A stretch of DNA of 64,000 nt, from NCBI GenBank assembly GCA_026209155.1, contig GCA_026209155.1_3056.1; one strand, given 5' to 3'. The notes below the pieces were generated by a model, which saw nothing but the letters and a program-made list of their open reading frames with translations, had not been told where the DNA came from and searched no databases. The translations under genes were made by a program, and so were the position numbers. This DNA comes from a phage. This document shows positions 1-64,000 of this stretch, piece after piece; within the stretch, counting starts at the first letter, position 1, and each line of letters opens with the position of its first letter.

Positions 1-524
<524 letters not shown>

Positions 525-551
525 AATAAAATGGGCCTTGTGGCCCACTCC

Positions 552-1730
552 TTAAAAATATTTTTTAAAACTCATCATAACTTTATCATCAACATCATTA
601 TCAATCTGTGCTACAAGGTAAGATGACAGTTCTACTTCTTGTGGCGCGGATTGAACATTATCAGAATTAAGATATTCACGAATCCAAGGATACGGATGTT
701 TAACCGGAGCATCAGTAATTGGGCATGGAAGACCGCACTGTTTCATACGAGATACAGTTAAGTAATCAATAAAGCTCCACATGCTATTTGTATTTAATCC
801 AGGAACATCGCCATCTTTAAATAAATGAACTGCCCAGTCTTTTTCTTGACGGTTAACTTCCATGAAAATATCAACTGCTTCTTGTTCACACTCTTGAGCA
901 ATTTTAACCCATTCATCGCCATCAGTACCAGATTGAAGTTGACGAATAATATATTGGGTGCCTTTAAGGTGAAGCTGTTCATCGCGTGCAATGAACTTCA
1001 TAATCTTGGCATTACCTTCCATGATTTCCATGTTTTTATGGAAGTTAAAGGTACATGCGAAAGATACATAAAAACGAATAGCTTCCAATGCGTTGATTAC
1101 ATGCAAACAGAGGTAAAGAGATTTCATTAGCTCATGCTTCCAATATGTCTCATGCTCAATAGCATCTTCAATAACGTCTTCGTCTGCATTAATTTCTTTT
1201 TGGTATTCGATATCAGCTTTAGCGTTTTCCCAATAACGAGTTTTAATCAGAACATCATCATAATAACGTCCAATGGATTCAGCACGTTTCATAATAGCTT
1301 CATCTAATACAATCTCATCAAATACCTTTGACGGATCAGTATAAAGATTTCGCATGATATGTGTATATGAACGGCTGTGAATAGTTTCACTAAAAGTCCA
1401 TGTAGCAACCCATGTATCAAGACTCGGGTCTGAAATTAATGACATAAGTACAGCAGATGGCGCACGACCCTGAATGCTATCCAAAAGTGATTGATACTTC
1501 AGGTTATTAGTAAAAATATTTTGCTGATACTGAGGAAGCTTATTAAACTGTGCAGCATCCATCATTAAGTTTACTTCTTCAGGACGCCAGAAAAATGACA
1601 ATTGCTTTTCGGTTAAATCTTCAAAAACTTTATGACGTTGAATATCATAACGCGCAATACCAAGACCTGAACCAAAAAACATAGGTTCTTTTAAAACATC
1701 AACTGGATTTGTATTAAAAACTGTGCTCAT
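552..1730 (-). CDS. nrdB: Ribonucleotide reductase small subunit, uninterrupted
   Basis: 392-aa ORF with di-iron RNR beta character, immediately downstream of nrdA; no intron. Confidence 0.93.
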   Translation of the reverse strand: MSTVFNTNPVDVLKEPMFFGSGLGIARYDIQRHKVFEDLTEKQLSFFWRPEEVNLMMDAAQFNKLPQYQQNIFTNNLKYQSLLDSIQGRAPSAVLMSLISDPSLDTWVATWTFSETIHSRSYTHIMRNLYTDPSKVFDEIVLDEAIMKRAESIGRYYDDVLIKTRYWENAKADIEYQKEINADEDVIEDAIEHETYWKHELMKSLYLCLHVINALEAIRFYVSFACTFNFHKNMEIMEGNAKIMKFIARDEQLHLKGTQYIIRQLQSGTDGDEWVKIAQECEQEAVDIFMEVNRQEKDWAVHLFKDGDVPGLNTNSMWSFIDYLTVSRMKQCGLPCPITDAPVKHPYPWIREYLNSDNVQSAPQEVELSSYLVAQIDNDVDDKVMMSFKKYF

Positions 1731-1781
1731 AAATTTTCCGCTTAGTTAATAGATAGTGACTCGTCCATGAGTCAAATTATA

Positions 1782-4046
1782 TCATAATTTACAGGATGAA
1801 CAATCTTCAGCTTTTGGAGTTTCTATTTCATAATCATCAGTACCAGAACCATCACGGGTATTATGATAATAGAAATTTTTAATGCCATAATACCATCCGT
1901 ATAGCATGTCATCAATCATTATTGACATTGGAACCTTTCCTTTTGGAAAAATCTGCGGGTCATAGTATGTATTTGCTGAAGCTGATTGACATACCCATTT
2001 CAGCATAATAGCTACCTGTGTAAGATAAGGTTTATTACCTTTCTTAGCTAATTTCCACGTATAATCATATAGGTCTATGTTATGCTCAATATTGGGCACG
2101 ACTTGATTAAAGGAACCCTCTTTTGATTCTTTAACAGAGACTGGTCCACGTGGAGGCTCGATACCGTTTGTACTGTTAGAAACTTGGGAAGATGACTCAC
2201 ATGGCATAAGTGCTGATAATGTGCTATTACGGATGCCAAAGAGCTTAAGGTCTTCCCGCAGCGACGACCAGTCACAAACGTATTTTGGAGCTGCGATTTG
2301 GTCAATCTTTTTATTGTACCAGTCGATAGGTAATTCACCTCGAGACCAACGAGTGTCTGAATAATATTCGCAAGGTCCTTTTTCTTTGGCGAGCTTAATG
2401 GATGCTTTAATGAGTCCATACTGTAATCTCTCAAATAGTTCATGTGTTAAATCGTTGGCATCTTCATAAGAAGCAAAGTTACTTGCCAGCCAAGCTGCAT
2501 AGTTTGTAACACCTACACCGAGGTTACGACGCTTTTTAGCTTTTTCTGCTTCAGGAACTGGATATCCTTGGTAATCCAAAAGATTATCAAGAGCACGAAC
2601 TTGAACTTCTGCCAATTCATTAATTTTATCTTGGTCTTGCCAGTCAAAATTATCTAGTACGAATGCAGAGAGAGTGCACAATCCAATTTCAGCATCAGGA
2701 CTATTCACATCATTTGTTGGAATAGCAATTTCACAACACAAGTTACTCTGGCGAATAGGTGCCTTTTCACGAATAAACGGAGTATAGTTATTCGTATTAT
2801 CAATGAACTGTACATAAATCCTTGCTGTTCCTGAACGTTCAGTCATGAGCAATTCAAATAGTTCACGGGCTTTAATACGCTTTTTACGAATATTAGGGTC
2901 TTTTTCTGCCGCTTCGTATAATTCACGGAAACGGTCTTGGTCTTTAAAATAAGAATAATAAAGCTCTCCACCCATTTCATGTGGACTGAACAAAGTAATG
3001 TAGTCGTTCTTTCCAAAACGTTCCATCATTAGGTCATTCAGTTGAACGCCATAATCCATATGACGAATGCGGTTTTCTTCTACGCCTTTGTTATTTTTCA
3101 AAACGAGAAGATTTTCAACTTCCAAATGCCAAATAGGATAATAAGCAGTAGCAGCGCCGCCACGAATTCCACCCTGTGAACATGATTTAACTGCAGTCTG
3201 AAAATGTTTCCAAAAAGGAATAACACCGGTATGGCGTACTTCACCCATGCCAATCTTAGAACCTTCGGCACGAATCATACCAACGTTAATACCAATTCCA
3301 GCACGTTTGGAGATATATTCAACAATTGAAGCGGAAGCCTTATTGATAGACTTCAATGAATCTCCTGCCTCAATAACAACACATGAACTAAACTGTCGAG
3401 TCGGAGTACGGCAACCAGCCATAATAGGAGTTGGCAATGAAATCTGTCGAGTAGATACTGCTTCATAAAAACGGATAACATGTTTTAATCTATCAACAGG
3501 TTCGTCTTGATGCAATGCCATTCCAATAGCCATAAATGCAAACTGTGGAGTTTCATAAATTTGACCAGTGGTTTTATCTTTAACGAGATATTTTTCTTTT
3601 AATTGCATCGCCCCGGAATAAGTAAATTCCATATCCCGCTCGTGCTTAATTTTTGATTCTAAAAATGTAATTTCTTCTGCAGAATATTTTGACAACAATT
3701 CAGGGTCATATTTACCTTCATTTACACAGTAAGAAATATGGTCAATAAATGAACGTGGTTCATATTGTCCGTAAACATGCTTACGAAGAGCAAACATTAA
3801 ACAGCGTGCAGCTACATATTGATAATCAGGCTCTTCAACTGAAATAGAATTCGCAGCAGCCTTAATTACAATGGTTTGAATGTCATCAGTGGTCATTCCA
3901 TCACGGAGATATGATTTAATATTTTCATATAATTCATAAGGATCTACAGATGTTCCTTCGGCTGCCCAAGATAAAACTTTAATAATTTTTTGCGGGTCAA
4001 AGCTCTGAGAAACACCACTACTTTTGATAACATTAATTAATTGCAT
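1782..4046 (-). CDS. nrdA: Ribonucleotide reductase large subunit
   Basis: 754 aa, same length as T4 NrdA; class I RNR alpha motifs; end signature CSSCKL-like. Confidence 0.95.
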   Translation of the reverse strand: MQLINVIKSSGVSQSFDPQKIIKVLSWAAEGTSVDPYELYENIKSYLRDGMTTDDIQTIVIKAAANSISVEEPDYQYVAARCLMFALRKHVYGQYEPRSFIDHISYCVNEGKYDPELLSKYSAEEITFLESKIKHERDMEFTYSGAMQLKEKYLVKDKTTGQIYETPQFAFMAIGMALHQDEPVDRLKHVIRFYEAVSTRQISLPTPIMAGCRTPTRQFSSCVVIEAGDSLKSINKASASIVEYISKRAGIGINVGMIRAEGSKIGMGEVRHTGVIPFWKHFQTAVKSCSQGGIRGGAATAYYPIWHLEVENLLVLKNNKGVEENRIRHMDYGVQLNDLMMERFGKNDYITLFSPHEMGGELYYSYFKDQDRFRELYEAAEKDPNIRKKRIKARELFELLMTERSGTARIYVQFIDNTNNYTPFIREKAPIRQSNLCCEIAIPTNDVNSPDAEIGLCTLSAFVLDNFDWQDQDKINELAEVQVRALDNLLDYQGYPVPEAEKAKKRRNLGVGVTNYAAWLASNFASYEDANDLTHELFERLQYGLIKASIKLAKEKGPCEYYSDTRWSRGELPIDWYNKKIDQIAAPKYVCDWSSLREDLKLFGIRNSTLSALMPCESSSQVSNSTNGIEPPRGPVSVKESKEGSFNQVVPNIEHNIDLYDYTWKLAKKGNKPYLTQVAIMLKWVCQSASANTYYDPQIFPKGKVPMSIMIDDMLYGWYYGIKNFYYHNTRDGSGTDDYEIETPKAEDCSSCKL

Positions 4047-4363
4047 AAGTCCTCAACTTGAAAATCGTCTTTAAACAATCGGTTAACTATATGAGCTATT
4101 ATATCACCATGACACGGCTTTGGTTTACATGTGCATCCTAGCCTCATTCCACGTAAAGGCTCTAAATGTGCTTTAGTTATTTCTCCGGATTTAATTCGAC
4201 GTATAAAATCTTTTTTGAATAATTCAATGGCAGCCTCCCGGCTGCCAGCATCTTTACCGACGTAATTTCCCCAAAATGTACCACGGTGAATATTAACATC
4301 AAAGTCGGATTTATATTTATTCACTACCCGACATAGACGGCCCGCGTGGTAATAATTCGTCAT
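4037..4363 (-). CDS. Hypothetical small protein upstream of nrdA (nrdA.1-like), Cys/His cluster [11 protein letters not shown]
   Basis: 108-aa ORF, same strand, start overlaps next ORF, stop overlaps nrdA start. Confidence 0.55.
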
Positions 4364-4592
4364 ATTGTTTTTCCGTTAAAACAGTAATATCATAATAACA
4401 ATCAGAAGAAGTTTTAACTGTAGAAATTTTATTATCAAAATACTCACGAGTCATTTTATGAGTATAATATTTTTTGCCATAAATGATAATAGGCTGATTT
4501 GGTCCTGGAACTTCTAACTCACTTGGGTTAGGAAGTGTAAAAAGAACTACACCAGAAGTATCTTTAAATCGTAAAATCATATATCCTCGCAA
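4317..4592 (-). CDS. Hypothetical small protein (nrdA.2-like)
   Basis: 91-aa ORF in operon context between td exon 2 and nrdA. Confidence 0.5.
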
Positions 4593-4603
4593 TTAATAAT
4601 TAA

Positions 4604-4915
4604 TTACACCGCCATTTTTCCTTTAATAGGAGGGTGTGATTCGTAACCTTTAAGAACGAAATCTTTAGGCCTGAGTTTAAGAACATATTTTAATTGTTCT
4701 TTAGTAGAAAGATAACGGAATTTATAAGGCAATCCGCTTATTACCAGTTCACAAAGCTCTTTAGGTTCACGACGTAAAATTTCTTTACATTGTTCTACGT
4801 GATTCATATAGATATGAGTATTACCGCCAGAAAATATCAAATCTCCAGGAATAAGATTACACATCTTAGCTACAATATGAACTAACGCAGCATATGATGC
4901 AATATTAAATGGAAG
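4604..4915 (-). CDS. td: Thymidylate synthase exon 2 (C-terminal 103 aa, begins LPFNIASY)
   Basis: TS motif LPFNIASYAALVHIVA; the track ATG at 4916-4918 is the last three intron nucleotides, not a real start. Confidence 0.9.
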   Translation of the reverse strand, partial: LPFNIASYAALVHIVAKMCNLIPGDLIFSGGNTHIYMNHVEQCKEILRREPKELCELVISGLPYKFRYLSTKEQLKYVLKLRPKDFVLKGYESHPPIKGKMAV

Positions 4916-5931
4916 CATTATGTTCAGATAAGGTCGTTAATCTTACCCCGGAATTATATCCAGCTGCATGTCACCATGCAGATCAGACTATATCTCCAAC
5001 TTGTTAAAGCAAGTTGTCTATCGTTTCGAGTCACTTGACCCTACTCCCCAAAGGGATAGTCGTTAGGCATTTATGTAGAACCAATTCCATTTATCAGATT
5101 TTACACGATAAGTAACTAATCCAGACGAAATTTTAAAATGTCTAGCTGCATCTGCTGCACAATCAAAAATAACCCCATCACATGAAATCTTTTTAATATT
5201 ACTAGGCTTTTTACCTTTCATCTTTTCTGATATTTTAGATTTAGTTATGTCTGAATGCTTATGATTAAAGAATGAATTATTTTCACCTGAACGATTTCTG
5301 CATTTACTACAAGTATAAGCAGAAGTTTGTATGCGAACACCGCACTTACAAAACTTATGGGTTTCTGGATTCCAACGCCCGTTTTTACTTCCGGGTTTAC
5401 TGTAAAGAGCTTTCCGACCATCAGGTCCAAGTTTAAGCATCTTAGCTTTAACAGTTTCAGAACGTTTCTTAATAATTTCTTCTTTTAATGGATGCGTAGA
5501 ACATGTATCACCAAACGTTGCATCAGCAATATTGTATCCATTAATTTTAGAATTAAGCTCTTTAATCCAAAAATTTTCTCGTTCAATAATCAAATCTTTC
5601 TCATATGGAATTTCTTCCAAAATAGAACATTCAAACACATTACCATGTTTGTTAAAAGACCTCTGAAGCTTTATAGAAGAATGGCATCCTTTTTCTAAAT
5701 CTTTAAAATGCCTCTTCCATCTCTTTTCAAAATCTTTAGCACTTCCTACATATACTTTATTGTTTAAAGTATTTTTAATCTGATAAATTCCGCTTTTCAT
5801 AAATACCTCTTTAAATATAGAAGTATTTATTAAAGGGCAGTCCTACAATTTAGCACGGGATTGTCTACTAGAGAGGTTCCCCGTTTAGATAGATTACAAG
5901 TATAAGTCACCTTATACTCAGGCCTCAATTA
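4916..5931 (-). mobile_element. Group I self-splicing intron in td (1016 nt) carrying the I-TevI gene
   Basis: Exon 1 ends ...CTTGGGT; intron begins TAATTGAGGCCTGAGTATAAGG (minus strand), ends ...AATG before exon 2 CTTCCATTTAAT; matches remembered T4 td intron ends and length. Confidence 0.9.
5063..5800 (-). CDS. Intron-encoded GIY-YIG homing endonuclease I-TevI (245 aa)
   Basis: N-terminal GIYQIKNTLNNKVYVGSAKDFEKRWKRH GIY-YIG motif; NUMOD3-like and Zn-finger region (CKCGVRIQTSAYTCSKC); lies inside the td intron. Confidence 0.92.
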   Translation of the reverse strand: MKSGIYQIKNTLNNKVYVGSAKDFEKRWKRHFKDLEKGCHSSIKLQRSFNKHGNVFECSILEEIPYEKDLIIERENFWIKELNSKINGYNIADATFGDTCSTHPLKEEIIKKRSETVKAKMLKLGPDGRKALYSKPGSKNGRWNPETHKFCKCGVRIQTSAYTCSKCRNRSGENNSFFNHKHSDITKSKISEKMKGKKPSNIKKISCDGVIFDCAADAARHFKISSGLVTYRVKSDKWNWFYINA

Positions 5932-6480
5932 ACCCAAGAAAACATCTACTGATCGTTGATACCACTGCAAATCCAAATAGCCATTACGCACATTAAACTG
6001 ATAGAACATATGACAAGGCGGTAATGCCATTTGCTTGAGTTCAGCTGGATTCCATGCTGAAACAACTTGACGTCTATCATTTGGCAGTTTTTTAATACGA
6101 TCAATAACTTCTACAATTTGGTCTACACCGCCAAAATCACGCCATTGTTTTCCATAAATTGGACCAAGTTCACCGCTATGGTATCCTAAATCTTTTGCTT
6201 GATTTTCGTAATTTTCATCCCAGACTGTTTTGCCTTGAATTAATGAATCATGCTGAATTAATCGTAAATCATTTACGTTAGTACTTCCTGACAAAAACCA
6301 TATTAGCTCAGCAATACAAGCTTTCCAGGCGAGCTTCTTAGTCGTTACTGCAGGAAAACCTTTAGTTAAATCCCAGCGTAATTTAGTACCGAACAAAGCA
6401 ATTGTTCCTGTGCCTGTTCGGTCATCGGTTTCATAGCCATTTTCAAAAATGTCTTTAATTAAATCTTGGTATTGTTTCAT
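5932..6480 (-). CDS. td: Thymidylate synthase exon 1 (N-terminal 183 aa, ends DVFLG)
   Basis: TS motifs (RTGTGT, active-site region PPCH); in-frame TAA is the first intron codon. Confidence 0.9.
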
Positions 6481-6525
6481 TTAGTACCTTATATAAATTA
6501 TAATACATTTTATGAAGCTAAATAA

Positions 6526-6885
6526 TCAATACGGTTTAGCATCAAATTTTCTTTCAATTTCAGGCGTGAAATACAATTCTTTACCGCGTTTGGAAAAGCG
6601 ACCAATAATATGATAATTATTCTCATCAAACGTAATATTGCCAATATCCATAGCTTTCAACCAAATATCGATATTTCTATCCAGTTTTATATCAAAATTC
6701 CAATACGGAGAACTATTACCGAAAATACTGCAAGCGGATTCAGTGAAACAACTACTATAAATCTTGTCTTTAGGAACTACTAATTGATAGACGCCTTTAA
6801 TAAACTGAGGACCCTGCCATTTTGGTTGTTTCGCGTCTTTTTCTAATAGAATAGGGTAATAATTAAAATTCATATTTTCCGCCAC
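6526..6885 (-). CDS. Hypothetical protein, 119 aa, between frd and td
   Basis: ORF in the frd-td interval; I remember frd and td as directly overlapping in T4, so likely an insertion. Confidence 0.5.
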   Translation of the reverse strand: MAENMNFNYYPILLEKDAKQPKWQGPQFIKGVYQLVVPKDKIYSSCFTESACSIFGNSSPYWNFDIKLDRNIDIWLKAMDIGNITFDENNYHIIGRFSKRGKELYFTPEIERKFDAKPY

Positions 6886-6893
6886 GTGTTATT

Positions 6894-7720
<827 letters not shown>

Positions 7721-7731
7721 ATCATCTCCAA

Positions 7732-8064
7732 TTAAAAAGGATCAGGAACGTATCCGCTAGCTTTAATCATTTTAATTAACGTTAACATTCCTTTGTTAAC
7801 TGCTCGTGAGATTTCATCAAAAGCTTCAGGATTAAAAAGTTCTAACACGCCCTTCTGAACTTTTAATTTACAGCCAACAATTTCTTCATCGCCTATAGTA
7901 AATTCATTACCACCAATTCCTCCGAAAAACTTAATTACACCAGTTAACTGTCTTCCACGAGAATATGGGTCGTGTGATAAATTAATATGAGTCACCCCGG
8001 GTACAGTTTTAAATTGGCAGCGAATGTTTACTTGGGAAATTCCAGTTACATGAATATCAGACAT
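7732..8064 (-). CDS. Hypothetical protein (frd.x-like)
   Basis: 110-aa ORF in same-strand array. Confidence 0.5.
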   Translation of the reverse strand: MSDIHVTGISQVNIRCQFKTVPGVTHINLSHDPYSRGRQLTGVIKFFGGIGGNEFTIGDEEIVGCKLKVQKGVLELFNPEAFDEISRAVNKGMLTLIKMIKASGYVPDPF

Positions 8065-8074
8065 AATATTTTCC

Positions 8075-8374
8075 TCAAACAGACTTTTTCACAATTTTCC
8101 AATCAGCTTTAAACTGTTCAACGTCAGAATGGTAAATCCAGAATCCTGCGCTTTCTCCATCCTCATAAAGAGGGCATCCATCACATTCATCTTCCCATCC
8201 CATATCACGCAAAAGACGTTCAGCTTTTTCAACAAGTTCAGAATCTTTACCAATAATATTAAAATACCATTTACCTCTAACTTCTGAATCTTTGATACTC
8301 TGACGTTGTAATCTCATTTTATTCTCCTTAGTTGATAAGGCTATAGTATCACTACCATAGCCTGTTGTAAACAA
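8075..8374 (-). CDS. Hypothetical protein (frd.x-like)
   Basis: 99-aa ORF. Confidence 0.5.
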   Translation of the reverse strand: MFTTGYGSDTIALSTKENKMRLQRQSIKDSEVRGKWYFNIIGKDSELVEKAERLLRDMGWEDECDGCPLYEDGESAGFWIYHSDVEQFKADWKIVKKSV

Positions 8375-8668
8375 TTATTTTTGAATTTTATCGAGCCACT
8401 TACCAAGCTTAATCATTTCTTTAGTAGCCTTTTCCATACTTCTGAACTTAACCAATAGAGGATAGGTATCGACACCCATAACTAAACTGGTTACAAGACT
8501 GTGTTCACCCACAAGCCATAACGAATACGTTTGAATATCGAGCCCGTAATTTCTGTCTTTGTGGACCCGTACACCCATCACTTCAAATTTCTCACTAGCT
8601 TTTTCTACCGCATCCAGGAAATCATCTTTAGTCATATTAGGCCTTAAAAGTTTTTCGCAAAAGTTCAA
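8375..8668 (-). CDS. Hypothetical protein (frd.x-like)
   Basis: 97-aa ORF abutting previous ORF. Confidence 0.5.
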   Translation of the reverse strand: MNFCEKLLRPNMTKDDFLDAVEKASEKFEVMGVRVHKDRNYGLDIQTYSLWLVGEHSLVTSLVMGVDTYPLLVKFRSMEKATKEMIKLGKWLDKIQK

Positions 8669-9017
8669 TGATTTCGTCTACATTGTTTTCATCTACAATG
8701 CAGTGAATTTTTGTTACGCCAGAAACCTTGTCTTTGACTTCATCTTTTTCAGAAGTCGGTTCTTTATACTCACGAAAACAATGAAATTCGTCTTCGCAAA
8801 TTTCTAAAAGTCTATCTTTGAGGTAAAAATGCTTTCCATTTGCGCATTCAATGTGTTTTACTGCTTTATATCCGTTAGCGACGGAAACTTCTTTAACTTC
8901 AAACCATCCGCCATTATCTCGAATGGCTTTAACTATTGATGAATTAGAACGTGGGCTATAATTAATAAATGTATCAATAAGTCTTGGAACAAGTTCATAC
9001 TTTTTACCAGTATACAT
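8637..9017 (-). CDS. Hypothetical protein (frd.x-like)
   Basis: 126-aa ORF. Confidence 0.5.
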   Translation of the reverse strand: MYTGKKYELVPRLIDTFINYSPRSNSSIVKAIRDNGGWFEVKEVSVANGYKAVKHIECANGKHFYLKDRLLEICEDEFHCFREYKEPTSEKDEVKDKVSGVTKIHCIVDENNVDEIIELLRKTFKA

Positions 9018-9061
9018 TACGGTTTCCTCATTTTGATAGGGGCTTGATAGCCCCTTGATAA

Positions 9062-9292
9062 TTATTGTTCAATCAGTCCCATGTAAAATTCTGCGTCTTC
9101 AGAATCCATGCCATCACAATATTCATTAGCCATAAAGCGGGTGAGGTCTTCAAGAGGACCTTCAATGACAATAGAAAAATTGCAATAATTGGGATCATCG
9201 TGAATACTTGTGATGCTAAGTTCAGGATAACGATTACGAATAATTTCTTCGATATATTTAAAATCAACGATGTCAATATCAACTTTAGCCAT
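9062..9292 (-). CDS. Hypothetical small acidic protein, first gene after an early promoter
   Basis: 76-aa ORF directly downstream of promoter element at about 9325-9370. Confidence 0.5.
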
Positions 9293-9324
9293 ATTATTTT
9301 CCTCTTTAATTATCAGCAGTATTG

Positions 9325-9370
9325 CCGATAGTTGTATAGTACCATAGAATGCTTTGGTTGTAAACAGTTT
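9325..9370 (-). promoter_or_regulatory. T4-type early promoter (-35 GTTTAC, 17-nt spacer, -10 TATAGT-like) with conserved leader
   Basis: Minus-strand GTTTACAACCAAAGCATTCTATGGTACTATACAACTATCGG...; same block recurs at 26560, 30420, 56510. Confidence 0.5.
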
Positions 9371-9383
9371 TGTGAAAAATTTT

Positions 9384-9415
9384 TAAAATAAAAAAAGGGG
9401 ACCCTAGAGGTCCCC
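9384..9415 (-). terminator. Rho-independent terminator downstream of gene 32
   Basis: Minus-strand hairpin GGGGACC-ucuag-GGUCCCC followed by UUUUUUUAUUUU. Confidence 0.7.
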
Positions 9416-9437
9416 AATTAATTAGTAATATAATCTA

Positions 9438-10343
9438 TTAAAGGTCATTCAAAAGGTCATCCAGGTCCGTGTCATCAGCACTAGATGAACTGCCAGAGCT
9501 TGAGCTCATAAAATCATCTTCAGTTTTTGTATTGAAGTCATCAACATTGAATGCATCCAAATCATCAGCAACTTTATCGGCTTTCTTAGCAGCCGTTGCC
9601 GCAGCACCACCCATAATAGCAGTTCCCATAACTTGACTGAACTTAGTGCTCAGTTCTTCAAACGATTTGAACTTATCTTTAGAAGTCATTTCAGAAAGGT
9701 CAACCATTTGTTCGAACAGTTCTTTCTGGAAAGATTTATCGTCAATGTTTGGAATCGCAGATTGATTCAGGAATTTAGATTCATCGTAGTTACTAAATCC
9801 AGAAACCTGTTTAACTTTCAGTACAAAGTTAGCACCTTCCCACGGACAAGTTACATCAACCGGAGTTTCACCCATTTCAACATCAACTGCAATCATCGCG
9901 TTGATTTTATCCCAGATTTTCTTACCGAAACGGTATTTAAATACTTTACCTTCGTTTTCTGGAGCAGCTGGGTCTTTTACTACAAGAATGTTAGCCCAGT
10001 AAGAAGTTTTACGTTTAACAAGACTGTACTCTTTATTGTCAGTGTTGTACAGATCATTTTTACTGATGTATTGACATACTGGGCAAGAATCATAATCACC
10101 ATGGGTAGATGAACATGTTTCAATATACCATTTACCATTTTTCTTGAAACCGTGATTTACAAGAATTGCGAATGGTGCTTGTTCATCATTTTTAGACGGA
10201 AGAAAACGAATTACTGCTTGACCGTTACCCGCATTATCGAGTTTCAGTTTCCACTCGCCTTTATCTTCAGAAGAAAAACCTTTATTGCCATTCAGTTTAG
10301 CCATTTGTGCAGCAAGTTCAGCAGTAGATTTACGTTTAAACAT
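9438..10343 (-). CDS. 32: Single-stranded DNA-binding protein gp32
   Basis: 301 aa, same length as T4 gp32; Zn-binding region [12 protein letters not shown]; acidic C-terminal tail. Confidence 0.95.
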
Positions 10344-10415
10344 TTTATTTCCTTTTTAATTTAATTTAATTTAATTAACAGTTGGTGCTATGACACTTTA
10401 CCTCATAGCTGGCAT
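10344..10415 (-). promoter_or_regulatory. Gene 32 translational operator: UUAAA-repeat leader plus upstream pseudoknot-like element
   Basis: Minus-strand ...GCCAGCUAUGAGGUAAAGUGUCAUAGCACCAACUGUUAAUUAAAUUAAAUUAAAUUAAAAAGGAAAUAAAAUG; matches remembered gp32 autoregulatory site. Confidence 0.65.
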
Positions 10416-11035
10416 AATTCGCAATACTCTGGGTCTTCGAGAGGTATCCAACCTGAGTTGAAATACTTTACCATCGATTTAGCAGTTGTATCAGTTATAT
10501 TTATATTACCTTTAACTCTTCGCCATCCAGGAGTTTTACCGTACAGATTAGAGGATAATAATAACACATAATTCTCGTAAGCAATATGAGATAATTTCCA
10601 AGACTCTATATTAGCTCGTGATGTTTTCCAAGGTCTAAAATCGTCACGGTTCATATAATTAGCCAATCTCATATGCTCTCTAACTTCCGGGTCTTTGGCT
10701 GGATGAGTTTCACCACTCACACCAAATCCACCACCAGCATATACCAGATTAAAATAGTCTGGATTATCTCTGGCATTTACTTCAAGTTGGTATTTTCGTT
10801 CTGCTTCAATAACATCCAAGTCATCATCAATTTGAATTATTTTAACGCTCGGTTTTTGAAGCATTAGCGCATTCAAAAATCTTTTTTGTTTACATGAGCT
10901 CCAGTATTCCTTTCCGGAAGAGTCATATATTATTCCGTTCTCAAATGAGCAATTTAATTTACTACCGATATAGTAGTATGGCGGAGTCTTATTTTTGACA
11001 CGGTCTTCAAATGTAAACCAATATACTATATTCAT
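10403..11035 (-). CDS. Free-standing GIY-YIG homing endonuclease, segG-like (between genes 32 and 59)
   Basis: N-terminal VYWFTFEDRVKNKTPPYYYIGSK (GIY..YIG spacing); locus equals T4 segG position; paralog of ORF 62077..62964. Confidence 0.65.
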   Translation of the reverse strand: MNIVYWFTFEDRVKNKTPPYYYIGSKLNCSFENGIIYDSSGKEYWSSCKQKRFLNALMLQKPSVKIIQIDDDLDVIEAERKYQLEVNARDNPDYFNLVYAGGGFGVSGETHPAKDPEVREHMRLANYMNRDDFRPWKTSRANIESWKLSHIAYENYVLLLSSNLYGKTPGWRRVKGNINITDTTAKSMVKYFNSGWIPLEDPEYCELCQL

Positions 11036-11036
11036 A

Positions 11037-11690
11037 TCAATACTTACAAGATTTCACAGTTTCAATGAAAACACTTTTAGCTTTCTGTGAATCAATATTT
11101 AAAATTTTTCTATAAGCCTTTAACTTTATAGAATAATTATTCCAGACTAAATTATCAGTCTGTTCATCATGTTTATCAATTATATTTAAAAACGAATCAA
11201 GCAAGATAAACGTCTCAAACGAAATTATGTTCGATTGCAGAAGTTTAAAAATATAACTTGATTGAACTTTTGGATTATACTCAAAGATTTCTTTAAAAGC
11301 AGAAACTTCAACTTTTTTACTAAAATAATAAATGTTGCGAATATCTTCTTCAAACTTAAACTTAATTTGCTTTAAGCGTCCGATATATTCACGATAAAAC
11401 ACAAGTGCATCAGCGTCAGAGATGTCACCAATCCAAGCATCTTGGTTAGCAACCAAATTACTTATAAAGATTAAAGCAAGTTCCTTTAATTTATATTTTT
11501 CTGATAACTTCTGGAAAAAATACTTATCCCTTCGCTTTTGATAAGCGGCATCAGACACCCGCATGCACCAATTATACTTAATTACATCATACTTTCCATT
11601 CATATGCTGTTTTATCATTAAGTATAATTTATAAACTGATTTACCATCAATGTATCTTTCACCACCAGCAGGCATGCGGAGTTTAATCAT
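11037..11690 (-). CDS. 59: Helicase loader gp59
   Basis: 217 aa, same length as T4 gp59; N-terminus MIKLRMPAGGERYIDGKSVYKLYLMIKQHMNGKYD. Confidence 0.88.
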   Translation of the reverse strand: MIKLRMPAGGERYIDGKSVYKLYLMIKQHMNGKYDVIKYNWCMRVSDAAYQKRRDKYFFQKLSEKYKLKELALIFISNLVANQDAWIGDISDADALVFYREYIGRLKQIKFKFEEDIRNIYYFSKKVEVSAFKEIFEYNPKVQSSYIFKLLQSNIISFETFILLDSFLNIIDKHDEQTDNLVWNNYSIKLKAYRKILNIDSQKAKSVFIETVKSCKY

Positions 11691-12025
11691 AGCAGAAAAT
11701 CTAATGTATTAGTTTTTTCACAACGAACAACAGAAGGACGTAAAAGATTTTCGTCAATAGCTTCTGACTGAATTTTTTCAATTATACCCGAAGGAATAAA
11801 TTTAGCAAATTGAGTTTCAGGAATAGAATTTTCTTCCAAGAATGCTGTTGTAGCTTCAAGATAACTCATTCCAAACTCTTCTACCATTTTTTCAATAATA
11901 AATCCGTTTTCTTGACGATCAAGAAGCTTTGCTATTTCATCCTTTTCTTTCTTGATTGAAAGTTCTTTTTCTGAAAGACCGGTCTCATCGACCGGACGAA
12001 TATCATTTAGAGAAAACTGTGTCAT
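11687..12025 (-). CDS. 33: Late transcription co-activator gp33 (112 aa from internal Met MTQFSLND; track ORF to 12034)
   Basis: Length and position match T4 gp33; overlaps dsbA 3' end. Confidence 0.75.
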   Translation of the reverse strand: MTQFSLNDIRPVDETGLSEKELSIKKEKDEIAKLLDRQENGFIIEKMVEEFGMSYLEATTAFLEENSIPETQFAKFIPSGIIEKIQSEAIDENLLRPSVVRCEKTNTLDFLL

Positions 12026-12272
12026 AAAGTTCAACTACCTCTTCAGTTTCAGCTTCAAACACATCACGGTTATCTTTATGATACAAAGCTAATAGACGAT
12101 TAAACATCTTACCATCAACGCCAAGTTCATCTTTAGCACGAATTCGAATATCTTTAATTAGTTCATTATAACCGGAAATTTTCAGTTTATGATCAGATGC
12201 TTCTTTAATAAATTTAGCCAAGTCTTCGCCATGGATAGCTTCATCAAATTCAACCATTTCTTTTTTAGCCAT
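12003..12272 (-). CDS. dsbA: Double-stranded DNA-binding protein DsbA (late transcription)
   Basis: 89 aa, same as T4 DsbA; between rnh and 33. Confidence 0.8.
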   Translation of the reverse strand: MAKKEMVEFDEAIHGEDLAKFIKEASDHKLKISGYNELIKDIRIRAKDELGVDGKMFNRLLALYHKDNRDVFEAETEEVVELYDTVFSK

Positions 12273-12280
12273 TATTCACC

Positions 12281-13198
12281 TCAAAATTCATTAATGCTAT
12301 TAGTTAATTTAGAAAGACCCGCTTTTACAAAATATGAATAAATTTTGCCACGCGGTGGTAATTTATATGAATTATAGTAATTCACAATGTTTGAAGCAAT
12401 ATTATCAGGAATATAATCAAAATCAATTAGAACTAAATTTTCTTTATATCGATTATATTCAGATTCAGTGAGAAGCACTTTAGCTTGCTCACGGTCATTA
12501 GCGATAGCTTCAACAATAGAGGTTTTCATTGAAGGAGTTCGTTCACCTTCAACTCTGGTAAACCAAAAGTCAGATCGTACTTTAACTGAAGCAACGTTAT
12601 CCTTTTTATCACCCTTAAGAATTTTAGTCATACAGTCAATTTCAGCAGAACCGCTTTTAATTTTAACCCATTTCTTATGCATCGGTGACCATTGCTTAAC
12701 ATTTGGATACTTGTGAAGTTGAGTAAAGTCACCATCCGATGAAATGATTAAAATCTTGTGTCCTTCTAAAGAGAACTTTTTAACAAGAACAGCGATATGG
12801 TCATCTGCTTCATACTTATCAATATCCATAACAGTGTATGGCATATAAGCTTTCAATTCATCTATAACTTTATGACTGGATTCAAAATAACCTTCCCAGT
12901 CCCAAGTAGATTCTTCTCGTGCTTTTCCGCGGTTTTTCTTGTAATAGTAAGCAAAATCACGACGCCAATATCCAGATTTCGCATTATCAATACACAGTAC
13001 AATTTTAGTGTATCCAAGAGTTTTTGCTTTTTTGACATTAAACTTAATTGAGTTCAATATCAAATGACGAACCATTGATAAATTAATTTTTTCTTTATCT
13101 GGGAAGTTTACTAGAGCAGTCGAAAGCGCAATTTGACTAAAGTCAATTAAGCAAATTCCTTCTTTATAATCTTCATCCAGCATCATTTCTAAATCCAT
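12281..13198 (-). CDS. rnh: RNase H / 5'-3' exonuclease, FEN-1 family (305 aa from Met MDLEMML with GAGG Shine-Dalgarno)
   Basis: FEN-like acidic motifs (CIDNAKSGYWRRD, ISSDGDFTQL); length equals T4 RNase H. Confidence 0.9.
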   Translation of the reverse strand: MDLEMMLDEDYKEGICLIDFSQIALSTALVNFPDKEKINLSMVRHLILNSIKFNVKKAKTLGYTKIVLCIDNAKSGYWRRDFAYYYKKNRGKAREESTWDWEGYFESSHKVIDELKAYMPYTVMDIDKYEADDHIAVLVKKFSLEGHKILIISSDGDFTQLHKYPNVKQWSPMHKKWVKIKSGSAEIDCMTKILKGDKKDNVASVKVRSDFWFTRVEGERTPSMKTSIVEAIANDREQAKVLLTESEYNRYKENLVLIDFDYIPDNIASNIVNYYNSYKLPPRGKIYSYFVKAGLSKLTNSINEF

Positions 13199-13260
13199 AT
13201 GAACCTCGTTCAATTAGTGAGATTTCTATTATATACCATCCAAATCTTAAAGTAAACAAG

Positions 13261-13268
13261 TATAAATA
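13261..13268 (+). promoter_or_regulatory. Late promoter TATAAATA upstream of gene 34
   Basis: Exact TATAAATA about 35 nt upstream of gene 34 ATG with AGGAG Shine-Dalgarno. Confidence 0.7.
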
Positions 13269-13302
13269 CTTATTATTGAAAACACAATAGGAGCCCGGGA
13301 GA

Positions 13303-16300
13303 ATGGCCGAGATTAAAAGAAAGTTCAGAGCAGAAGATGGTCTGGACGCAGGTGGTGATAAAATAATCAACGTAGCTTTAGCTGATCGTGCCGTAGGAAC
13401 TGACGGCGTTAACGTTGATTACTTAATTCAAGAAAACACAGTTCAACAATATGATCCAACTCGTGGATATTTAAAAGATTTTGTAATCATTTATGATAAC
13501 CGCTTTTGGGCTGCTATAAATGATATTCCAAAACCAGCAGGAGCTTTTAATAGTGTACGCTGGAGAGCATTACGTACTGATGCTAATTGGACAACTGTTT
13601 CATCAGGACCTTATCAATTAAAGTCAGGCGAATCAATTTCAGTTGATACTGCAGCTGGTAATGACATTACATTTACTTTACCATCTTCCCCAATTGATGG
13701 AGATACTATCGTTCTCCAAGACATTGGAGGAAAACCTGGAGTTAACCAAGTTTTAATTACCGCTCCGGTGCAAAGCATTGTAAATTTTAGAGGTCAGCAA
13801 GTACGATCAGTACTAATGACTCATCCAAAATCGCAGATAGTTTTAATTTTTAGTAATCGTCTGTGGCAAATGTATGTTGCTGATTATAGCAGAGAAGCTG
13901 TAGTCGTAACACCGGCAAGTCTTTATCAGGCGCAATCTAACGATTTTATCGTGCGCAGATTTACTTCAGCCGCGGCGATTAATATTAAACTTCCGAGATT
14001 TGCTAATCATGGCGATATTATTAATTTCGTCGATTTAGATAAACTAAATCCACTTTATCATACAATTGTTACTACATACGATGAAACTACTTCAATACAA
14101 GAAGATGGAACTCATTCCATTGAAGGCCGTACATCGATTGACGGTTTCTTGATGTTTGATGATAGTGAAAAATTATGGAGATTGTTTGACGGGGATAGTA
14201 AAGCACGTTTACGCATTATAACGACTAATTCAAACATTCGTCCAAATGAAGAAGTTATGGTATTTGGTGCGAATAATGGAACAACTCAAACGATTGAACT
14301 TCAGCTTCCAACTAATATTTCTGTTGGTGATACTGTTAAAATTTCCATGAATTACATGAGAAAAGGACAAACAGTTAAAATCAAAGCTGCCGGTGAAGAT
14401 AAAATTGCTTCTTCAGTTCAATTGCTGCAATTCCCAAAACGCTCAGAATATCCACCTGAAGCTGAATGGGTGACTGTTCAAGAATTAGTTTTTAACGGTG
14501 AAACTAATTATGTTCCAGTTTTACAGCTTGCTTATATTGAAGATTCTGACGGAAAATACTGGGTTGTACAGCAAAACGTTCCAACTGTTGAAAGAGTCGA
14601 TTCTTTAAATAATTCTACTAGAGCAAGATTAGGCGTAATTGCTTTAGCTACACAAGCCCAAGCTAACGTCGATTTAGAAAATTCTCCACAAAAAGAATTA
14701 GCAATTACTCCAGAAACATTAGCTAACCGTACTGCTACAGAAACTCGTAGAGGTATCGCAAGAATAGCAACTACTGCTCAAGTAAATCAGAACACTACAT
14801 TCTCTTTTGCTGATGACCTTATCATCACTCCTAAAAAGCTGAATGAAAGAACTGCTACAGAAACTCGTAGAGGTGTCGCAGAAATTGCTACGCAGCAAGA
14901 AACTAATGCAGGTACTGATGATACTACAATCATTACTCCTAAAAAGCTTCAAGCTCGTCAAGGTTCTGAGTCATTATCTGGTATTGTAACTTTTGTATCT
15001 ACTGCAGGTGCTACTCCAGCTTCTAGCCGTGAATTAAATGGTACGAATGTTTATAATAAAAACACTAATAATTTAGTTGTTTCGCCTAAAGCTTTGGATC
15101 AGTATAAAGCTACTCCAACGCAGCAAGGTGCAGTAATTTTAGCAGTTGAAAGTGAAGTAATTGCTGGACAAAGTCAGCAAGGATGGGCAAATGCTGTTGT
15201 AACGCCAGAAACGTTACATAAAAAGACATCAACTGATGGAAGAATTGGTTTAATTGAAATTGCTACGCAAAGTGAAGTTAATACAGGAACTGATTATACT
15301 CGTGCAGTCACTCCTAAAACTTTAAATGACCGTAAAGCAACTGAAAGTTTAAGTGGTATAGCTGAAATTGCTACACAAGTTGAATTCGACGCAGGCGTCG
15401 ACGATACTCGTATCTCTACACCATTAAAAATTAAAACCAGATTTAATAGTACTGATCGTACTTCTGTTGTTGCTCTATCTGGATTAGTTGAATCAGGAAC
15501 TCTCTGGGACCATTATACCCTTAATATTCTTGAAGCAAATGAGACACAACGTGGTACACTTCGTGTAGCTACACAGGTCGAAGCTGCTGCAGGAACATTA
15601 GATAATGTTTTAATAACTCCTAAAAAGCTTTTAGGTACTAAATCTACTGAAGCGCAAGAAGGTGTTATTAAAGTTGCAACTCAGTCTGAAACTGTAGCTG
15701 GAACGTCAGCAAATACTGCTGTATCTCCAAAAAATTTAAAATGGATTGTGCAGAGTGAACCTACTTGGGCAGCTACTACTCTGGTAAGAGGTTTTGTTAA
15801 AACTTCATCTGGTTCAATTACATTCGTTGGTAATGATACAGTTGGTTCAACACAGTCATTAGAATTGTACGAGAAAAATAGTTATGCAGTATCGCCATAC
15901 GAATTAAACCGTGTATTAGCAAATTATTTGCCGTTAAAAGCAAAAGCTGTAGATAGTAATTTACTGGATGGTCTAGATTCATCTCAGTTCATTCGTAGGG
16001 ATATTGCACAAACGGTTAATGGTTCACTAACCTTAACCCAACAAACGAATCTGAGTGCCCCTCTTGTATCATCTAGTACTGCTACGTTCGGTGGATCAGT
16101 TTCAGCAAATAGTACACTAACCATTTCTAATACTGGAACAGCAACTCGTCTGATTTTTGAGAAAGGACCTCAAACTGGAACGAACCCGGCTCAAACGATG
16201 ACAGTCAAAGTGTGGGGAAATCAATTTAGTGGTGAATCAGACACAACGCGTTCTACTGTATTTGAAGTTAGTGATGAAACGTCTAGTCACTTTTATTCTC

Positions 16301-17172
16301 AGCGCAATAAAGCTGGTAATATAACATTTAATATCAATGGTACAGTAACACCGATAAATGTGAATGCTTCAGGAACATTGAATGCGAATGGCGTTGCAAC
16401 ATTCGGTAGTTCAGTTACTGCTAATGGCGAATTTATCAGTAAATCGTCGAATGCTTTTAGAGCAATAAATGGTGATTACGGATTCTTTATTCGTAATGAT
16501 GGTGCTAACACCTATTTTATGCTTACTGCATCTGGTGATCAGACTGGTGGGTTTAATGGATTACGTCCATTATCAATTAATAATCAATCTGGTCAGGTTA
16601 CAATTGGTGAAAGCTTAATCATTGCCAAAGGTGCTACTATAATTTCAGGTGGTTTAACTGTTAACTCGAGAATTCGTTCTCAGGGTACTAAAACCTCTGA
16701 TTTATATACCCGTGCGCCAACATCTGATACTGTAGGATTCTGGTCAATCGATATTAATGATTCAGCCACTTATAACCAGTTCCCGGGTTATTTTAAAATG
16801 GTTGAAAAAACTAATGAAGTGACTGGGCTTCCATACTTAGAACGCGGTGAAGAGGTTAAATCTCCTGGTACGCTGACTCAATTTGGTAACACACTCGATT
16901 CGCTTTACCAAGATTGGATTACTTATCCAACGACCCCAGAAGCGCGCACCACTCGCTGGACGCGTACATGGCAGAAAACCAAAAATTCTTGGTCAAGCTT
17001 TGTTCAGGTATTTGATGGAGGTAACCCTCCTCAGCCATCTGATATCGGTGCTTTACCATCTGATAATGCTATAATGGGGAATCTTACTATTCGTGATTTC
17101 TTACGAATTGGTAATGTTCGCATTATTCCTGACCCAGTGAATAAAACGGTTAAATTTGAATGGGTTGAATAA
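13303..17172 (+). CDS. 34: Long tail fibre proximal subunit gp34
   Basis: 1289 aa, identical length to T4 gp34; repetitive fibre sequence. Confidence 0.95.
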   Translation: MAEIKRKFRAEDGLDAGGDKIINVALADRAVGTDGVNVDYLIQENTVQQYDPTRGYLKDFVIIYDNRFWAAINDIPKPAGAFNSVRWRALRTDANWTTVSSGPYQLKSGESISVDTAAGNDITFTLPSSPIDGDTIVLQDIGGKPGVNQVLITAPVQSIVNFRGQQVRSVLMTHPKSQIVLIFSNRLWQMYVADYSREAVVVTPASLYQAQSNDFIVRRFTSAAAINIKLPRFANHGDIINFVDLDKLNPLYHTIVTTYDETTSIQEDGTHSIEGRTSIDGFLMFDDSEKLWRLFDGDSKARLRIITTNSNIRPNEEVMVFGANNGTTQTIELQLPTNISVGDTVKISMNYMRKGQTVKIKAAGEDKIASSVQLLQFPKRSEYPPEAEWVTVQELVFNGETNYVPVLQLAYIEDSDGKYWVVQQNVPTVERVDSLNNSTRARLGVIALATQAQANVDLENSPQKELAITPETLANRTATETRRGIARIATTAQVNQNTTFSFADDLIITPKKLNERTATETRRGVAEIATQQETNAGTDDTTIITPKKLQARQGSESLSGIVTFVSTAGATPASSRELNGTNVYNKNTNNLVVSPKALDQYKATPTQQGAVILAVESEVIAGQSQQGWANAVVTPETLHKKTSTDGRIGLIEIATQSEVNTGTDYTRAVTPKTLNDRKATESLSGIAEIATQVEFDAGVDDTRISTPLKIKTRFNSTDRTSVVALSGLVESGTLWDHYTLNILEANETQRGTLRVATQVEAAAGTLDNVLITPKKLLGTKSTEAQEGVIKVATQSETVAGTSANTAVSPKNLKWIVQSEPTWAATTLVRGFVKTSSGSITFVGNDTVGSTQSLELYEKNSYAVSPYELNRVLANYLPLKAKAVDSNLLDGLDSSQFIRRDIAQTVNGSLTLTQQTNLSAPLVSSSTATFGGSVSANSTLTISNTGTATRLIFEKGPQTGTNPAQTMTVKVWGNQFSGESDTTRSTVFEVSDETSSHFYSQRNKAGNITFNINGTVTPINVNASGTLNANGVATFGSSVTANGEFISKSSNAFRAINGDYGFFIRNDGANTYFMLTASGDQTGGFNGLRPLSINNQSGQVTIGESLIIAKGATIISGGLTVNSRIRSQGTKTSDLYTRAPTSDTVGFWSIDINDSATYNQFPGYFKMVEKTNEVTGLPYLERGEEVKSPGTLTQFGNTLDSLYQDWITYPTTPEARTTRWTRTWQKTKNSWSSFVQVFDGGNPPQPSDIGALPSDNAIMGNLTIRDFLRIGNVRIIPDPVNKTVKFEWVE

Positions 17173-17180
17173 GAGGTATT

Positions 17181-18299
17181 ATGGAAAAATTTATGGCAGA
17201 GTTTGGACAAGGATATGTCCAAACGCCATTTTTATCGGAAAGCAATTCAGTAAGATATAAAATAAGTATAGCGGGTTCTTGCCCGCTTTCTACTGCAGAA
17301 GGACCATACGTTAAATTTCAGGATAATCCTGTTGGAAGTCAAACATTTAGCGCAGGACTTCATTTAAGAGTTTTTGACCCTTCTACAGGAGCATTAGTTG
17401 ATAGTAAGTCATATGCTTTTTCGACTTCAAATGATACTACATCAGCTGCTTTTGTTAGTTTCATGAACTCTTTGACGAATAATAGACTTGTTGCTATATT
17501 AACTAACGGAAAAGTTAATTTTCCTCCTGAGGTAGTATCTTGGATAAGAACCGCAGGAACGTCTGCTTTTCCATCTGATTCTGTATTGTCAAGATTTGAC
17601 GTATCATATGCTGCCTTTTATACTTCTTCTAAAAGAGCTATTGCATTGGAACATGTTAAACTAAGTAATAGAAAAAGCACAGATGACTATCAAACTATTT
17701 TAGATGTTGTATTTGATAGTTTAGAAGACGTTGGAGCTACAGGATTTCCTAAAAGAACATACGAAAGCGTTGAGCAATTTATGTCAGCGGTTGGTGGAAC
17801 TAATAACGAAATTGCACGTTTACCAACTTCATCCGCGATAAGTAAACTCTCTGATTATAATTTAATTCCTGGCGATGTTCTTTATCTTAAAGCACAGCTA
17901 TATGCTGATGTCGATTTACTTGCGCTTGGAACTACAAATATATCTATCCGTTTTTATGATGAATCGAATGGATATATTTCTTCAACACATGCTGAGTTTA
18001 CTGGACAAGCTGGGTCATGGGAATTAAAGGAAGATTATGTAGTTATTCCAGAAAATGCAGTAGGATTTACGATATATGCACAAAGAACTGCTCAAGCTGG
18101 TCAAGGTGGCATGAGGAATTTAAGCTTTTCGGAAGTGTCAAGAAATGGAAGTATTTCGAAACCTGCTGAATTTGGTATCAACGGCATTCGTGTTAATTAT
18201 ATCTGTGAATCTGCTTCACCTCCAGATATAATGGTACTTCCTACGCAAGCATCGTCTAAAGCTGGTAAAGTATTTGGGCAAGAATTTAGAGAAGTATAA
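17181..18299 (+). CDS. 35: Long tail fibre hinge protein gp35
   Basis: 372 aa as in T4; position after gene 34. Confidence 0.9.
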   Translation: MEKFMAEFGQGYVQTPFLSESNSVRYKISIAGSCPLSTAEGPYVKFQDNPVGSQTFSAGLHLRVFDPSTGALVDSKSYAFSTSNDTTSAAFVSFMNSLTNNRLVAILTNGKVNFPPEVVSWIRTAGTSAFPSDSVLSRFDVSYAAFYTSSKRAIALEHVKLSNRKSTDDYQTILDVVFDSLEDVGATGFPKRTYESVEQFMSAVGGTNNEIARLPTSSAISKLSDYNLIPGDVLYLKAQLYADVDLLALGTTNISIRFYDESNGYISSTHAEFTGQAGSWELKEDYVVIPENAVGFTIYAQRTAQAGQGGMRNLSFSEVSRNGSISKPAEFGINGIRVNYICESASPPDIMVLPTQASSKAGKVFGQEFREV

Positions 18300-18304
18300 A
18301 TTGA

Positions 18305-18330
18305 GGGAGCCTTCGGGTTCCCTTTTTCTT
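18305..18330 (+). terminator. Hairpin with UUCG loop plus U-tract after gene 35
   Basis: GGGAGCC-UUCG-GGUUCCC followed by TTTTTCTT. Confidence 0.6.
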
Positions 18331-18338
18331 TATAAATA
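18331..18338 (+). promoter_or_regulatory. Late promoter TATAAATA upstream of gene 36
   Basis: Exact TATAAATA 24 nt upstream of gene 36 ATG. Confidence 0.65.
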
Positions 18339-18361
18339 CTATTAAAATAAAGGGGCATACA

Positions 18362-19039
18362 ATGGCTGATTTAAAAGTAGGTTCAACAACAGGAGGCTCT
18401 GTCATTTGGCATCAAGGAAATTTTCCATTGAATCCAGCCGGTGACGATGTACTCTATAAATCATTTAAAATATATTCAGAATACAATAAACCACAAGCTG
18501 CTGATAACGATTTCGTTTCTAAAGCATCAGGTGGCACATATTTAAACAAAGTATCATTTAATGCAGGTGTACAAATCCCGTTTTCTAAAGACGGCGTAAT
18601 TCAAACAGGGAACATTAATGGTATTTTTCCTGGAGTTGATGATGGGGCCGATTTTACAGCAAACAACCTAGATATCGTTTCTTGGTATGGTGTTGGATTT
18701 AAATCTTCATCAGGTAATTCAGGATATACGATATCCATTAATACTCGTACAGGCACAATTAATACTAAAGGCGGTGTTTACGCCTCTGGACAAGTTCGTT
18801 CAGACATGGCTGCACCTGTTGCGGTTAACGATCTTACTCGTAAAGATTATGTTGATGGAGCAATAAATATTGTTACAGCAAACGCAAACTCTAGGGTATT
18901 ACGCTCTGGAGACACTATGACAGGAAATTTAACTGCGCCAAACCTTTTTTCACAGAATCCTGCGTCTCAACCTTCACATGTTCCACGATTTGATCAAATT
19001 GTTATTAAGGATTCTGTTCAAGATTTCGGCTATTATTAA
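18362..19039 (+). CDS. 36: Long tail fibre distal connector gp36
   Basis: 225 aa; position between 35 and 37. Confidence 0.9.
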   Translation: MADLKVGSTTGGSVIWHQGNFPLNPAGDDVLYKSFKIYSEYNKPQAADNDFVSKASGGTYLNKVSFNAGVQIPFSKDGVIQTGNINGIFPGVDDGADFTANNLDIVSWYGVGFKSSSGNSGYTISINTRTGTINTKGGVYASGQVRSDMAAPVAVNDLTRKDYVDGAINIVTANANSRVLRSGDTMTGNLTAPNLFSQNPASQPSHVPRFDQIVIKDSVQDFGYY

Positions 19040-19047
19040 GAGGACTT

Positions 19048-22000
19048 ATGGCTACTTTAAAACAAATACAATTTAAAAGAAGCAAAACTGCAGGAGCACG
19101 TCCTGCCGCTTCAGTATTAGCCGAAGGTGAATTGGCTATAAACTTAAAAGACCGCGTACTTTTTACTAAAGACGACCAAGGAAATATCATTGATCTTGGT
19201 TTTGCTAAGGGCGGTAGTATTGACGGGAATGTTATTCATAAAGGCAATTATAACCAAACTGGCGATTATACTTTAAACGGTACATTCACCCAGACTGGTA
19301 ATTTTAATTTAACCGGTATTGCTCGAGTAACTCGTGATATTATTGCTGCTGGGCAGATTATGACTGAAGGCGGAGAACTTATTACAAAAAGTTCAGGAAC
19401 GGCACACGTTCGTTTTCATGATTCCGCCGACCGTGAACGCGGTATTATTTTTTCTCCTGCTAATGACGGTTTAACTACACAAGTAATTAACATCAGAGTT
19501 CAAGATTACAAAGCCGGTTCAGAAAGCACTTTCGCTTTTAATGGAAATGGTTTGTTTTCTTCACCAGAAGTTTTTGGGTGGAAATCTGTATCAACTCCGG
19601 TAATTTATACCAATAAAGTTATCACCAATAAAAAAGTTAAAGATGATTATGACATCTATTCGATGGCAGACAATGTTCCATTGTCTGAAAGCACTACTGC
19701 TATTAATCATCTTCGTGTTATGCGTAATGCAGTTGGTTCTGGTATTTTCCATGAAGTTAAAGATAATGATGGAATAACATGGTATAGTGGAGATGGATTA
19801 GACGCTTATCTTTGGTCATTTACTTGGAGCGGCGGAATTAAATCAAGTCACTCAATTTCCATCGGTTTAACACCCGGACCTAAGGATTACTCAATATTAG
19901 GACCGTCTAGTATCGCTTTAGGAGATAATGATACTGGATTTAAATGGCATCAAGACGGATATTATTTCAGTGTTAACAATGGCACAAAAACGTTTTTATT
20001 TAGTCCAAGCGAAACAACTAGCCTAAGAAAATTTATAGCTGGATATTCTACTAACGGAACCGATTTAACTACTCCTCCAACTGAAAATTATGCTCTTGCT
20101 ACTGTAGTGACATACCATGATAATAACGCGTTTGGGGATGGTCAGACTCTTTTAGGATATTATCAAGGCGGTAACTATCATCATTATTTCCGCGGCAAGG
20201 GCACTACAAACATTAATACTCATGGCGGTTTGTTAGTTACTCCAGGCAATATTGACGTTATTGGTGGTTCTGTTAATATCGATGGTAGAAATAATAATTC
20301 AACTTTAATGTTTAAAGGCTATACCATGGGTCAAAGCTCCGTTGATAACATGTATATAGCTGTTTGGGGAAATACTTTTACTAATCCAAGTGAAGGCACC
20401 CGTAAAAATGTCATGGAAATTTCTGATGATATTGGATGGATGCATTATATTCAACGTAATAAAGATAATACGGTTGAAGCCGTGTTAAATGGTCAACAAA
20501 CAATTAATGAAAATATTATTGCGAAAAAGGATATTTGGGTTGACCGAGCAGTTCATACCATTGGCGAAATCACTACAAATGCTGTTAATGGTCTTCGTAT
20601 TTGGAATAATGATTATGGAGCCATTTTTAGACGTTCAGAAGGCAGTCTTCATATTATTCCAACTGCTTACGGTGAAGGTAAAAATGGTGATATCGGTCCA
20701 CTTCGCCCGTTTAGTATAGCTTTAGATACTGGTAAAGTTACTATTCCAGATTTACAATCAAGTTACAATACGTTCGCGGCAAACGGCTATATTAAATTTA
20801 CTGGTCATGGCGCTGGCGCTGGTGGTTATGATATTCAATATGTTCAAGCGGCTCCTATTTTCCAGGAAATCGATGATGATGCTGTAAACAAATATTATCC
20901 GATTGTTAAGCAAAAATACCTTCAAGGTAAAGCAGTTTGGTCTTTAGGTACTGAAATTAATTCAGGTACATTCGTGATACACCATATCAAAGAAGATGGA
21001 ACACAGGGCCATACATCAAGATTTAATGCTGATGGTACAGTTAACTTCCCGGATAACGTTCTGGTCGGCGGTGATATTAACATGAAAGGCTTGCTGACTT
21101 TTGATGCCGGACGTTTAGGATCACGAGATTATTTTAAATTTAACCATTGGGGTGATAGTAATAATGCTCGTGATAACATCATCCAGTTAGAAGATAGTCA
21201 AGGCGCCCATTTTTTCACTGAACGTACTTTAGCGACAGGTGCAATTAAAACTCGTTTCTTTGGCGAAACATTTACTGATGGTACATTATACCTAAATCAG
21301 ATGAATAATAGCTCTGAACAATTCCATATCAATAATTGGGGAAATTCAGAAGTTGGTCGCGCGGCAGTGATGGAAGTCGGTGATTCCAAAGGTTATCACT
21401 TCTATACAGAACGCAGGACAGATAACAGTTTGACGTTTGATGTTGCTGGCAATTTTACTGTGCATGGATCTGGCGGGATCACTATCAAAAACTCTGCTGG
21501 TGCACGACATATCTGGTTTAGAGATGATAGTGATGCGGAAAAGGCTGTTATCTGGGCTACAGATGATGGTATTTTACATATACGAAATAATTATGGGGGT
21601 TCATTTAGTCATCACTTCCGGGGTGCAATGATTCTAGCGGGAGAGCGTGTTCCATATAATAGTGAATACGCTCTTATCCGTGGTAATATTTCCGGTGGTG
21701 CATGGGTAGACTGGCGAGATCGTCCGGCTGGATTGTTGGTAGACTGTCAGGACTCACGAAATCAAGCATATAACATTTGGAAAGCTACTCATTGGGGCGA
21801 ACAGCACCTTGCGGCGATGGGTGTTCATGCTGGCGGTGGTAATCCTCATGTTGCATTGCATGTGGGTGGGAGTGATTATGCATTTGCAGTTAACGGTGAT
21901 TTTACTGCTGGTGCTGCTGTATATTGTAACGACGTTTATATTCGTTCTGACCGTCGTCTGAAAATTAATGTTGAAGACTACGAAGAGAATGCGGTGGATA

Positions 22001-22299
22001 AGGTAAATAAACTCAAAGTTAAAACCTATGATAAAGTTAAATCTCTTTCTGACCGCGAAGTTATCGGCCATGAGATTGGTATTATCGCACAGGATTTGCA
22101 AGAAGTATTACCGGAAGCTGTTAGCACCTCTAGTGTCGGATCTCAGGATAACCCAGAAGAAATTTTAACAATTTCAAACTCTGCTGTGAACGCGCTTTTA
22201 ATTAAGGCCATTCAGGAAATGAGCGAAGAAATTAAAGAATTGAAAACGCCTCTCTTTACTAAAATTGCTCGCAAAATTAGTAAATATTTTAAATTCTAA
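19048..22299 (+). CDS. 37: Long tail fibre distal subunit gp37 with C-terminal intramolecular-chaperone-like domain
   Basis: 1083 aa; N-terminus conserved with fibre proteins; C-terminal about 117 aa after the SDRRLK motif. Confidence 0.9.
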   Translation: MATLKQIQFKRSKTAGARPAASVLAEGELAINLKDRVLFTKDDQGNIIDLGFAKGGSIDGNVIHKGNYNQTGDYTLNGTFTQTGNFNLTGIARVTRDIIAAGQIMTEGGELITKSSGTAHVRFHDSADRERGIIFSPANDGLTTQVINIRVQDYKAGSESTFAFNGNGLFSSPEVFGWKSVSTPVIYTNKVITNKKVKDDYDIYSMADNVPLSESTTAINHLRVMRNAVGSGIFHEVKDNDGITWYSGDGLDAYLWSFTWSGGIKSSHSISIGLTPGPKDYSILGPSSIALGDNDTGFKWHQDGYYFSVNNGTKTFLFSPSETTSLRKFIAGYSTNGTDLTTPPTENYALATVVTYHDNNAFGDGQTLLGYYQGGNYHHYFRGKGTTNINTHGGLLVTPGNIDVIGGSVNIDGRNNNSTLMFKGYTMGQSSVDNMYIAVWGNTFTNPSEGTRKNVMEISDDIGWMHYIQRNKDNTVEAVLNGQQTINENIIAKKDIWVDRAVHTIGEITTNAVNGLRIWNNDYGAIFRRSEGSLHIIPTAYGEGKNGDIGPLRPFSIALDTGKVTIPDLQSSYNTFAANGYIKFTGHGAGAGGYDIQYVQAAPIFQEIDDDAVNKYYPIVKQKYLQGKAVWSLGTEINSGTFVIHHIKEDGTQGHTSRFNADGTVNFPDNVLVGGDINMKGLLTFDAGRLGSRDYFKFNHWGDSNNARDNIIQLEDSQGAHFFTERTLATGAIKTRFFGETFTDGTLYLNQMNNSSEQFHINNWGNSEVGRAAVMEVGDSKGYHFYTERRTDNSLTFDVAGNFTVHGSGGITIKNSAGARHIWFRDDSDAEKAVIWATDDGILHIRNNYGGSFSHHFRGAMILAGERVPYNSEYALIRGNISGGAWVDWRDRPAGLLVDCQDSRNQAYNIWKATHWGEQHLAAMGVHAGGGNPHVALHVGGSDYAFAVNGDFTAGAAVYCNDVYIRSDRRLKINVEDYEENAVDKVNKLKVKTYDKVKSLSDREVIGHEIGIIAQDLQEVLPEAVSTSSVGSQDNPEEILTISNSAVNALLIKAIQEMSEEIKELKTPLFTKIARKISKYFKF

Positions 22300-22335
22300 C
22301 AACAAGGGGGAAATGCCCCCTTTGGAGTATAAATT

Positions 22336-23118
22336 ATGGCAGTAGTTGGAGTTCCTGGCTGGATTGGAAGTTCAGCCGTAAATGAAACGGGTCAGCGCTG
22401 GATGAGTCAAGCAGCTGGTCAATTAAGATTGGGTGTTCCTTGCTGGATGAGTCAATTTGCAGGTCGCTCAAGAGAAATAATTCACACGCTTGGAGCAGAC
22501 CATAACTTCAATGGCCAATGGTTCCGAGATAGATGTTTTGAGGCAGGTAGTACACCTATAGTGTTTAATATCACTGGAGATTTAGTATCATATTCTAAAG
22601 ATGTTCCTTTATTCTTCATGTACGGAGATACACCGAATGAATATGTTCAACTGAATATACATGGTGTAACGATTTTTGGCCGTGGCGGGAATGGCGGTAG
22701 CAATAGTCCTGGCTCAGCTGGGGGTCATTGTATTCAAAATGATATTGGTGGGAGACTAAGAATTAATAATGGTGGAGCTATTGCAGGCGGCGGTGGCGGC
22801 GGTGGAGGCGGATATTATTCTCCTTTTTCACAAATGAGATTGACCTTTGGCGGCGGCGGTGGGCGTCCGTTTGGTGCACCTGGCGGATCTATTGATATGC
22901 AATCAGGCGCGACTGGCGGTACTATTTCTGCACCTGGCTCAGGATCCGTGAATGGTATTTATAATGGTGGAAACGGTGGTGAAGTAGGTTCCGCGGGAGG
23001 TAGATGCAATATTCGCGGTCAAGGATCTGAATATAATGGCGGCGATGCTGGTTATGCTGTTATAGGGTCTGCTCCAACGTGGATAAATGTTGGAGCAATA
23101 TATGGTCCAAGAGTATAA
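22336..23118 (+). CDS. 38: Receptor-recognising adhesin gp38, long Gly-rich-motif type
   Basis: 260 aa with several poly-Gly motifs ([29 protein letters not shown]) between variable segments; immediately after gene 37. Confidence 0.85.
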
Positions 23119-23148
23119 TTTGAATAAATATCCTTAAAAGGAGGGTCT

Positions 23149-23805
23149 ATGGCAGCACCTAGAATATCATTTTCGCCCTCTGATATTCTGTTGGGTGTTC
23201 TAGATCGCTTGTTCAAAGATAACGCTACCGGGAAAGTTCTTGCTTCCCGGGTAGCTGTCGTAATTCTTTTATTTATGATGGCGATTGTTTGGTATAGGGG
23301 AGATAGTTTCTTTGAGTACTATAAGCAATCAAAGTATGAAACATACAGTGAAATTATTGAAAAGGAAAGAAATGCACGCTTTGAATCTGTCGCCCTGGAA
23401 CAACTCCAGATAGTTCACATATCATCTGAGGCAGACTTTAGTGCGGTGTATTCTTTCCGCCCTAAAAACTTAAACTATTTTGTCGATATTATAGCATATG
23501 AAGGAAAATTACCTTCAACAATAAGTGAAAAATCACTTGGAGGATATCCTGTTGATAAAACTATGGATGAATATGCAGTTCATTTAAATGGACGTCATTA
23601 TTATTCCAACTCAAAATTTGCTTTTTTACCAACTAAAAAGCCTACTCCCGAAATAAACTACATGTACAGTTGTCCATATTTTAATTTGGATAATATCTAT
23701 GCTGGAACGATAACCATGTACTGGTATAGAAATGATCATATAAGTAATGACCGCCTTGAATCAATATGTTCTCAGGCGGCCAGAATATTAGGAAGGGCTA
23801 AATAA
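23149..23805 (+). CDS. t: Holin T
   Basis: 218 aa as in T4; single N-terminal TM segment and large periplasmic domain. Confidence 0.9.
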   Translation: MAAPRISFSPSDILLGVLDRLFKDNATGKVLASRVAVVILLFMMAIVWYRGDSFFEYYKQSKYETYSEIIEKERNARFESVALEQLQIVHISSEADFSAVYSFRPKNLNYFVDIIAYEGKLPSTISEKSLGGYPVDKTMDEYAVHLNGRHYYSNSKFAFLPTKKPTPEINYMYSCPYFNLDNIYAGTITMYWYRNDHISNDRLESICSQAARILGRAK

Positions 23806-24078
23806 TTATTTGTTCGTATACATCTCTAGATATCGATATACACCCTCAAAACCCTCGTTGAATTCGTCGATGAGGGTTTTCTTATCTTCTTGAGTTAATT
23901 CAGAAACAATTTTACGGAATGAATTCTGATTTAATTTTCTACCTTCATGCGTTACTCCAATCTCATTCAGAAATGCAATAAAATTAGCACGATTTTCAAC
24001 AATATCTTCTCTGGAAAATTTAATTAAAATAGACGCAACAGTAATAATTTCACGAACTGTATCAATATTTTTATTCAT
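23806..24078 (-). CDS. asiA: Anti-sigma-70 factor AsiA
   Basis: 90 aa; sequence MNKNIDTVREIITVASILIKFSREDIVENRANF recognised as AsiA. Confidence 0.9.
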   Translation of the reverse strand: MNKNIDTVREIITVASILIKFSREDIVENRANFIAFLNEIGVTHEGRKLNQNSFRKIVSELTQEDKKTLIDEFNEGFEGVYRYLEMYTNK

Positions 24079-24090
24079 TAACTATACCAC

Positions 24091-24243
24091 TCAATTAGTT
24101 GACTTTGTTATAATATCATCAGACGCTTGATTTGTAAACTGGTCTGTGTTATTTTCTTCAAAAATTTTTTCTACGAATTCCTTGAACGACTCGCGTTCCT
24201 GAGCTACATTATGCTCGATTACCTTTTCAAGATTATGACTCAT
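24091..24243 (-). CDS. Small acidic hypothetical protein (50 aa), not in ORF track
   Basis: ATG overlaps arn stop (ATGA); hand-translated MSHNLEKVIEHNVAQERESF... Confidence 0.35.
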   Translation of the reverse strand: MSHNLEKVIEHNVAQERESFKEFVEKIFEENNTDQFTNQASDDIITKSTN

Positions 24244-24518
24244 TCGAAATAATCTTCAATTTCGTAATCATGGACATAAATCATTATAGTTTCTAATACA
24301 TCATCAATACTTTTTCCTGGAGCTGGAATTACGTAAAAATATCCTGCTTTTGAGAGGTCTTTATAAGTTCCAATCAAGAAATCATTATTCTCAAGATGTA
24401 ACTCTTCAACTAATTCATTGACAATTGAATGGTATAGGTTTGGTAGAAACTTATATAGCTTTTCTAGAATATCAATTTTGATTGTGTATTGAACCACGGA
24501 CTGAGAATCAATAATCAT
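24240..24518 (-). CDS. arn: Anti-restriction nuclease Arn (McrBC inhibitor)
   Basis: 92 aa, acidic; length and position next to asiA as in T4. Confidence 0.8.
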   Translation of the reverse strand: MIIDSQSVVQYTIKIDILEKLYKFLPNLYHSIVNELVEELHLENNDFLIGTYKDLSKAGYFYVIPAPGKSIDDVLETIMIYVHDYEIEDYFE

Positions 24519-24601
24519 AGACCTTCCCCTTATGTTTCTGTTTGCGATTAGATTCTTTAAACGCTTTCTTCTTATCCTTATGGACAGAAGCTTTATTAAA
24601 A

Positions 24602-24820
24602 TTATGTTTTGCGACTAAATTGTTCATAGTGCTGAATTACCTCTCTTAGACATTTGCATGTGAATGAAAACTTTTTAGCTACACCACATTCAAATATATG
24701 TTCTCTTAAATCATGCGTGTCAGTATATCCCATCTCAACAATAAAATGTCTTATTAGATTTTTATCTTTATCATTGAGAGAATTAAAATAATCGGATTTT
24801 GAATTAATTTCCCTGGCCAA
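24602..24820 (-). CDS. Hypothetical protein with Cys cluster (FECGVAKKFSFTCKC)
   Basis: 72-aa ORF (arn.x-like). Confidence 0.5.
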   Translation of the reverse strand: MAREINSKSDYFNSLNDKDKNLIRHFIVEMGYTDTHDLREHIFECGVAKKFSFTCKCLREVIQHYEQFSRKT

Positions 24821-25100
24821 ATTGAATCACCTTCAGTTGACGTTTTAGTTCTTTTATCATTTCTTCGTTCATCGCAATATAAAGATCGCGTAAAGCAGGT
24901 TTTAACATTCCATTTACTGGAGAACTAAATGGACATACATAATCTTTTCCTACGAGCTTTTTGGTGAATTCCATATCACAGAACTGAAATGCCGGTTCAT
25001 TGGAATAAATTCCCCAATTAGTTGACATCATTTTATTGGCATATTCCAATGCTTGGATTTGATTAGTAATTCCATCAATTTGAAACTTTTTAATATTCAT
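24804..25100 (-). CDS. Hypothetical protein
   Basis: 98-aa ORF (arn.x-like). Confidence 0.5.
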   Translation of the reverse strand: MNIKKFQIDGITNQIQALEYANKMMSTNWGIYSNEPAFQFCDMEFTKKLVGKDYVCPFSSPVNGMLKPALRDLYIAMNEEMIKELKRQLKVIQFGQGN

Positions 25101-25561
25101 TAGTAAAGGTCCTCAGAGTAAAGTTCTTTTTCACTACCACCGCGTTCAATACGTACTTGTCCAGCGTAAGTTGCAATAATCATTGCTTCTTCACGTGTCC
25201 AATAATTACTATATTGGTCAATAAACCCTTGGTCATCATCACAAACTTGCTGAGTAACTAATTGGGGTTTAACTACATCTAAAACTTCTGCCATATCTTT
25301 AGAATAATGACGAGCACCCGGAATAATAAGAGTTCGTCCATCTTTTAATTTAAAACGGTTGGCTGCGCAAACAATTCGTCGTTGATACTTTTGGTTTTCA
25401 TCCCAGTATGCAGACTGCCAGCAAATTTCAGGAACTTCTTTCAGAATATCTTCTTCTGTGCATTTATAACCATGTGCTTTAAATTTTTGAACAAGACTTT
25501 CTGGAGTCTCACGAGATAAAGGAACATTCAACATTTTTAAACGATTAATAAATGGGTTCAT
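25100..25561 (-). CDS. Hypothetical protein
   Basis: 153-aa ORF, start/stop overlap with neighbours. Confidence 0.55.
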
Positions 25562-25887
25562 TTAAACCATCCTTTAATACGCTGCCACAAAGTTTTCTGT
25601 TGAGCTTTGTTAACACCAATTGAACGAATAACCGGTTGAGATTCCTGGAATTCTTTATAATCAGCAAGGTAAATTTCGTAAGCTGAATCCGTAAAGGAAC
25701 TTATCGCTGCCATGAAATTATTGCGAATACCTACTGGAGCATCTTTACTTTCACGAATAATCATGTATTTGCCAGTCTTAATCTTTACAATAGTTCCAAG
25801 ATAAGCCCCATGGTACCAAATGTCCCATCCCTCTTGAGTAGGTTCTGCGCAACGACGAAGTTCATTGACAATTTCTAACTTGTTCAT
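25558..25887 (-). CDS. Hypothetical protein (motA.1-like)
   Basis: 109-aa ORF directly downstream of motA. Confidence 0.5.
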
Positions 25888-25897
25888 TATTTATTCC

Positions 25898-26533
25898 TCA
25901 CAGTTCAGATGCTACGGTGATTACAGCTTCAATGTTTTCTGCTGAGCGTTTAATGTCAAGATACACATTACCGTTTTTAGCGATTTTACATGACATTCCG
26001 ATATCAATAAATTTCTGAATATGATGTTCCATCATTTTGTATCCAAAAATTCGCATATTTCCATTATTGTTAATTTCAAAATTGCGAATTCCGTGAGTGC
26101 GTTTTTCTAAAATGGCAAGATAATTACTACGATAAGTTTCAACCTTTTTAAGAACAAATCCATTTTCATCTAAAAGTTTTAGCATGTGGTCTTTATCTTC
26201 TTCCATATCGGAAGTAATCTCACGAGCTTTACGAGTTGCTCGTTTTTTCAGTAGTTCCGGAGCATTTTCTTGCGCGTATAAAGTTGCTGCATTTGAAATA
26301 ATATCCTGAGCTTCACCAGTAATGATTAATCCATCACCAGATTTCTCCACCAGGCCTTTTTTAATCAATACCCCAATATTACTATTAACTACTGCGTTAC
26401 CTAAATCTGGATGCACCTCACGAACTTCTGCAGCTGTAATGAAATCTTTCTTAGCAATAGTAATTAAAATCGCAGCAGTTTTTTCATTCAGAACATCGTT
26501 AGAAGCTTTGATGATGTAAGTTACTTTAGACAT
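25898..26533 (-). CDS. motA: Middle-transcription activator MotA
   Basis: 211 aa as in T4 MotA; N-terminus MSKVTYIIKASNDVLNEKTAAILITIAKKDFITAAEVREVHPDLGN. Confidence 0.9.
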   Translation of the reverse strand: MSKVTYIIKASNDVLNEKTAAILITIAKKDFITAAEVREVHPDLGNAVVNSNIGVLIKKGLVEKSGDGLIITGEAQDIISNAATLYAQENAPELLKKRATRKAREITSDMEEDKDHMLKLLDENGFVLKKVETYRSNYLAILEKRTHGIRNFEINNNGNMRIFGYKMMEHHIQKFIDIGMSCKIAKNGNVYLDIKRSAENIEAVITVASEL

Positions 26534-26559
26534 TTTCTAATCTCCGTAATTCTGTATCA

Positions 26560-26605
26560 GTAGTTGATAGTTGTATAGTACCACAGTATGCTTTGGTTGT
26601 AAACC
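26560..26605 (-). promoter_or_regulatory. T4-type early promoter for motA
   Basis: Minus-strand GGTTTAC-17 nt-TACTATAC, conserved leader, Shine-Dalgarno GGAG then motA ATG. Confidence 0.55.
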
Positions 26606-26623
26606 GTTTTGTGAAAAAATTTT

Positions 26624-26655
26624 TGAAATAAAAAAGGGAGAGCCTCGGCTCTCCC
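26624..26655 (-). terminator. Rho-independent terminator downstream of gene 52 / small ORF
   Basis: Minus-strand GGGAGAGCC-GAG-GCUCUCCC followed by UUUUUUAUUU. Confidence 0.65.
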
Positions 26656-26660
26656 TAAAA

Positions 26661-26810
26661 TTACTGCATGACTGTGATAACTGTCATGATAACACGTTGA
26701 ATTCCGAACGCAAGAAGACCTCCTGCTACGGCTGGAACAACGCCTAAACCCGCTAGTAAAATGCCGCCAGATACTAATGCTGCGCTTGTAATACCTATAA
26801 ATGGACTCAT
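26661..26810 (-). CDS. Small hydrophobic Gly-rich membrane peptide (49 aa), not in ORF track
   Basis: ATG overlaps gene 52 stop (ATGA); hand-translated MSPFIGITSAALVSGGILLAGLGVVPAVAGGLLAFGIQRVIMTVITVMQ. Confidence 0.45.
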   Translation of the reverse strand: MSPFIGITSAALVSGGILLAGLGVVPAVAGGLLAFGIQRVIMTVITVMQ

Positions 26811-28135
26811 TTGATTTCCTCTAAATCTTTGGTGTATTCAGTAACTACATCAGTAGTTTTCCAATATTCGTTTTCTTCTTTTTTAGCTTTAGCTTCTTCA
26901 GCAAGTTTCTTTGCTTCATCGGAAGTCATATGAAAAATATTCATTCCAACTAGTTTATCAACATAAGAAGAATACATCTCAATTTTAGAAAGTTCTTCGG
27001 TCAGTTCTTTGCGAGTTTTACCCTGTACAACGATTTCACCTGAAATTACTTTCTTAATGAAATGTGCCTTGGCAAAGGCTAAACGAAATGCTGATTCAGT
27101 TTCTTTGATTTTGTTATCAATTCGTTTTTGGACATAAGTTTTACGAACTTCAACAAAGTCTTTAATTAAATCAACTACGTTATCGTAAACTTGCAGCTTT
27201 CCTTTCTCATTAATGACTGTAATATTCTGAGAACGACGCTCAATCAACCCGAAGTCTTTCATAATTTTTGCATGGCGTTCTTCTTCGTTATCGCTCAAGG
27301 AATATTCTTTGCGGAATTTAACTTTAAAGCCAAAGCCATGCTCACCGCAAGCATCATCCCATGTAATGAAGCCTTTATCTTCAAGCGGATCTAAGATTTT
27401 ACTCACGTAAGTTTCACGATCATACTTATACGGAATCTCAGTGATATTCATTTGAGTTCGTGAAGTAAACTTGTACGTTCCACGAATTTCATATTGACCG
27501 TCAATTTCAACGACTTCACCACGAAATTCTGGGAATTCTACCTTCGGTTTAGTTACTTTCTTTCCTTGAAGAGCTTGTAGTACAGCTTTCTTGACAGAAG
27601 AAACACTATGAGGAAGAATGTAAGTTGCATAACCAGTTGCAATACCGGAAACACCATTAAGAAGAACAGTAGGAATAATAGGCAAATAGAAAGCAGGAGG
27701 AATGTGTTCTTTATCTTGATGTACCGGAGCATATTCAGTATCTTTATATACGTTATAGAAATTTTTACTTACACGAGCAAAAATATAACGGCTTGCCGCT
27801 GCTTTTTGAACGGTACGAGAACCAAAGTTTCCTTGACCATCTAACAAAGGAAAGTTATTATTCCAAGTATTAGCCATCAAAGCCCCCGCATCTTGTGCAG
27901 AGTTTTCGCCATGATGATATCCAAGGTCAGCTACACCACCTGCAATAGAAGCGAGTTTGTGAAACTTATCTTTATTTCCCCGTGCCAAATCAAGAGCTCG
28001 AGCGATAACAAATCGTTGAACTGGCTTAAATCCATCAATCATATTTGGAATAGCACGGTTTTCAACCGTGTACATAGCATAAGCCAATGCTTCATTATCA
28101 ATGATACTTTTTAAATCGCGATTATTCAGTTGCAT
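26807..28135 (-). CDS. 52: DNA topoisomerase II medium subunit gp52 (GyrA-like)
   Basis: 442 aa as in T4 gp52; GyrA-like N-terminus. Confidence 0.93.
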   Translation of the reverse strand: MQLNNRDLKSIIDNEALAYAMYTVENRAIPNMIDGFKPVQRFVIARALDLARGNKDKFHKLASIAGGVADLGYHHGENSAQDAGALMANTWNNNFPLLDGQGNFGSRTVQKAAASRYIFARVSKNFYNVYKDTEYAPVHQDKEHIPPAFYLPIIPTVLLNGVSGIATGYATYILPHSVSSVKKAVLQALQGKKVTKPKVEFPEFRGEVVEIDGQYEIRGTYKFTSRTQMNITEIPYKYDRETYVSKILDPLEDKGFITWDDACGEHGFGFKVKFRKEYSLSDNEEERHAKIMKDFGLIERRSQNITVINEKGKLQVYDNVVDLIKDFVEVRKTYVQKRIDNKIKETESAFRLAFAKAHFIKKVISGEIVVQGKTRKELTEELSKIEMYSSYVDKLVGMNIFHMTSDEAKKLAEEAKAKKEENEYWKTTDVVTEYTKDLEEIK

Positions 28136-28139
28136 AAAT

Positions 28140-28280
28140 TTACCATACTAGTGAATGTAGTGCCATAATAACATCAGAAATGAAAAGCACGACTTGAATT
28201 AATCCGAACATTACTCCATAATATAGTGCTACCAATAAAGCAGCAAGGGCTAATGAATAGCCCAAGATTTTCTTAATCAT
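28140..28280 (-). CDS. Small hydrophobic membrane peptide (46 aa), not in ORF track
   Basis: Hand-translated MIKKILGYSLALAALLVALYYGVMFGLIQVVLFISDVIMALHSLVW; between ac and 52. Confidence 0.4.
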   Translation of the reverse strand: MIKKILGYSLALAALLVALYYGVMFGLIQVVLFISDVIMALHSLVW

Positions 28281-28428
28281 TAGATAACAACGCAAATGTT
28301 AAATATGCACACATACCCTGAGCTAAAGCTTGCGAAAACACGCTGCTGACATCAATACAGATAGTTAAAACACATGCTACTATCCAACAAATAAATGAAA
28401 TAACTCCTAATAATTTTGCGATATTCAT
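28273..28428 (-). CDS. ac: Small membrane protein, 51 aa, probable Ac (acridine sensitivity)
   Basis: Hand-translated MNIAKLLGVISFICWIVACVLTICIDVSSVFSQALAQGMCAYLTFALLSND; 51 aa equals T4 Ac length; between stp and 52. Confidence 0.5.
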   Translation of the reverse strand: MNIAKLLGVISFICWIVACVLTICIDVSSVFSQALAQGMCAYLTFALLSND

Positions 28429-28435
28429 ATTTTCC

Positions 28436-28516
28436 TCACTGGCGTCCGAAGACGCCTTTAGTTTTAAGATTGTTACGATAGAACTGCATCACATGTTCAT
28501 TATGGAAATTACTCAT
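28436..28516 (-). CDS. stp: Stp peptide (26 aa), not in ORF track
   Basis: Hand-translated [26 protein letters not shown]; ATG overlaps ndd stop (TAATG); 3' end contains a CUUCGG hairpin. Confidence 0.8.
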
Positions 28517-28971
28517 TAATATGCCTGCAAAACAAATTTAAAGTTATCAGCCAACATACGGTTCATTTCTTCAAGTGTTTGATACTCAGAATGATGATTA
28601 CGAGTAAACGCTAAAGCTAACTGACCCTTTCCAAATCCCGTCGTCAGAGGTTTCATCTTAGAAGCAGGCAAATAAAATACCGTGTATGGAACATTGTTAT
28701 TTGCAATAGTACGCGCAAGCTGAGACCGACGCTGGCGAATATGACTTAGAACTGCACTGAATCCTTGTTTAGAACGCTGATTACCTACATAAAATCGTGC
28801 AGATACACACGGACTATCAAATGGACCACCAAATTTACTCACTAAAAAGTAAAATCCAGGGTTAGACAAAATGTCTTTATGCGGAGTTCCAAAAACCCAT
28901 TCACCGCCCTTGATTGTACCAATAACAGTTGCGCCTGCATTATTCAAATCAGTAACAGTCATATATTTCAT
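28516..28971 (-). CDS. ndd: Nucleoid disruption protein Ndd
   Basis: 151 aa as in T4 Ndd; position between denB and stp. Confidence 0.88.
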
Positions 28972-29030
28972 GTTAATTTCCTCTAATTATTTTCTACTCC
29001 AAGGCCGCATGAATACATACGGCCGATAAA

Positions 29031-29246
29031 TTAATCGTCGCAGTCGACGCTCAATTCCCAGAACTCTTCTACAGTATAAGTTTCAGTATCATTTTCAATA
29101 CAGAAACGTTCATTACTGTTATTTGCTAAAGTAGCGTTAACTGTCATTTTCTCGCTAGTGCTTTTAAGAGGTGAAATACGAATTAACTGATCACCATTAT
29201 CTAAACAGAAAATTTCACCAACTTTTACATCTTTAAAAATTTTCAT
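29031..29246 (-). CDS. Hypothetical small acidic protein (ndd.x-like)
   Basis: 71-aa ORF. Confidence 0.5.
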   Translation of the reverse strand: MKIFKDVKVGEIFCLDNGDQLIRISPLKSTSEKMTVNATLANNSNERFCIENDTETYTVEEFWELSVDCDD

Positions 29247-29361
29247 AATTCACCTCAAGGAGTATAAAATCCAAATGCAGTTGTTGACCATCCCATCCAA
29301 TATGGGAAATTTGCGCCAATGTAAAACATGAGAATATAAAACCAACCGCTCAGCAAATTCA

Positions 29362-29580
29362 TCATTTTACACCATTCCAAATTGTTTCAACCACAGATTT
29401 CAAACCATTTTGGTGAATATCCATTCCGACAACTGCCATCAAATAGATTCCAACCACAACTGAACCCAAGGAGAAAATCAGCATGAAAATGAATAAAGCT
29501 GGAAAAATATTATCGAAAAACCATTCAATAAATGTAAAAGCACTGCGTTTACGCTTCATATTTTCCTCACATAAATCCAA
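29362..29580 (-). CDS. Hypothetical small membrane protein
   Basis: 72-aa ORF with hydrophobic core ALFIFMLIFSLGSVVVGIYLMAVVG. Confidence 0.5.
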   Translation of the reverse strand: MDLCEENMKRKRSAFTFIEWFFDNIFPALFIFMLIFSLGSVVVGIYLMAVVGMDIHQNGLKSVVETIWNGVK

Positions 29581-29680
29581 AGTAAGCGTTTAATACATCA
29601 ATCATTAAAACGATTGGGAATATACTCAAAACTACTAGTATTATAACTACATTCCATATAGCTTTAACAATCTTTTTCAT
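29567..29680 (-). CDS. Small membrane peptide (37 aa); track ORF 29567..29815 trimmed to the internal Met after the promoter
   Basis: MKKIVKAIWNVVIILVVLSIFPIVLMIDVLNAYFGFM; upstream part of track ORF is read-through of promoter DNA. Confidence 0.45.
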   Translation of the reverse strand: MKKIVKAIWNVVIILVVLSIFPIVLMIDVLNAYFGFM

Positions 29681-29923
29681 TTTCTGTTCCTCCGTAGTTG
29701 ATAGGGTAATAATACCACAGAGGAACAGTCTTGTAAACAACTTTTTTAAAAATATTCGTAATAAATGTGAATGCCAATCACTACTGCCGAAACTTGCGCA
29801 ACCCACCATGCACAAGCAATAAGTACAGAATTCAAAATTTTCATAATAACCTCATCACAAAAGTAAATGTTAAACAAATTAATGGAATACTAATTAACCA
29901 AATAAAACACCACCATAATGAAC

Positions 29924-30196
29924 TCATAGTTCAATCTCAGCGATTTTCATTTCATTACTATTAATAGCCGCTTTAAGACTATCTGAAAGAATTACATCCC
30001 AGTGGTCATTCATATGACCATTAACTAAACGTGTAATTTCTTCGGGAGTTGAAAAATAAGGCGTATCAGACTCCCAATGCGATAGTCCCAAGCGAGTATA
30101 AATCATACCTTCATCATCGCTAGAATATTCAACTGACACAAACTCATCAGTTATTTTATGTTTAGCGTAATAAAATTTAAATTTCATTTTACTCAA
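29924..30196 (-). CDS. Hypothetical protein
   Basis: 90-aa ORF. Confidence 0.5.
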   Translation of the reverse strand: MSKMKFKFYYAKHKITDEFVSVEYSSDDEGMIYTRLGLSHWESDTPYFSTPEEITRLVNGHMNDHWDVILSDSLKAAINSNEMKIAEIEL

Positions 30197-30399
30197 TAAT
30201 CCGCTAAAAGATCGACGATTGCATCACGAAGACACTTATTCGCAATACGTTTAAGAGCAATTTCAGTTTCTGGAGCATTTTGAATAATCATTGAATTCAA
30301 TTCAGCCTCAGCAAACTGAAGTTCTTTAACTAATTCAGCTTTATATTTTCCTTGCCCTTTCTTAGCTTTTGCTCGTTTTAATTCAGCTGTAGTAAACAT
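30193..30399 (-). CDS. Hypothetical protein (68 aa); track ORF 30193..30498 trimmed to the Met after the promoter
   Basis: MFTTAELKRAKAKKGQGKYKAELVKELQFAEAELNS...; upstream codons lie within the promoter element. Confidence 0.5.
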   Translation of the reverse strand: MFTTAELKRAKAKKGQGKYKAELVKELQFAEAELNSMIIQNAPETEIALKRIANKCLRDAIVDLLADY

Positions 30400-30419
30400 T
30401 TTATTCTCCAAATCCGTAT

Positions 30420-30465
30420 CAGTTGATAGTTGTATAGTACCACAGTCCTTGTGGTATGTAAACCA
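30420..30465 (-). promoter_or_regulatory. T4-type early promoter immediately downstream of denB
   Basis: Minus-strand GTTTAC-17 nt-GTACTATAC with conserved leader CTATCAACTGATAC. Confidence 0.5.
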
Positions 30466-30479
30466 CTTTGTGAAAATTT

Positions 30480-31037
30480 TTAAATGGAAAGATACCATCC
30501 GTTGTAGTTGCTTTTTCTTACAACCTTACGAAGGTCTTCTCTATCACCGATGAACTTCGGAGTGTACTGGATGACACCTGGATGAATTTCTTTAGTGTTG
30601 AATATAATTATACAGTCAGCGACTTGGTGATTCAGAATGGGCCCTAGATTTATTCCAGAACCGTATGGATACTCTCCGCTGCATCCGGTTGTTACCGAAA
30701 TCCAACGTGAGTCAGTTTGATGTGTTTTGACTTCTACACGAAGCCCGCAGTATTTTGGATGCGCCAGTACATCCCATGCATATGTATACGGGTCATTAAC
30801 ATCCTCTTGGCCTTTGTTAACATACCCGCTCAGCCAATCTGCTACAAAAAATTCTGCGTACACAGCGATACGACATCTTTCAATAACTTCTGCTTTATCC
30901 TGATTAGGATTTTGTTTTAAAGAGTATCTTGCTGTATCAGCAATTTTGACCTTCATTTCACTAGTCAAGTCACTGTTCGATAGGGTAAATGTCGGAATCT
31001 GAAATAGTCTCTGTAAACCTGGATTCGTTTTCTGCAT
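30480..31037 (-). CDS. denB: Endonuclease IV (cytosine-DNA-specific)
   Basis: 185 aa as in T4 DenB; between rIIB and ndd. Confidence 0.88.
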   Translation of the reverse strand: MQKTNPGLQRLFQIPTFTLSNSDLTSEMKVKIADTARYSLKQNPNQDKAEVIERCRIAVYAEFFVADWLSGYVNKGQEDVNDPYTYAWDVLAHPKYCGLRVEVKTHQTDSRWISVTTGCSGEYPYGSGINLGPILNHQVADCIIIFNTKEIHPGVIQYTPKFIGDREDLRKVVRKSNYNGWYLSI

Positions 31038-31089
31038 TAAACTTTCCTTTTACGTCGGAATCACTGATGTTAATATAATAAATCATAGT

Positions 31090-31120
31090 TTCCCTTAAAA
31101 CAAAAGGGCCGAAGCCCTTT
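31090..31120 (-). terminator. Hairpin with UUCG loop plus U-rich tract
   Basis: Minus-strand AAAGGGC-UUCG-GCCCUUU followed by UGUUUUAAGGG. Confidence 0.55.
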
Positions 31121-31123
31121 ACT

Positions 31124-31318
31124 TTATTTGAATTGTGCAATTCTTTTCTCTAAACAATCTGCGTAAGATTTCATTGAAATAAACTGCGAAAGCAGTAATT
31201 CTTGCTCAACTTCATTAATCGTTAGAAACTTTGTGCTTTCTAAAAATTTGCTCAGTGCATTAATTTTGAGCATTAATTGATCGTATTCTTCTTTTACTCG
31301 TGCTTGATAACCTAACAT
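31124..31318 (-). CDS. Hypothetical small coiled-coil protein
   Basis: 64-aa ORF flanked by two UUCG hairpins. Confidence 0.5.
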   Translation of the reverse strand: MLGYQARVKEEYDQLMLKINALSKFLESTKFLTINEVEQELLLSQFISMKSYADCLEKRIAQFK

Positions 31319-31346
31319 AATTTTCCTTAGTTAAGGGCCGAAGCCC

Positions 31347-32285
31347 TTATTTAAATTGTTCAGTAACGTCTTCAACTACTTCGTATTGACAGGTACGCAT
31401 TTTAGCATCGTTGTAATCAATCGGAATTGATACTACATCGCGAGGATGTACTTTAACTTTTACAACTCGGCTGGTTGAACTGCCAAAGTGACGAATATAA
31501 GATTTAGAACACACATGCAGACCACGAGAACAAGTTTGTGTATCATCGTCATTCACACGAGTACGTGGCATTTTAACTACTTTACCAGGACTGTTATCAA
31601 AGGTATTTGAGTGACAGTCAAAGTAATTGCTGCGAACTACTTTCCAAGCATAGAAGTAGCCGTCTTCTGTAATTTCAATATCGTTTGCTACCAAGAAATC
31701 AAAGAGTCGAGATACTGCTTTTTGGCTTGGGTTTTCCAGCAGATTTTCCAAGAACGGAAAATAAAATTCAAAGTTTTCACCTTTTTCCATCGAATCAAGA
31801 ATACGATCAACTAAACCAGACCGCAATTCAATATTTTGATAGAACAGGCTTCCACCTTCAATTCGAACATCACCGGAAATATATTTTTCAACAGCGCGAC
31901 GAACATTAATTTTTTGTGCCGCTTCTTCCAATTTATCTGCAACAAGCAGATTAAGAATTTCCTGGAAGTTTGAATGAGTATTAGGAGTTGCGTTATAAGT
32001 TACGCCATCAACAGTAATTGAAATGAATTTTTTAGATGCATTCCAAATAATGTCAGATTTAGCAACTGGAGCAATAGCTACATCACTCTTAACTTCAACT
32101 GTAATGTCACCGCTAATGGTAACTTTGGAGCGCTCAACTTCTTCAGCATTTTTCAAAACACGACGGATTGTGTCAACCGATACACCTTGCCAATCAGCCA
32201 ATTCCTGCTGGGTATAATTACCACTTGAATACAGTTTGACAATTTCAGCTTGTTCGTTTTTGGTCAGGCATTTAATATTGTACAT
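31347..32285 (-). CDS. rIIB: rIIB protein
   Basis: 312 aa as in T4 rIIB; N-terminus MYNIKCLTKNEQAEIVKLYSSGNYTQQELADWQGVS. Confidence 0.93.
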   Translation of the reverse strand: MYNIKCLTKNEQAEIVKLYSSGNYTQQELADWQGVSVDTIRRVLKNAEEVERSKVTISGDITVEVKSDVAIAPVAKSDIIWNASKKFISITVDGVTYNATPNTHSNFQEILNLLVADKLEEAAQKINVRRAVEKYISGDVRIEGGSLFYQNIELRSGLVDRILDSMEKGENFEFYFPFLENLLENPSQKAVSRLFDFLVANDIEITEDGYFYAWKVVRSNYFDCHSNTFDNSPGKVVKMPRTRVNDDDTQTCSRGLHVCSKSYIRHFGSSTSRVVKVKVHPRDVVSIPIDYNDAKMRTCQYEVVEDVTEQFK

Positions 32286-32296
32286 AATTTTCCTTA

Positions 32297-34474
32297 TTAG
32301 GCCGCAAGGGCCTTCATAGTTTTAGCGATTTGGGAAACTTCATCATCACTTAAAGAGTTGCGATAACCGATGAAGTCGGAAACAATACGGAATTTCTTGG
32401 TAAACTCAGCAACCATTTTATCACTGTTTTTTGAAGCATTATTTGATAATACATCAAAAAGATTAGTTACTGTCCAGATGTCATGACCGATGGTATCTTT
32501 TCCACCGTTGAAATATACACCCTGTAATGAACTAACCATATTAGCGAGTCGTGTATATTCTTCAGAAACTTCATCTACACTGAAGTACTTCATCATAAAA
32601 TCTAGTTCAGGATACTTAATAATTTTATCAATATATCGTTTAGCTGAACTTGAATAACCTACATACTTATCATAATCTACATCATCAAAAGCATCTACAT
32701 ATAAATCACGCAAAGTTTCAAAAATACATTGGCACTGACCAAGTTCTTTTACCTTTTTCTGCAAAAGCGGACGAATAACATAAAATTCATTAATGCCAAT
32801 AAGATTAGCCATACGAATCAAAATATTCGTAGATGGATGACAAAGCGATGTAGTACCATCCATAGAGAAAATATCAGAATGATGCATGTATGCTACATAA
32901 CCAGTAATTTCATCTGCTTCTGACGTAAGTGTAAACAATTCCTCTTTTTCCCAGCGCCCGTCTTTAATTTCAAACTTAAATGCGGTGGCAGCTTTAGGAC
33001 GAGGAGCTGTACTTTTTACTGCCTTTGGAATATAACTTTTAACTAAAGCTTCAATTTCTGACAAATAATGAATGTTAACTTCATCACTTTCAAACATTGC
33101 CATAATATCAGGAAGCAAATCAATCTGCGATTCTACTTCCGGATTAATAAACAGAAGACGCTCATTGTGATGAATATTCAAAGTGTTATTAAATTCACTA
33201 TCATCTAATGCACGTGCTAATCCACGGACAATATTAACACGATTTTTAATATTATCAATAACGATATTAATTTTTGTTGTGTTAATACCAAACAGACGAT
33301 AACTTGATGCAACGGCTGAAGTTTCATGACTTTGCTTAATGCGTTTTAGTCGAGGGTCAAGATTTACTTCATACACAACCCCTGCATTGCATAACTTACT
33401 GTCAGGTTCAAACATGCTTTGCATCTTCTTATATGACAGATTTTTAGTCGTGAATTTGACCGAATTACTAATCATATAATCTCGAGCAGAATATCCCATC
33501 TTCATCAATTCACGGTATGTATGACGAGGAGATGTAGATTCTTTAAATCGTTTTACATCTTCATTAAATGCCTTCTCACTGAGCTCTTTAACACGCTCAA
33601 TAATATTTTTACGAGTACGATCATCTAGTGAAAGAGCCTCACGCGATGGAGCAATATCAAGTGAACCCATTGGAAACTTAATGTAATTCACTTCATTACG
33701 AATGCTTAACCAGTTACGGTCTCTAATAACACCGTCGATAGGATAAACAATACCACCATAGATAGCATATAATCCACCACGATCTGGCCAGTATCTTTCT
33801 GGATTTACGCCGTAATAATCATCAAAATCAGGAAAATAATCAATTTCGCGGTCAAGACCATTAATGATAGCCAAATCTTTGAATGGTCGCATGATATAAG
33901 AAACTTCATAAGCAAAGTTTCTAAAGTCTTTTTCTTCAACTGGAACTACGATTTCAATACCAGTTTTATCGTCTGGACCCATTTCTTTTACGAATGTAGG
34001 TTTAATCTGCGGACCGTCACCATCCATGTAAGCTACATAACCACGAATTTCGCCTTTATGATATGAAGTGATACTAAACGTATCAGTATAACTAAACGGA
34101 GATTTAGAACCTAAACCAAATCCACCAATGAAATCATTAGATTCAGCCTTAGATGAACTGAAGTATGAATTATACAACCCAGGAGAATTATCATCACCCT
34201 GAATATCAAAATCGCTCATACCCGGACCAAAATCTCGACAAACAAATCGCGGATCTAATCGTCCTGGAACTTGAATGATAAATTTTTCAGGATTTCCATT
34301 AAGAGCATGGGCATCAATCATGTTGGTAATCAATTCACGGACTACTGCGCGAATCTTGTTTGTATACAAATCAGATGATAGAATTTTAAATACTTTAGGA
34401 GATGCTGTGATGCTAAATGCTTTTGATTTAGAACCATTACCAAGAATTGTTTCTTTTTCAGTGGTGATAATCAT
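32297..34474 (-). CDS. rIIA: rIIA protein
   Basis: 725 aa as in T4 rIIA; directly upstream of rIIB. Confidence 0.93.
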
Positions 34475-34484
34475 AATTTCCTCA

Positions 34485-34688
34485 TTAATTCATATTGCGT
34501 TTAATAACTTCAACAACTTCTAGTAGTTCATCTTTAGTTGCGGTGTCGGATTGAATTTTATCTCTAATATCCTTAAAGCGGTTTTTAAACTCTTCAGCTT
34601 CTCCCATATCGAAAAAGCGTTGAATGATTCTATATTCTCGATGAACTGCTTTATCAAAAAGTTCTAAATTTACTTTATATGATTTCAT
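34485..34688 (-). CDS. Hypothetical small protein (rIIA.1-like)
   Basis: 67-aa ORF downstream of a canonical early promoter. Confidence 0.5.
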
Positions 34689-34711
34689 TTCAATATCCTC
34701 ATTTGCCCAAT

Positions 34712-34745
34712 TAATTATACCACATCCTTGTGGTAAAGTAAACTA
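34712..34745 (-). promoter_or_regulatory. T4-type early promoter (-35 GTTTAC, 17 nt, -10 GTATAAT) overlapping the gene 39 stop
   Basis: Minus-strand GTTTACTTTACCACAAGGATGTGGTATAAT. Confidence 0.55.
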
Positions 34746-36563
34746 TTGGCTCATCCATTCTTTACGAAGGTCAGCATTATCTCCCATGAGCATTTCAAAA
34801 AGCTCTTTCCAGTTCTCAGGAAGTTTAACAACATCATATACTGGGTTTTGAATCATCTCACGATATTCAGATTTTTCCAAAGAGCCAAGTCCTTTAATAT
34901 AACGGATGCTATGTTTAGGTAGAGCATCTTTGGCACTCTCATATTCAGCGACTGTATAAAACCATTCTTGTTTTTTACCGACCTGAGCGATGATTACAGG
35001 AGTTTTGACAAAGCGAATTCTTCCTTGTTCAAACAATTCTGGCCAATTACTAAAAAATCCGAGCAGAGAAGGATAAATGCTTCCTAGACCATCATGGTCA
35101 GCATCAGTCATAATAGCAATATTATGATAATTCAAGTTTTCAGCCTTTTCACCAAGAACTAATCCAGTGATTGCACAAATATCGAACAGTTCTTTGTTTT
35201 TAAGCATATCAGCATATGACATGCCCCAACTGTTAAGAACTTTACCACGCAATGGATAACCACCATGAAGTTCTTTATCACGAACATCAATAAGATATCC
35301 GATAGCAGAATCACCCTCAGTCAAGAAAAGAGTAGTATCAGCATCTTTACCGCAAAGATTCGCTTTGATATGTTTATGAACCTTAGCTTTAGAAGCCTTT
35401 TTAGCTGCTTTAGTTTCTGCTGCTTTTTCTGCCGCCAATTTACGAGCCAAAGCAGCTTCAATAATCGGCATTAGAATTGCTTCATTATTTAGAATAGCGC
35501 GTGAAATCTTTTTAGCATCAAGCTGAATATGACTACGAATTTCGCCAAATGGAGAAGTCAAACGCTCTTTAGTTTGAGAATCAAATCGCATGTTTTTCAT
35601 ATCACGAACAAACATAACGATAGTCAAACATTCTTTAACACGTGCTTTAGTTACATCAATTTTGAACTTACGTTTGATTTGTGGAATAAGGTCTTCACAA
35701 ATATCATCCATAACGCAGTCAATGTGATGGCCACCATTCTTAGTATGAATGTTATTGACGTATGTTAATTGACGAAAACCATCCGGTGAACGACCAACCG
35801 CAATAGAACAATTTTCTTGTTCTTGAACAATAGCATGTTCATCATATTGGCGTGCATATTTCTTAAAATTACCCTGAACCTTTTTACCATTAAAGGTAAA
35901 TTGAATATCAGGATAAACTACTGCAAGTGTCTGGAGACGATCTAGCGTAATGTCAAGATAAACTTGAGATAGTTCATTAGTTTCAAATGACATAAAATCA
36001 GGAATGAAAGTAACACGAGTTCCTTTCCATTTTCCAGGAATAGTTTCCCATGATTTATTTTCCATGCCATTTGAACAACGAACTACAATATTATTTTGAC
36101 CATCGCCAGTTTCACCGACAAACATCACAGAAAAAATGTTAGTTAAACTAGAGCCAACACCGTTCATACCGCCAGTGACGCGTTCTTTATCATCACCAAA
36201 GTTACCACCTGCTTTTGGAATAGTCCAGGCAGCAACAGGACCAGGAATTTCTTCACCAGTAGGTGTTTTAACCATCGCTTGTGGAATACCACGACCGTTA
36301 TCTTCAACTGTTACTTGATTGTTTTTGATAGTAACATTAATTTTATTTGCGAATTTAAACTTAGTACGAATACCTTCATCTACTGAGTTATCGATAATTT
36401 CATCAATAAGCTTAACAAGACCAGGTACATACTGAACACTTTCCCATTTACCAAACAGAAAGCGCTCATGCATTTCATTAGCGGAAGAGCCAATGTACAT
36501 GCCGCTACGCTTTTTGATATGTTCAATATCGCTCAGAATTTTAATTTCATTCTTAATCATCAC
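34743..36563 (-). CDS. 39: DNA topoisomerase II large subunit gp39, uninterrupted (GyrB-like ATPase plus Toprim region that is gene 60 in T4)
   Basis: 606-aa continuous ORF; C-terminal IAIMTDADHDGLGSIYPSLLGFFSNWPELFEQGRIRF segment is contiguous. Confidence 0.9.
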   Translation of the reverse strand: MMIKNEIKILSDIEHIKKRSGMYIGSSANEMHERFLFGKWESVQYVPGLVKLIDEIIDNSVDEGIRTKFKFANKINVTIKNNQVTVEDNGRGIPQAMVKTPTGEEIPGPVAAWTIPKAGGNFGDDKERVTGGMNGVGSSLTNIFSVMFVGETGDGQNNIVVRCSNGMENKSWETIPGKWKGTRVTFIPDFMSFETNELSQVYLDITLDRLQTLAVVYPDIQFTFNGKKVQGNFKKYARQYDEHAIVQEQENCSIAVGRSPDGFRQLTYVNNIHTKNGGHHIDCVMDDICEDLIPQIKRKFKIDVTKARVKECLTIVMFVRDMKNMRFDSQTKERLTSPFGEIRSHIQLDAKKISRAILNNEAILMPIIEAALARKLAAEKAAETKAAKKASKAKVHKHIKANLCGKDADTTLFLTEGDSAIGYLIDVRDKELHGGYPLRGKVLNSWGMSYADMLKNKELFDICAITGLVLGEKAENLNYHNIAIMTDADHDGLGSIYPSLLGFFSNWPELFEQGRIRFVKTPVIIAQVGKKQEWFYTVAEYESAKDALPKHSIRYIKGLGSLEKSEYREMIQNPVYDVVKLPENWKELFEMLMGDNADLRKEWMSQ

Positions 36564-36629
36564 TTATCCTCGTTTGGTTTCGGGAATATTATACTCCGGT
36601 AATCATAAAGCTAAAGGCCCGAAGGCCTT

Positions 36630-36902
36630 TTATTTAAAACGGATAGTCGAATCCTTGAAGAATAGACCAGAACACACGGTTCCTTCTACTTTCTGCCCAG
36701 TAGGTCCAATAGCACGAAATCCAGTATGCTGGAAATCATTTTCAGAGCAACCGAACCAATTATATCCAGTGATTTCAATATTAGTAAAACCACTTGAAGA
36801 CAAAACTTTGGTTGCATTATCGGCATCAGTACATCCTACTAAAGATACTGCTAATACTAATGCCGCGATAGAACGATTAACATATTTCATAATTTCACTC
36901 AA
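36630..36902 (-). CDS. Putative lipoprotein (signal peptide plus lipobox LVGC)
   Basis: 90-aa ORF, N-terminus MSEIMKYVNRSIAALVLAVSLVGCTDADN; followed by UUCG hairpin. Confidence 0.55.
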   Translation of the reverse strand: MSEIMKYVNRSIAALVLAVSLVGCTDADNATKVLSSSGFTNIEITGYNWFGCSENDFQHTGFRAIGPTGQKVEGTVCSGLFFKDSTIRFK

Positions 36903-37272
36903 ATTTAATGGCTTGAAGAAGACTAATAATTCTCAAGCGACTTCTTTCATCTTTAACTGTAAAAGAAAGAGGGTCACCAGATTTCATAGTGATGGTGCAT
37001 CCAAAATCAAAATCTTCTGTAACTTCTTCGAATAGGTCAAATTCTTCATCATAAATTAGAACATTACTCTGAAAACTGTGAAGAATTTTTCCATCATTTC
37101 CAGATGCTGTACTAATCACTGTAACATTATTACCTTTCATATCTTCAACGATAAATTCGCTTGTAGATATTACATTACTAATAGAACCATTCCTATAAAT
37201 AGCAGAAAATAGATATTTCTTTTCTTCACCTTCGCGAATGCGATATTTCTTACCGATTTTAAACATAATCAC
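36895..37272 (-). CDS. Hypothetical protein (39.x-like); start may be GTG or the third-codon ATG
   Basis: 125-aa ORF. Confidence 0.5.
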   Translation of the reverse strand: MIMFKIGKKYRIREGEEKKYLFSAIYRNGSISNVISTSEFIVEDMKGNNVTVISTASGNDGKILHSFQSNVLIYDEEFDLFEEVTEDFDFGCTITMKSGDPLSFTVKDERSRLRIISLLQAIKFE

Positions 37273-37445
37273 CCTTTAAGTAAGTCGTAAAAACCGCCAT
37301 TTACATGCTTAGGAGCAGAAGGCCGACGAGTAGACAAACGATGACATTTAGGGCAAACATCATTTTCTCGTTCAGAAATCTTTTTAATTTTTTCATATTC
37401 ATGCCCACAATCTTCGGATTGGCATTTATAATCATACATTGGCAT
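37269..37445 (-). CDS. Small zinc-ribbon protein, FmdB-like (58 aa), not in ORF track
   Basis: Hand-translated MPMYDYKCQSEDCGHEYEKIKKISERENDVCPKCHRLSTRRPSAPKHVNGGFYDLLKG; two CxxC pairs. Confidence 0.5.
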   Translation of the reverse strand: MPMYDYKCQSEDCGHEYEKIKKISERENDVCPKCHRLSTRRPSAPKHVNGGFYDLLKG

Positions 37446-37447
37446 AA

Positions 37448-37867
37448 TTATTCCTTAAAATGTGCTTTCAACATCTGATACAAAGACCATGCATGTTCAT
37501 TATTTTCAATAGTAACTTTCATTACCGGGAATTCTGTGAAATCTTCTATTTGTTCTTGCTCTTCCTGCTCTTGTTCTTCAGCAGCCTGATATGGATTTTC
37601 AACTTCATCAAAGAACCCAGCTTCACTTTTTGAAAGCCAAATAAAGTCTTCATCCAAAACATCTTTATCAGGAGATAGTACTAAATTTCCAGTAGATGAC
37701 AAAATTTTAATAGGACGCCCAAGAGCGTCCACATCTAAAATTTTAAAAGGATACATACCTAAACGGCGCGCATAAATTCCGTTATTAATATGGTCTTTAA
37801 TAAAATTTTCTTGAGCTTGTTTATTTTTAAATTGATACCATTTATTAACTTCAAATCTAATAGCCAT
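37448..37867 (-). CDS. Hypothetical protein with acidic [10 protein letters not shown] segment (possibly goF-like)
   Basis: 139-aa ORF. Confidence 0.5.
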
Positions 37868-38082
37868 TAATAAATTTCCTTCCAGTAAGTTGTACCGTCT
37901 TCAGTGATTTCACGGAATACACCGTAAATTGGCTGTTTATCACCAACCTTTTCATACACATAAACCGAAGTCAAGTGAGTAAACTTAATGGTGTGTTCCT
38001 TTTGAACCACTACCAAATCTGGATCGAATAATACATCTTCAAATTCGTCATTAGTGCATTTCTGAACAGTTTTACGTTTCAT
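37867..38082 (-). CDS. Hypothetical small protein (possibly cef-like)
   Basis: 71-aa ORF downstream of inverted-repeat/promoter region. Confidence 0.45.
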
Positions 38083-38175
38083 TACAATTTCCTCATTAAT
38101 TGAACAGTGGAGCGATGCGTTTCAGAAGAGTAGCAGCACCTTTGGCAAATTTTCCATTTTATTCTCCAAGTTGTT

Positions 38176-38222
38176 TTCTGTATCAGTAGTTGATATTGAT
38201 ATAATACCATAATCAACTACTG
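38176..38222. repeat. Perfect 13-bp inverted repeat (ATCAGTAGTTGAT / ATCAACTACTGAT) around a 17-nt AT-rich spacer, inside an early-promoter-like region
   Basis: Read directly; the left arm is the conserved early leader block, the right arm is its exact reverse complement. Confidence 0.6.
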
Positions 38223-38253
38223 ATGTATATAGTTTTATGAAAAAATTTAAACT

Positions 38254-38751
38254 TTATGCACAGCGGGCTTTGCTATAGTGTTTAATCCAACTTTCGGGAA
38301 TGACTTTGTATGTTCCTAAAAATACCGCGTTGTACAACTTAACGCCATCTTCTACCCATTGATCGGTAATGTATGCACACATAGCACGAGTACGGTGTTT
38401 TTGAACAACCCCTTCCTCATCTTCAGTAAATTCGAATTCATAAGGAGCAATGAACTTAATAGCCTGACCGAGTTTCCACTTAAAGTCTACACCTACATGC
38501 GAAGTATCAATCGTTTCAATTCCTTTAGCAGGAACAGCTTTCAAAAACGCAGATTCAAGAAATTTCGCACGAACATAGCCAAACTGAGGTTTAGACTTTC
38601 CATCTTTAGGAATGATACGCACTTTTACTTCAGAATCTTCATCTTTAACGCCATGTTTAAGCTGAATGCTTACAATTTCGACCAATTTTCCTGCTGCTTT
38701 AGAACGGGATTTATCAGATACACGAGCAATTTCACCAATATTAATAATCAT
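38254..38751 (-). CDS. Hypothetical protein, paralog A of tandem pair (possibly MotB-like)
   Basis: 165 aa; C-terminal motif AYITDQWVEDGVKLYNAVFLGTYKVIPESW shared with next ORF. Confidence 0.55.
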   Translation of the reverse strand: MIINIGEIARVSDKSRSKAAGKLVEIVSIQLKHGVKDEDSEVKVRIIPKDGKSKPQFGYVRAKFLESAFLKAVPAKGIETIDTSHVGVDFKWKLGQAIKFIAPYEFEFTEDEEGVVQKHRTRAMCAYITDQWVEDGVKLYNAVFLGTYKVIPESWIKHYSKARCA

Positions 38752-38827
38752 AGTTATCTCTCACTTGTTAAAAAGATTTTATACTCCACAGGACCATTAT
38801 ACTCTGGTCCCAAGAGTTTGTAAACTA

Positions 38828-39370
38828 TTAATTCAAAATAGCTACCACCGCACTACGAGGTACTACACTAAAATCACCTGCATGAACAACGTTCAGAAGT
38901 TCAACACCATCTTCAATCCACTGGTCTGTTACCCAACCGCAGACTGAAATAAATGGAGTCTTGATAGCTACCGCACGAGTTAGAAGGTCTGTAGGGTCTT
39001 GTTCTTCAACTTCTTGGAACAGGATGAACTCTGCTTCATAAACCAGGATTTTCTCTATTTTGTTATTGTCTAAACGACGACCGTGTACAATATAAGATTT
39101 AGTAAACCATTTACTTTTTTCAAAGTCTTCAACAGTAAATTCGCCTTCGCCAAAAACATCAGTCAGAGTTTTATGGCCGGAAATCAAGGCATTAGTTTTA
39201 ATTTCAGGTTCAACCAGTTTGTAGGTTTTGCCGATTTCAATAGCGGTAGTCATAGTAGGTTCCTTAATTTCCAGTGGTTTAACAGGGCATACATAAGTGC
39301 TTACAACATCAAAATCAATCAGTTTAGCTACCGGATTTGGTATGTATTCAGGATTATAATTAAATTTCAT
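38828..39370 (-). CDS. Hypothetical protein, paralog B of tandem pair
   Basis: 180 aa; C-terminal motif GWVTDQWIEDGVELLNVVHAGDFSVVPRS. Confidence 0.55.
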   Translation of the reverse strand: MKFNYNPEYIPNPVAKLIDFDVVSTYVCPVKPLEIKEPTMTTAIEIGKTYKLVEPEIKTNALISGHKTLTDVFGEGEFTVEDFEKSKWFTKSYIVHGRRLDNNKIEKILVYEAEFILFQEVEEQDPTDLLTRAVAIKTPFISVCGWVTDQWIEDGVELLNVVHAGDFSVVPRSAVVAILN

Positions 39371-39372
39371 AA

Positions 39373-39912
39373 TTATCTCATTTCAATAAAATCTATGAGT
39401 TCAGCATGCGATTTGCGGAACATTACTTGGTGCCCGCCAATGATAACTTCATCTTCAGGAACTTCGTATACAGCGAGATAAAATCCTTTAGAAGATAATT
39501 CTTCCCGCTCTTCTCGTGTGAACCATCTCATCATATCATATTCACTAGCGAAAGCAAAATGATAAAGAGCTATAAACCATCCTGGAATATGATATTCTAC
39601 TCCAACATAATCTTTCTTGAACTTAGTATTAATTACTATATTAGCGTTTTTAACTAATAGTTTATCTTCGTGTGGTAAAGGAATTCTTTTATTATTATCG
39701 CTATGATGCATAAAATTAGGTCTGTCATAACCTACGTGTAATAGCCACTCTTCGCTCCATGAATCTATTATACTCCTGTACGGCGTTATTTGAACACAAA
39801 GATTTCGACGTATTGTTATAGCATCTTCATAATCAAGAATACTAAACGATGATTCAACACGATAAATTTTCATTTTATTATCCTCAGTAGCTATGGTGTT
39901 ATAATACCACAA
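39373..39912 (-). CDS. Hypothetical protein
   Basis: 179-aa ORF immediately downstream of early promoter after dexA. Confidence 0.5.
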   Translation of the reverse strand: MWYYNTIATEDNKMKIYRVESSFSILDYEDAITIRRNLCVQITPYRSIIDSWSEEWLLHVGYDRPNFMHHSDNNKRIPLPHEDKLLVKNANIVINTKFKKDYVGVEYHIPGWFIALYHFAFASEYDMMRWFTREEREELSSKGFYLAVYEVPEDEVIIGGHQVMFRKSHAELIDFIEMR

Positions 39913-39932
39913 CTAACCGAGGAAGTAAACAA
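39895..39932 (-). promoter_or_regulatory. T4-type early promoter (-35 GTTTAC, 17 nt, -10 GTATTATAA)
   Basis: Minus-strand GTTTACTTCCTCGGTTAGTTGTGGTATTATAA. Confidence 0.55.
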
Positions 39933-39936
39933 CTTT

Positions 39937-40620
39937 TTATCGTTTTGTTGGAAGAGAAAGAGGATCGCACTCTTCTTCTGACGGAGCATCTTCAAGACCC
40001 ATAGCATATCGCAAAGCATACTTCATCATCAGGATGTCTTTCGCACAGTCATGAATAGAATCATGTGCAACGAATCCATCTAAAGTTCCCTTTGGAAGAG
40101 GACACGTGGTCATATCACGAACAAGGAGAAGTGCTTCAATTCTGGTACGAATATCACGCTGATTCCAGAATTTACACGGTTCTAACTTAAATGTGTCAAG
40201 TTCATTCTCAGAAACGCCATTAAGACGTTGAATATCGCGAATGAGATCGACTAAAATTGGAAAATCAAACGACATTCCACGGCACCAGCCTTGAGATTTC
40301 CAAGGATCGATGTTATGTGCATTGATGTAATCATTAAATTTTGCAATACCATCGATAGTGCTTACATCTTCATCTGATGGTGCAATATTTTTTCGAGCTT
40401 CGGGAGACTGATTTTTCCACCATTCGATAGTGCTTTTAGTAAAAAGACGATGTCCTTTTTGGCTTTTTAAATCAAATTTGATTTTAATGCCGCGCGAAAC
40501 TAATTCATCAAATGATTCAACTACTTCTGGATTAGGGTCAAAGGCAATAACAGCCAAATCAATAACAGCTGCCTTTTCACCGCTTCCCATTGTTTCAAAA
40601 TCTATAATAAAATCAAACAT
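39937..40620 (-). CDS. dexA: Exonuclease A (DEDDh 3'-5' exonuclease)
   Basis: 227 aa as in T4 DexA; N-terminal FIIDFETMG exo motif. Confidence 0.88.
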   Translation of the reverse strand: MFDFIIDFETMGSGEKAAVIDLAVIAFDPNPEVVESFDELVSRGIKIKFDLKSQKGHRLFTKSTIEWWKNQSPEARKNIAPSDEDVSTIDGIAKFNDYINAHNIDPWKSQGWCRGMSFDFPILVDLIRDIQRLNGVSENELDTFKLEPCKFWNQRDIRTRIEALLLVRDMTTCPLPKGTLDGFVAHDSIHDCAKDILMMKYALRYAMGLEDAPSEEECDPLSLPTKR

Positions 40621-40895
40621 TAAATTTTCCTCGCTAAATCGCGAATTTGACCTACAGTATAATCTTGGATATAAACTTTATTAATGGGCTCATCAATAAA
40701 TTTTGCCATAGATTCAATATCTTTTTGTATCTCTTCAAGACTGTATACTATCTTTAAAGCTTTTTCGCGAATAGTAACATTATCAGGTCCTAGATTTTCC
40801 TCAATGACAGCTTTAACATTTGTCATAAGAGATTTAAATTGATGCAAACTTAATTCAATCATTAATAACCGCCTTATAAAGATGGCTAATTTCAC
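40620..40895 (-). CDS. Hypothetical protein (dexA.1-like)
   Basis: 91-aa ORF. Confidence 0.5.
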   Translation of the reverse strand: MKLAIFIRRLLMIELSLHQFKSLMTNVKAVIEENLGPDNVTIREKALKIVYSLEEIQKDIESMAKFIDEPINKVYIQDYTVGQIRDLARKI

Positions 40896-41115
40896 CTAAA
40901 ATGTAATCACTGATTGTGACAGTTTTCACTTCACCACAAAAGAATTCTAACGCAATCAAATCTCGTTCAATTTCTTCCAATTGAAGCATTAACTTGCCTG
41001 ATTCAATTTTCACGTTTTTGCGATTTTTACTATAAGCTATTTCATAAATTTCGTTCACTTTATCTTGAAGTAGATAAAACTGGTCTTTAGTTATTTCCAC
41101 GAATAGCTTCCTCAA
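40855..41115 (-). CDS. Hypothetical protein (dexA.2-like)
   Basis: 86-aa ORF. Confidence 0.5.
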   Translation of the reverse strand: MRKLFVEITKDQFYLLQDKVNEIYEIAYSKNRKNVKIESGKLMLQLEEIERDLIALEFFCGEVKTVTISDYILGEISHLYKAVIND

Positions 41116-41121
41116 ATTTAA

Positions 41122-42441
41122 TCATACATAAAACACATCATAACGACCACGTGTTACACCAACATAAAGAAGCTGCTGAGCTAGTTCAGCATCTGCATAA
41201 TGAATACAAGGCGTATAGATAAAAGCACGGTCTACAGACATGCCCTGAGCTTTATGGAATGTTGATGCGGGAAGTGCTTTCACTTTACTAAACTGTGATT
41301 TAGCATCCCAAAAATCACTCCACGGAGCTTTTCCACCTTTATTCCAATTTTTATAAGTTTCTGCCGTTTTACCTAAAAATAAGTTAAACTTATACAGCTC
41401 TTCATCAGATGAAATTATTTTAATCTTTTCACGATAATATTCATCATCGCCGTAAGTTTCTACTGTTAAATCCCAATGACGAATTAGATATTCTCCAGAA
41501 ACACCACGAGCTTTAACAAATGTTGATGTATACTCTGCTTCTATAATACGAACTAATTGTCCGTTATTAAAAATAATTTCTGACACAGGCTTTCCATCAA
41601 TTTTATATGTTTTAATTAATGGTTCCTGCATTACAATAATTTCACCAACGATAAAATCTTTATCAGTTTCAAAAATCTTTTTGCGAATAATGCTATTCAA
41701 CTTATCAACAGATTTATTCGTAAATGCCATTACGCGATTTTCAAACAAATCATCTAGTGATTTAACGATTGAAAAATAATTTACCATAAAATCGCGTAAA
41801 GCGGTATCACCAGTAAATCCACGTACTCCGTGTCCGTCAACAATTTTATCATAAATCCACTTACCGTTACGAACATCAGTAGCTACATCAATAATAGGAG
41901 CATTACTGCGTTTAACTTCAGTGAGTTCACACTGATAAAAGTCTTTGTGTGTAAAGAATGGACTGATATAAGCAGTGTTTTCTCCTGGGTCAACAGGTCT
42001 AATTTGCTTATTATCGCCTATTCCAATTATAGTACACCACGGCGGAATAGTTGAAAGCAGAATTTTAAATAGCTTTCTATCATACATTGACACTTCGTCG
42101 CAGATTAATACTCTGCATTTAGCCAAATCCGGTACTTCTTTTTGCTCAAAAAGAACGTTTTCTTCGTATGTTACTGGGTTAATTTTAAGAATACTGTGAA
42201 TAGTACTCGCTTCTTTCCCTGATAGTTTTGAAAGAATCTTTTTAGCTGCGTGTGTAGGAGCTGCTAAAATAATTCCAGTTTCGCCTGTAGATATTAAGGC
42301 TTCAATGATGAACTTAGTAAGAGTAGTCTTACCGGTACCAGCAGGTCCATTAATAGTTACATGATGTTTCTTTTCTTTAATAGCCCTCATAACAATGTTA
42401 AAGGCATTTTTCTGGCCTTCGGTCAAATCATCAAATGTCAT
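41122..42441 (-). CDS. dda: Dda DNA helicase (SF1)
   Basis: 439 aa as in T4 Dda; Walker A GPAGTGKTT. Confidence 0.92.
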   Translation of the reverse strand: MTFDDLTEGQKNAFNIVMRAIKEKKHHVTINGPAGTGKTTLTKFIIEALISTGETGIILAAPTHAAKKILSKLSGKEASTIHSILKINPVTYEENVLFEQKEVPDLAKCRVLICDEVSMYDRKLFKILLSTIPPWCTIIGIGDNKQIRPVDPGENTAYISPFFTHKDFYQCELTEVKRSNAPIIDVATDVRNGKWIYDKIVDGHGVRGFTGDTALRDFMVNYFSIVKSLDDLFENRVMAFTNKSVDKLNSIIRKKIFETDKDFIVGEIIVMQEPLIKTYKIDGKPVSEIIFNNGQLVRIIEAEYTSTFVKARGVSGEYLIRHWDLTVETYGDDEYYREKIKIISSDEELYKFNLFLGKTAETYKNWNKGGKAPWSDFWDAKSQFSKVKALPASTFHKAQGMSVDRAFIYTPCIHYADAELAQQLLYVGVTRGRYDVFYV

Positions 42442-42749
42442 CGTAAATTCCCTGCAATTGGTATACTAACAATACGCCCAGTATCTAAAATTCGCCGATA
42501 TAATCTTTGTGTGTCTACATCAGGCTTAACGTGTTTAACTTCTATTTTATTAAACCAAAACTTGCGTGGAGTCTCAACTAATCTCGGAATTCCCATACCT
42601 AAAGCTAGTTGATACTGCTCTTTAAGAGTTGTAAATACTTTATCAGCAATCTCCCTTTCAAAAAATACAGCAGGGCGATGTTCATCAAGAGGAACAGGCA
42701 CCGCAAATCCATCTTTATCTCTATACACTATCGCATATACATAAAACAT
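42438..42749 (-). CDS. Hypothetical protein (dda.1-like)
   Basis: 103-aa ORF. Confidence 0.5.
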   Translation of the reverse strand: MFYVYAIVYRDKDGFAVPVPLDEHRPAVFFEREIADKVFTTLKEQYQLALGMGIPRLVETPRKFWFNKIEVKHVKPDVDTQRLYRRILDTGRIVSIPIAGNLR

Positions 42750-42750
42750 A

Positions 42751-43497
42751 TTATCCTCGGATAAGTTTAAAAATTGAACAATTTAGCGGGTATCCTCTTT
42801 TCAGTTTAAGTTTATCAATAAAAGACAAGTTTTGATACCGCTCTACACCTTGAATAATTTTATCACACATATCATATTGCATTTCTGCTTCTGACAACTT
42901 TTTCACAGTTTTCCAATCCGAGCCTTTAAGAAGAACGTTCAATTTAACAACTTCAGCGCCTTCTGCTATACGAGAACCATCAATACGAGCTTTAAGTGCT
43001 ATAATCGTTAGCTTAACGTCAGAGGTTTGTTTTGATTTAGAAAGCTGAGAAATGTGCTCAATTCGGTTTTCGCGTTTTTTCTGTATAGCTTTAATTTGAT
43101 TATAAGTCTTTTTGATTTTAGCCCATTTCTTTTCATCTAAATTTAGTTTATGAACTTTTTTCGCAGATGAACGACCAATTCGCAAAGCAAATAAATCACG
43201 CTTTTCAATCAACTCTTCTAAAGTATAATCAGAACGAAATGTATTATACTTTTTCTTTACTGCAATAACATTCCCTTTAATGTATCCAACGTTATTATCA
43301 AAACGTTCTAATGATAATTTCTCTCCTTCAATACGATTATCAAAAGGTTCTCCCGAGTAAGCGCAAACTTTCTGATCTAAAATGTTCTTAATGTAATTGA
43401 AGTCTAAGTTAAAATCTTTAGAACGTCTTTTAGCTGATGCCTGAGTATGCTCTAGACGACGTGTAATTTTACGAATTTGATTTTTAGACAGTTTCAT
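42751..43497 (-). CDS. srd: Srd-like protein (putative sigma-factor-related early protein)
   Basis: 248-aa basic ORF at the srd position between modA and dda; assignment by position and length only. Confidence 0.55.
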   Translation of the reverse strand: MKLSKNQIRKITRRLEHTQASAKRRSKDFNLDFNYIKNILDQKVCAYSGEPFDNRIEGEKLSLERFDNNVGYIKGNVIAVKKKYNTFRSDYTLEELIEKRDLFALRIGRSSAKKVHKLNLDEKKWAKIKKTYNQIKAIQKKRENRIEHISQLSKSKQTSDVKLTIIALKARIDGSRIAEGAEVVKLNVLLKGSDWKTVKKLSEAEMQYDMCDKIIQGVERYQNLSFIDKLKLKRGYPLNCSIFKLIRG

Positions 43498-43612
43498 ATT
43501 TTTCTCACGGACGATTAACTACTTATACTATATCATTTTTACTTCAGCTTGTAAACAACTTTATGAAAAATGCTTTAAAACTTTCATGGTATAATGAATC
43601 TAAGTCCTTCCA

Positions 43613-44215
43613 TTATAGATTAAATCCTTCAAAGTCAAGAGTATAGATAGTGTATGTTGAATACTTTTTATACTCATATCTATCCGCAATTCTAAATACA
43701 CTTCCAGCTGGTATCATTACTTCTTGTTCATCTGAAACTAATTCCATATTACGATAGCGATGACTATCCGGAAACTTAAAACTTGGACTGTATTCTTTAC
43801 AGCGTAGAGCTTTTATAGCATACTCCTGGAAATTAAATACCATAGGAGCTTTGAATTCAAAAATAACTTGTGTGTTATACTCTAAACCGGAAGCAAAATG
43901 TAGAGCTATATTTTTATCATATGAAGCTGATACTACTTTATCAAATGTAATAATATCAATTCCTTGATTTAATGCTTGTTTAGTCTCAGCTGGAACACCT
44001 CTCCAAAGAGGTTTATCGTTTGGAACCAAACGAGATTTGATTATTTCATTTAACCAAGTATGGTCATCTGGTTTATTAGTAATACAATGAATTAAAAGTT
44101 CAATTTCAGATAAATTAAACCCTTCAGAAAGTAATTCTTCACGAATAGAAGCACGCACCGATGCATCCATTGATTTTATTTTAAAATCTTTTAGTTGCAT
44201 TACTGAGTATTTCAT
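43613..44215 (-). CDS. modA: ADP-ribosyltransferase ModA
   Basis: 200 aa as in T4 ModA; R-S-E ART motifs (LWRGV, SAS, EQEVMIPAGS). Confidence 0.85.
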   Translation of the reverse strand: MKYSVMQLKDFKIKSMDASVRASIREELLSEGFNLSEIELLIHCITNKPDDHTWLNEIIKSRLVPNDKPLWRGVPAETKQALNQGIDIITFDKVVSASYDKNIALHFASGLEYNTQVIFEFKAPMVFNFQEYAIKALRCKEYSPSFKFPDSHRYRNMELVSDEQEVMIPAGSVFRIADRYEYKKYSTYTIYTLDFEGFNL

Positions 44216-44847
44216 TCAACTACCTCAATATCATAAACTTTAAATGTTCCAAATGAATTGTGTAATTTTTCTTTTGAAATAGAAGTTATTTTATACTTTC
44301 CAATTGGAATCATCCATTCTTGTTCACGCACAATCATCATTAAGTTATCAGTACGCTCTGAATCTAGCCCATCAGTATCTTCATATGTGTACTTAAACTC
44401 AGTATTAGGAGAAGAAAGTATAATATCGCTGATATGGTCAGAATAATTAAAAGCTTTATCAGTTTTTAAGCGAAATATTATTTCAGTGAAATACTCAAAA
44501 TAAGAAAAACCACATGCTGTGTGCAAACTAGTAGTAAATGAATCTACTCTGTTCGTTGAAAACACTTCTCCAACTTGTAAATCTTTAATGAGTTCTTTTG
44601 TCGATTTTGATATACCACGATATAGCTGATAAGGCGATTTAGTTAAATGTTTTTTAACGATTTTATTCAACTGCTGATGAAGAGCTTCATTCTTTTTGGC
44701 TTCCATACATTGCCAAAGAACTGACTGTTCAAAGTCAGTAAATTTTTCACAGACCTTTTTATACATATCATATTGAAAATCAACGCTTTCAGCTTTTATA
44801 GATAACTGTTCAACATCTACAAGATTAATAATCATGATAGCCTCCAT
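44212..44847 (-). CDS. modB: ADP-ribosyltransferase ModB
   Basis: 211 aa; tandem paralog of ModA with LYRGIS ... EQEWMIPIG. Confidence 0.8.
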   Translation of the reverse strand: MEAIMIINLVDVEQLSIKAESVDFQYDMYKKVCEKFTDFEQSVLWQCMEAKKNEALHQQLNKIVKKHLTKSPYQLYRGISKSTKELIKDLQVGEVFSTNRVDSFTTSLHTACGFSYFEYFTEIIFRLKTDKAFNYSDHISDIILSSPNTEFKYTYEDTDGLDSERTDNLMMIVREQEWMIPIGKYKITSISKEKLHNSFGTFKVYDIEVVE

Positions 44848-44902
44848 ATACTTCAGAAGCTATCATATCATTGTTAGGAAGGAAAGTAAACAACTTTTTG
44901 AA

Positions 44903-45085
44903 TTATTTTGCCCAGGGAGCCCAGGGCGGAGGGTCAAGATGGTATGAAGCTAGTTCTTCTAAAAGAGCATCTGGGGCTTCAATTCCATAATTCTGTAATA
45001 CTATACGGTACTCTTTCTTATAATCACTAGAATCATTCTGGATATTCGTAGAATGATTATCTTCTAACATCTCAAATAAATCCAT
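44903..45085 (-). CDS. Hypothetical small acidic protein
   Basis: 60-aa ORF. Confidence 0.45.
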   Translation of the reverse strand: MDLFEMLEDNHSTNIQNDSSDYKKEYRIVLQNYGIEAPDALLEELASYHLDPPPWAPWAK

Positions 45086-45093
45086 ATTAATTC

Positions 45094-45564
45094 CTAGCGA
45101 TAAAAACCAAAATAACGATTAGCTTCAATAATTTTTCTTTCTTCTTCGGACATTCTCCAGCGTAGTCCAACATCAAAATGAGCCCAGACCATCTTAACAA
45201 ATGCATTTATATCTTTAATATCTTCAATAATGAATGTTTTACTTTTAAAAGGTTGACTCGCTAATTTAACTTTATCATCTTCAAACAGGTCAAAAAGACC
45301 ATATTCATGAGCTCTTTTATATCCTTTAATAGTTAAAGCTTCAGAAGAAGAAAATGGTGAATCAGTATTCTGCAAAATATCTTCAGTATGCTTTATAATT
45401 AGAATAACATTTTCTGGATATTTTCTTTCTTTTATATCTTTAATTAAAAGATCCGGATTTTCTGCTAAAGGAATAATTAATGAGCACTTTTTGTCAAGCG
45501 TATTTACTGATTTACCGTCTTTAGACATAAATTCTATTGAATATAGTTTTGCTACTTCAATCAT
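45094..45564 (-). CDS. Hypothetical protein (possibly mrh-like)
   Basis: 156-aa ORF. Confidence 0.5.
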
Positions 45565-45717
45565 GCGATTTCCTCTTGCCTACTAATGGGCCGTCAGGAA
45601 TTTTGTTTTCCTGGATATATTTCTCATTTTCTTCCATCATTTTACTGCCAATTTTAAGAAGCAAATCCAGTGCTTCATTTGCTTTAGCCTTGGCCTCTTC
45701 TAGCGTCATATCTTTGT

Positions 45718-45921
45718 TCATGATTTATCCCCATAGATGTCTCTCATCAATTTAAGCGCTGAGCGTTCTAATTTCTTTTCTTTCTCAGCGCTAATCATTG
45801 ATTTCATCCATTCTTCTGATTCGTTCTGCATTTCTTTATTTGCCTGTTCAACCCAACCATCGTCAATATACATTGAGTTTGGTCTACTGAACCATTCAAG
45901 CATTTTCTTCAGAACTTTCAT
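45718..45921 (-). CDS. Hypothetical small protein
   Basis: 67-aa ORF. Confidence 0.45.
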
Positions 45922-46414
45922 TTACTTTACCCAAAACAACAGTAGGAGCATCATCAAATTCATGAATTTTTAGCAAATTTGGATGTAAACTATTCCATAC
46001 AGAAGAAATAAAGTATGATAAAGCATCTTCACTCGCAATTATAAATTTGTTTCCTTTATCTATTTTCCAGTTATATACTGAATCGTACGAATAAAAAGAT
46101 AAGGGTTTATCATTATATTGTTCTGCGCTAACATTAATGTATTCGGATTTAGTAAATGCTTCAATTGCTCTAAACGGAATATTTGGTACAGTTTCAATAA
46201 TACCAATCTTTTTAAGTTTTATTTCAGCATCTTCTGGAACTGGCATTGAAACGAAATTTTCTACGAGATACATTGGGTCACAATAACCCTTATCAATCAT
46301 TACTGCTACTGTAATTGGAACATCTTTAGCAAACGACATACTATTACTGCTAATATACATTTCAAACAAAATCGCTTCCATAATTTTCCTCAATCGCAAG
46401 ATGTAGATGAACAA
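45896..46414 (-). CDS. Hypothetical protein
   Basis: 172-aa ORF. Confidence 0.5.
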
Positions 46415-46731
46415 CTAGAATCACAAGAACTTCCACACGAATCGCCCGTCCATACATGAACAGGAACATTAGTGTCATATGAATCAGAACTAGACTGTGT
46501 ATTCTGCGTATTAGATGATGTAGTAGGTGTTGACCAGCGCCAAGGATTTTTATAATATTCTTGGGCTTCTTCATAAGTCATAGTAACTGCTTCTACTGTT
46601 CCATCTCCCATATAAACATATTCAATTACGGTTAAAGGAAGGTAGTCATTTGAAATAGGAACTACACCTTCTCCAGGAGCTGTAGAGAAAAAATCCGTAA
46701 AGAAACTTTTAAACCAATTAAAGATAAACAT
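46390..46731 (-). CDS. Hypothetical protein with Ser/Thr-rich linker and Cys/Ser-rich C-terminal tail ([15 protein letters not shown])
   Basis: 113-aa ORF. Confidence 0.5.
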
Positions 46732-46937
46732 TACAAAAAGCCTCTCTTGAATTCAACTTGCTTCTCACCATAATCATATCGAATCTCTGCGTTAAATTCG
46801 ACAGAACCATCTGCGTACATCATAAATGAATGCACAACAACTTCTGTAGACCATGGCTGTAGTTCATATTTCTTCATTACATGCCGTGAAATGATAATAT
46901 CTAAATCTTCATTTGGTTTAATCCAACGATTTAACAT
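46731..46937 (-). CDS. Hypothetical small protein
   Basis: 68-aa ORF. Confidence 0.45.
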   Translation of the reverse strand: MLNRWIKPNEDLDIIISRHVMKKYELQPWSTEVVVHSFMMYADGSVEFNAEIRYDYGEKQVEFKRGFL

Positions 46938-46994
46938 AGTGCTCTCCTCTATAAGATAATTTTATTATACCATACTCATTTTGGAAAGTAAACC

Positions 46995-47028
46995 AGTAAA
47001 ATAAAAAAGGACTCCCGAAGGAGTCCTT
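46995..47028 (-). terminator. Rho-independent terminator downstream of soc
   Basis: Minus-strand AAGGACUCC-UUCG-GGAGUCCUU followed by UUUUUUAUUUU. Confidence 0.7.
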
Positions 47029-47034
47029 GAATTA

Positions 47035-47280
47035 TTAACCGCCAGTTACTTTCCACAAATCTTCGTTTGCAGCAATCCACGCAGCACGTTGATTTTCTTC
47101 ATATACAGTAGTATATGCTGCTTTTTCTGAAGGGAATGTCTGGTAATGAGCACCAGAAATTTTGTGAACGTCAGAATAAAGAGGGAAAGCTACAGAAATT
47201 TCCTTTCCTTCAATTTTCTTATTTCCATCTAATTTCTGCTCAAATGTTTTGATATTAACATAACCGCGAGTACTAGCCAT
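47035..47280 (-). CDS. soc: Small outer capsid protein Soc
   Basis: 81-aa ORF; N-terminus MASTRGYVNIKTFEQKLDGNKKIEGKEISVAFPLY. Confidence 0.88.
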   Translation of the reverse strand: MASTRGYVNIKTFEQKLDGNKKIEGKEISVAFPLYSDVHKISGAHYQTFPSEKAAYTTVYEENQRAAWIAANEDLWKVTGG

Positions 47281-47310
47281 GTAATTCTCCTTTTATTTAA
47301 ATTACATGAT

Positions 47311-47318
47311 TATTTATA
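47311..47318 (-). promoter_or_regulatory. Late promoter TATAAATA upstream of soc
   Basis: Plus-strand TATTTATA is TATAAATA on the minus strand, about 30 nt upstream of soc ATG. Confidence 0.6.
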
Positions 47319-47364
47319 ATAATAATTCTCGCGGCTTTTAAGTCGTCGTTAAAAAAACGAGCTA

Positions 47365-47883
47365 TTAATAACCTCGGTCTTGACGAGCGAAGTTTTCAGC
47401 ATTTTTCAGATAATAAAGTTTAAAGATTTCTTCAGCCGTAAGACCGAGACCTTGGAACATGTTCAGAACGAAATGAAGAATATCAATCATTTCGAATTTA
47501 ATTTCCAACTGGTCTTGCGGAGACAAATCAGTAATTAGAGTTTCACGACGTTCACCATGTTGAGCTTTCCAAGGCTTCCATACAGCAGATGCATCTTTTT
47601 CGCCATTGCTCATACCGCCAAGAGAAGTTAGAAGTTCACGGAATTCATCGTCAATATAATCTTTCTGATTACGCAGCCAATCAACAACTTCACCTGCAGT
47701 AGCCAAATCATCAGGATGACGGTTATATTCAGGTTTATCTTTAGCTAAACGAACTTGCAGAGATTTCTGCATATCAAGCATAACCTGCAGTGGGTCTTTT
47801 TCATCACCGAGAATATCCCAGTATTCATTTTGAGCTTTATCAGCGCCTTCGATCAGTTGTGAACATTCATTAAAGTATGCCAT
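47365..47883 (-). CDS. 56: dCTPase/dUTPase gp56 (MazG-like), from internal Met MAYFNE; track ORF 47365..47976
   Basis: 172 aa from internal Met; MotA-type promoter lies inside the track N-terminal extension. Confidence 0.85.
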   Translation of the reverse strand: MAYFNECSQLIEGADKAQNEYWDILGDEKDPLQVMLDMQKSLQVRLAKDKPEYNRHPDDLATAGEVVDWLRNQKDYIDDEFRELLTSLGGMSNGEKDASAVWKPWKAQHGERRETLITDLSPQDQLEIKFEMIDILHFVLNMFQGLGLTAEEIFKLYYLKNAENFARQDRGY

Positions 47884-47917
47884 TATTTTTCCTTTCAATT
47901 CATGGGTTAGTAGATTA

Positions 47918-47942
47918 ATTATACAATAAATATATAAAGCAA
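47918..47942 (-). promoter_or_regulatory. MotA-dependent middle promoter for gene 56
   Basis: Minus-strand TTGCTTTA, 11-nt spacer, TATAAT, about 30 nt upstream of gp56 ATG. Confidence 0.6.
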
Positions 47943-47954
47943 TAAGGAGGACAT

Positions 47955-48155
47955 ATGGTGCAAAAATTAATGGCACTTGTTGATGCCATCAAAGGTAATA
48001 AAAAACGTATAGCTTTTACTATTTCTGCTATGATAGGAATTTTACTTTGGAATTTTGTTTTATCGCCAGTTGCTATTGCTCATGGCGTTAGTATTCCAGT
48101 AATTACTCTTGATACATTCGTAGATTTAGCATTTGCTTTAGTTGGGTTAATTTAA
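47955..48155 (+). CDS. Small hydrophobic membrane protein (66 aa) on the opposite strand between genes 56 and 61
   Basis: AGGAGG Shine-Dalgarno 5 nt upstream of ATG; two predicted TM segments; stop overlaps gene 61 stop. Confidence 0.55.
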   Translation: MVQKLMALVDAIKGNKKRIAFTISAMIGILLWNFVLSPVAIAHGVSIPVITLDTFVDLAFALVGLI

Positions 48156-49180
48156 ATCTTAGCATATTTAGATAGCCGCATTTTAGCCATCAACCCCTGC
48201 GCAATATTATTTTTCATATATTCCATAATTTGTTCAGGGGTTGCACCTTCCTTTCTAATCATATCATTGACATCTTTTGATTTCCAGGGAGATTTATCCC
48301 AAAACATAACCCTTTCTCCTGCATCAACTAATTTAGTCATTCGTTTAATAGTGTCAGGGTGACGAGGTTCATTATCTAAAACCCATACACGTCTATCTTT
48401 AAATGGAACAATTTCTAGGTCTAATTGACCACCCGTAATAGCTATACCATTTTCAATAAAAAGTGAATCTATAGGTCCTTCTAGAACATATACATCACCA
48501 TCTTTAACCCGTTCGACTCCATAAATTTTTGTTGCCTCAGGATAAGCTTTGATGGTGATATATTTTTGGGGAGCGTCTTTCTTTAATGCACGTCCTTGAA
48601 AAGACTCAGCTTTTCCATTAGCATTATAAATTGGAATAACAAGACGAGGCTCAGGTATTTCCTTTTTATATGTTCCTGGCGCTATGCTATTAACTAATTT
48701 AGGCCATTCGGTTGTAAACCAAAGATATTTCCATTTATCCTTTGGAATACAGCGAGCTTTTACGTATTTTATAATTGGATGGTCTTCCGTCAGTTTATCT
48801 AATCTAATGCATGACGGAAGAGATTTAATTATTTTCTTCTCGGGTTGTTTAGGAAGTTCTTTAGGTTTTTCTACTGGACGACTTTTACCTTTTTCTTTTC
48901 TTATTTCAAAGATATACTCACGATATAAATCAGGTTCAAACTCCTTTAAATATATTCCGATTGGTGCATGATAGTTACAGTTATAGCAATGAATATTTCC
49001 TTCATTATTATCACCATAATACCATCCACGGGCTTTATTTTGGTCGGTTTTTGAATCTCCACAAACAGGGCATCTAAACCGTAATTTAAAAGTTGAACTA
49101 TTATTTACTTGTGTAAATTTAGGTAAATGAGCTAGCGCACGATATGCAAACTCATTATCAATCCAAGGTATTGATGACAT
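48152..49180 (-). CDS. 61: DNA primase gp61
   Basis: 342 aa as in T4 gp61; zinc ribbon CPVCGDSK...CYNC and Toprim region. Confidence 0.93.
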   Translation of the reverse strand: MSSIPWIDNEFAYRALAHLPKFTQVNNSSTFKLRFRCPVCGDSKTDQNKARGWYYGDNNEGNIHCYNCNYHAPIGIYLKEFEPDLYREYIFEIRKEKGKSRPVEKPKELPKQPEKKIIKSLPSCIRLDKLTEDHPIIKYVKARCIPKDKWKYLWFTTEWPKLVNSIAPGTYKKEIPEPRLVIPIYNANGKAESFQGRALKKDAPQKYITIKAYPEATKIYGVERVKDGDVYVLEGPIDSLFIENGIAITGGQLDLEIVPFKDRRVWVLDNEPRHPDTIKRMTKLVDAGERVMFWDKSPWKSKDVNDMIRKEGATPEQIMEYMKNNIAQGLMAKMRLSKYAKI

Positions 49181-49182
49181 TT

Positions 49183-49347
49183 TTACTCTTCTTTTTCTTT
49201 AGATTCCTCTTTTTTCTTTTTAGGAATCTGTTCAGGGCCTTTATTTACTACAGCACCTGATGTTGTTCCAGTGGAGATATTTTCAGGATTACCACCTGAA
49301 TCTCCAGCGACCATATCTTCTTTGATAAATTCTTTAAACGTTTTCAT
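49183..49347 (-). CDS. Hypothetical small Lys/Glu-rich protein (54 aa, 61.1-like), not in ORF track; coordinates +/-1
   Basis: Hand-translated MKTFKEFIKEDMVAGDSGGNPENISTGTTSGAVVNKGPEQIPKKKKEESKEKEE. Confidence 0.4.
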   Translation of the reverse strand: MKTFKEFIKEDMVAGDSGGNPENISTGTTSGAVVNKGPEQIPKKKKEESKEKEE

Positions 49348-49348
49348 A

Positions 49349-49975
49349 TTAACCTCTATTCATAAAAGCGTTAAAAATTTGGTCATCAATAGAAACATTT
49401 ACTTTAGACTGTTTTTCAGATGGCAATTCATATCCACATATTACAATTTTATGATCAATATCAAAATACACAGAAGCAATATGATTAATGATATTTTCAG
49501 TGAAGTCTAAATCGACATCAATATCTTTTTGACCAAAGCCAAAAGGATAAATAATGCGAGTAATTCGATTATCTTTAACAAAGATTCCACCGACATACTC
49601 TGTACTGCGTTTAAAGTCTACACGCCGACGAAATGAAAAATATTCAGGCTCTTTATGAGCTCGGCTCATAGGACACAACGAATAACTAGAATAAGAGATG
49701 TCAAATCCTACGCCTTCGATATGAGCCAAAGTGTCATGATTAAACCAATTATAATCGTACGCCAAATCCATTAGATTATAATATGTAAAAGGCACCGGAT
49801 TAACATCATTAGTCACAAGCATATAATTAGCAACTGCTATAATTTCATTGTTTTTAACGAATACAAACCGTGATTGATGCGAATGGCCTGAACCCGCGTT
49901 TTCACGATTAATGATATAACACTGGGCACCTTTATATTTGTATGTATCTTTGCACTTGTGCATTTGATAGAGCAT
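49349..49975 (-). CDS. Hypothetical protein (61.2-like)
   Basis: 208-aa ORF between 61.1 and sp. Confidence 0.55.
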   Translation of the reverse strand: MLYQMHKCKDTYKYKGAQCYIINRENAGSGHSHQSRFVFVKNNEIIAVANYMLVTNDVNPVPFTYYNLMDLAYDYNWFNHDTLAHIEGVGFDISYSSYSLCPMSRAHKEPEYFSFRRRVDFKRSTEYVGGIFVKDNRITRIIYPFGFGQKDIDVDLDFTENIINHIASVYFDIDHKIVICGYELPSEKQSKVNVSIDDQIFNAFMNRG

Positions 49976-50268
49976 TATTCACCTACCACTTCAGCGATGA
50001 TATTTTTGTTATTAAAGTTTTTATCGCAATACAGAACATAATTATACTGCATTACACCACCAGACTTAAGTTGTTTTTGCACTTCAGCTTTCATTTCAGG
50101 ACGATCGCGCTCAACGATATTCATAATATCCGCTTCAATTTGAGTTTCAACTTCAGTCTGATCCGCAGTCATAGACCATTCGCACAAATCTTTATCATAA
50201 CCTGCCATAGCAGGCTGAGCAGCACAAGAAGCTAAAGCAAAAATTGCGGCAAAGATAAATTTTTTCAT
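49975..50268 (-). CDS. sp: Spackle periplasmic protein (superinfection exclusion)
   Basis: 97 aa with N-terminal signal peptide MKKFIFAAIFALASCAAQPAMA; position matches T4 sp (61.3). Confidence 0.8.
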   Translation of the reverse strand: MKKFIFAAIFALASCAAQPAMAGYDKDLCEWSMTADQTEVETQIEADIMNIVERDRPEMKAEVQKQLKSGGVMQYNYVLYCDKNFNNKNIIAEVVGE

Positions 50269-50295
50269 GATAATCTCCTCAGTAGTTTATGTTTA

Positions 50296-50328
50296 TATAG
50301 TATCTCAATTTCCAACAAAAGTAAACAG
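50296..50328 (-). promoter_or_regulatory. T4-type early promoter upstream of sp
   Basis: Minus-strand GTTTAC-17 nt-TACTATATAA. Confidence 0.5.
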
Positions 50329-50628
50329 TTATTTTAAAACTTCTGCGTAATCACATGTTACAAACTGTTTCTCTAGCTTGACGATTTTACGAAAGTATCT
50401 TTTACATTGACGAATCTGTCGCTTAGTAGGGCGCACAGCAAACTTAATAAATTCCACTCGACCAAATGGAGGGCTTTCTTCTGATGGAATATCTAACACC
50501 AATTCCCACGTATCTGCAATAAGTGCTTTGAATTGAGTATTTTTCCTAACGTTATACGGAGTAGGTTTAAATAAAACAATATGCATATTATCCTCGGCAA
50601 TCCACTTCACATACTTTCTTGTCATCAA
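50329..50628 (-). CDS. Hypothetical protein (61.4-like)
   Basis: 99-aa basic ORF directly downstream of dmd. Confidence 0.5.
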   Translation of the reverse strand: MMTRKYVKWIAEDNMHIVLFKPTPYNVRKNTQFKALIADTWELVLDIPSEESPPFGRVEFIKFAVRPTKRQIRQCKRYFRKIVKLEKQFVTCDYAEVLK

Positions 50629-50770
50629 TGAAAGCTTTAACTAATGCTTTATTAACTTCAGCATACTGAGTAGTAGCCCATTGAACGTCATCTTTCATCA
50701 TTGTGGTTTCTTTAGTAAACATGCTTTCATTCTTAAACCACCCCATAAAAACTACCTTTACCAATTCCAT
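50588..50770 (-). CDS. dmd: Dmd antitoxin (blocks host RnlA/LsoA RNase toxins)
   Basis: 60 aa, same length as T4 Dmd; first gene after gene 41. Confidence 0.75.
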   Translation of the reverse strand: MELVKVVFMGWFKNESMFTKETTMMKDDVQWATTQYAEVNKALVKAFIDDKKVCEVDCRG

Positions 50771-50797
50771 AACAATCTCCTCATTTAACCAACAAGA

Positions 50798-50830
50798 CTA
50801 CTATACCATAGTCTCGTCAGCTTGTAAACT
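50798..50830 (-). promoter_or_regulatory. T4-type early promoter for dmd, abutting the gene 41 stop
   Basis: Minus-strand GTTTAC-18 nt-GTATAGTAG. Confidence 0.5.
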
Positions 50831-52256
50831 AAAATTTTAATTCATTCGCCAAAGCATCTAACTGAGCTCGAGTGGATTCATTTCTTTGATAGCGATTCTG
50901 CTCAGCCTGAATCTGTTGTGAACCTGCTACTTCGTTCACTTCAGTTGGAGTAGAATCTTGTTCAATTTCTACCCATTTCTGATTTCCCTTTTGAACACCC
51001 ATCAAAAACTTATTCCACTTATTCTTATCGCCATATCGTGATTTGATTTGCTTAATGAGTTGTTGTTCAGCAGCTGCTAGCTCCTCGGTTTCAATGACCG
51101 CAAGCATAAAATCAGCTGTTGCTGGAAGACCGGCAGATTCTGCGATATCACTCATGTTAACATCAGAAGAATCCCAAGCTTGTTTACCAACCTGTGCTGC
51201 AGTCCAAAGAACAGTTTCGGTTTCAACAGCCAGAGCACGCAATTCCTCTGCAATAGCTTTAACAGTTGTGTAACTATTTTCTGAATAAACTCTAATGCGG
51301 CAAGATTTACAAATACCTAGATAGTCGACAATAATGATTGTTGGAACAAAATTCTTCTTGAGCTTCAATTCGTTTAAAAGTGATCGAAATGTATTAGCAT
51401 CTGCTCCACCGGTAGGATACTGTTTAACGATTAAACGACCGAGAGTAGATTTCTCACGCCATTTTTCCATTTTTCCTTTATACTCAGCGTAAGAAATATG
51501 CCCATCATCAATGTCATCAAGAGAAACATCAAGCATATTAGCATCAATACGCTTAGCACAGACTTCTTCTGCCATTTCCATGGAAATGTAAAGAACGTTA
51601 TGACCAAGCTGCAAATAATCTGCTGCCAATGAACACAATCCTAATGACTTACCAACGTTAACGCCAGCCATTAAAACGTTCAGTGTTCCAGTCTCAGCTC
51701 CGCCTTTAGTAATTTTGTTTAGAATTCTGAGTTTAAATGGAACCTTACGAGCTTTATTCATATAAGATAGCCAACGTGCTTCGTAGTCATCCATCCAGTC
51801 ATGACCAACGTAGCTATCAAATGAAATTGATAATGCTTGCCGCATGATGTCAGGAATAGCACCAACATCCGGCATTTTCTTATTTCGTTTTTCCGGAGGA
51901 AGCTCAGCATTAGTTTGAATTTCGATTATTTTAGACGTAGCATTAAACATCGCCCTTTGCTGAACATATTTTTCTGTTTCTTTTACTAACCAGCTGTGGT
52001 CTTCCGGAGAATCAGCCAGTTTTGAAATAAGTGTTTTTACACCAGAATATTCTGTTTCAGTAAATGAACTATTTTCTAATGCAACATTTAACGCATTAAT
52101 AGATGGAACGCTATGATACTCATTAACATGAGATTTAATTAATTTGAATGTATTTTTAGCTGGACCACTTTCAAAATATTCTGAATCCATATATGGCCAA
52201 ACTTTTGAAAAATAAGCTTGATCAAATATGAGATGAGAAAGAATAATTTCTACCAC
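50829..52256 (-). CDS. 41: Replicative DNA helicase gp41 (DnaB-like)
   Basis: 475 aa as in T4 gp41; Walker A GVNVGKS. Confidence 0.93.
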   Translation of the reverse strand: MVEIILSHLIFDQAYFSKVWPYMDSEYFESGPAKNTFKLIKSHVNEYHSVPSINALNVALENSSFTETEYSGVKTLISKLADSPEDHSWLVKETEKYVQQRAMFNATSKIIEIQTNAELPPEKRNKKMPDVGAIPDIMRQALSISFDSYVGHDWMDDYEARWLSYMNKARKVPFKLRILNKITKGGAETGTLNVLMAGVNVGKSLGLCSLAADYLQLGHNVLYISMEMAEEVCAKRIDANMLDVSLDDIDDGHISYAEYKGKMEKWREKSTLGRLIVKQYPTGGADANTFRSLLNELKLKKNFVPTIIIVDYLGICKSCRIRVYSENSYTTVKAIAEELRALAVETETVLWTAAQVGKQAWDSSDVNMSDIAESAGLPATADFMLAVIETEELAAAEQQLIKQIKSRYGDKNKWNKFLMGVQKGNQKWVEIEQDSTPTEVNEVAGSQQIQAEQNRYQRNESTRAQLDALANELKF

Positions 52257-52265
52257 ACTTACTCC

Positions 52266-52634
52266 TTAAAAGAATTTAAATTTTTTCTTTGACCTTTTAT
52301 TAAATGCATCTTGTAGTTGCATTGTAATACATTTTTCTACATGAGGAGCTAACTCAGCTTTTCTTTCTTGGTCAAGAACAGCAAAGTCCATTACAACCTT
52401 TCCATCAACCCAATCCAGTTTAGTTACATACACTATATGTGTAGAACCATCTTCTAGTTTAATGACAATCTCCTGGATAACATTTTCCATAGCGGATTTA
52501 ATTATCTTAAGAGACTCATTAAAAAGACGTTCTTTTCTTTCTTCTTCCCCCTCCGAAGAGGGGGATTCATCGATAATTTCTAGATCTAAATCTAAATCTA
52601 AATCATCTTTATTCATTAAATTCTTCCATATCAC
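52266..52634 (-). CDS. 40: gp40-like protein (head assembly) with DLDLDLDLE acidic repeat
   Basis: 122-aa ORF between uvsX and 41. Confidence 0.6.
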   Translation of the reverse strand: MIWKNLMNKDDLDLDLDLEIIDESPSSEGEEERKERLFNESLKIIKSAMENVIQEIVIKLEDGSTHIVYVTKLDWVDGKVVMDFAVLDQERKAELAPHVEKCITMQLQDAFNKRSKKKFKFF

Positions 52635-53790
52635 TTAACTGTTCGAGGTCAGTTTCTAAATCAGCAGCTGATTTACTTTTACTTTCTGGAGATTTAAATT
52701 TTTCAACCTTTGAGTTAATCAATTCATCAACTTCAGCTTCAACAATTTCATTGCTATCAATAGCACCTAACTGATAAGCACGTTTAATAGCATCTCGGAA
52801 TGGTTGATGCTTAAATAAAGGACCCCAGAATGTAGTGCAGTTGGTATCTTTTGCACGCCAAGATTTTTCTTCGCGAATCATCTCACCGGTTTCTTCATCA
52901 AGAAATTCACGAGCATACCAACCGTTCTTAGGTTTTACCACGAATCCTAATTCTAGAGCCATATCTAACAATCCAGAATAAGGATCGATACCACCATCAA
53001 ATTTAACATCAATAAAGAATTTACTTTTTTCTTTAACGGTACGAGATTTTTCTACATTTAGAACAAATTGATACCCCTGAAGATCAGAACCATCTTTAAT
53101 CTGGCGTTTACCGATAATGAATACGGTATCAGCCGAATACATTACGCCTGTACCACCTGTCATCACGGTTTTACTAAACATTTCAATTGTTTCAATTGTA
53201 TGGTTAACCGCAACACATGGAATATTTTTAATGCTAAAATAAGGAGTAACAATACGGAATAATGACTTCAGTGATTTAGCACGAGTCATATCTGCCACAG
53301 ATTTTTCATTCAAGGCATCTTCCGTTTCTTTCTTAGAAGCCATATTACCAATTGAGTCGATGAATACAATAACTTTTTCACCACGCTCAATAGCTTCAAG
53401 CTGATTCACCATATCAATTTTCAGCTGTTCAACTGACTGGATTGGTGTATGAATTACACGTTCCGGATCAACTCCCATGGATCGCAAATAAGCTGGAGTA
53501 ATACCAAATTCGCTATCATAGAATAGACAAACCGCGTCAGGATATTTGTTCAAATACGCCGCAACCATAGTCAAAGACATATTTGATTTAAAGTGTTTAG
53601 AAGGCCCTGCGAAAATAGTTAAACCAGACTGCATTCCACCATCAATCGCACCAGAAATAGCGATATTGAGCATTGGGATTTTTGTACGGATTACATCCTT
53701 TTCATTAAAGAATTTAGATGTAGTCAGCTCAGCAGTCATTTTAGAAGTGGAAGCTTTAATCAAACGGGATTTTAAATCTGCAATAGACAT
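52609..53790 (-). CDS. uvsX: Recombinase UvsX (RecA-like)
   Basis: 393 aa; Walker A GPSKHFKS; RecA-fold. Confidence 0.92.
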   Translation of the reverse strand: MSIADLKSRLIKASTSKMTAELTTSKFFNEKDVIRTKIPMLNIAISGAIDGGMQSGLTIFAGPSKHFKSNMSLTMVAAYLNKYPDAVCLFYDSEFGITPAYLRSMGVDPERVIHTPIQSVEQLKIDMVNQLEAIERGEKVIVFIDSIGNMASKKETEDALNEKSVADMTRAKSLKSLFRIVTPYFSIKNIPCVAVNHTIETIEMFSKTVMTGGTGVMYSADTVFIIGKRQIKDGSDLQGYQFVLNVEKSRTVKEKSKFFIDVKFDGGIDPYSGLLDMALELGFVVKPKNGWYAREFLDEETGEMIREEKSWRAKDTNCTTFWGPLFKHQPFRDAIKRAYQLGAIDSNEIVEAEVDELINSKVEKFKSPESKSKSAADLETDLEQLSDMEEFNE

Positions 53791-53867
53791 TCATTTTTTC
53801 CATAGGCATCATTATATTTTCCTCACTGGTTAAAGATAGAGTAATTATAACACAATAAATTTAGGCA

Positions 53868-54716
53868 TTAATCAACTGCTATTGGATGAATAGCATTAAA
53901 CTTATGAAATGCTTCTGATTTTTCTTTACGAGAAATACACATGCGAAGAACCTTTAATGGCTCGTCTTCTTCACCCAACGATTTTCGTTTTTCAATATTA
54001 GAAGTTTTCCAACGAGCTTGCTCTGGAAACTCTCTATTGATTTGTTCAAGCGCTCTATTATGTTTAGAATTACTACGAATTGAACTGCACCCGCCGGGAG
54101 CGTGTGATTTTCCAGATACAACTAGATATTTGAACAAGGCCAAATGCGGATAACCTTGATTAATTAAATTGAGAAATGCGTACATATCTTCACATAAATC
54201 AATTTTTCCATACCCAATTTGTTCTGTCGTAAGTTTTCCGAGGTCATACCATGTATTCGTGAATCCATATGAGTTTTCACGATAATTACCCCAAGATGAA
54301 GTAATTTTAAAAATAGGTAGACGAGCATGGCCATGATAATACCCACAATCCATGGCATCCTCAACGTATTGAATTAATTCATAGAACTGTTCACGAGTTA
54401 ATTGATTAATTTTATCTACGCGCCGTTTATCGTCTCTCTTTCGTATTGAACTCATACGAATAGTAGTATCATCATCAATCATCCAGATTCGTTGACCTGC
54501 ATACATGTCAGTAATTGCTTTACGAGTACCGGCAATTCCGTTTACATCATCAGGAATAGTTATAATTTTAGCTCTAGACCCATAGGCATCATAATAAGCT
54601 TTTTCTTCGTGTTCACGCACTACAATATGTGGTTCATAATCAGTCGGAAACATATCAAGGGCAGAAACTGCCCCTACACGTTGATAGCTTGGAATTACGA
54701 ATTGAATCATTTCCAC
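53868..54716 (-). CDS. Putative DNA glycosyltransferase (DxD-type) at the beta-gt locus; likely beta-glucosyl-HMC alpha-glucosyltransferase
   Basis: 282 aa with IWMIDDDTTI DxD motif; does not resemble remembered T4 beta-glucosyltransferase; sits between uvsX and 42. Confidence 0.55.
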   Translation of the reverse strand: MEMIQFVIPSYQRVGAVSALDMFPTDYEPHIVVREHEEKAYYDAYGSRAKIITIPDDVNGIAGTRKAITDMYAGQRIWMIDDDTTIRMSSIRKRDDKRRVDKINQLTREQFYELIQYVEDAMDCGYYHGHARLPIFKITSSWGNYRENSYGFTNTWYDLGKLTTEQIGYGKIDLCEDMYAFLNLINQGYPHLALFKYLVVSGKSHAPGGCSSIRSNSKHNRALEQINREFPEQARWKTSNIEKRKSLGEEDEPLKVLRMCISRKEKSEAFHKFNAIHPIAVD

Positions 54717-55447
54717 TCACCGTTATAATCTTTTTTCACAATATGAGTTTCGCCAGTATTCCACCAATGATCAACCAAGTAAAAATGACGAGAATATACA
54801 TGAAGACTTCCAACATTCCATATAATAGAACCTGCTTTATACTGACGAGTTGAATCGCCTGCATTCAAATCAGATACTAATTTATCTAATACGTATTTTT
54901 GCCATGCATAATCATTACGGAATCCGAAGACCACGTCATTTGAGCGCATGCTTACTACTGCATTGACTTTCTTATCACGAATCAGGTACTGTACTGTATT
55001 AGTACACATGAAATCTGACATACCATCTTTATTGTAGTCAAATTGCATGGATGGACGAGTATAAATCATGATACCACGTCGAGAATCAGGATTTTGACCA
55101 AGTTCAGCTAAACACATATCATACTGAGCATAGTTATCTTCTGACCAGATAGCCCAACCGTAATTCGAGTTAATTTCACCTTTAGAAGATGCTACTTGTT
55201 GCCAAATCTTCGGTGTTTCACCCGGAATATCTTTAACGAACAAGCTCTTAGATTTATACCATTCAAGTTCACGCTGAATGTATTCATCATTAAGAGCGCC
55301 AAAAATAAACGGTTCATCTGCTACAAATGATGCGCCAATAATTTCAATAGTTTTAACACCAGTTTTATCAACTACGAAATCTTTTTCTTTTAATGCAAGC
55401 CCCAAATGAAGACGGATTTCTTCAACTGTCATAGAGTCACTAATCAT
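54707..55447 (-). CDS. 42: dCMP hydroxymethylase gp42
   Basis: 246 aa as in T4 gp42; TS-family fold. Confidence 0.92.
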   Translation of the reverse strand: MISDSMTVEEIRLHLGLALKEKDFVVDKTGVKTIEIIGASFVADEPFIFGALNDEYIQRELEWYKSKSLFVKDIPGETPKIWQQVASSKGEINSNYGWAIWSEDNYAQYDMCLAELGQNPDSRRGIMIYTRPSMQFDYNKDGMSDFMCTNTVQYLIRDKKVNAVVSMRSNDVVFGFRNDYAWQKYVLDKLVSDLNAGDSTRQYKAGSIIWNVGSLHVYSRHFYLVDHWWNTGETHIVKKDYNGEWK

Positions 55448-55454
55448 TTAAACC

Positions 55455-55604
55455 TCAATTGATACATTCATATTTAACTTGTAACAGTAATAAACTCCAA
55501 CCTAAAATAATAGTTGGAATCATAAGAGGAACCGTTACACTATAGTATATACTTATTATAACCATCAAGATTAAAAGCAACACTGCTATAATTTTGCTTT
55601 TCAT
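55455..55604 (-). CDS. Small hydrophobic membrane peptide (49 aa), not in ORF track
   Basis: ATG overlaps imm stop (ATGA); hand-translated MKSKIIAVLLLILMVIISIYYSVTVPLMIPTIILGWSLLLLQVKYECIN. Confidence 0.4.
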   Translation of the reverse strand: MKSKIIAVLLLILMVIISIYYSVTVPLMIPTIILGWSLLLLQVKYECIN

Positions 55605-55852
55605 TCTTTCTCTCTGATGATAATTACTTGATTTGGCTGTGCAGACTTTTTGGTTTCACCCGCAATTGACCAAATAAATGTAATAAACCAACCAATAATT
55701 GACCAGTTAAACAGTAAAGATGTGAAAAAGATTCCTACTGTCGATTTTGACCCACGCATCAAAGCAATAAACCATGGAAGCATGTATATAATAATAGCCA
55801 ACACGCCTGAAACTAAAACCATAAAAATTGAACCTGCTACTAAAGTTTCCAT
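55601..55852 (-). CDS. imm: Immunity protein Imm (superinfection exclusion, membrane)
   Basis: 83 aa as in T4 Imm; two TM segments. Confidence 0.88.
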   Translation of the reverse strand: METLVAGSIFMVLVSGVLAIIIYMLPWFIALMRGSKSTVGIFFTSLLFNWSIIGWFITFIWSIAGETKKSAQPNQVIIIREKE

Positions 55853-55859
55853 GTTTTCC

Positions 55860-56240
55860 TCACTTAGTCAAATTTTTTACGCATGAATTATAAGAATTCA
55901 CTACATACTCCATCGGAGCATTTTTACCGGTACGCCATTGGTAATTATTAGCCCAATTAGCCCAAATTTCGGCGCAGTAGTTTTCAATTTTTTCTTCGCG
56001 TGTAATTACATCAGAATTACGATATGCTTGAGCAGATTCATCTGGACGAATAGCTTCGTCAAAATTCGCCTGCATTTGTTCGACTGTTTGCTTTGGAGCT
56101 TCTTTATAACACTTGACATTAGGATTATAAAATTTGCTTGAACAGTTTACAATTTTTCCTACATCAGACTGATTTACTACCGGTCCTTGAGCTACACAAC
56201 CAGTAAGACCTAATGCAATAACCAAAATAGCGATTTTCAT
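55860..56240 (-). CDS. Putative lipoprotein (imm.1-like)
   Basis: 126 aa; signal peptide plus lipobox LTGC. Confidence 0.55.
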   Translation of the reverse strand: MKIAILVIALGLTGCVAQGPVVNQSDVGKIVNCSSKFYNPNVKCYKEAPKQTVEQMQANFDEAIRPDESAQAYRNSDVITREEKIENYCAEIWANWANNYQWRTGKNAPMEYVVNSYNSCVKNLTK

Positions 56241-56250
56241 AATAATTTCC

Positions 56251-56487
56251 TCAAATGCAAGTAGTAATTACTCCAGTAGTGCTTATGCAGGTATTACCCA
56301 TTTGCACACCTAAAGATCCATTTGTATTCACATGAAGATTATCATCAATTTTAACTGATATTTTACCATTAGTGTGAATAACAGTGCTAGATTCAATCAC
56401 AGGTTGAGTATCATTTTCAACACTAACAAATGGAACTGCTGTTAATGCAACTAAACAAACTGCTAAGCATCCCATAACAATTTTCAT
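56251..56487 (-). CDS. Small secreted protein (78 aa); track ORF 56251..56601 trimmed to the Met after the promoter
   Basis: MKIVMGCLAVCLVALTAVPFVSVEND signal-peptide-like N-terminus; upstream codons are promoter read-through. Confidence 0.5.
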   Translation of the reverse strand: MKIVMGCLAVCLVALTAVPFVSVENDTQPVIESSTVIHTNGKISVKIDDNLHVNTNGSLGVQMGNTCISTTGVITTCI

Positions 56488-56509
56488 TTTATTCTCCAAA
56501 TCTGTATCA

Positions 56510-56556
56510 GTAGTTGATAGTTGTATAGTACCATGGAAGAACAGTCTTGTAAACAG
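56510..56556 (-). promoter_or_regulatory. T4-type early promoter downstream of gene 43
   Basis: Minus-strand GTTTAC-17 nt-GTACTATAC with conserved leader. Confidence 0.5.
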
Positions 56557-56631
56557 TTTTGTGAAAAAATTTTTTAATGAATCCAAAAGGTCCAGAATCA
56601 TCTGTTTTTCACAAGTATAGATTTATATTAC

Positions 56632-56660
56632 TTGTATGAAAAAGGGACCCGGAGGTCCCT
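56632..56660 (-). terminator. Rho-independent terminator downstream of gene 43
   Basis: Minus-strand AGGGACC-UCCG-GGUCCCU followed by UUUUUC. Confidence 0.65.
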
Positions 56661-56672
56661 AGATTTATTCTA

Positions 56673-59369
56673 TCAGCCAAACAGGAAGTCTAACGAAGCT
56701 TTTTCTTCATAGTCCATACCAGCCGATTCACACATACCCGCAAGCGGTTTAACAAACGATTTTTGGAACAAAGTTGAGTAGTCAATCCAAGACAGTACAT
56801 CAGAACGAATTTCTTTTGGAAGTTCTGTGCCCGACGGCCAAGCAATGCACTTGTCACCAAATGGATTTCCTTCACGCAATGGAAGAACCATTACCTTATT
56901 TCCATCCAAAATTGGAGCTACACCTAAACCGCTAACAGCTCGACGATAAGTTAGCACACCACGAATATGGAACGGGCATTTAAATCCTGGCCAACCTTTA
57001 TCATCATATTTCGCTATATCGTTCGCAGTTTTTACTTCAGCAATAACTTTATAGTCAAGTTGACGATATTCTTTCTCGAAGTTCTTGTAATATTCTTGGA
57101 CAGACTCTTCACCTTCCTGAAGAATACGACGAATACTTTCTTCGAGAGCTTCTTGCACTGCCTTTGGTGTTGAACTCTGCTGAGTTTCCATACCCATGAT
57201 TTTTAGATGCGGTTCAGCAAATCGCTTATCTTCCATATCATAAACGTTCAGAGCATAACGCTTTTTCGCTTTCCAAAATCCACCAACGCCCTTTGAACCA
57301 AGCGGAGGGCAAGAAATAGCTTCACGGTCCATATGCATCAGATGCTCGCGGTTATTCATATAATCACATAACTCACGATATGCAACATCAATCATAGGTT
57401 CCATCTTTTTCTTACCGAACTGATTCATGAATTCAACTAAATCGTTCTGCTCTTTGAATCGGTCAAGACCAACTTTTTCAATAACTTTATCTACACAAAC
57501 ATATACCGAATCAGTATCACCTGCTGCAATGAAATCTTCACCATTAGTTCCGCATACTTTATTCAGATATTCATTAATTTTACGAGCAATCCACTGAATA
57601 CCAACTTGGCCGAAAATTGTGATAGCAGTAGCATTTCGCAAATCATAGTAACGGAAATGAATATTACCAAGAGCACCATAAAGACTGTTAATAAGAATTT
57701 TACGGTTCAGCTGATTTGTGTTAGCAAGTGTAGCCGCTTTTTCGCATTCCTCAATCAGACTATTGAGAACAGATTCAGTATAATTCGATAGTTCATTTAA
57801 GAAATCATCACTGAACTTAACATATCGTTCAACTTCTGGTTTAGTTGAACAGGACCCTGCGCCTTTCATAATAATCTTTTTAATAGCTTCGGCATTCATT
57901 TCTTCAGCGAACATTTTCTTTTTCCAATCTTTACGCTGGAAAAATACTTTAGCGATTTCCTTTGGAATGATACCTTCTTGATGCTTATCATACATCCATC
58001 CATTCGGAGAACAAGAATATTCATCACTCGGTTTAGGAGCTGTTCCTGCGATATATTCATGAATTGGATGAACTTTAAACTGCCCACGAATAGTCTCAGG
58101 ACTAATGTTAACCTGACGAATAATGCTCGGATACAGAGACGTCAAGTCAAAACTCATAATATATCGACGAGCAATTGGTTTAGGTTCAAATACAAATGCA
58201 CCCGGAAAACTTTGTTTAACGTGCGAACCTTGTTGAGGAATAACCTTGTGTTCACCTTTCAATGAGTTAAAAATAATAGCATCCCAAGTTTTAATAGGAC
58301 TCATTACACCAGAAAAAGGCATTTTAGCGTAATAAGACATACTTAAAACTAGATCGATAAACCCGCGAATTTTATCAATTGCTTGAACTGATTCTACGTC
58401 AATGATGTTATAACTAATGTATCGTTGATGATTAGTCTCACGAAGTTTATTAATAGGACCGTCGTATGGTAATTTACCTTTTTTGGTTTCATGTTGAGCA
58501 ACTGATTCCAAAGAGAATGACGGCAAATTAGTAAAAGCGAATTTCTTGTACAAATCTAAATAATCAAGAATAGATACGCCATCAATAGAATAAATTTCTT
58601 TGCTACCGTACATATTTTGAATTAGTTTAGATTTTACTCGACCGATTGGAGAGAAGCGTTTCATACTGCGTTCGCCCAGAACCATTTTAACACGATTCAT
58701 GATATACGGAACGTCAAATCCCTCAATATTCCAGCCGGTAAAAATAGCAGGTCTTTTCTGTTCCCAGAGATTAATATATTCCATGAGCATATCACGCTCA
58801 TTATCAAATGGCATATAAATTACTCGGTCAAGAATTTCTTGAGGAACTTCATCACCACCTTCACAGTCAAGCTTAGCAGCTAACTTTGCATCCCATTTTG
58901 ATACTGAACCATACATTGAATTCAAAAGGTCGAAAACATAAAAACGATCGTCAATTGAATCATAATGAGTGATAGCATCAATTTCATATTCTGCTTTCAT
59001 TGGGTCAGGAAATTTATCACCAGTAACCTCAATGTCACAGTTAGCTACACGAACAAATTTTCGGTCATAAACAATTTCTGAACCATACGTATCACTGATA
59101 TAAGCGAGTTTAAAATCGTTCATACCGAGAGCTTCGAGACCGATGTCTTCCATTCGCTTCATCCAATCTCGAGCATCTTTCATTGATGGAAATTTTTGAG
59201 GAGCGCAGTTTTTACCATAAATGTCTTTGTATTTTGACTCTTCCTTACAATGCCTAAACATAGTTGGAAGATATTCTACTTCACGAGTACGTTCCTTTCC
59301 GTTTTCATCAATATAACGTTCAACAATGTTATTTCCGACTGTTTCAATAGAGATATAAAATTCTTTCAT
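56673..59369 (-). CDS. 43: DNA polymerase gp43 (family B)
   Basis: 898 aa, identical length to T4 gp43; exo and pol motifs (FDIE, YGDTDS). Confidence 0.95.
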   Translation of the reverse strand: MKEFYISIETVGNNIVERYIDENGKERTREVEYLPTMFRHCKEESKYKDIYGKNCAPQKFPSMKDARDWMKRMEDIGLEALGMNDFKLAYISDTYGSEIVYDRKFVRVANCDIEVTGDKFPDPMKAEYEIDAITHYDSIDDRFYVFDLLNSMYGSVSKWDAKLAAKLDCEGGDEVPQEILDRVIYMPFDNERDMLMEYINLWEQKRPAIFTGWNIEGFDVPYIMNRVKMVLGERSMKRFSPIGRVKSKLIQNMYGSKEIYSIDGVSILDYLDLYKKFAFTNLPSFSLESVAQHETKKGKLPYDGPINKLRETNHQRYISYNIIDVESVQAIDKIRGFIDLVLSMSYYAKMPFSGVMSPIKTWDAIIFNSLKGEHKVIPQQGSHVKQSFPGAFVFEPKPIARRYIMSFDLTSLYPSIIRQVNISPETIRGQFKVHPIHEYIAGTAPKPSDEYSCSPNGWMYDKHQEGIIPKEIAKVFFQRKDWKKKMFAEEMNAEAIKKIIMKGAGSCSTKPEVERYVKFSDDFLNELSNYTESVLNSLIEECEKAATLANTNQLNRKILINSLYGALGNIHFRYYDLRNATAITIFGQVGIQWIARKINEYLNKVCGTNGEDFIAAGDTDSVYVCVDKVIEKVGLDRFKEQNDLVEFMNQFGKKKMEPMIDVAYRELCDYMNNREHLMHMDREAISCPPLGSKGVGGFWKAKKRYALNVYDMEDKRFAEPHLKIMGMETQQSSTPKAVQEALEESIRRILQEGEESVQEYYKNFEKEYRQLDYKVIAEVKTANDIAKYDDKGWPGFKCPFHIRGVLTYRRAVSGLGVAPILDGNKVMVLPLREGNPFGDKCIAWPSGTELPKEIRSDVLSWIDYSTLFQKSFVKPLAGMCESAGMDYEEKASLDFLFG

Positions 59370-59386
59370 AGATATTCCTTAGTTTA

Positions 59387-59406
59387 TAGCCCGAGTTATT
59401 AGGCTC
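59387..59406 (-). promoter_or_regulatory. gp43 translational operator hairpin (5-bp stem, loop AAUAACUC) next to the Shine-Dalgarno
   Basis: Minus-strand GAGCC-UAAUAACUC-GGGCU then AUAAACUAAGGAAUAUCUAUG. Confidence 0.65.
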
Positions 59407-59420
59407 TTGATATATTATAC

Positions 59421-59446
59421 TCCAAATAAGGGGCCGAAGCCCCTTG
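59421..59446 (-). terminator. CUUCGG hairpin terminator/stabiliser downstream of regA
   Basis: Minus-strand AAGGGGC-UUCG-GCCCCUU followed by AUUUGG; -10-like TATAAT follows. Confidence 0.55.
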
Positions 59447-59447
59447 C

Positions 59448-59816
59448 TTAATTACCAATCGTATATTTAGGAACGAGTTTCCATTCATGTTTTTGCTTAA
59501 AAGAAATAACTCGGAAGTTATTAGTTAAATCTTTCATAAAAGTTCTTTGACCGGGAGCGATTTCAATCAGTCCCCAATCTTCTAACAGCCATGCAATCGA
59601 ATCACGACGAACTTCATCTTCTTCTGTCATTTCAACCTGGCGACCATCCATACGAAGCATTTCTTTAAAATGAACGATATAGTATAGTCCTTTTTTCTGG
59701 AGAATATGGCAGGATTGATACAGAACTTTATCTTTATTATTAGCAATTCCCATACGAGTCAGAGTTTCTTTAACTTTCAGAAAATCTTCAGGTTTTTTAA
59801 GAGTAATTTCAATCAT
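59448..59816 (-). CDS. regA: Translational repressor RegA
   Basis: 122 aa as in T4 RegA; N-terminus MIEITLKKPEDFLKVKETLTRMGIANNKDKVLYQSCHILQKKGLYYIVHFKEM. Confidence 0.9.
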   Translation of the reverse strand: MIEITLKKPEDFLKVKETLTRMGIANNKDKVLYQSCHILQKKGLYYIVHFKEMLRMDGRQVEMTEEDEVRRDSIAWLLEDWGLIEIAPGQRTFMKDLTNNFRVISFKQKHEWKLVPKYTIGN

Positions 59817-59817
59817 T

Positions 59818-60381
59818 TTACCATTCCAATGCTAGTTTTTTGAGTTGTTTCTGTTCTTTTACATTCTTAGTCACTTCTTTCAAAAAATCATCCGTGACTA
59901 AACCTTTTAGTTCTTTTAATACTAAAGGAAGTTTTCCATTTTTAGTAAGAATTGATTTATAGTTAATTGCATCGTTTGTATTAACTTGATACCGCTTAGC
60001 AAGTAACTTAATAATCAATACTTCAGTAGAATCTTCGACCAGTTTTGCCCATTTACCATATCTTTTACCCCGAGGAACAGCAGCCATCAGATAATTAAAA
60101 TGGGCTTCATCGCTTAAACCTGATCCAATTAAATTCATAGCATATACAGCTGGCATGCACTCAGGAAATTGTGATAATGCATTCTCAACCATGTATTTTG
60201 AATAATCTTTTTGAGCAATAGAGCATTTAGTTTTATTATTGATAGCCCCAATTATTTCAAAAAATTCATTTTCAGCTTTTTCCTTAAAAGAATCAGCAGC
60301 AGATTGGACAGCTGTCCAATCTTTTGAATACCAAGCAACTTGATGCTCGTTTAATTGAATATCATCTTCAAATAAGCTCAT
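59818..60381 (-). CDS. 62: Clamp loader small subunit gp62 (187 aa from internal Met MSLFEDD; track ORF to 60402)
   Basis: Position between regA and 44; length matches T4 gp62. Confidence 0.8.
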
Positions 60382-60382
60382 A

Positions 60383-61342
60383 TCACTTCCACTGCATTTC
60401 ACATGCTAATTGAATGAAAAGATAAGCTAGATGCAATTCAGTATTAGCTGCAATACCATGATACTGATTATTTTCGCCGACAATTTCGTACATACGAATA
60501 ATACTCTGCGGAGTTACACGTGAATAGATTTCTTCGGCAAGTTTACCCACGAACCACGAATAATCAGCTGCATATTTTGGTGCTAAAGCTCTGAGTTGTT
60601 TAACATCTTTATTTTTGAGAGACTCAAGAACATCATCAATAGCACCACGATCGTTAGTAACCAGTGATAAAATACCAGCATCCAAAACACCTTTAGATGA
60701 ATAACTATCGAGCTCGCCAATAGTTTTACGAAAATCAGGAAAATTCTTTTTAACCAAAGCTGCTACAACTTTCATATCAGCTATAGCAATTCCTTCGCGC
60801 TTACAGATTTCAGTCAATCGCCGAATCATCTGCTTCATCATTTCAATTTTATCTTCATCGGTCGGTTGACCGAATGTAATAACTCGACAGCGTGACTGAA
60901 GTGGTTTAATAATACCATCAATATTGTTAGCAGTAATAATAATACTACAGTTTGAACTATAAGCTTCCATAAAGGAACGAAGATGTCGCTGAGACTCTGC
61001 TAACCCTGAGCGGTCAAATTCATCAATAACGATTACTTTTTGACGACCATCAAATGAAGCGGCGCTGGCAAAATTAGTCAAAGGACCACGAACGAAATCA
61101 ATTTTACAATCTGATCCATTCACAAACATCATATCAGCATTTACATCATGACACAATGCTTTTGCCACAGTTGTTTTACCTGTTCCTGGAGAAGGAGAAT
61201 GAAGAATAATATGTGGAATCTTACCTTTACTTGTAATAGATTTAAAGGTTTCTTTATCAAAGGCGGGAAGAATACATTCATCGATAGTAGATGGACGATA
61301 TTTCTGTTCAAGAATGTGTTCTTTTTCATTTACGGTAATCAT
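60383..61342 (-). CDS. 44: Clamp loader large subunit gp44 (AAA+), 319 aa from internal Met MITVNEKE
   Basis: Walker [11 protein letters not shown]; DEFD Walker B; length equals T4 gp44. Confidence 0.9.
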
Positions 61343-61365
61343 AATTTCCTCATTCAAGTTTTAGT

Positions 61366-61390
61366 GTAAATTATAAAGGGCCGAAGCCCT
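61366..61390 (-). terminator. CUUCGG hairpin between genes 45 and 44 (partial terminator / RNA stabiliser)
   Basis: Minus-strand AGGGC-UUCG-GCCCU followed by UUAUAAUUU. Confidence 0.5.
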
Positions 61391-61393
61391 CTA

Positions 61394-62080
61394 TTAAAAA
61401 TCGTGGGTAGAATCAGCTTCAAGAGCTACTACATAATTCGCATGTTCACCTTCAAATTTAGCAGCACCTTGTTTACCTTTTGCCCAGAGCAGAAGTTTAT
61501 AATTTCCTGGTTGCATTTTCATATTTGCCATATTGATAATGAAATTAAATGTATTTTCACCATCATAATCACCAAGAGTCAAAGAATATTTAACACGGGT
61601 TAAAGCAGAATCTTCTACTTTATTAAAACCGTTAATTACGATTTTACCTTCTTTTACCGTGATAGCAATTGTATCAATTTGCAGACCACGGGATACACGC
61701 AACAGTTGTTGAAGGTCTTCAGCTTTAATTTCAGTAACAACAGATGCTACCGGGAATGGAATTGGTTTATTAGGAGCAACTACTGTACTCGGATCGGCTG
61801 CTGGCCAAAAAATTGTTGAACGAGCATCAGCAATTTTAATATTTCCATCTTCTGACTGGGAAATTTCTGCATCATCATTAACTAGAGACAGAATACCGAG
61901 AAAACCGTTCAAATCGTAAATTGCTACATCAAAATCAATAACGTCAGAAATATTTGCTTCCGCATAAGTTGTACCATTAACTGCACGAGTCATAATAAAT
62001 TGACCAGATTTAAGCATAATACCGGAGTTAATAGTAGCGAAATTTTTCAAAATATTCAGTGTGTCTTTAGATAATTTCAT
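61394..62080 (-). CDS. 45: Sliding clamp gp45
   Basis: 228 aa as in T4 gp45; N-terminus [46 protein letters not shown]. Confidence 0.93.
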   Translation of the reverse strand: MKLSKDTLNILKNFATINSGIMLKSGQFIMTRAVNGTTYAEANISDVIDFDVAIYDLNGFLGILSLVNDDAEISQSEDGNIKIADARSTIFWPAADPSTVVAPNKPIPFPVASVVTEIKAEDLQQLLRVSRGLQIDTIAITVKEGKIVINGFNKVEDSALTRVKYSLTLGDYDGENTFNFIINMANMKMQPGNYKLLLWAKGKQGAAKFEGEHANYVVALEADSTHDF

Positions 62081-62964
62081 TTCAATTTCCTATTTACATA
62101 ATAGTTAGACCAGGACCGTACAGCACCCTGATAAGATTCGTCGTTAAACCCATTAGCTACTGCAATTTTACGAAATTTATTATAACTCGGTTTTCCGTAA
62201 GCATGCCATAAAGTTTTTAATTCATCTTCATGTTCAATCCAAGTTCCTCTAGCTTTAGATTTTCTAAATTTTGATTTGAATTCCGGTAAATTATTTCTAA
62301 CAGTTGCTTGAATTGAAGCTCTCTGTCTTCTTTCAGCATTATTCCATAACTCTTTTTGAGATTTAGAAATTTTTGATCTTACACTTTCTGAATTCATTAT
62401 ATCACTAAACTTTTTAGCATAACTACAATCAAGATATTTCAATTTCATCTTATTTGAAAGTTTAAGCTTTTTCTCATCGGTCCAGTGATTCTTCATTGAA
62501 TTAGATATTTTATATTTTACGCCAGAACTATGTTTGTAACCTTTACGAATACCAACATAATCGGGCGTAATTTCAGATTGCGAAAGCTTTACAATTTTTC
62601 CAGTTAAAACATTTTTATATGTTCCATATCCTTTAGCGCCAATTAAAGTATTTTCATCTGCGTATGCTTTATTAAAATATTTTATATTGCTTTTTGCTTT
62701 AACTTTTAATTGAAAAAATCTTTCCAATTTTCTTGGATCTAATATAGTTTCAGCTAAAATTTTGACGGTATATTTAGTGGTTTTAATAAGCTCAAAATAT
62801 TCATCACTATAACTCGATGACACGCTTCCAGTATAAATCTTTCCAGCTGAATCAATTATATTTGTTCCATCGAAAATTGCGTTAATTTTTGAACCTATAT
62901 AATAACACGGAAAAATATTTTTAGCTTCCCGCTCTGGAAAGCTAATAAGATATACTAAATTCAT
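62077..62964 (-). CDS. Free-standing GIY-YIG-like homing endonuclease candidate with NUMOD3-like repeats, inserted between rpbA and gene 45
   Basis: N-terminal [26 protein letters not shown], paralogous to the segG-like ORF; basic C-terminal half with SxxxKxKIS-like repeats. Confidence 0.6.
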
Positions 62965-63350
62965 TTATTAAACTCGGCCACAATTGTTTCCGCAACAATT
63001 TGAGCAGCAACAATCAGACGTTCATCTGCATTACCGCAATATTCATCTTCAAGGCGTTCACCACATGAAGTCATAATAAATTTAGCACCAGCGTTTAGGG
63101 ATTCTGTAGTATGTTTGCGCATTAGTTCAATCCATTTATTACTTACTTCACGATCGATAGCTTCATAATACGCATGACGAGCAGGTGCAGATTTAATTTT
63201 GTTCTGAATAACTTCCATTGCGTTATCAGAAAGAGACAAAACCCATGCTCGACGAATTTTATTTTGGTTTTGTGGATTTGATTCAGAACGCACGTGTTTT
63301 GGCTGAATATCTTTTACGTCAACAGTATAATTCACAGTAATTTTAGTCAT
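62961..63350 (-). CDS. rpbA: RNA polymerase-binding protein RpbA
   Basis: 129 aa as in T4 RpbA; position between 46 and 45. Confidence 0.75.
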
Positions 63351-63359
63351 AATACACCT

Positions 63360-63548
63360 TTAGTCATAATAATCAGTAACAGTCCAAGCTTCATTTCTAT
63401 TGGACATTATTTTTGTATATTCTGATTTAAATGCATTCCTAAGCATAGATTCAGTAACTATATGCTCTTCATTAGAAAAATTATTTCTCAGAATATATCG
63501 TTTTATTTCAGGAATAGTTAATAGATGCTGTCCAGTTGAATATTCCAT
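63360..63548 (-). CDS. Hypothetical small protein (45.2-like)
   Basis: 62-aa ORF. Confidence 0.5.
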   Translation of the reverse strand: MEYSTGQHLLTIPEIKRYILRNNFSNEEHIVTESMLRNAFKSEYTKIMSNRNEAWTVTDYYD

Positions 63549-63603
63549 GTTTTTCCTCCATAGAGATTATACTCTAATAAATTAAAGCATAATCTCTTAT
63601 AAA

Positions 63604-64000
63604 TTAAACCATTACAGTAAATCGACCAACTTTCTTCATTTGAAGATGCTGACCATATTCTTGCGGGTCATGGTCTTTATGCGAAATTATAAAAACATTA
63701 GTATTTTTCATTGAATTTATAATATTAGCTACACCTTTAATACCTTCGGCATCAAATGACCCATCAAACACTTCATCAAGAATTAATGTACTAATACTAA
63801 CACCAGATACGATAGAAGCAATATCACGCCAAGTAAATAAAAGAGCAATATCGATTCGTGCCTTTTCACCTTCACTAAATGAAGCATAACTAAAATCTTC
63901 ACGACCACGGGATTTAATTGTCTCATTAAATTCTTCATCTAATGTAAACACATAATCCGCTTCCATTATTTTAAGATAATGGTTAATCTGCTTATTAAAT
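63604..64000 (-). CDS. 46: Recombination endonuclease subunit gp46 (SbcC/Rad50-like), C-terminal part; gene continues past the window end
   Basis: ABC ATPase signature and D-loop (LILDEVFDGSFD) and H-loop (FIISHKDH) at C-terminus; open to window edge. Confidence 0.85.
   Translation of the reverse strand, partial: FNKQINHYLKIMEADYVFTLDEEFNETIKSRGREDFSYASFSEGEKARIDIALLFTWRDIASIVSGVSISTLILDEVFDGSFDAEGIKGVANIINSMKNTNVFIISHKDHDPQEYGQHLQMKKVGRFTVMV

Follow-up and report, generated by a model that had tools for sequence, protein, structure and literature searches.

The closest described counterparts of the locus analyzed here are the motA–asiA region of phage T4 and the arn operon of phage T2. One of its products, Arn, is known from the literature as a DNA-mimic inhibitor of McrBC that also inhibits PUA-Cal-HAD. 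Supplements of a T4 omics study with a time-resolved proteome assign the RNA of each of the six named ORFs to the early class (PMC9697503); arn, arn.2, arn.3, arn.4 and motA show early RNA together with early protein, arn.1 is classed as a middle protein and asiA.1 as a late protein (PMC9697503). Knock-down of these genes in T4 by CRISPRi-ART was scored as ‘Not Fit’ throughout, as it was for motA and asiA (PMC11879866, supplement file 15). For T2, a 2026 preprint describes arn.4 to arn as one transcript that is guarded from RNase E by the host sRNA ArcZ, which base-pairs with the 3' end of arn.2 (bioRxiv 10.64898/2026.06.19.733364). The same preprint places the ArcZ site of T2 arn.2 at +285 to +294, treats the 70-nt stretch upstream of the annotated arn.1 as intergenic, reports His-Arn.2 by immunoblot and lists the functions of arn.1 to arn.4, asiA.1 and the DUF7230 ORF as unknown; it assigns the cluster to the ‘middle’ class, in contrast to the ‘early’ class given by the T4 omics data (PMC9697503).

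We compared with these systems a block at positions 23806-26533 (minus strand) of a 64,000-nt stretch of phage DNA, hereafter the window. By its sequence, this block is the asiA, asiA.1, arn, arn.1–arn.4 and motA region of a Tequatrovirus. Very probably, it constitutes a standard T4-type early transcription unit of this genus, located between gene t and gene 52.

Identity and gene order of the block

Nucleotide identity to T4 and its relatives is around 97%, with 97.7% for the best phage record, and sequence searches returned 478 phage records that cover the block over its full length. The order of genes is motA, arn.4, arn.3, arn.2, arn.1, a 39-aa DUF7230 gene (orf39), arn, asiA.1 and asiA, matching AR1, bov9_1 and T4. 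In T4 (NC_000866, 160878-163602), the same genes are arranged identically and point the same way, protein identities are 94-100% (95-100% in the tblastn comparison) and the flanks also agree, with holin t on one side and motA.1 plus gene 52 on the other. The phage is nevertheless distinct from T4, as its gp38 belongs to a 260-aa glycine-rich type that contrasts with the 183-aa gp38 of T4. Where T4 RefSeq departs from our reading (arn.1, arn.4 and the 39-aa gene), the difference lies in the annotation and not in the T4 sequence itself.

The outer genes were readily assigned. MotA (25898..26533, minus strand, 211 aa), the activator of middle transcription, matched the Pfam models MotA_activ (E 4.6e-61) and MotCF (E 1.7e-65), together PF09114 and PF09158, and is 97% identical to T4 MotA. 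The anti-sigma-70 factor AsiA (23806..24078, minus strand, 90 aa; PF09010, E 1e-42) is 100% identical to its T4 counterpart, and arn (24240..24518, minus strand, 92 aa) encodes a DM_Arn protein (PF22134, E 2.4e-53). These signature domains bear out the AsiA, Arn and MotA identifications of a preliminary description of this DNA. Every ORF listed there is encoded by the minus strand, no more than a few bases away from the position given. Its four ORFs of 72, 98, 153 and 109 aa correspond to arn.1, arn.2, arn.3 and arn.4, respectively, and its acidic 50-aa ORF to asiA.1. It had presented these as unknown; they are real genes, but they are not new, carrying the T4 names arn.1–arn.4 and asiA.1 and, for one further ORF, a Pfam DUF. 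That additional ORF, a small basic frame reported as missing from the gene track (~38 aa, 24500-24615), indeed exists as a 39-aa gene at 24508-24627 that T4 RefSeq leaves unannotated. All genes of the block are thus already catalogued, and the block represents textbook T4 biology; what is new concerns the annotation level, where some entries of the T4 reference need correcting.

The seven ORFs from arn.4 to asiA.1 abut or overlap by 4, 1, 17, 26, 11 and 4 nt and may be translationally coupled. The absence of a non-coding gap in this interval follows from reading arn.1 as a 72-aa gene and from counting the 39-aa ORF. Transcription would start at a sigma-70-type early-promoter-like site upstream of motA (26575..26603, minus strand), composed of GTTTACA, a 17-nt spacer and TG-n-TACTAT (9/12 matches with an extended -10 TG); a transcript through motA and the arn genes probably begins there. 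A second such site for asiA lies within asiA.1 (24110..24138, minus strand; GTTTACA, 17 nt, TG-n-TATTAT; 10/12 matches, TG present). The site upstream of motA matches the T4 early-promoter consensus. Terminator-like sites, together with these promoter-like ones, are in line with such a unit. The promoter scan as a whole gave 12 sites as compared to 13.2 +/- 3.9 in shuffled sequence and, hence, no excess. On the coding strand of the block, no Mot box matching TGCTTnA plus TAnnnT was detected, and known RNA families gave no match at E <= 1.

Conservation and coding status of the small genes

Variable sites across nine Tequatrovirus loci were used for a codon-position test. Third positions accounted for 35/43 variable sites in arn.3 (25100..25561, minus strand, 153 aa), 29/33 in arn.4 (25558..25887, minus strand, 109 aa), 15/21 in arn.1 (24602..24820, minus strand) and all four in orf39 (24508..24627, minus strand). 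The sole ORF without a codon-position signal was asiA.1 (24091..24243, minus strand, 50 aa; phrog_3762, E 7e-38), with seven variable sites distributed 2/2/3. At the level of sequence comparison, the small ORFs, asiA.1 possibly excepted, are thereby shown to be under purifying selection as proteins. The asiA.1 translation is acidic (11 D/E versus 5 K/R); it is intact in all Tequatrovirus loci and absent or only faintly matched outside the genus. For arn.2 (24804..25100, minus strand, 98 aa; phrog_1844, E 1.2e-50), identities were 94-98% in Tequatrovirus loci and 39-63% in most of the diverged ones, with six loci lacking the gene. The arn.4 gene encodes 109 aa and not the 68 aa of T4 RefSeq, which contains only the last 68 residues.

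Gene content was surveyed in 30 T4-like loci, 27 of which were retrieved from IMG/VR with arn.3 as the query, so that arn.3 is present in those 27 by construction. In all 30, arn.4, arn.3 and the 39-aa ORF lie between motA and asiA, while arn, arn.1, arn.2 and asiA.1 vary in their presence and arn itself is limited to Tequatrovirus. This distribution weakens guilt by association with arn, since arn is confined to one genus and the other three genes are kept in all 30 loci.

The 39-aa product is lysine-rich and scores 44.9 bits with Pfam DUF7230 (PF23876; cut-off 27); it also falls into phrog_1359. All 23 sequences tested, comprising the ORF and 22 relatives, exceeded the PF23876 gathering threshold. 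Matches to orf39 occurred in 30/30 loci, partial in two, and the T4 copy is 100% identical. No other small gene of the block is retained as widely, even though this one is unannotated in T4; AR1 annotates it as ar1_264. It shares 26 nt with the 3' end of arn.1 and 11 nt with the 5' end of arn. Among diverged T4-like phages, pN/pS was 0.13/0.80 in its own frame (ratio 0.17) and exceeded 1.5 in the two other frames. No paralogs were found elsewhere in the window. An exhaustive search with the peptide returned six representatives, the query being too short to go further. The literature searched contained no mention of DUF7230 and nothing on T4 ribosome profiling of small proteins, and the T4 knock-down gene table has no row for this gene.

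Possible roles of Arn.3 and the other small proteins

The preliminary description had proposed host-interaction functions for the small ORFs on the basis of their placement, an idea that evident homologs among structural or metabolic proteins would contradict. Searches of Pfam, NCBIfam, PADLOC and PDB sequences with the small ORFs returned nothing above threshold and, hence, no such homology, and sequence and fold searches combined revealed no characterized relative. Arn shares the operon and early timing with Arn.1–Arn.4 and is related to them neither in sequence nor in fold; the ‘arn.’ prefix records map position only. It also differs from the 39-aa peptide in being acidic, while the latter is strongly basic. 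The label ‘anti-restriction nuclease’ carried by several arn.1, arn.3 and arn.4 homologs appears to have been propagated from the gene name and found no support here; Pfam, NCBIfam and PDB revealed neither a nuclease nor a nuclease-inhibitor domain.

We favor a reading in which the small proteins would be early, accessory and dispensable and would target host components or defenses, as Arn does. In the T4 data, knock-down carries no fitness cost in a laboratory host; the guides of that genome-wide screen for arn.1 and arn.4 were aimed at probably internal codons. Early timing in T4, the ‘Not Fit’ scores, patchy presence, co-transcription with arn and the occurrence of the Arn.3 fold in polyvalent-protein entries provide circumstantial support, and a combination of early expression, conservation and dispensability in the laboratory is the usual profile of anti-defense and takeover genes. 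The best hint is the recurrence of the Arn.3 core domain in many phage families, in prophage-like contigs and, with weak fold scores, within large polyvalent proteins. A host-interaction role is plausible, if unproven.

Arn.3 is, as judged from its structural model, the best candidate for a specific biochemical function. The protein consists of a variable N-terminal helical part and a conserved core of ~110 aa (residues ~45-153) with the motifs QRRIVCAAN, GxRH, QGF[IV]DQ, Y/F-x-x-R-x-EA, AGQ and a C-terminal LFSEDLY. Twelve residues are invariant (R61, A66, A67, R84, H85, Q111, G112, F113, D115, Y120, R123 and Q135), and the model (pLDDT 90.6) features an alpha/beta core. This confidently predicted core and its invariant Arg, His, Asp, Tyr and Gln suggest a pocket for a small ligand or nucleotide, at R84, H85, D115, Y120 and R123, and the confident model offers an obvious residue set for mutation. 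Foldseek matched the fold to proteins of phages of Erwinia, Acinetobacter, Pseudomonas and Agrobacterium and of uncultured phages. Standalone homologs were located on contigs from genomes of Proteobacteria, Anaerolineales and Bacteroidota, in one case beside an integrase-like ORF. The domain would, thus, be spread over unrelated phages and prophage-like elements. Its core also superposes on parts of three entries named ‘Large polyvalent protein associated domain-containing protein’, but the matches are weak (Foldseek E 1.9e-3, 2.2e-3 and 2.3e-2; 20-25% identity; query TM-score 0.35), and none of 71 homologs hit a Pfam LPD family. The polyvalent proteins of phages and plasmids are proposed to be early-acting effectors directed against the host; Arn.3 differs from them as a standalone 153-aa protein made after infection, and the account of polyvalent proteins by Iyer et al. 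2017 (PMC5512222) does not mention Arn. PADLOC hits of Arn.3 to PD-T4-9_B and of Arn.4 to REase_II (E ~0.003-0.005 over short stretches; for REase_II, 0.003 over 42 residues) were treated as noise.

For the lysine-rich 39-aa peptide, the most likely ligand would be nucleic acid or some other polyanion. An ArfA-like function in ribosome rescue, considered because of its V-x-K-D-K-K ... R-K-Q-K-H pattern, was rejected, with no PDB profile match at E <= 10 and an hhalign probability of 0.4% against ArfA. We regard it as an unlikely extension that Arn.3 is the prototype of an effector domain hitherto unrecognized yet common to many phages and mobile elements. Its pocket of invariant residues would then bind or process a small molecule of the host, for example, a nucleotide signal, in a new kind of early counter-defense or takeover, and the DUF7230 peptide would be a conserved takeover factor.

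A different role is conceivable for arn.4, arn.3 and the 39-aa ORF, which might serve the early-to-middle transcription switch of the phage itself, for example, as RNA polymerase factors acting with MotA and AsiA. The three genes are early like motA and asiA and keep their place between them in every surveyed locus (for arn.3, by construction in 27), also where arn is missing, a pattern that fits a role in the phage’s own transcription as well as it fits counter-defense. The wider occurrence of the Arn.3 domain, in phages and in prophage-like contigs, may speak against this, and knock-down in T4 had no fitness effect, yet this last point carries over to motA and asiA, which were scored likewise. 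On balance, we consider a function in the switch improbable.

Still less probable is that the uncharacterized ORFs lack any function for the phage and represent neutral or selfish passengers, for instance, relics of mobile cassettes. The fact that arn, arn.1, arn.2 and asiA.1 are missing from some T4-like phages and the lack of a laboratory fitness effect would suit such passengers, but strong purifying selection on arn.1, arn.3, arn.4 and orf39, the fixed position and order of the genes and their presumed tight translational coupling argue against them, as does the absence of homing-endonuclease, transposase or toxin-antitoxin signatures in Pfam, PADLOC and NCBIfam searches.

The arn.1 start and the ArcZ and putative RNase E sites

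Comparative sequence evidence indicates that arn.1 encodes 72 aa from a TTG start rather than 43 aa. A Shine-Dalgarno-like GAAGGTGA lies 7 nt upstream of this TTG, and phrog_4452 holds the 72-aa form; T4 RefSeq lists the last 43 residues only (24602-24733). In diverged relatives, the homologous start codon is ATG, and Leu takes the place of the annotated Met30 of T4. Values of pN/pS were similar for the 29-codon extension (0.30/0.74) and the remainder (0.26/0.68), all nine variable sites of the extension within Tequatrovirus are synonymous and nine of the 19 invariant columns of the protein fall within it. The notion that some small ORFs are not genes at all, with the arn.1 extension, asiA.1 and the 39-aa ORF being chance frames over regulatory RNA or DNA, draws on the 43-aa T4 RefSeq model with its 70-nt upstream gap, the preprint’s handling of that gap as intergenic, the TTG start, the unannotated 39-aa ORF and, for asiA.1, the lack of third-position bias and the promoter-like site inside it, but it is very unlikely given the ATG starts, Leu30 and even selection across arn.1, the in-frame constraint and Pfam family of orf39 and the protein-level class of asiA.1 in T4 with its ORF intact throughout Tequatrovirus, and for arn.1 and orf39 the sequence data largely refute it.

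The product of arn.1 resisted assignment. A helix-turn-helix (HTH) DNA-binding fold was dropped, as Pfam hits of 14 homologs at E <= 1 included no HTH family. Similarity to bS18 was sub-significant in every comparison (PDB profile E 0.39 over 32 residues; hhalign probability 16%; Pfam Ribosomal_S18 in one of 14 Arn.1 members at E 0.17).

The revised start bears on the control reported for T2. The window carries CCAGGGAAAU (24807..24816, minus strand), a perfect 10-nt complement of AUUUCCCUGG in ArcZ of E. coli K-12. This is the site reported for T2 arn.2; it falls within the last arn.2 codons and at the same time covers codons 2-5 of the 72-aa arn.1. In the comparison with diverged T4-like phages, this motif was restricted to Tequatrovirus loci. 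RNAduplex energies for ArcZ and the arn.2/arn.1 junction (-25.3) were no better than those of shuffles (-23.6 +/- 3.7); the evidence for pairing therefore consists of the exact complement and the RIL-seq data of the preprint. The putative RNase E site of the preprint (24745..24749, minus strand), which precedes the annotated arn.1 ATG by 11 nt, reads ACAUU here and GCAUU in T4 and is located inside codons R24-H25-F26 of the longer frame.

The T2 arn operon and this block, thus, share the ArcZ complement and an RNase E-type motif, the first base of the latter being A here as opposed to G in T4. The two accounts diverge in what these elements are embedded in. With arn.1 read as 72 aa from its TTG, the ‘70-nt intergenic region’ of the preprint would be coding, the ArcZ site would cover arn.1 codons 2-5 and the RNase E motif would belong to codons 24-26. 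If T2 carries the CGGCAUUUU of T4, the GcAGG mutant of the preprint would also change His25 to Gln and the invariant Phe26 to Val in Arn.1. On comparative evidence, the intergenic region central to the T2 model, thus, appears to be the conserved N-terminal third of Arn.1, with the ArcZ site placed on the arn.1 initiation region.

Identity and layout of the block

The nine consecutive ORFs on the minus strand of window positions 23806-26533 constitute a T4-type motA-arn-asiA early region and agree with it in every feature that could be tested. A 3-kb query across the block matched 823 phage records, the best at 97.7% identity, and at least 80% of the query was covered in 478 of them; the matching records belonged almost exclusively to Tequatrovirus phages of Escherichia, Shigella or Yersinia. 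Comparison of annotated regions revealed a layout common to the window, phages AR1 and bov9_1, and T4: the holin gene t on the plus strand and, on the minus strand, asiA, asiA.1, arn, arn.1-arn.4, motA, motA.1 and gene 52. Pfam searches identified minus-strand AsiA (E = 1e-42), the DNA mimic Arn (E = 2.4e-53) and both domains of MotA. The unnamed ORFs of 72, 98, 153 and 109 aa in the preliminary description correspond to arn.1, arn.2, arn.3 and arn.4, and its 50-aa acidic ORF to asiA.1. The small basic ORF that it had also noticed is real, with 39 aa (24508-24627, minus strand), an above-threshold Pfam match to DUF7230 and membership in phrog_1359. All members of the block are already named or fall into a known family, and the block itself is known; our analysis adds annotation corrections and a model of Arn.3. 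The phage differs from T4 in gp38 (22336-23118, plus strand), which has 260 aa and long stretches of glycine, matches the AR1 and bov9_1 proteins labelled 'receptor recognition protein' or 'tail fibers protein', and is unlike the 183-aa gp38 assembly factor of T4, therefore placing the phage in the T2-like adhesin group and not with T4 itself.

Reading frames of arn.1, arn.4 and the 39-aa ORF

Codon patterns and conservation indicate that arn.1 encodes 72 aa, as the preliminary description had it, and not the 43 aa of T4 RefSeq. The longer form already exists in PHROG 4452 and in some GenBank records. T4 arn.1 is annotated from an ATG homologous to window position 24733, leaving a 70-nt gap after arn.2 and omitting an N-terminus encoded at 24734-24820 (minus strand; about 161806-161892 in T4 NC_000866). 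In diverged T4-like contigs, the peptide encoded by the 29 upstream codons is conserved (44-69% identity) and continues in frame, without a break, into the rest of arn.1. These relatives start with ATG where the window, like other Tequatrovirus loci, has TTG (24820), and nine of ten replace the annotated T4 Met30 by Leu. Selection on the extension (pN/pS 0.30/0.74) is the same as on the rest of arn.1 (0.26/0.68); within Tequatrovirus, none of the nine variable sites of the 87-nt extension alters the protein, even where an arginine codon carries a double change (AGA/CGG). Of the 19 columns invariant in the Arn.1 family, nine fall in the extension (Y11, F12, N13, N16, K20, I23, F26, I27 and E29), and a Shine-Dalgarno-like GAAGGTGA precedes the TTG by 7 nt.

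By similar evidence, arn.4 comprises 109 aa, not the 68 aa of T4 RefSeq, which starts at an internal Met and omits 25765-25887 (minus strand; 3335-3457 of the T4 locus L003). T4 retains the full 109-aa ORF (98% identity), and the first 41 residues of this ORF include 14 of 19 invariant Arn.4 columns, with 15 of 16 variable sites at the third codon position. The 39-aa ORF, unannotated in T4 despite 100% identity, is likewise a real gene. It was matched in all 30 T4-like loci (two partially), including loci lacking arn, arn.1 or asiA.1, its pN/pS is 0.13/0.80 in frame whereas both other frames give ratios above 1.5, and the peptide retains the pattern MNN[LP]VAKHDFNK..[VA]HKD+K+ ... RKQKHKGK.

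Across nine Tequatrovirus loci, variable sites concentrated at third positions in asiA (13/15), arn (19/28), the 39-aa ORF (4/4), arn.1 (15/21), arn.3 (35/43), arn.4 (29/33) and motA (41/51), with weaker constraint on arn.2 (25/41). Only asiA.1 lacked codon-position bias (seven variable sites, 2/2/3), and its protein coding is therefore not proven by sequence alone. This ORF (24091-24243) is essentially confined to Tequatrovirus and houses an early-promoter-like site for asiA. Time-resolved T4 omics list arn, arn.2, arn.3, arn.4 and motA as "early RNA, early protein", arn.1 as "early RNA, middle protein" and asiA.1 as "early RNA, late protein" (PMC9697503 supplements); we take an assigned protein class to imply that the protein was detected. 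With these corrections, arn.4 to asiA.1 form an unbroken run of seven ORFs, adjoining or overlapping by 4, 1, 17, 26, 11 and 4 nt and leaving no non-coding gap, arranged as in a translationally coupled operon.

Candidate functions of the arn neighbours

The DNA mimic Arn is an inhibitor of McrBC; T4 Arn additionally inhibits a PUA-Cal-HAD defence (PMC12871103). The functions of arn.1-arn.4 are stated to be unknown (bioRxiv 10.64898/2026.06.19.733364). The preliminary proposal that these neighbours may interact with the host, a conjecture that the literature shares, is a reasonable hypothesis uncontradicted by our searches. A live rival is that arn.4, arn.3 and the 39-aa peptide serve the phage's own transcription takeover, since across the 30 loci they accompany motA and asiA rather than arn (arn.3 by construction in the 27 loci retrieved with it).

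For host interaction, the best available support, although only an inference, comes from the spread and module-like appearance of Arn.3. A confident AlphaFold2 model (pLDDT 90.6, pTM 0.86), built from an alignment of 71 homologues, comprises a variable three-helix N-terminus and a beta-beta-beta-beta-alpha-beta-alpha core, and 12 residues are invariant in the alignment (R61, A66, A67, R84, H85, Q111, G112, F113, D115, Y120, R123 and Q135). The domain looks like a ligand-binding or catalytic module. A scan of bacterial genomes uncovered standalone Arn.3-like ORFs in metagenome-assembled contigs of Proteobacteria (L032 5803-6267, 154 aa) and Bacteroidota (L034 5860-6219, 119 aa), as well as a match in an Anaerolineales contig (L033 6001-6279). 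In the Proteobacteria contig, a 438-aa integrase-like ORF about 500 bp downstream points to either a prophage or an integrative element. The domain thus occurs widely among mobile elements and is restricted neither to T4 nor to E. coli.

For arn.1-arn.4 and asiA.1, Pfam, NCBIfam and PADLOC returned no above-threshold match, and PDB sequence searches no significant one. Homologues from a wider protein database carry precomputed Pfam assignments (PF26092 for Arn.3, PF26821 for Arn.4, PF26827 for Arn.1), which were not matched in scans of our local Pfam copy and had no mention in the searchable literature. For Arn.4, only a weak model was obtained (pLDDT 66), and searching with this fold gave no informative match. 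Arn.1 showed no HTH signal; its residues 27-58 (window 24605-24820) resembled the core of bS18, a protein of similar length (65-75 aa), below significance (PDB profile E = 0.39, hhalign probability 16%) through the motif E-[IL]-x-Y-x-D-V-x-x-L-x-x-x-I-x-E-x-G ... T-G-x-C. A likeness of the 39-aa peptide to ArfA was rejected by similarity search.

In T4 CRISPRi-ART, asiA.1, arn, arn.1-4, motA and motA.1 all scored "Not Fit" (PMC11879866 supplement file 15). The arn.1 and arn.4 guides were centred on annotated starts (about 161775-161835 and about 162803-162858, respectively; supplement files 15 and 25), which are probably internal in both genes, and the T4 gene table has no row for the 39-aa ORF between arn and arn.1. 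For arn.1, arn.4 and the 39-aa ORF, "Not Fit" may therefore carry no information.

Transcription signals and RNA control

Two minus-strand sites of sigma-70 type each combine GTTTACA with an extended -10 element; one precedes motA (26603-26575), the other precedes asiA from inside asiA.1 (24138-24110). As the scan overall found promoter-like sites no more numerous than in shuffled sequence, reading these two as promoters rests on their resemblance to T4 early promoters. A strong terminator-like hairpin (26635-26656; nine pairs, six G-C) follows motA.1 (26661-26810), which encodes a very hydrophobic, Gly/Ala/Val-rich protein of 49 aa (phrog_3487); in this gene, third positions account for 10 of the 11 variable sites. 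The block contained neither a MotA box nor an Rfam match. A further 14-bp hairpin, AAAACCCTCGTTGAATTCGTCGATGAGGGTTTT (23848-23880, plus strand), comes after the convergent holin gene t, within the 3' portion of asiA. It could terminate the late t transcript, in which case the terminator would lie antisense in the asiA coding sequence.

According to a June 2026 preprint, T2 transcribes arn.4 through arn as one unit, and pairing of the host sRNA ArcZ with arn.2 (+285 to +294) shields this transcript from RNase E, which acts at a GcAUU motif in a "70-nt intergenic region" (bioRxiv 10.64898/2026.06.19.733364). Both elements are present in the window: CCAGGGAAAU at 24816-24807 (minus strand) is complementary at every base to AUUUCCCUGG of the E. 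coli K-12 ArcZ, and ACAUU (GCAUU in T4) lies at 24749-24745 (minus strand), 11 nt before the annotated arn.1 ATG. The computed duplex energy was no better than for shuffled sequence and so adds nothing to the RIL-seq evidence. Among the 30 loci, the ArcZ-complementary CCAGGGAA occurs only in Tequatrovirus, in exactly those with a TTG-start arn.1, and is absent from the ATG-start relatives. In contrast to the published layout, both elements fall inside the 72-aa arn.1, the ArcZ site on codons 2-5 and the RNase E motif on codons R24-H25-F26. Given the conserved 29-residue N-terminus of Arn.1, the "70-nt intergenic region" is therefore coding, and if T2 shares CGGCAUUUU with T4, the GcAGG mutant of the preprint would also carry H25Q and F26V, the latter at an invariant residue.

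Follow-up and report, generated by a model that had tools for sequence, protein, structure and literature searches.

Recurring T4-type early promoter cassettes as probable PeSL-type exchange patches in a Tequatrovirus genome

The early promoters of T4 (PE) were reportedly reviewed by Miller et al. in 2003. They are composed of UP, -35, TGn and -10 elements together with additional consensus regions (Hinton, 2010; PMC2988021). Promoter early stem-loops (PeSLs) have been defined in RB49/phi1, where promoter and terminator activity as well as mini-circles, the latter by inverse PCR, were shown experimentally (Arbiol et al., 2010; PMC2839356), and have later been described in nt-1/KVP40 and in PST/T4, in the latter pair with the consensus TTTACW-N17-TAYWAT and with the exchange of an ORF at ndd (Comeau et al., 2014; PMC4122927). 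The cassettes analyzed here belong to this already published element family (PeSL, 2010; T4/PST, 2014). A sequence-only reading of the same DNA had already drawn the comparison with PeSLs, correctly so, as the sites match the TTTACW-N17-TAYWAT of the T4/PST elements (PMC4122927), which is a proper recognition and not a new finding. The cassettes resemble PeSLs in combining an AT-rich tract, an early promoter, a stem-loop and SD/ATG, and in their association with small non-essential ORFs and nearby indels. Whereas mini-circles and promoter or terminator activity are results obtained with RB49/phi1, the cassettes here are known from sequence.

The window, i.e., the whole stretch of 64,000 nt analyzed, is collinear with T4 from nrdB (T4 ~137.4 kb) via rIIB/rIIA to gene 46 (~33.7 kb) in the strand orientation of the T4 record, and is, as judged from this alignment, part of a Tequatrovirus genome. 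Identity to T4 in the cassette regions amounts to about 95–97%, and many Tequatrovirus genomes match the focal neighbourhood with 96–97% identity. The focal site is flanked upstream on the minus strand by motA.1/gene 52 (26661-28135) and is followed by the 211-aa motA ORF (25898..26533), collinear with T4 motA at 162967..163602. Copies of the cassette are named in the following by the start coordinate of their -35 element, the focal one being 26603.

All parts of the focal cassette can be assigned on the minus strand. Directly after the motA.1 stop codon, an intrinsic terminator of motA.1/gene 52 is predicted at 26635..26656 (AGGGAGAGC-cgag-GCTCTCCCT, 9 pairs with 6 GC, followed by a T-run), the RNA of which folds at -17.6 kcal/mol (z = -4.2) and which lies 32 nt upstream of the -35 element. 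Continuous with the T-run is an A/T-rich UP-like tract, TTTTTATTTCAAAAATTTTTTCACAAAACGG (26604..26634), 80% identical to the tracts of copies 9364 and 56553. The -35 hexamer TTTACA (26598..26603), extended by a preceding G to GTTTAC, is supported by consensus, position weight matrix (PWM) and alignment, and a 17-bp spacer separates it from an extended -10 element consisting of TGG and TACTAT (26575..26583), the columns of which are invariant in the alignment. The complete promoter reads GTTTACA-N14-GTGG-TACTAT. While the minus-strand anatomy described earlier, with UP-like tract, -35 GTTTAC, -10, conserved leader and sometimes an upstream terminator, is correct, the -10 element had been given as TACTATAC and has to be replaced by the hexamer TACTAT preceded by TGn. 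Initial transcribed region and leader, ACAACTATCAACTACTGATACAGAATTACGGAGATTAGAAA, extend over 26534..26574 with a predicted transcription start at about 26568, and the leader proceeds via ACAACTATCAACTACTGATACAGAATTAC, a GGAG Shine-Dalgarno sequence (26542-26545) and ATTAGAAA to the motA ATG. In line with this assignment, the orthologous site in GenBank record OL960580 is labelled as rho-independent terminator and as promoter similar to the T4 early sequence GTTTAC(N14)gtggTAttaT; the T4 records NC_000866 and AF158101 do not carry promoter features. From these signals, the focal copy is the predicted motA early promoter placed behind the gene 52/motA.1 terminator.

This cassette is one of many in the window. 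The 18-mer GATAGTTGTATAGTACCA is found on the plus strand in four exact copies, at 9327, 26566, 30425 and 56516, compared to 0.03 expected, so the block described as common to four sites is indeed present at each of them. For the -35/UP part TGTAAACNNTTTTGTGAAAAA, seven matches with at most three mismatches were obtained versus 0.09 expected. Repeat grouping resulted in families of 73–76 nt with 63–89% identity. The PST/T4 PeSL consensus TTTACW-N16-18-TAYWAT gives 14 matches in the window, exclusively on the minus strand, of which 13 were used for training a PWM (the match at 36788 with an 18-bp spacer was excluded). Scanning the window with this PWM revealed 17 sites on the minus and none on the plus strand, with 0.03 in random sequence. 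Among them are all seven divergent copies noted before (29695, 34712, 39895, 43524, 44865, 50296 and 50798) and six copies not listed previously, with -35 starts at 8371, 13256, 24138, 38229, 38824 and 46992. The features of a T4-type early promoter, i.e., -35, 17-bp spacer, TGn and TAYWAT, are present in 14 copies by the strict consensus and in 17 by the PWM. All 17 copies are located 50–75 nt upstream of a minus-strand ATG, and GGAG/GAGG followed by ATG occurs in 17 of 17. In an alignment of ten copies, the UP tract, the -35 element, TGn/-10 and the first 10–12 transcribed bases are invariant, while the spacer is variable; the UP tract AAAAATTTTTTCACAAAAC is conserved in the core copies, and UP segments are 60–80% identical among many copies. 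T4, T2 and five further relatives also possess strand-exclusive cassettes of this family (eight genomes including the window). When used as query, the focal 130 nt matched 542 phage records at 3,395 places, corresponding to 6–7 per genome.

By collinearity with T4, these minus-strand copies precede motA, asiA, frd.1, frd.3, rnh, ndd.4, rIIA.1, cef, motB, motB.2, srd, modB, mrh.2, sp and dmd. The frd.3 cassette (9290..9415), mapping to T4 at about 146.8 kb between gene 32 and frd.3, comprises the gene 32 terminator (9397-9415), an UP tract, TTTACA (9359-9364), TACTAT (9336-9341) and an ATG at 9292. Downstream of gene 43, the cassette at 56485..56660 has a terminator (56643-56660), an UP tract, TTTACA (56548-56553), TACTAT (56525-56530), an exact RegB site (56487-56497) and an ATG at 56487, and would drive a 78-aa ORF not present in T4 and then imm.1. 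A second, AT-rich inverted repeat, ACAAGTA-10 nt-TACTTGT (56609-56638), is situated between its terminator and promoter. In the cassette at the denB 3' end (30397..30492; TTTACA 30457-30462, TACTAT 30434-30439), the spacer is filled by a 7-bp inverted repeat, the RegB site at 30399-30409 is exact, and the ATG is at 30399. This cassette would drive 68-aa and 90-aa ORFs, both without T4 counterpart. Further elements are TATACA-N17-TATTAT of the cef cassette (38155..38259, with a 13-bp inverted repeat and an exact RegB site at 38157-38167), TTTACA-N17-TACTAT of frd.1 (8315..8401, with a 7-bp inverted repeat straddling the -10 element and an exact RegB site at 8317-8327), TTTACA-N17-TATTAT of ndd.4 (29678..29767, its spacer being 82% identical to that of copy 56553) and of asiA (24076..24168, inside the asiA.1 3' end), TTTACT-N17-TATAAT of rnh (13196..13286) and of rIIA.1 (34686..34772, with a 7-bp inverted repeat in the spacer), TTTACA-N17-TATAAT of motB (38749..38854, with a 6-bp inverted repeat across the -10 element), TTTACT-N17-TATTAT of motB.2 (39871..39959), TTTACA-N17-TATAGT of srd (43495..43585) and of dmd (50768..50858), TTTACT-N17-TATGAT of modB (44833..44920, with an inverted repeat from -10 to ATG), TTTACT-N17-TATAAT of mrh.2 (46935..47028, with the soc terminator at 47007-47028 folding at -15.1 kcal/mol, z = -4.5) and TTTACT-N17-TACTAT of sp (50266..50355). 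In the cef cassette (38180-38226), the 17-bp spacer is the reverse complement of the leader motif, and ATCAGTAGTTGAT-17 nt-ATCAACTACTGAT forms a perfect 13-bp repeat enclosing the -10 element.

Compared with the T4 early promoters, these elements show the same UP tract, GTTTAC, 17-bp spacer with TGn, TAYWAT and additional conserved positions in the same orientation and at orthologous positions, without any essential difference; T4 itself, however, lacks the extra ORFs which this phage has behind promoters 30462 and 56553. The repeats are thus almost certainly, as far as motifs and orthology can tell, T4-type early promoters and terminators. Differences from the described PeSLs concern the stem-loops. 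A strong intrinsic terminator on the minus strand directly upstream of the promoter is found in only 4 of the 17 copies, 9364 (gene 32), 26603, 46992 (soc) and 56553 (gene 43), folding at -13.9 to -17.6 kcal/mol and being followed by U-runs. Hence, the statement that the repeats are often preceded by a GC-rich hairpin terminator applies to these four, but not to the others including 30462, which is without terminator because its UP tract overlaps the denB end. Nine further copies, all different from the terminator-bearing ones, merely possess an inverted repeat of 6–13 bp within the promoter, and four of 17 have neither structure. The excess of these repeats over chance is modest: perfect inverted repeats of at least 6 bp occur in the 60-nt core of 9 of 17 copies versus about 25% expected (p ~0.01) and those of at least 7 bp in 5 of 17 versus about 7% expected (p ~0.004–0.015 across both tests). 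They either fill the spacer (30462, 34742) or straddle the -10 element (8371, 13256, 38229, 38824, 50828 and others), and the same positional stem-loop subclasses have been described for PeSLs (Arbiol et al., 2010; PMC2839356). At the focal site, the terminator stem-loop is adjacent to the promoter, as is characteristic of PeSLs.

Taken together, the reading favoured here, with a probability of roughly 0.8, is that the repeats are sigma-70 early promoter cassettes which would also serve as exchange patches of the PeSL type. UP tract, GTTTAC, 17-bp spacer with TGn and TAYWAT would recruit the unmodified host RNA polymerase immediately after infection. An unstructured initial transcribed region would then lead to the GGAG Shine-Dalgarno sequence and the ATG, and in four copies a RegB/S1 site might later inactivate the early mRNA. 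In four copies, including the focal one, the upstream terminator would insulate the new transcription unit from read-through, so that the focal copy may end the gene 52/motA.1 transcript and start that of motA. The same stretch of about 100 bp recurs at least 6–7 times per genome, always pointing in the same direction and located among small genes that are not essential, and cassettes arranged in this way could therefore provide homology patches for insertion, deletion and exchange of ORFs. Recombination at the cassettes would swap ORFs with expression left undisturbed, which is the published PeSL shuffling model. Considered separately, this action in recombination and ORF shuffling is probable, as suggested by the comparison of related genomes outlined below. 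While sequence anatomy, strand bias, orthology to the T4 regions upstream of early genes, terminator stability, edge enrichment and junction sequences are direct observations, we infer promoter and terminator activity, RegB cleavage and, behind the association with indels, recombination rather than selection alone.

For assessing the association with indels, the window was compared by alignment with 70 kb of T4 and with T2, SYGD1, vB_SsoM_113, PYps15T, FelixPlatter and Aplg8, the latter six over about 49 kb each. With the late tail-fibre block left out of the count, 63 unique break edges remained, of which 13 are located in cassette intervals (from ATG-10 to -35+50, together 3.9% of the sequence), equivalent to an about 5-fold enrichment (binomial p = 8e-7). 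Breaks associated with cassettes affect either the UP tract or the part extending from the -10 element into the first codons, but not -35/spacer, and agree with the crossover zones of the RB49/phi1 PeSLs (AT-rich tract; -10 to ATG). Relative to gene starts, an edge within 125 nt upstream was found for 10 of 17 cassette-bearing versus 25 of 85 other starts (odds ratio 3.4, one-sided p = 0.022), a modestly significant result of a comparison which is based on 102 crudely called minus-strand starts and in which the edges are not fully independent. About 80% of the edges are outside cassettes, and 7 of the 17 cassettes are without a nearby break in the seven comparisons. Accordingly, the association is moderate: the proposed coincidence of cassette boundaries with indels stands as an enrichment against seven relatives, but most breaks are elsewhere, and at the focal site no indel was found versus T4 itself.

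These figures leave some room for the cassettes being purely regulatory, with a passive link to indels. Their similarity would then be due to selection, and promoters would simply head dispensable blocks in the longest non-coding gaps. This agrees with the predominance of edges elsewhere, many of which are tied to homing endonucleases, introns, dam and adhesin genes (nrdB intron, mobE, the gene 60/mobA region, segF, segG, segD, dam, the glucosyltransferase region and genes 37/38), with the drop from an about 5-fold enrichment per nucleotide to the odds ratio of 3.4 (p = 0.02) against the gene-start null and with the most conserved columns being the functional ones (UP, -35, TGn, -10, start region, SD). 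Junction microhomologies are also short (3–14 nt), as given by ordinary illegitimate recombination as well. The structure of individual junctions and copies, on the other hand, speaks against a merely passive association.

At the focal site, Sso113 and PYps15T possess a 75-aa ORF between two promoter-leader cassettes having a 23-nt direct repeat, CTATCAAATAAATGAACTGAAAC, in common, and the break maps to 26561-26583 of the window, i.e., to the -10/leader part. Among the genomes compared, the leader variant with the 23-nt repeat occurs only in these two phages and only as that pair. Sso113 lacks 1,086 bp of the window (38845-39932), the two ends of which occupy equivalent positions in two cassettes, namely in the UP tracts just 5' of the -35 elements of 38824 and 39929. 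By tblastn, the 75-aa ORF was found in 168 phage records, with homologues in other genera at 57–71% identity. In Gelderlandvirus Melville and Jiaodavirus Metamorpho, the homologue is placed in different neighbourhoods, with no motA/gene 52 within 2.5 kb. The Metamorpho homologue is likewise flanked by two cassettes of the same type, the upstream one being GTTTACA-N17-TACTAT ... GGAGAATAAATG and the downstream one TATACA-N17-TATTAT ... ATCAAAACTACTGA ... GGAGAATAAAATG, so that this ORF family is found between cassettes at another locus in another genus. An ORF located between two elements, as required for PeSLs, is consequently present in Sso113/PYps15T, in the window at 38845-39932 and in Metamorpho. 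Relative to T4, the extra 78-aa ORF behind the imm.1 promoter (56241-56473) has its junction in ATGAAAAT, and 440 bp behind promoter 30462 (29957-30396) are missing from T4, with the junction at AATAAAATG/AATGAAATG. A duplication of whole promoter-plus-ORF units behind the 30462 and 56553 leaders was considered, too, but the encoded proteins are unrelated. Further break edges are at 8331 and 8385 in the frd.1 cassette, in SYGD1, 329 bp are inserted at a distance of 11 nt upstream from the -35 element of the sp cassette, and the ndd region is variable in this window, too.

The copies themselves appear to be mosaics. In copy 56553, the UP tract is nearest to 26603/9364 (80%), the spacer to 29737 (82%), and the leader is identical to that of 26603, whereas 9364 and 26603 share the spacer (88%), but not the leader. 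Spacer identities of 82–88% in certain pairs contrast with random 17-mers, which reach 65% only at the 99.9th percentile, and the spacer pairings differ from the leader pairings. To our knowledge, the spacer sequence has no recognition role. Since spacers are alike nevertheless, the pattern indicates, at the level of aligned segments, common ancestry and recombination between copies and not convergence alone. With these mosaics, the ORFs flanked by cassettes at two loci and the matching ends of the 1,086-bp difference, a purely regulatory role with passive indel association is considered rather unlikely.

If exchange between cassettes does take place, it might be envisaged as a dedicated process. 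PeSLs have been likened to integron gene cassettes and phage 'morons' (Arbiol et al., 2010; PMC2839356), and in both cases, like here, small ORFs are bounded by repeats which bring or preserve their own expression signals. Integron cassettes, unlike the ones in the window, depend on an integrase, a structured site of the attC type and a fixed crossover, while the repeats here are promoters. In the most far-reaching version, the block from -10 to ATG would be an integron-like docking sequence, possibly bound by a phage factor, and ORFs would be excised as circles and re-inserted at other copies, from Tequatrovirus to Jiaodavirus, with gene conversion preserving the similarity of the paralogous copies, an idea which, judged by the sequences compared, seems improbable. 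Alternatively, the cassettes could be attachment sites of a phage-encoded, integron-like site-specific recombination system, as ORFs between two cassettes of the same orientation indeed resemble gene cassettes and a specific DNA-binding protein acting on the stem-loop has been suggested (Arbiol et al., 2010; PMC2839356). However, breaks are scattered over UP tract, -10/leader and SD/ATG without a fixed crossover, a recombinase candidate was not found beside the cassettes, and the Pfam search of the cargo ORFs did not reveal any family. Moreover, T4-type recombination needs only short homology of less than 50 bp (Arbiol et al., 2010; PMC2839356). A dedicated site-specific system is, due to the scattered crossover points, highly improbable.

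The leader downstream of the -10 element deserves separate consideration, as the 24-nt block following it is identical or nearly so in several copies, beyond what a promoter apparently needs. The first 24 nt after the focal -10 element are identical to those of copy 56553, and ATCAACTACTGATAC is found exactly at three sites. The near-identical 30-bp leader claimed by the sequence-only reading is present in full in 26603, 56553 and 38229 and, with a 3-nt deletion, in 30462, but 9364 diverges after ACAACTATC. RegB/S1 endoribonuclease targets in T4 early mRNAs are reportedly the subject of work by Durand et al. in 2006. The strong RegB/S1 cleavage consensus is GG*AGRAYARAA (Uzan and Miller, 2010; PMC3014915), and exactly this sequence is given by the shared 3' part of the leader, GGAGAATAAAA, which is placed as Shine-Dalgarno sequence. 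In the window, GGAGRAYARAA occurs four times versus 0.46 expected, each time in a cassette leader (8371, 30462, 38229 and 56553). As with the T4 targets, the exact site coincides with the SD in an unstructured RNA in these four; the RegB-type site of the focal motA leader, GGAGATTAGAA, differs from GGAGRAYARAA by one mismatch, and the site is predicted here from sequence. Considering the leader instead as a structured cis-regulatory RNA or a small RNA gene, and not as part of the promoter, would account for the conservation of the 24-nt block. However, leader RNAs do not fold (MFE of 0 to -0.6 kcal/mol, z = +0.4 to +0.9; focal leader -0.6 kcal/mol, z = +0.4), the Rfam search of the window did not match any family, and the block runs straight into SD and ATG, leaving a structured RNA hardly credible. 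From the missing fold, the missing Rfam match and the exact RegB consensus, the conserved leader is therefore best read as a T4 early initial transcribed region plus an exposed SD probably doubling as putative RegB target.

Finally, the repeats could be thought of as chance similarity in AT-rich intergenic DNA, where generic promoter-like hexamer pairs indeed occur at chance level (81 versus 77, 78 versus 80 and 94 versus 86 expected in a generic sigma-70 scan), but this is refuted by the four exact 18-mers, the 17:0 strand bias of the PWM sites and the 3,395 places in phage records, and its probability is negligible. Because a generic sigma-70 scan is uninformative in such an AT-rich genome, the promoter assignment relies on the extended T4-specific consensus and on orthology.

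With the element family already described, the additions made here are a controlled figure for how indels track cassettes, albeit a moderate one, and a clear polymorphism of the motA cassette, at which the mini-circle model could conveniently be tested in T-even phages. The cassettes would explain how host RNA polymerase is seized within the first minute and how the shut-off of early messages follows later. They might also be a plausible route by which T-even phages gain and lose small genes for host takeover and anti-defence with regulation kept intact.

Besides the cassette-linked differences, the window deviates from T4 at several other places. Missing are the nrdB group I intron with I-TevIII, nrdB.1 and mobE (1054-1786), while the td region including the intron is collinear with T4 (1786-6483; a group I intron was not reported by Rfam at the gathering threshold). 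Insertions are found between td and frd (6483-6886), encoding a 119-aa ORF without Pfam family, and between frd and frd.1 (7494-8008), encoding an 81-aa ORF and a 110-aa ORF matching DUF7247 (E = 1.5e-42). The 3' part of gene 37 and gene 38 are replaced (19214-23124), differing among all relatives compared, which is the known adhesin swap and unrelated to the cassettes. At 35078-35143, the T4 gene 60/60.1/mobA segment including the 50-nt translational bypass region is missing, and the topoisomerase large subunit is encoded by one uninterrupted gene, as annotated in T2 and other relatives. Between gene 45 and rpbA (62077-62964, minus strand), 875 bp are inserted, encoding a 295-aa ORF with a GIY-YIG-like N-terminus (VYLISF...YYIGS) and repeated K-I-S-x-S-x-K-x-x-W motifs. 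On account of these features, the product is probably a homing endonuclease of the seg type; the only Pfam match, to DUF7132, was below the threshold. At 47318-47944 and 53778-54725, segF and dam are missing and about 950 bp take the place of the segment with segA and beta-glucosyltransferase, and at the position of the latter segment a beta-glucosyl-HMC-alpha-glucosyltransferase is annotated in T2-like relatives.

Follow-up and report, generated by a model that had tools for sequence, protein, structure and literature searches.

The minus strand of positions 28436–28516 carries what is, judged by sequence, the known and already characterised stp gene of T4-type phages, with a predicted product the same as that of T4. 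Within the 64,000-nucleotide stretch of phage DNA analysed here (the window), it is almost certainly the canonical Tequatrovirus stp, set in the minus-strand early-gene run ndd–stp–ac–52.1–52 and specifying the T4 Stp peptide; no part of the sequence speaks against this reading. The copy itself brings little new biology: Stp, PrrC, EcoprrI and Pnkp/Rnl1 form a textbook layered phage–host conflict, and earlier work was done on this very peptide sequence. The residual value is a warning about an annotation gap, together with the finding of a Stp family located mostly on siphovirus-size phage genomes. The features of the locus are as follows.

28436..28516, minus strand: stp coding sequence, with ATG start, 26 codons and TGA stop (from translation, T4 identity, PF08133 and PHROG 6763).
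28516..28971, minus strand: ndd (nucleoid disruption protein), 151 aa, directly upstream of stp with a one-base overlap (PF06591, 296 bits; PHROG 1102; T4 annotation).
28518..28514, minus strand: TAATG, the overlap of the ndd stop and the stp start (from sequence and ORF coordinates).
28456..28441, minus strand: C(UUCG)G hairpin GGCGUC-UUCG-GACGCC (GGCGTCTTCGGACGCC), fold −11.5 kcal/mol.
28434..28437, minus strand: GAGG Shine-Dalgarno of ac, overlapping the stp TGA and beginning 3 nt past the hairpin (identical in T4 and PEC04).
28273..28428, minus strand: ac (acridine resistance), 51 aa, directly downstream of stp (position and length as T4 ac; PHROG 2501).

A preliminary description had matched a 26-residue translation at this locus to T4 Stp, leaving the strand unstated. 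The peptide is encoded by the reverse complement of the interval, and translation of the plus strand of 28436–28516 yields no Stp peptide. Aligned to T4 Stp (NP_049878), 26/26 residues are identical, so the match holds. At the DNA level the gene departs from T4 by two synonymous third-position differences (AAT/AAC and CAT/CAC), with a few more in the flanks; the window phage differs from T4 in being another Tequatrovirus. Pfam PF08133 ('Anticodon nuclease activator family') covers residues 1–26 of 26 with 75.3 bits (cutoff 25), and PHROG 6763 ('activator of host PrrC lysyl-tRNA endonuclease') matches at 4.4e-21. Searching 2.3 Gb of phage DNA with the peptide (tblastn, E around 1e-10) returned at least 99% identity in 423 phage records, and identical or near-identical peptides occur in more than 500 T4-type records. 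With 43 ORFs of 20 aa or more overlapping the same 3-kb stretch around stp, a 26-codon open frame alone is no evidence for a gene; the case is built on identity and evolutionary pattern as read from the alignments, not on the presence of an ORF.

Gene order agrees with that of T4. The gene lies between ndd and ac and upstream of gene 52, an order repeated in the T4 and PEC04 annotations (165505–165585 in the T4 reference record, between ndd and ac), and the further neighbours follow in T4 order as a 52.1-like DUF7396 ORF and the gene 52 topoisomerase subunit. Position 28516 is an A that serves both as the last base of the ndd TAA and as the first of the stp ATG, bearing out the overlap first described, and the TAATG junction recurs in T4, PEC04 and most T4-type loci. 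This overlap is a probable means of ndd–stp translational coupling: ribosomes terminating on ndd would probably go on to translate stp, which is predicted to be expressed in this way. The locus accordingly resembles that of T4 in its 26 residues, in having ndd upstream and ac downstream, in the TAATG overlap, in the C(UUCG)G hairpin and in the ac ribosome-binding site. T2-type Stp is identical over residues 1–18 and occupies the same place after ndd, but differs in having another C-terminal tail, a length of 27–28 aa and no GC-rich hairpin stem.

Two further observations concern the neighbourhood. Read from its TTG start, the 52.1-like ORF (28140–28295, minus strand; DUF7396, 80.6 bits) shares 23 nt with the end of ac, as against 8 nt between 52.1 and ac in T4. 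Because the DUF7396 profile match begins only at residue 6, the true start is probably an internal ATG, as in T4. A RegB site (GGAG) at the ac ribosome-binding site was considered and ruled out, as the sequence there is GAGG. The window as a whole is of Tequatrovirus type, its best match over 24 kb in the phage collection being ~95–96% identical, with no exact record there. Its first 600 nt are 100% identical to Shigella phage Sf25, with indels further on; by these matches the window is a mosaic.

Comparison with more distant copies points clearly to purifying selection on the peptide, rather than on DNA or RNA, since synonymous changes far exceed non-synonymous ones. The copies compared come from ~44-kb contigs and Kagunavirus K1ind2 and carry the tail [TA]KGVFGK. 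Over codons 2–24 a Kagunavirus-type copy (L012) differs by nine synonymous and no non-synonymous changes, K1ind2 by ten and one; for Kagunavirus-type copies overall, pS is 0.74–0.82 and pN 0–0.02. More distant siphovirus copies give pN/pS of 0.11–0.35 with synonymous sites saturated. These distant homologues align only across residues 1–18/19. That limit fits the genetics of the T4 peptide, in which loss-of-function suppressors cluster in residues 4–14, and deletion of the last eight codons lowers activity just moderately, leaving the C terminus largely dispensable (PMC3014915). Both residues 1–18 and the suppressor region 4–14 of the window Stp are wild-type T4.

The activity given in the preliminary description agrees with the literature: T4 Stp inhibits the type IC enzyme EcoprrI, whereupon the PrrC anticodon nuclease is activated (PMC3014915, PMC12707154, PMC12409349). 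Penner et al. 1995 characterised the T4 peptide (reviewed in PMC3014915). It relieves EcoprrI restriction with modification unaffected, and also inhibits EcoR124I, which has no PrrC, but not type IA enzymes (PMC3014915). A 2025 review presents the Stp/PrrC pair as the prototype of defences that respond to an anti-restriction protein (PMC12409349). Because the window peptide is identical to the one studied experimentally, it would be expected to inhibit type IC restriction (EcoprrI, EcoR124I) and to activate latent PrrC. Mechanistically, Stp should bind the host type IC restriction–modification complexes and block DNA restriction; in hosts with prrC inside the restriction–modification locus, this binding would unmask the tRNA-Lys anticodon nuclease of PrrC, and the phage would then survive only by repairing the cut tRNA with polynucleotide kinase-phosphatase and RNA ligase 1.

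Such repair of cleaved tRNA by Pnkp and Rnl1 is documented for T4 (PMC3014915). Stp itself has no part in the repair, which falls to Pnkp (pseT) and Rnl1 (rnlA); it is an anti-restriction factor that triggers a host nuclease. The preliminary description had counted stp, with an rnlA gene at the window start, as part of a tRNA-repair circuit. The genes at that end are these.

61..1, minus strand: rnlA (RNA ligase 1), first 20 codons, running off the window edge (relatives annotate rnlA here; the residues equal the N-terminus of phage PST Rnl1).
114–548, minus strand: denA.
552–1730, minus strand: nrdB, a single uninterrupted 392-aa ORF.
1782–4046, minus strand: nrdA.

The start codon and 20 codons of rnlA are therefore present, and the rest of the gene falls outside; relatives have a full rnlA at the matching position. 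For the circuit, stp and the start of rnlA stand, whereas pseT is absent from the window; in the closely related phage PST it lies about 2.9–3.8 kb beyond the point of the window start. The remainder of rnlA and pseT would be supplied by the adjoining DNA, to judge from synteny with relatives. The T4 nrdB gene carries a group I intron; the window nrdB appears to be an intron-less allele, like that of phage PST.

Homologues outside T-even phages were sought with degenerate DNA patterns of the shared core motif, [FWH]HNEH[VI]MQ[FWL][YH]R..[LI]K. Every siphovirus peptide examined passes the PF08133 cutoff (30.8–67.4 bits). Most are 25–27 aa long, and some, such as that of ZL19, are N-terminally extended to 30 aa. 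Carriers include Kagunavirus K1ind2, the Drexlerviridae ZL19, XT34 and U136B, and members of Skatevirus, Cedarrivervirus and Caminolopintovirus. The sequences fall into three subfamilies: subfamily A (ending [RK]) in T-even phages, Kagunavirus and Braunvirinae; a second, ending [HQY]RIKK[MI][LI]NSTNC, in Tlsvirus-type Drexlerviridae; and subfamily C, with MSNWHNEHIMQWYRRRIKAI[IT]NSYE[VA], in Skatevirus, Cedarrivervirus and Caminolopintovirus. Siphovirus copies resemble T4-type Stp in size, core motif and PF08133 match. They differ in sitting in unrelated genomes among other neighbours, in having their own strong Shine-Dalgarno instead of an ndd overlap and in lacking the hairpin; two of the three subfamilies also have divergent tails. 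The loci, numbered by their own records, are listed here.

L017, 2501–2578: Stp-like locus of K1ind2.
L018, 2393–2473: Stp-like locus of U136B.
L019, 2501–2581: Stp-like locus.
L024, 2483–2575: Stp-like locus.
L025, 1975–2052: Stp-like locus.
L026, 966–1046: Stp-like locus.
L027, 2501–2584: Stp-like locus.
L031–L074: Stp-like loci from IMG/VR.

In IMG/VR the core motif was found on 57 contigs, of which ~13 are T4-size and ~40 measure 31–53 kb, with a few short fragments making up the rest. Across 185,579 species-representative bacterial and archaeal genomes it was found in none, so that no prophage or host copies were recovered. The plasmid collection gave a single real match, a 44-kb E. coli record of Kagunavirus size, and no Stp homologue on conjugative or true plasmids. 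A few GenBank records already label siphovirus ORFs as Stp; our literature search found no paper joining Stp, PrrC and Drexlerviridae.

Several of these genomes hold features of their own. U136B (Tlsvirus; L030) has its stp-like gene at 2393–2473 and further ORFs at 3043–3606 and 4532–5107; the stp-like gene is followed, 570 nt downstream, by a 187-aa homologue of the T4 Pnkp 3'-phosphatase (HAD) domain (tblastn 3e-7), and a nearby ORF is weakly similar to the N-terminal region of T4 Pnkp. The U136B genome yielded no Rnl1 homologue. XT34 has an annotated polynucleotide kinase 2.4 kb downstream of its stp-like gene. Some 170-kb T4-like genomes have two stp-like copies ~295 nt apart flanking ac (at 1234–1314 and 1498–1575 in L020, phage NC-G, Dhakavirus; also in L069 and L072). 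The first of the pair is Gaprivervirus-type and the second T4-type with no ATG in place; this second copy may represent a duplicate in decay or a form extended at its N terminus. On a 4-kb metagenome contig (L010, 226–450), a Kagunavirus-type stp lacks its stop and runs on in frame into the downstream ORF, giving 74 aa, which may reflect a real fusion or a homopolymer sequencing error.

From this distribution we propose a wider reading, which we put forward tentatively, as plausible while falling a little short of probable. Stp would be a 25–27-aa family of virulent phages only, mostly with siphovirus-size carriers (31–53 kb; Kagunavirus, Drexlerviridae, Skatevirus-like); the T-even copy would perhaps be horizontally shared or a relic, its main effect being to expose T-even phages to PrrC, and the tail would have been re-coded in the T4 lineage as a C(UUCG)G hairpin serving the ac message. 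Sharing or relic status is suggested by a protein almost identical to the Kagunavirus copy while synonymous sites are saturated. If siphovirus DNA is unmodified, as expected, a block of type IC restriction would be directly useful there. The PF08133 peptides of siphoviruses raise two questions: whether such peptides counter type IC restriction generally, and whether guards of the PrrC type also act against siphoviruses.

A related doubt is whether the peptide, though made, owes its retention in ordinary hosts to a role other than a type IC block, so that the effect on EcoprrI and PrrC is a by-product of another target. Glucosyl-hydroxymethylcytosine already shields T-even DNA from type I enzymes, and hundreds of T4-type phages keep the exact 26 residues even though these count against the phage on prr+ hosts; a 2025 review (PMC12707154) still lists the way in which Stp inhibits EcoprrI as unknown. 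We nevertheless judge this unlikely: most contigs with the core motif are siphovirus-size, where anti-restriction would be directly useful if, as expected, the DNA is unmodified, the inhibition of EcoR124I extends to an enzyme unaccompanied by PrrC, and no alternative target is known. Inhibition of type IC restriction remains the preferred account of the peptide.

The hairpin forms a second layer of information in the gene. As first described, it takes up the last codons, namely codons 21–25 (GGC GUC UUC GGA CGC) and the first base of codon 26, with a stem of six Watson–Crick pairs and a UUCG loop closed by C:G. Apart from this hairpin, no significant structure emerged when the whole 121-nt stp region was folded (z = −0.84), and an Rfam scan of 27000–30000 at E up to 1 gave no match. 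The stem is kept in Gaprivervirus and in 25-aa T4-type variants with wobble-compatible changes only; compensatory double changes were found in none of the compared copies. Kagunavirus copies encode the same GVFG tail with other codons (GGA GUG UUU GGA) and form no structure (0.0 kcal/mol). The hairpin, which the Kagunavirus-type copy lacks, is therefore confined as an RNA feature to the T4 lineage, where it is overlaid on the dispensable part of Stp. Using the window's own codon usage, the exact all-Watson–Crick codon set has a probability of 1.1e-4, and a stem of at least 5 bp with a UUCG loop one of 0.022. The GVFGR peptide is itself predisposed to pair, with an 8.5% chance of any stem of at least 5 bp. 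Given this predisposition and the wobble-only variation, RNA-level selection on the hairpin is suggested but falls short of proof.

Hairpins of this kind are common in the window, where UUCG-loop stems of at least 5 bp number 16, against 3.7 in shuffles. At least eight GC-rich C(UUCG)G hairpins, that of stp among them, lie on the early-gene (minus) strand. The others located are these.

61373–61394, minus strand: C(UUCG)G hairpin.
59428–59445, minus strand: C(UUCG)G hairpin.
52546–52565, minus strand: C(UUCG)G hairpin.
47007–47028, minus strand: C(UUCG)G hairpin.
36613–36630, minus strand: C(UUCG)G hairpin.
31332–31349, minus strand: C(UUCG)G hairpin.
31103–31120, minus strand: C(UUCG)G hairpin.
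18303–18324, plus strand: C(UUCG)G hairpin.

These are mostly AAAGGGC-UUCG-GCCCUUU with flanking A/T tracts. The C(UUCG)G tetraloop is abundant in T4 mRNA (Tuerk et al. 1988, summarised in PMC4371310). The stp hairpin resembles the hairpins of T4 mRNA in its C:G-closed UUCG loop, GC-rich stem and early-transcript strand, and differs from them in lying within a coding sequence and in lacking flanking A/U tracts. An intrinsic terminator of the stp message was considered and rejected, since the sense-strand tail AGUGAGGAAAAUAUG holds the ac Shine-Dalgarno and start codon and has no U-run. Placed 3 nt before the ac ribosome-binding site, the hairpin would most likely be an element of mRNA stability or folding and not a terminator.

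On the opposite strand the same inverted repeat reads GGCGTCCGAAGACGCC followed by the T-rich TTTAGTTTTA, a terminator-like pattern with an antisense fold of −10.3 kcal/mol, which would allow it to be an intrinsic terminator of plus-strand (antisense or late-direction) transcripts that lies in stp incidentally. We consider this very unlikely. The nearest upstream plus-strand ORF of at least 75 aa ends at 23805, 4.6 kb away, and the long ORFs from 23806 to beyond 34474 are all on the minus strand, bar one of 78 aa nested in gene 52. Moreover, the loop reads as the exceptionally stable UUCG on the minus strand only, the strand that also carries the remaining C(UUCG)G hairpins of the early region. 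A minus-strand element near the start of ac remains the favoured interpretation.

The gene was described at the outset as hidden, and a survey of public records upholds this. Using the stp interior as query (28440–28512, avoiding the ndd overlap), we took 60 records at even steps through 530 matching ones: ten name the gene, four call it 'hypothetical', two mark a terminator only, one is without any annotation and 43 have nothing there, so that 45/59 annotated relatives in this evenly spread sample are without a CDS at the stp position. That this is a non-coding ndd–ac spacer whose hairpin terminates transcription and whose 26-codon ORF arose by chance, as might be read from the records annotating just 'terminator' or, more often, nothing, and from the abundance of chance short ORFs, is improbable in the extreme, given that the sense-strand stem runs into AGUGAGGAAAAUAUG instead of a U-run, that the peptide is conserved, with synonymous change only, in Kagunavirus-type genomes without the hairpin, that curated family models match, and that the function of the identical T4 ORF is proven both genetically and biochemically (PMC3014915), detection of the peptide and loss-of-function missense stp suppressors both being already on record for T4.

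Where the gene is annotated, the names vary between 'stp', 'activator of host PrrC...', 'suppressor of prr' and 'type IC restriction inhibitor', the last in two records (AdolfPortmann and WilhelmHis). At 81 nt including the stop codon, stp is below common gene-calling limits such as the 90-nt minimum gene length of Prodigal. Anti-defence surveys that rely on called proteins will undercount it.

Follow-up and report, generated by a model that had tools for sequence, protein, structure and literature searches.

The window analyzed here, a stretch of 64,000 nucleotides, derives from a T4-like phage (Tequatrovirus): a 1.7-kb query around the locus matches 509 phage records at 90–98% identity, nearly all of them Tequatrovirus. 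The gene order on the minus strand is that of T4 (motA.1, 52, 52.1, ac, stp, ndd, ndd.1 ... denB, denB.1, rIIB). Within the denB to ndd interval, five micro-genes with products of 28, 32, 37, 65 and 35–36 aa lie head to tail on this strand, and a promoter-like site and a predicted hairpin separate the second gene from the third:

29841..29927, minus strand: ndd.6, 28-aa predicted single-helix peptide MSSLWWCFIWLISIPLICLTFTFVMRLL, with its ATG at 29927 and its stop ending at 29841
29746..29844, minus strand: ndd.5, 32-aa predicted single-helix peptide MKILNSVLIACAWWVAQVSAVVIGIHIYYEYF, with its ATG at 29844 and its stop ending at 29746
29709..29738, minus strand: early-type sigma-70 promoter (G-TTTACA, 17-nt spacer with TGn, TATTAT), preceded by an A/T-rich tract
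29684..29728, minus strand: 15-bp hairpin, left arm 29714..29728, right arm 29684..29698
29567..29680, minus strand: ndd.4, 37-aa peptide (MKKIVKAIWN, a helix and an aromatic C-terminus), with GGAGG 9 nt upstream
29362..29559, minus strand: 65-aa gene (T4 "ndd.2a" plus "ndd.3"), product with a KRKR N-terminus and one hydrophobic span
29255..29365, minus strand: ndd.2, 35–36-aa aromatic-rich peptide, its start overlapping the stop of the 65-aa gene

The genes form two units. The first consists of a 68-aa ORF, an 87-aa ORF, ndd.6 and ndd.5, joined via a 5-nt gap and ATGA overlaps; the second, downstream of the internal early-type promoter, consists of ndd.4, the 65-aa gene, ndd.2 and ndd.1. The ATG of ndd.6 overlaps the stop of the 87-aa ORF and that of ndd.5 overlaps the stop of ndd.6 (ATGA in both cases). 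A GAGG Shine-Dalgarno motif lies 5 nt upstream of ndd.5, and the same motif at the same distance precedes the ATG of the 65-aa gene. Every start is served either by a Shine-Dalgarno motif or by an ATGA overlap with the stop of the gene before it, and the ndd.2–ndd.6 block is an early-gene run with tight packing and translational coupling. The 68-aa and 87-aa ORFs upstream of ndd.6 distinguish the window phage from T4, which lost both by deletion. A search of 5,426 complete E. coli genomes recovered no related DNA, so host mimicry and a prophage origin were dropped from consideration.

A first-pass annotation of the window had described two short peptides here in addition to a 37-aa and a 72-aa membrane ORF. 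Both peptides, of 32 and 28 aa, are present on the minus strand with exactly the sequences it gave, and its placing of their starts near 29842 and 29925 is two bases off the real ATGs at 29844 and 29927. The 37-aa ORF is ndd.4, and the 72-aa ORF exists as a TTG-extended form of the 65-aa ATG ORF. The comparison that it proposed with T4 ndd.1–ndd.6 and ac identifies the two peptides as T4 Ndd.5 and Ndd.6 in a matching gene order. Its description of these genes as unannotated is incorrect, since NC_000866 has CDS features for ndd.5, ndd.6, ndd.4, ndd.2, ndd.2a, 52.1, ac and motA.1, all of which belong to PHROG or Pfam families. ndd.2 to ndd.6 are thus genes already known and annotated in T4 for decades, and our side observations on them are minor refinements.

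Ndd.2, Ndd.4, Ndd.5 and Ndd.6 are 92–97% identical to their T4 counterparts. All five micro-genes match PHROG families (E 1e-17 to 1e-30), and two also fall into Pfam DUFs. Ndd.5 shares 31 of 32 residues (97%) with T4 NP_049885 (UniProt P39247), the one difference being V/I, and is covered over residues 1–32 of 32 by phrog_5011 (E 3.9e-26). It lies between ndd.6 and ndd.4 on the same strand, in the order of NC_000866. By tblastn it is present in 494 phage records, all Tequatrovirus, with an identity of ≥90% in 490, and HMMER, run exhaustively against 1.84 billion representatives, returned no credible relatives below 91% identity; one weak match, P0019, is an unrelated repeat protein. On these searches, Ndd.5 appears to be an orphan restricted to its genus. 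Ndd.6 shares 26 of 28 residues (93%) with T4 NP_049886 (UniProt P39248), with two conservative differences, and is covered over residues 1–28 of 28 by phrog_8851 (E 4.3e-17). Its tblastn matches come from 664 phage records; 156 of these fall below 60% identity and are of marginal significance only (E 0.06–1 in the examples listed). The motif WCxIWxxxIPxIC...K/R-L is conserved in Ndd.6 across genera. Many deposited Tequatrovirus records, including T6, T2, RB14, AR1 and PST, lack an annotated ndd.6, and ndd.5 is also missing from some (AR1, PST). Gene callers drop ORFs this small, and such gaps can distort comparative statements on gene exchange at the locus.

Ndd.4 is 92% identical to T4 NP_049884 over 37 aa and belongs to phrog_3098 (E 3e-21). 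All of its database relatives carry Pfam PF26889, and the family motif is KxxKAIWN...FP...D followed by an aromatic tail. The 42-aa form annotated in T4 (start at 166764) begins at an ATG that arose within the hairpin through a C>T change specific to T4; from the conserved start, which would lie at 166749, the product has 37 aa.

The 65-aa protein has a conserved C-terminal motif, GLKSVVExIWNG. It matches Pfam DUF7248 (PF23906; "Ndd.2a" of T4) with E 3e-19 and 69.3 bits, above the gathering score of 27, residues 6–63 aligning to profile positions 4–57 of 58, and is also found in phrog_2401. In the T4 reference, the gene carries a 1-nt deletion at codon 2 (ATGAAGCGT to ATGAACGT), as a result of which it is represented there as two genes, "ndd.3" (26 aa) and "ndd.2a" (40 aa). 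The deletion is present only in X75802, AF158101 and NC_000866; the extra base is kept in five other T4 records (OZ209023, OZ209057, HM137666, KJ477684 and KJ477685) and in more than 320 relatives. T4 ndd.3 stands alone in PHROG as a singleton, and the corresponding ORF of the window matches no family. Ndd.2 is 97% identical to T4 NP_049881, belongs to phrog_4135 and has the conserved motif GxNxPYWxGW (GxNxPYWxG across the family). Its first ATG reads ATA in six of the 20 sequences aligned below, and the second Met, at 29362, is therefore taken as the conserved start.

Selection on the five frames was examined in an alignment of 20 sequences, comprising the window and 19 Tequatrovirus sequences (T4, T2, T6, RB14, AR1, ime09, Sf25 and others), five of them IMG/VR contigs. 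The number of sequences with an intact frame, the variable sites at codon positions 1/2/3 and pN/pS are as follows, with ndd.1, whose protein has been detected, as a control:

ndd.6: intact in 19/20; variable sites 5/0/4; pN/pS 0.13
ndd.5: intact in 20/20; variable sites 2/1/10; pN/pS 0.10
ndd.4: intact in 19/20; variable sites 3/1/0; pN/pS 0.89
65-aa gene: intact in 17/20; variable sites 6/2/22; pN/pS 0.06
ndd.2: intact in 19/20; variable sites 6/4/13; pN/pS 0.13
ndd.1 (control): intact in 20/20; variable sites 5/9/27; pN/pS 0.11

Purifying selection is frame-specific in ndd.6, ndd.5, the 65-aa gene and ndd.2 (pN/pS 0.06–0.13). In the two off-frames pN/pS is mostly above 1, and the concentration of variation at third positions is seen in the annotated frame only. 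The value of 0.89 for ndd.4 is uninformative, since only four of the 111 nt of this gene vary, and no third codon position is among them. The folding of its mRNA is not significant (z -1.4), so the missing synonymous variation is not explained by an obvious RNA structure. The coding status of ndd.4 rests on deep conservation of the peptide. Natural loss alleles also occur: in one T2 record the 65-aa gene is interrupted by a nonsense codon, ndd.2 is frameshifted in slur11, ndd.4 is split in L014, and in phage Sf25 ndd.4 is fused in frame to the 65-aa gene.

The hydrophobic character of the cluster exceeds chance. In the 673-nt stretch, four ORFs on one strand have 28 aa or more and a Kyte-Doolittle mean over 19 residues (KD19) of at least 2.0, compared with a mean of 0.25 and a maximum of 3 such ORFs in 3000 dinucleotide-preserving shuffles. 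Iterated profile searches were run over 38 T4-like sources, made up of 36 IMG/VR loci anchored on Ndd (46–95% identity), T4 and the window. Relatives of Ndd.4 were recovered in 34 of these sources, of the 65-aa protein in 20, of Ndd.6 in 18, of Ndd.2 in 16 and of Ndd.5 in seven, all Tequatrovirus. Divergent homologues with family-specific motifs are found in other genera, and Ndd.4 is the one micro-protein of the block present in nearly all Ndd-bearing T4-like genera examined. Ribosome-binding sites and homologues in related phages, which the first-pass annotation had singled out as decisive, are both present, as Shine-Dalgarno sites or ATGA overlaps and as the relatives just described. Judged by sequence, ndd.2 to ndd.6 are genuine small genes and not chance ORFs.

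The promoter upstream of ndd.4 is the best promoter-like site of the region, with 10 of 12 matches and a TG element. It is kept in all 20 Tequatrovirus sequences and occurs in the same place in other genera. Its features are those described for T4 early promoters (PMC2988021, PMC4122927), and it fits the T4/PST early consensus TTTACW-N17-TAYWAT (PMC4122927). Transcription would be expected to start from it, near 29702. The hairpin spans this promoter: its left arm fills the promoter spacer, its loop contains the -10 element, and the Shine-Dalgarno sequence of ndd.4 (GGAGG, 29689..29693) is part of its right arm. The predicted stability is -23.2 kcal/mol (z -5.0), and none of 200 shuffles was equally stable. 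No terminator is predicted between the upstream genes and the promoter/hairpin. The only Rfam match, to potC, was rejected as a chance match below threshold, scoring 20.5 bits where the gathering score is 44. A near-identical cassette of about 60 nt lies upstream of T4 nrdC.8.

Conservation of the hairpin was judged by per-lineage folds with shuffle z-scores and by direct reading of the arms, because indels put the MAFFT columns out of structural register for covariation. A like layout with different, mutually complementary arms is found in other genera, in the lineages L007 (CATCTCCGGTGGTTG / CAACTACTGGAGATG), L009 (CATCTCCATTAG / CTAATGGAGATG) and L017 (CTCCGTTAG / CTAACGGAG), with z-scores of -3.8 to -6.2; the hairpin of L024 is weaker (z -2.6). 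In the per-lineage folds, the hairpin is absent from L025 and L028, and that of L015 does not cover the Shine-Dalgarno sequence. Altogether, seven of the nine representatives folded have ndd.4 behind an early promoter buried in a hairpin, five of them with a masked ribosome-binding site. Transcripts starting at the ndd.4 promoter would lack the left arm, and both arms would be present in RNA reading through from upstream. A hairpin over the ribosome-binding site would limit translation of ndd.4 to transcripts from its own promoter, and we infer that ndd.4 translation is gated in this way. The hairpin could also serve otherwise, as a barrier at the 3' end of the upstream RNA or as a recombination site.

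One strongly hydrophobic stretch (KD19 2.2–3.1) is present in each of Ndd.4, Ndd.5, Ndd.6 and the 65-aa protein. The suggestion that the products are hydrophobic peptides holds for these four of the five; the KD19 of Ndd.2 is only 1.17, which leaves a membrane helix uncertain in this protein. The positively charged flanks of the hydrophobic stretches are one-sided. By the positive-inside rule, Ndd.4 (MKKxxK...), Ndd.5 (MK...) and the 65-aa protein (MKRKR...) would be oriented N-in/C-out, and Ndd.6, whose only charge is at the C-terminus, N-out/C-in. To the Sf25 fusion, Ndd.4 contributes its N-terminal half and the 65-aa protein its C-terminal half, which is compatible with the same orientation for both. 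The names "outer membrane protein", "periplasmic protein" and "naphthalene 1,2-dioxygenase" under which such products have been deposited are artefacts of prediction or propagation. The first of these, applied to T4 Ndd.5 and Ndd.6, is an old localization prediction; it is not credible for a single α-helical peptide of 28–32 aa.

Shotgun proteomics plausibly misses peptides this short and this hydrophobic, and failure to detect them is consequently weak negative evidence. In a time-resolved transcriptome and proteome of T4 (PMC9697503, Table S2), the transcripts of ndd.2 to ndd.6, ac and stp are classed as "early", and their proteins were not detected (NA); Ndd and Ndd.1 were detected. In a genome-wide dCas13d knock-down of T4 genes by CRISPRi-ART (PMC11879866, supplement), ndd.1 to ndd.6 were all scored "Not Fit", i.e. 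without a fitness cost on the laboratory host. ndd.2 to ndd.6 are dispensable on laboratory E. coli, with which the natural loss alleles agree. Our literature search found no ribosome profiling of T4, no toxicity data for the peptides and no paper giving any ndd.x peptide a function. A toxicity screen on a Yersinia phage related to T4 (PMC6893735) was set aside as having no bearing on the ndd genes.

We propose that each product is a single hydrophobic helix that would enter the inner membrane of the host a few minutes into infection at the latest. The peptides would act there as accessory, conditionally useful factors through helix-helix binding to a larger membrane protein of the host or the phage, and selection would keep them for conditions not met in the laboratory. 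This account as a whole, that is, the ndd.6–ndd.2 block of a T4-like phage encoding probable single-helix binders of membrane proteins, with gating of ndd.4 by the hairpin, has in our estimate a probability of about three in four. As a finding, it re-discovers T4 genes and changes little. If any of the peptides were shown to bind a host membrane protein, it would join a short list of phage micro-proteins whose targets are defined, and some T4 genes still labelled "hypothetical" would gain a function.

Three other explanations were weighed. The peptides might damage or depolarize the membrane by perturbing the bilayer and not by binding a particular protein, and so contribute to host shut-down, in the manner of type I toxins (TisB, Ibs, Hok) or of holin-like peptides, as their size of 25–37 aa, the single, very hydrophobic helix without a soluble domain and the co-expression with host-takeover genes (ndd, denB, stp) in an early unit could suggest. 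We regard this as unlikely, since family motifs are kept across genera (IPxIC; KAIWN...FP...D; GLKSVVExIWNG), which fits specific contacts better, and knock-down was without effect on infection. A role beside Imm and Sp in superinfection exclusion or envelope repair, blocking the DNA of later phages or resealing the membrane, would agree with the early expression and the predicted inner-membrane location, and a comparable tiny membrane ORF (55455..55604) is translationally coupled to imm. Classical T4 exclusion phenotypes, however, map to imm and sp, and we think such a role quite improbable. That the ORFs are incidental, T-rich by-products of DNA kept for regulatory or recombination cassettes (promoters, stem-loops, PeSL), is hardly believable and largely refuted, even though the segment is hyperplastic with repeated promoter cassettes and the peptides are dispensable and undetected in the T4 proteome, given frames open in 17–20 of 20 genomes, a strong frame-specific synonymous excess in four genes against off-frame pN/pS mostly above 1, peptides conserved at 36–65% identity where the DNA has diverged, and hydrophobic ORFs far in excess of shuffled sequence.

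Binding of single helices to a larger membrane protein is our preferred reading for the block. For Ndd.4, in view of its wide occurrence, the promoter buried in a hairpin and the lack of synonymous variation within Tequatrovirus, a more specific role could be envisaged as an immediate-early membrane effector, gated in dose and time. Its target in the host would be specific and conserved, for instance a pump, a transporter or a defence effector bound to the membrane; we rate this narrower proposal as unlikely.

Similar peptides had been noted, again as unannotated, at four further loci. ORFs are present at all four, and three of them are annotated in T4:

26661..26810: motA.1, annotated in T4
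28140..28280: 52.1, DUF7396, annotated in T4
28273..28428: ac, annotated in T4
55455..55604: 49-aa ORF between imm and gene 42, absent from the T4 RefSeq annotation

The closest functional parallel is T4 Ac (51 aa), which is likewise a tiny single-helix early membrane peptide, encoded in the same run three to four genes downstream. Expression of Ac renders E. coli sensitive to acriflavine, and the peptide has been proposed to interact with AcrAB-TolC and block it (bioRxiv 10.1101/2025.06.30.662393; PMC13250531). No other member of the neighbourhood has a phenotype. The AcrAB-TolC mechanism of Ac is itself a proposal, and Ac differs from the ndd.x peptides in having no detectable sequence similarity to them and a separate PHROG. 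A second parallel is provided by the small transmembrane regulators AcrZ, MgrB, KdpF and MgtS (reviewed in PMC12648545), which have fewer than 50–65 aa, one transmembrane helix and no enzymatic domain. A single helix in a protein of less than about 65 aa, as in these regulators, is found in four of the five micro-proteins (KD19 2.2–3.1), Ndd.2 having a value of 1.17. These regulators have no homology to ndd.x, and a shared helix-helix mode of action is what we propose.

The arrangement in front of ndd.4 resembles the PeSL cassettes (Arbiol 2010; Comeau 2014, PMC4122927), the latter study of which discusses the ndd.4/.5 locus itself. An early promoter and a stem-loop followed by a Shine-Dalgarno sequence and start codon are common to both, as are the location in a hyperplastic region and the recurrence of the cassette in the genome (nrdC.8). 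In the PeSL cassettes, however, the stem-loop lies just upstream of the promoter (PMC4122927, Fig. 3 legend), whereas the ndd.4 promoter lies inside the hairpin. No significant stem-loop is found upstream of the -35 element at the ndd.4 locus, where there is an A/T tract only.

In T4 e, soc, 49 and I-TevI, a hairpin masks the ribosome-binding site in long transcripts and the site is free in transcripts from a proximal promoter. The ndd.4 cassette shares the essential geometry, in that a transcript from its own promoter would lack the 5' arm of the hairpin that pairs with the Shine-Dalgarno sequence. Late or middle promoters are used in those four genes, whereas the ndd.4 promoter is early and its gating is predicted. 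If Ndd.4 does prove to be a gated effector, the cassette would constitute an undescribed variant of translational gating among T4 early genes.

The 65-aa DUF7248 gene carries a 1-nt deletion at codon 2 in the T4 reference (29545..29559 of the window, minus strand; about 166,620 in NC_000866), and the annotated 'ndd.3' and truncated 'ndd.2a' of T4 are the products of this deletion. It was seen only in X75802, AF158101 and NC_000866, while five other T4 records lack it. The deletion is probably either an error of old sequencing work or a mutation peculiar to one stock. Annotation of the ndd micro-genes is inconsistent across the public records compared (L039–L050). The ndd.6 gene is missing from the records of T6, T2, RB14, AR1, Sf25, slur11, PhiZZ6, FL44 and others, and several micro-gene products are named 'naphthalene 1,2-dioxygenase' or 'outer membrane protein'.

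The adjacent ndd.4 gene (29567..29680, minus strand) is preceded by an early promoter embedded in a hairpin (together 29684..29738, minus strand); the ndd.4 Shine-Dalgarno sequence forms the 3' arm of this hairpin. Several genera keep this promoter-in-hairpin layout, with arms that are altered but still complementary, and a near-exact second copy is located upstream of T4 nrdC.8 (T4 53,880–53,950). Among 19 Tequatrovirus sequences, none of the 37 third-codon positions of ndd.4 is variable, compared to 76 of 231 across the small genes beside it; nucleotide diversity is 0.015 for ndd.4 and 0.03–0.06 for its neighbours. This invariance is accounted for neither by a significant RNA fold (z −1.4) nor by an Rfam family.

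In Shigella phage Sf25 (624..812 of the compared locus, L043), a natural in-frame deletion joins residues 1–31 of Ndd.4 to residues 35–65 of the 65-aa protein. The 62-aa fusion product bears both PF26889 and PF23906.

As a separate observation, two segments share the pattern K-x-[IV]-V-x-x-I-W-N, namely KKIVKAIWN at the Ndd.4 N-terminus and LKSVVETIWN at the conserved C-terminal end of the 65-aa protein, at the following positions:

29650..29680, minus strand: shared pattern, Ndd.4 N-terminus
29365..29400, minus strand: shared pattern, C-terminus of the 65-aa protein

This likeness may be due to chance.

A further small hydrophobic ORF lies outside the ndd region:

55455..55604, minus strand: 49-aa hydrophobic ORF between imm and gene 42

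This ORF, a member of family phrog_3610, begins with an ATG that overlaps the imm stop codon. The ORF is intact in all 13 Tequatrovirus sequences; it is also intact in T4, yet NC_000866.4 has no feature there (gap 26220–26372). Gaprivervirus VR25 has a 46-aa relative that is likewise unannotated. The pN/pS of 0.39 for this ORF indicates weaker selection than on the ndd genes.

The interval between denB and ndd.6 (29924..30399, minus strand; compared loci L001, 5498..5603, and L052) contains ORFs of 68 and 87 aa in the window, PST, RB14, ime09 and others. In T4, this interval has suffered a deletion, so that the upstream leader runs directly into the final eight codons of the 87-aa ORF. An early-type promoter at 30434..30462 is followed by:

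30399..30409, minus strand: Shine-Dalgarno region of the 68-aa ORF, reading GGAGAATAAAA

This sequence agrees perfectly with the consensus for RegB/S1 cleavage of T4 early mRNAs (PMC1702504). PST, when compared with the window, has the same layout, and ndd.5 and ndd.6 are present there but unannotated. In contrast, according to the legend to Fig. 6A of PMC4122927, ndd.4/.5 have been exchanged for ORF268/269.

Follow-up and report, generated by a model that had tools for sequence, protein, structure and literature searches.

The window, as we call the whole 64,000-nt stretch of phage DNA analysed here (contig GCA_026209155.1_3056.1), contains a topoisomerase II large subunit gene that is, with a probability of about 0.97, an ordinary, intact gene 39 belonging to a Tequatrovirus like T2 and T6. 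Under this reading, the gene encodes a complete GyrB-like subunit as one 605-aa chain, and its locus is free of the MobA cassette. We found no evidence that contradicts reading it as an ordinary gene 39. T4 has the same enzyme, and the parts shared with this locus are 96-97% identical in DNA and at least 98% identical in protein. The flanking genes rIIA, rIIA.1, 39.1, 39.2 and goF are also the same in both phages. More broadly, the window comes from a Tequatrovirus, with about 96-97% identity to the records closest to it, and it is collinear with T4 from rnlA/nrdB via rIIB-rIIA to gene 46.

Gene 39 lies on the minus strand, where its open reading frame extends from 36563 to 34743 uninterrupted by any stop codon, as revealed by both the list of open reading frames and a codon-by-codon reading. 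In this mechanically called frame, codon 1 is a GTG directly after an in-frame TAA and codon 2 is an ATG (36560). The upstream sequence reads ...AACGAGGATAAGTGATGATT, and the GAGGA in this region lies 6 nt from the ATG and 3 nt from the GTG. T4 gp39 and the PDB chain of T6 gp39 share the N-terminus MIKNE, the homologous CDSs of T2, T6 and SA21RB are each 1818 nt long, and the annotated homologues all begin at ATG. Because of the GAGGA spacing, the MIKNE homologues and the 1818-nt CDSs, the gene almost certainly starts at ATG 36560 and encodes 605 aa. The alternative start at GTG 36563, which would give 606 aa, was rejected on the basis of its Shine-Dalgarno spacing and of every annotated or solved homologue. 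The earlier note had described one gene of 606 aa; the single gene stands, whereas the length is to be corrected, 606 having come from the mechanical GTG start. The annotation due is gene 39, topoisomerase II large subunit, 605 aa, with an ATG start and without a recoding event. The coordinates of the gene and of the features discussed below are listed in Table 1.

Table 1 Features of the gene 39 locus and the partner gene in the window (residues in 605-aa numbering).
Feature	Position	Strand	Basis or remark
Gene 39, unsplit topoisomerase II large subunit, 605 aa + stop	34743..36560	-	ORF, Pfam, PHROG, PDB match
In-frame GTG upstream of the gene 39 ATG	36561..36563	-	Start in the mechanical ORF list; probably unused
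Native 64-nt segment, codons ~474-494, E-N-L-N-Y-H-N-I-A-I-M-T-D-A-D-H-D-G-L-G-S	35079..35142	-	Replaced by the cassette in T4
GGT-CTA (Gly491-Leu492), point of the 50-nt gap of T4 gene 60	35085..35090	-	Codon view
TOPRIM DxD metal-binding motif (D486, D488)	35097..35105	-	Residues checked
TOPRIM catalytic glutamate E415	35316..35318	-	Residues checked
Hairpin (AAAGGCCTTCGGGCCTTT), then MotA-box-like GCTT, with TATAAT ~13 nt downstream	36582..36628	-	Read from the sequence
Early-promoter-like site (TTTACT, 17 nt, TG-TATAAT), just past the gene 39 stop	34714..34742	-	Scan
Gene 52, GyrA-like topoisomerase II subunit, partner of gp39	26807..28135	-	439/442 identical to T4 gp52

The junction that is split in T4 was read codon by codon in alignment with T4, T2, T6, SA21RB and HY01, and the breakpoints were obtained from blastn and codon views with NC_000866 as the T4 reference. 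Blastn matched window 36892..35143 to T4 5661..3911 (96.0%) and window 35078..32286 to T4 2793..1 (96.6%), leaving 64 nt in the window where T4 has the 1117-nt mobA/bypass cassette. At the protein level, residues 1-473 are 98.3% identical to T4 gp39 1-473 and the last 129 residues align with T4 gp60 32-160. The best local alignment with gp60 (27-160) contains 128 identities in 134 positions, with all 6 mismatches at or before gp60 residue 36. Protein alignment and the codon view revealed no counterpart here of the T4 gp39 tail (474-516) or of the gp60 head (1-31).

In T4 gene 60, a 50-nt untranslated gap separates the take-off GGA from Leu47, and the hop site accordingly reads GAT GGA, then 50 nt starting with TAG, then TTA GGT TCT. 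In contrast, the window reads GAT GGT CTA GGA AGC in frame, with the Gly491 codon (35090..35088) directly adjoining the Leu492 codon (35087..35085). The codon view displays no take-off GGA, no adjacent UAG and no 50-nt gap at this junction, and T4 60.1 and the mobA fragment, used as tblastn queries, had no match across the 64-kb window. The T4 cassette adds a 43-aa C-terminal tail to gp39, a mobA pseudogene, ORF 60.1, a 31-aa N-terminal extension to gp60, a recoded homR and the 50-nt gap with its GGA take-off, UAG and GGA landing, all of which are missing here.

These comparisons bear directly on what had been noticed earlier from the letters of the DNA. The earlier note had held that the peptide IAIMTDADHDGLGSIYPSLLGFFSNWPELF is continuous and fused in frame to the GyrB-like ATPase part. 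Indeed, one uninterrupted frame joins the equivalents of T4 gp39 1-473 and gp60 32-160. The position of about 35060..35125 that it gave for the peptide needs revision, its low end being ~30 nt short: the peptide comprises residues 482-511 in the 606-aa numbering and lies at 35120..35031. Its proposal that both the mobA insertion and the ribosomal hop are absent is borne out by the 64 nt in place of 1117 nt, the missing gap and the tblastn result. Alignment with T4 genes 39, mobA and 60 revealed no stop and no 50-nt insert in the DADHDG region. A hidden stop, frameshift or insert at DADHDG was likewise considered and rejected, since codon reading and alignment to T4, T2, T6, SA21RB and HY01 displayed none.

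The protein has the domain order expected of a GyrB-like subunit. Pfam HATPase_c matches residues 48-150 (1.9e-09), identifying a GHKL ATPase domain, and is followed by the DNA_gyraseB transducer (PF00204, 1.5e-13, residues 251-385) and by TOPRIM_C (4.2e-07). The strings EIIDNSVDE, DNGRGIP and GGMNGVGSS are present in gp39, and from general knowledge of the fold we take them to be the GHKL ATP-binding motifs. The PHROG family annotated as "DNA topoisomerase II large subunit" (phrog_543) matches end to end (7.4e-296, residues 1-606). The NCBIfam models of bacterial gyrB and parE match gp39 over its whole length with scores under their cut-offs, as expected for a shorter, eukaryote-like phage enzyme. 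The catalytic glutamate and the DxD motif of TOPRIM lie on one chain here, whereas in T4 the glutamate is on gp39 and the DxD motif on gp60. E415, D486 and D488 form the metal pocket of T6 topoisomerase II (PMC11461880). The extra TOPRIM insertion of T4 is appended externally and hardly affects activity (PMC11461880). The gene for the partner subunit, gene 52, is also within the window, 6.6 kb from gene 39, and its product matches Pfam DNA_topoisoIV at 1.8e-76.

The closest relatives of this gene are those of T6 and T2. The protein is identical to T6 gp39 (PDB 8YLU chain C, residues 1-605) at 604 of 605 positions, the only substitution being at residue 526, which is Q here and H in T6. Like this protein, T6 gp39 has 605 aa, the same domain order, an unsplit chain and gp52 as its partner. 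Its cryo-EM structures (PDB 8YLU, 8YO1, 8YO5, 8YO7, 8YOD and 8YON) and its relaxation activity in vitro have been reported (PMC11461880). At the DNA level, the collection records closest to the locus are 98.3% identical by megablast. T2 gene 39 (AP018813 2447..4264), which is likewise unsplit and 1818 nt long, has 96.3% nucleotide identity; its 67 differences are scattered and mostly synonymous, and they lead to 2 amino acid differences. This ratio points to strong purifying selection on gene 39. The gene content of the T2 neighbourhood differs slightly from that of the window.

It is likely from these comparisons that gene 39 is translated plainly and collinearly into one GyrB-like chain carrying the GHKL ATPase, the transducer and TOPRIM with E415 and D486-x-D488. 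Two copies of gp39 would assemble with two copies of gp52 into an A2B2 type IIA topoisomerase of the kind solved for T6, which would relax DNA in an ATP-dependent manner during phage replication. ATP-dependent relaxation by gp39/gp52 is to be expected from the near identity to the characterised T6 gp39. The locus itself appears never to have been entered by the MobA homing-endonuclease cassette, which splits the T4 gene and brings in the 50-nt bypass.

The structure of the locus can be compared with the published anatomy of the MobA element. This element is ~1.1 kb long, inserts at its 5' side at Topo2L aa 466-473 and has its 3' edge just after D490/G491, with 9 nt more in the T4 clade/clade 1 (bioRxiv 10.1101/2022.08.31.505936). 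In place of ~64 nt of the parental gene, which are deleted, it leaves a recoded homR with only 67-81% identity to the parental sequence, and the MobA nick site lies within the homR region (bioRxiv 10.1101/2022.08.31.505936). In the window, the 5' break comes after Ala473 and the gap position after Gly491, and the next 9 nt are divergent. The segment is identical to T4 homR at 37 of 54 positions (68.5%), inside the published range, and the flanks are 89-100% identical to T4 per 100-nt step. Since it fits the published anatomy on every count, the locus is, as judged from its sequence, of the parental type. Parental Topo2L genes such as that of RB14 have the same uninterrupted architecture and matching insertion-site coordinates, with no substantive difference.

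Gene nt 1417-1532 (window 35144..35029, 116 nt) are 100% identical to T2. MobA nicking and homing have been reported for a T2 recipient, in the account of Bonocora et al. 2011 cited in bioRxiv 10.1101/2022.08.31.505936. Because its target segment is identical to that of T2, the phage is probably an uninvaded, MobA-sensitive recipient that MobA could convert in a mixed infection. As an uninvaded target of a homing endonuclease, the locus is a textbook case; it is a possible naive recipient for work on MobA homing, and its gene 39 offers a sequence with which the T4 bypass can be compared.

Neither the arrangement nor its interpretation is new. By megablast, the gene 39 locus matches 543 phage records, and only 43 of them have the T4 cassette; the carriers are T4 isolates, RB55, RB59, HY01 and similar phages. 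A 151-nt junction probe was contiguous in 968 of the 1034 matching records, including distant T4-like phages of Klebsiella, Acinetobacter and Citrobacter. RB69 and CC31 also have the contiguous junction, and in these phages the gene is annotated "60plus39". Manning and Atkins (2022) named the unsplit form "parental Topo2L" (bioRxiv 10.1101/2022.08.31.505936), and the arrangement has already been described (PMC3014915; bioRxiv 10.1101/2022.08.31.505936; PMC11461880). Most T4-like phages have the unsplit gene 39, which is also the ancestral form, and the T4 split is a rare exception, so the absence of the split and of the hop is expected here. The significance of the locus beyond correct annotation is small; it brings no surprise and raises no new question.

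A single gene could also be a revertant rather than a primitive form, if the MobA/bypass cassette had been present in an ancestor and was later removed, whether through precise excision or because genes 39 and 60 became fused again. Manning and Atkins have indeed described how the element is progressively lost, with secondary fusion in some clades (bioRxiv 10.1101/2022.08.31.505936), and the first 100 nt of the 5' flank, which are 89% identical to T4 as against 94-100% further out, can be read as a conversion tract. The dip is, however, more simply explained as co-conversion of the flank of T4 itself, and the known losses and fusions retain cassette-derived C- and N-terminal extensions (bioRxiv 10.1101/2022.08.31.505936), none of which is present here. 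The protein has as many residues (605) as its T2 and T6 counterparts, the 54-nt segment has a parental-type sequence (identity of 100% with T2 as against 68.5% with T4 homR), and no trace of mobA or 60.1 was found in the window by tblastn. For these reasons, we consider a revertant very unlikely. A secondary fusion of the kind seen in the Campylobacter-phage clade was rejected on the missing cassette-derived extensions and the T2/T6 length. In a scarless variant of the same idea, the lineage once had the cassette and lost it cleanly, hit-and-run, by recombination with an uninvaded relative. Such a restoration would leave a locus indistinguishable from one never invaded, and we give it a similarly slim chance. 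If it were true, the locus would bear witness to selfish-element turnover rather than to simple ancestry, yet it would only exemplify a dynamic already proposed by Manning and Atkins.

The single open reading frame might, in principle, also be an assembly artefact in which an insertion has collapsed, or a decaying, non-functional gene. We found no support for either, and the idea is barely credible against the rest of the evidence. The protein is 1 aa away from the biochemically active T6 gp39 with all motif residues kept, the comparison with T2 bears the mark of strong purifying selection, and the same arrangement recurs in hundreds of independent genomes. The intact, uninvaded gene 39 is thus the reading that we retain.

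Sequences on both sides of gene 39 resemble T4 regulatory signals. The GCTT and TATAAT upstream of the gene resemble a T4 middle promoter and may be used as one. The hairpin that precedes them was not reported under the terminator rule of a simple scan. In OL960580, the intergenic region upstream of gene 39 likewise has an annotated terminator and an annotated middle promoter, the correspondence being by region and not base-for-base. The early-promoter-like site past the gene 39 stop would serve rIIA.1 and rIIA, and OL960580 has an annotated early promoter between gene 39 and rIIA.1, again corresponding by region and not base-for-base.

Next to gene 39, the gp39.1 homologue (36630..36902, minus strand) is 90 aa long by mechanical call from a TTG, as against 65 aa in T4 and an annotated 86 aa in T2 and T6; its N-terminus resembles a lipoprotein signal (…LAVSLVGC). 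Between 39.1 and 39.2 lies an extra 125-aa ORF (36895..37272, minus strand) that is absent from T4, the window having 371 extra nt. This ORF belongs to PHROG 622, bears a weak resemblance to goF-family proteins and is apparently paralogous to the goF-like ORF at 37448..37867. At the same place, T6 (AP018814 4600..4971) and SA21RB have an annotated ORF of about equal size.

The lack of mobA belongs to the mosaic distribution of homing elements that is usual among T-even phages. Compared with T4, the window is missing several homing-endonuclease elements besides mobA, has kept two and has one extra. The two that are kept are I-TevI, the td intron endonuclease (5066..5800, minus strand), and the free-standing SegG (10406..11035, minus strand), both with 100% protein identity to T4; given their presence, the homing-element content is mosaic and not uniformly poor. 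The nrdB gene has neither the group I intron nor I-TevIII, 600 nt of T4 being missing at a clean junction (window 1054..1057). In place of mobE and nrdB.1 (700 nt of T4) there are 55 nt (window 1731..1785), and T4 segF and segA are absent (window 47319..47401 and 53779..54724). The extra element is a 295-aa ORF (62077..62964, minus strand) that separates gene 45 from rpbA, genes only 51 nt apart in T4. This ORF matches PHROG 655 "homing endonuclease" at 7e-32, and over its first 100 residues it shares 39.8% identity with T4 SegG. From these matches, it is predicted to be a free-standing Seg-type homing endonuclease, absent from T4.

Other parts of the window also differ from T4. The T4 beta-gt gene is replaced by that of a 282-aa T2/T6-type beta-glucosyl-HMC-alpha-glucosyltransferase (53868..54716; phrog_842 3e-88; Pfam TAGT). 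The window lacks the dam methyltransferase gene of T4 (T4 16846..17625), with 20 nt (47924..47943) replacing 899 nt of T4, and tblastn with Dam gave no match across the window. Near the missing dam, in the region 47365..48155, gene 56 has only 76% DNA identity to T4, and a 66-aa ORF (47955..48155, plus strand) lies in the gap before gene 61. The region of the 3' part of gene 37 and of gene 38 (19215..23123) has no DNA match to T4, a divergent feature of the T2/T6 type, and T4 gp38 gave no tblastn match in the window. The position of gene 38 is occupied by a 260-aa ORF (22336..23118), which suggests a putative gp38 adhesin of the T2/T6 type. Finally, small ORFs at 6526..6885, 7475..7720, 7732..8064, 29924..30196 and 30193..30498 (all on the minus strand) lie mostly in stretches without a blastn match to T4, namely td-frd, frd-frd.1 and upstream of denB, and these ORFs near td, frd, frd.1 and denB look like typical content of the T-even "plastic regions".
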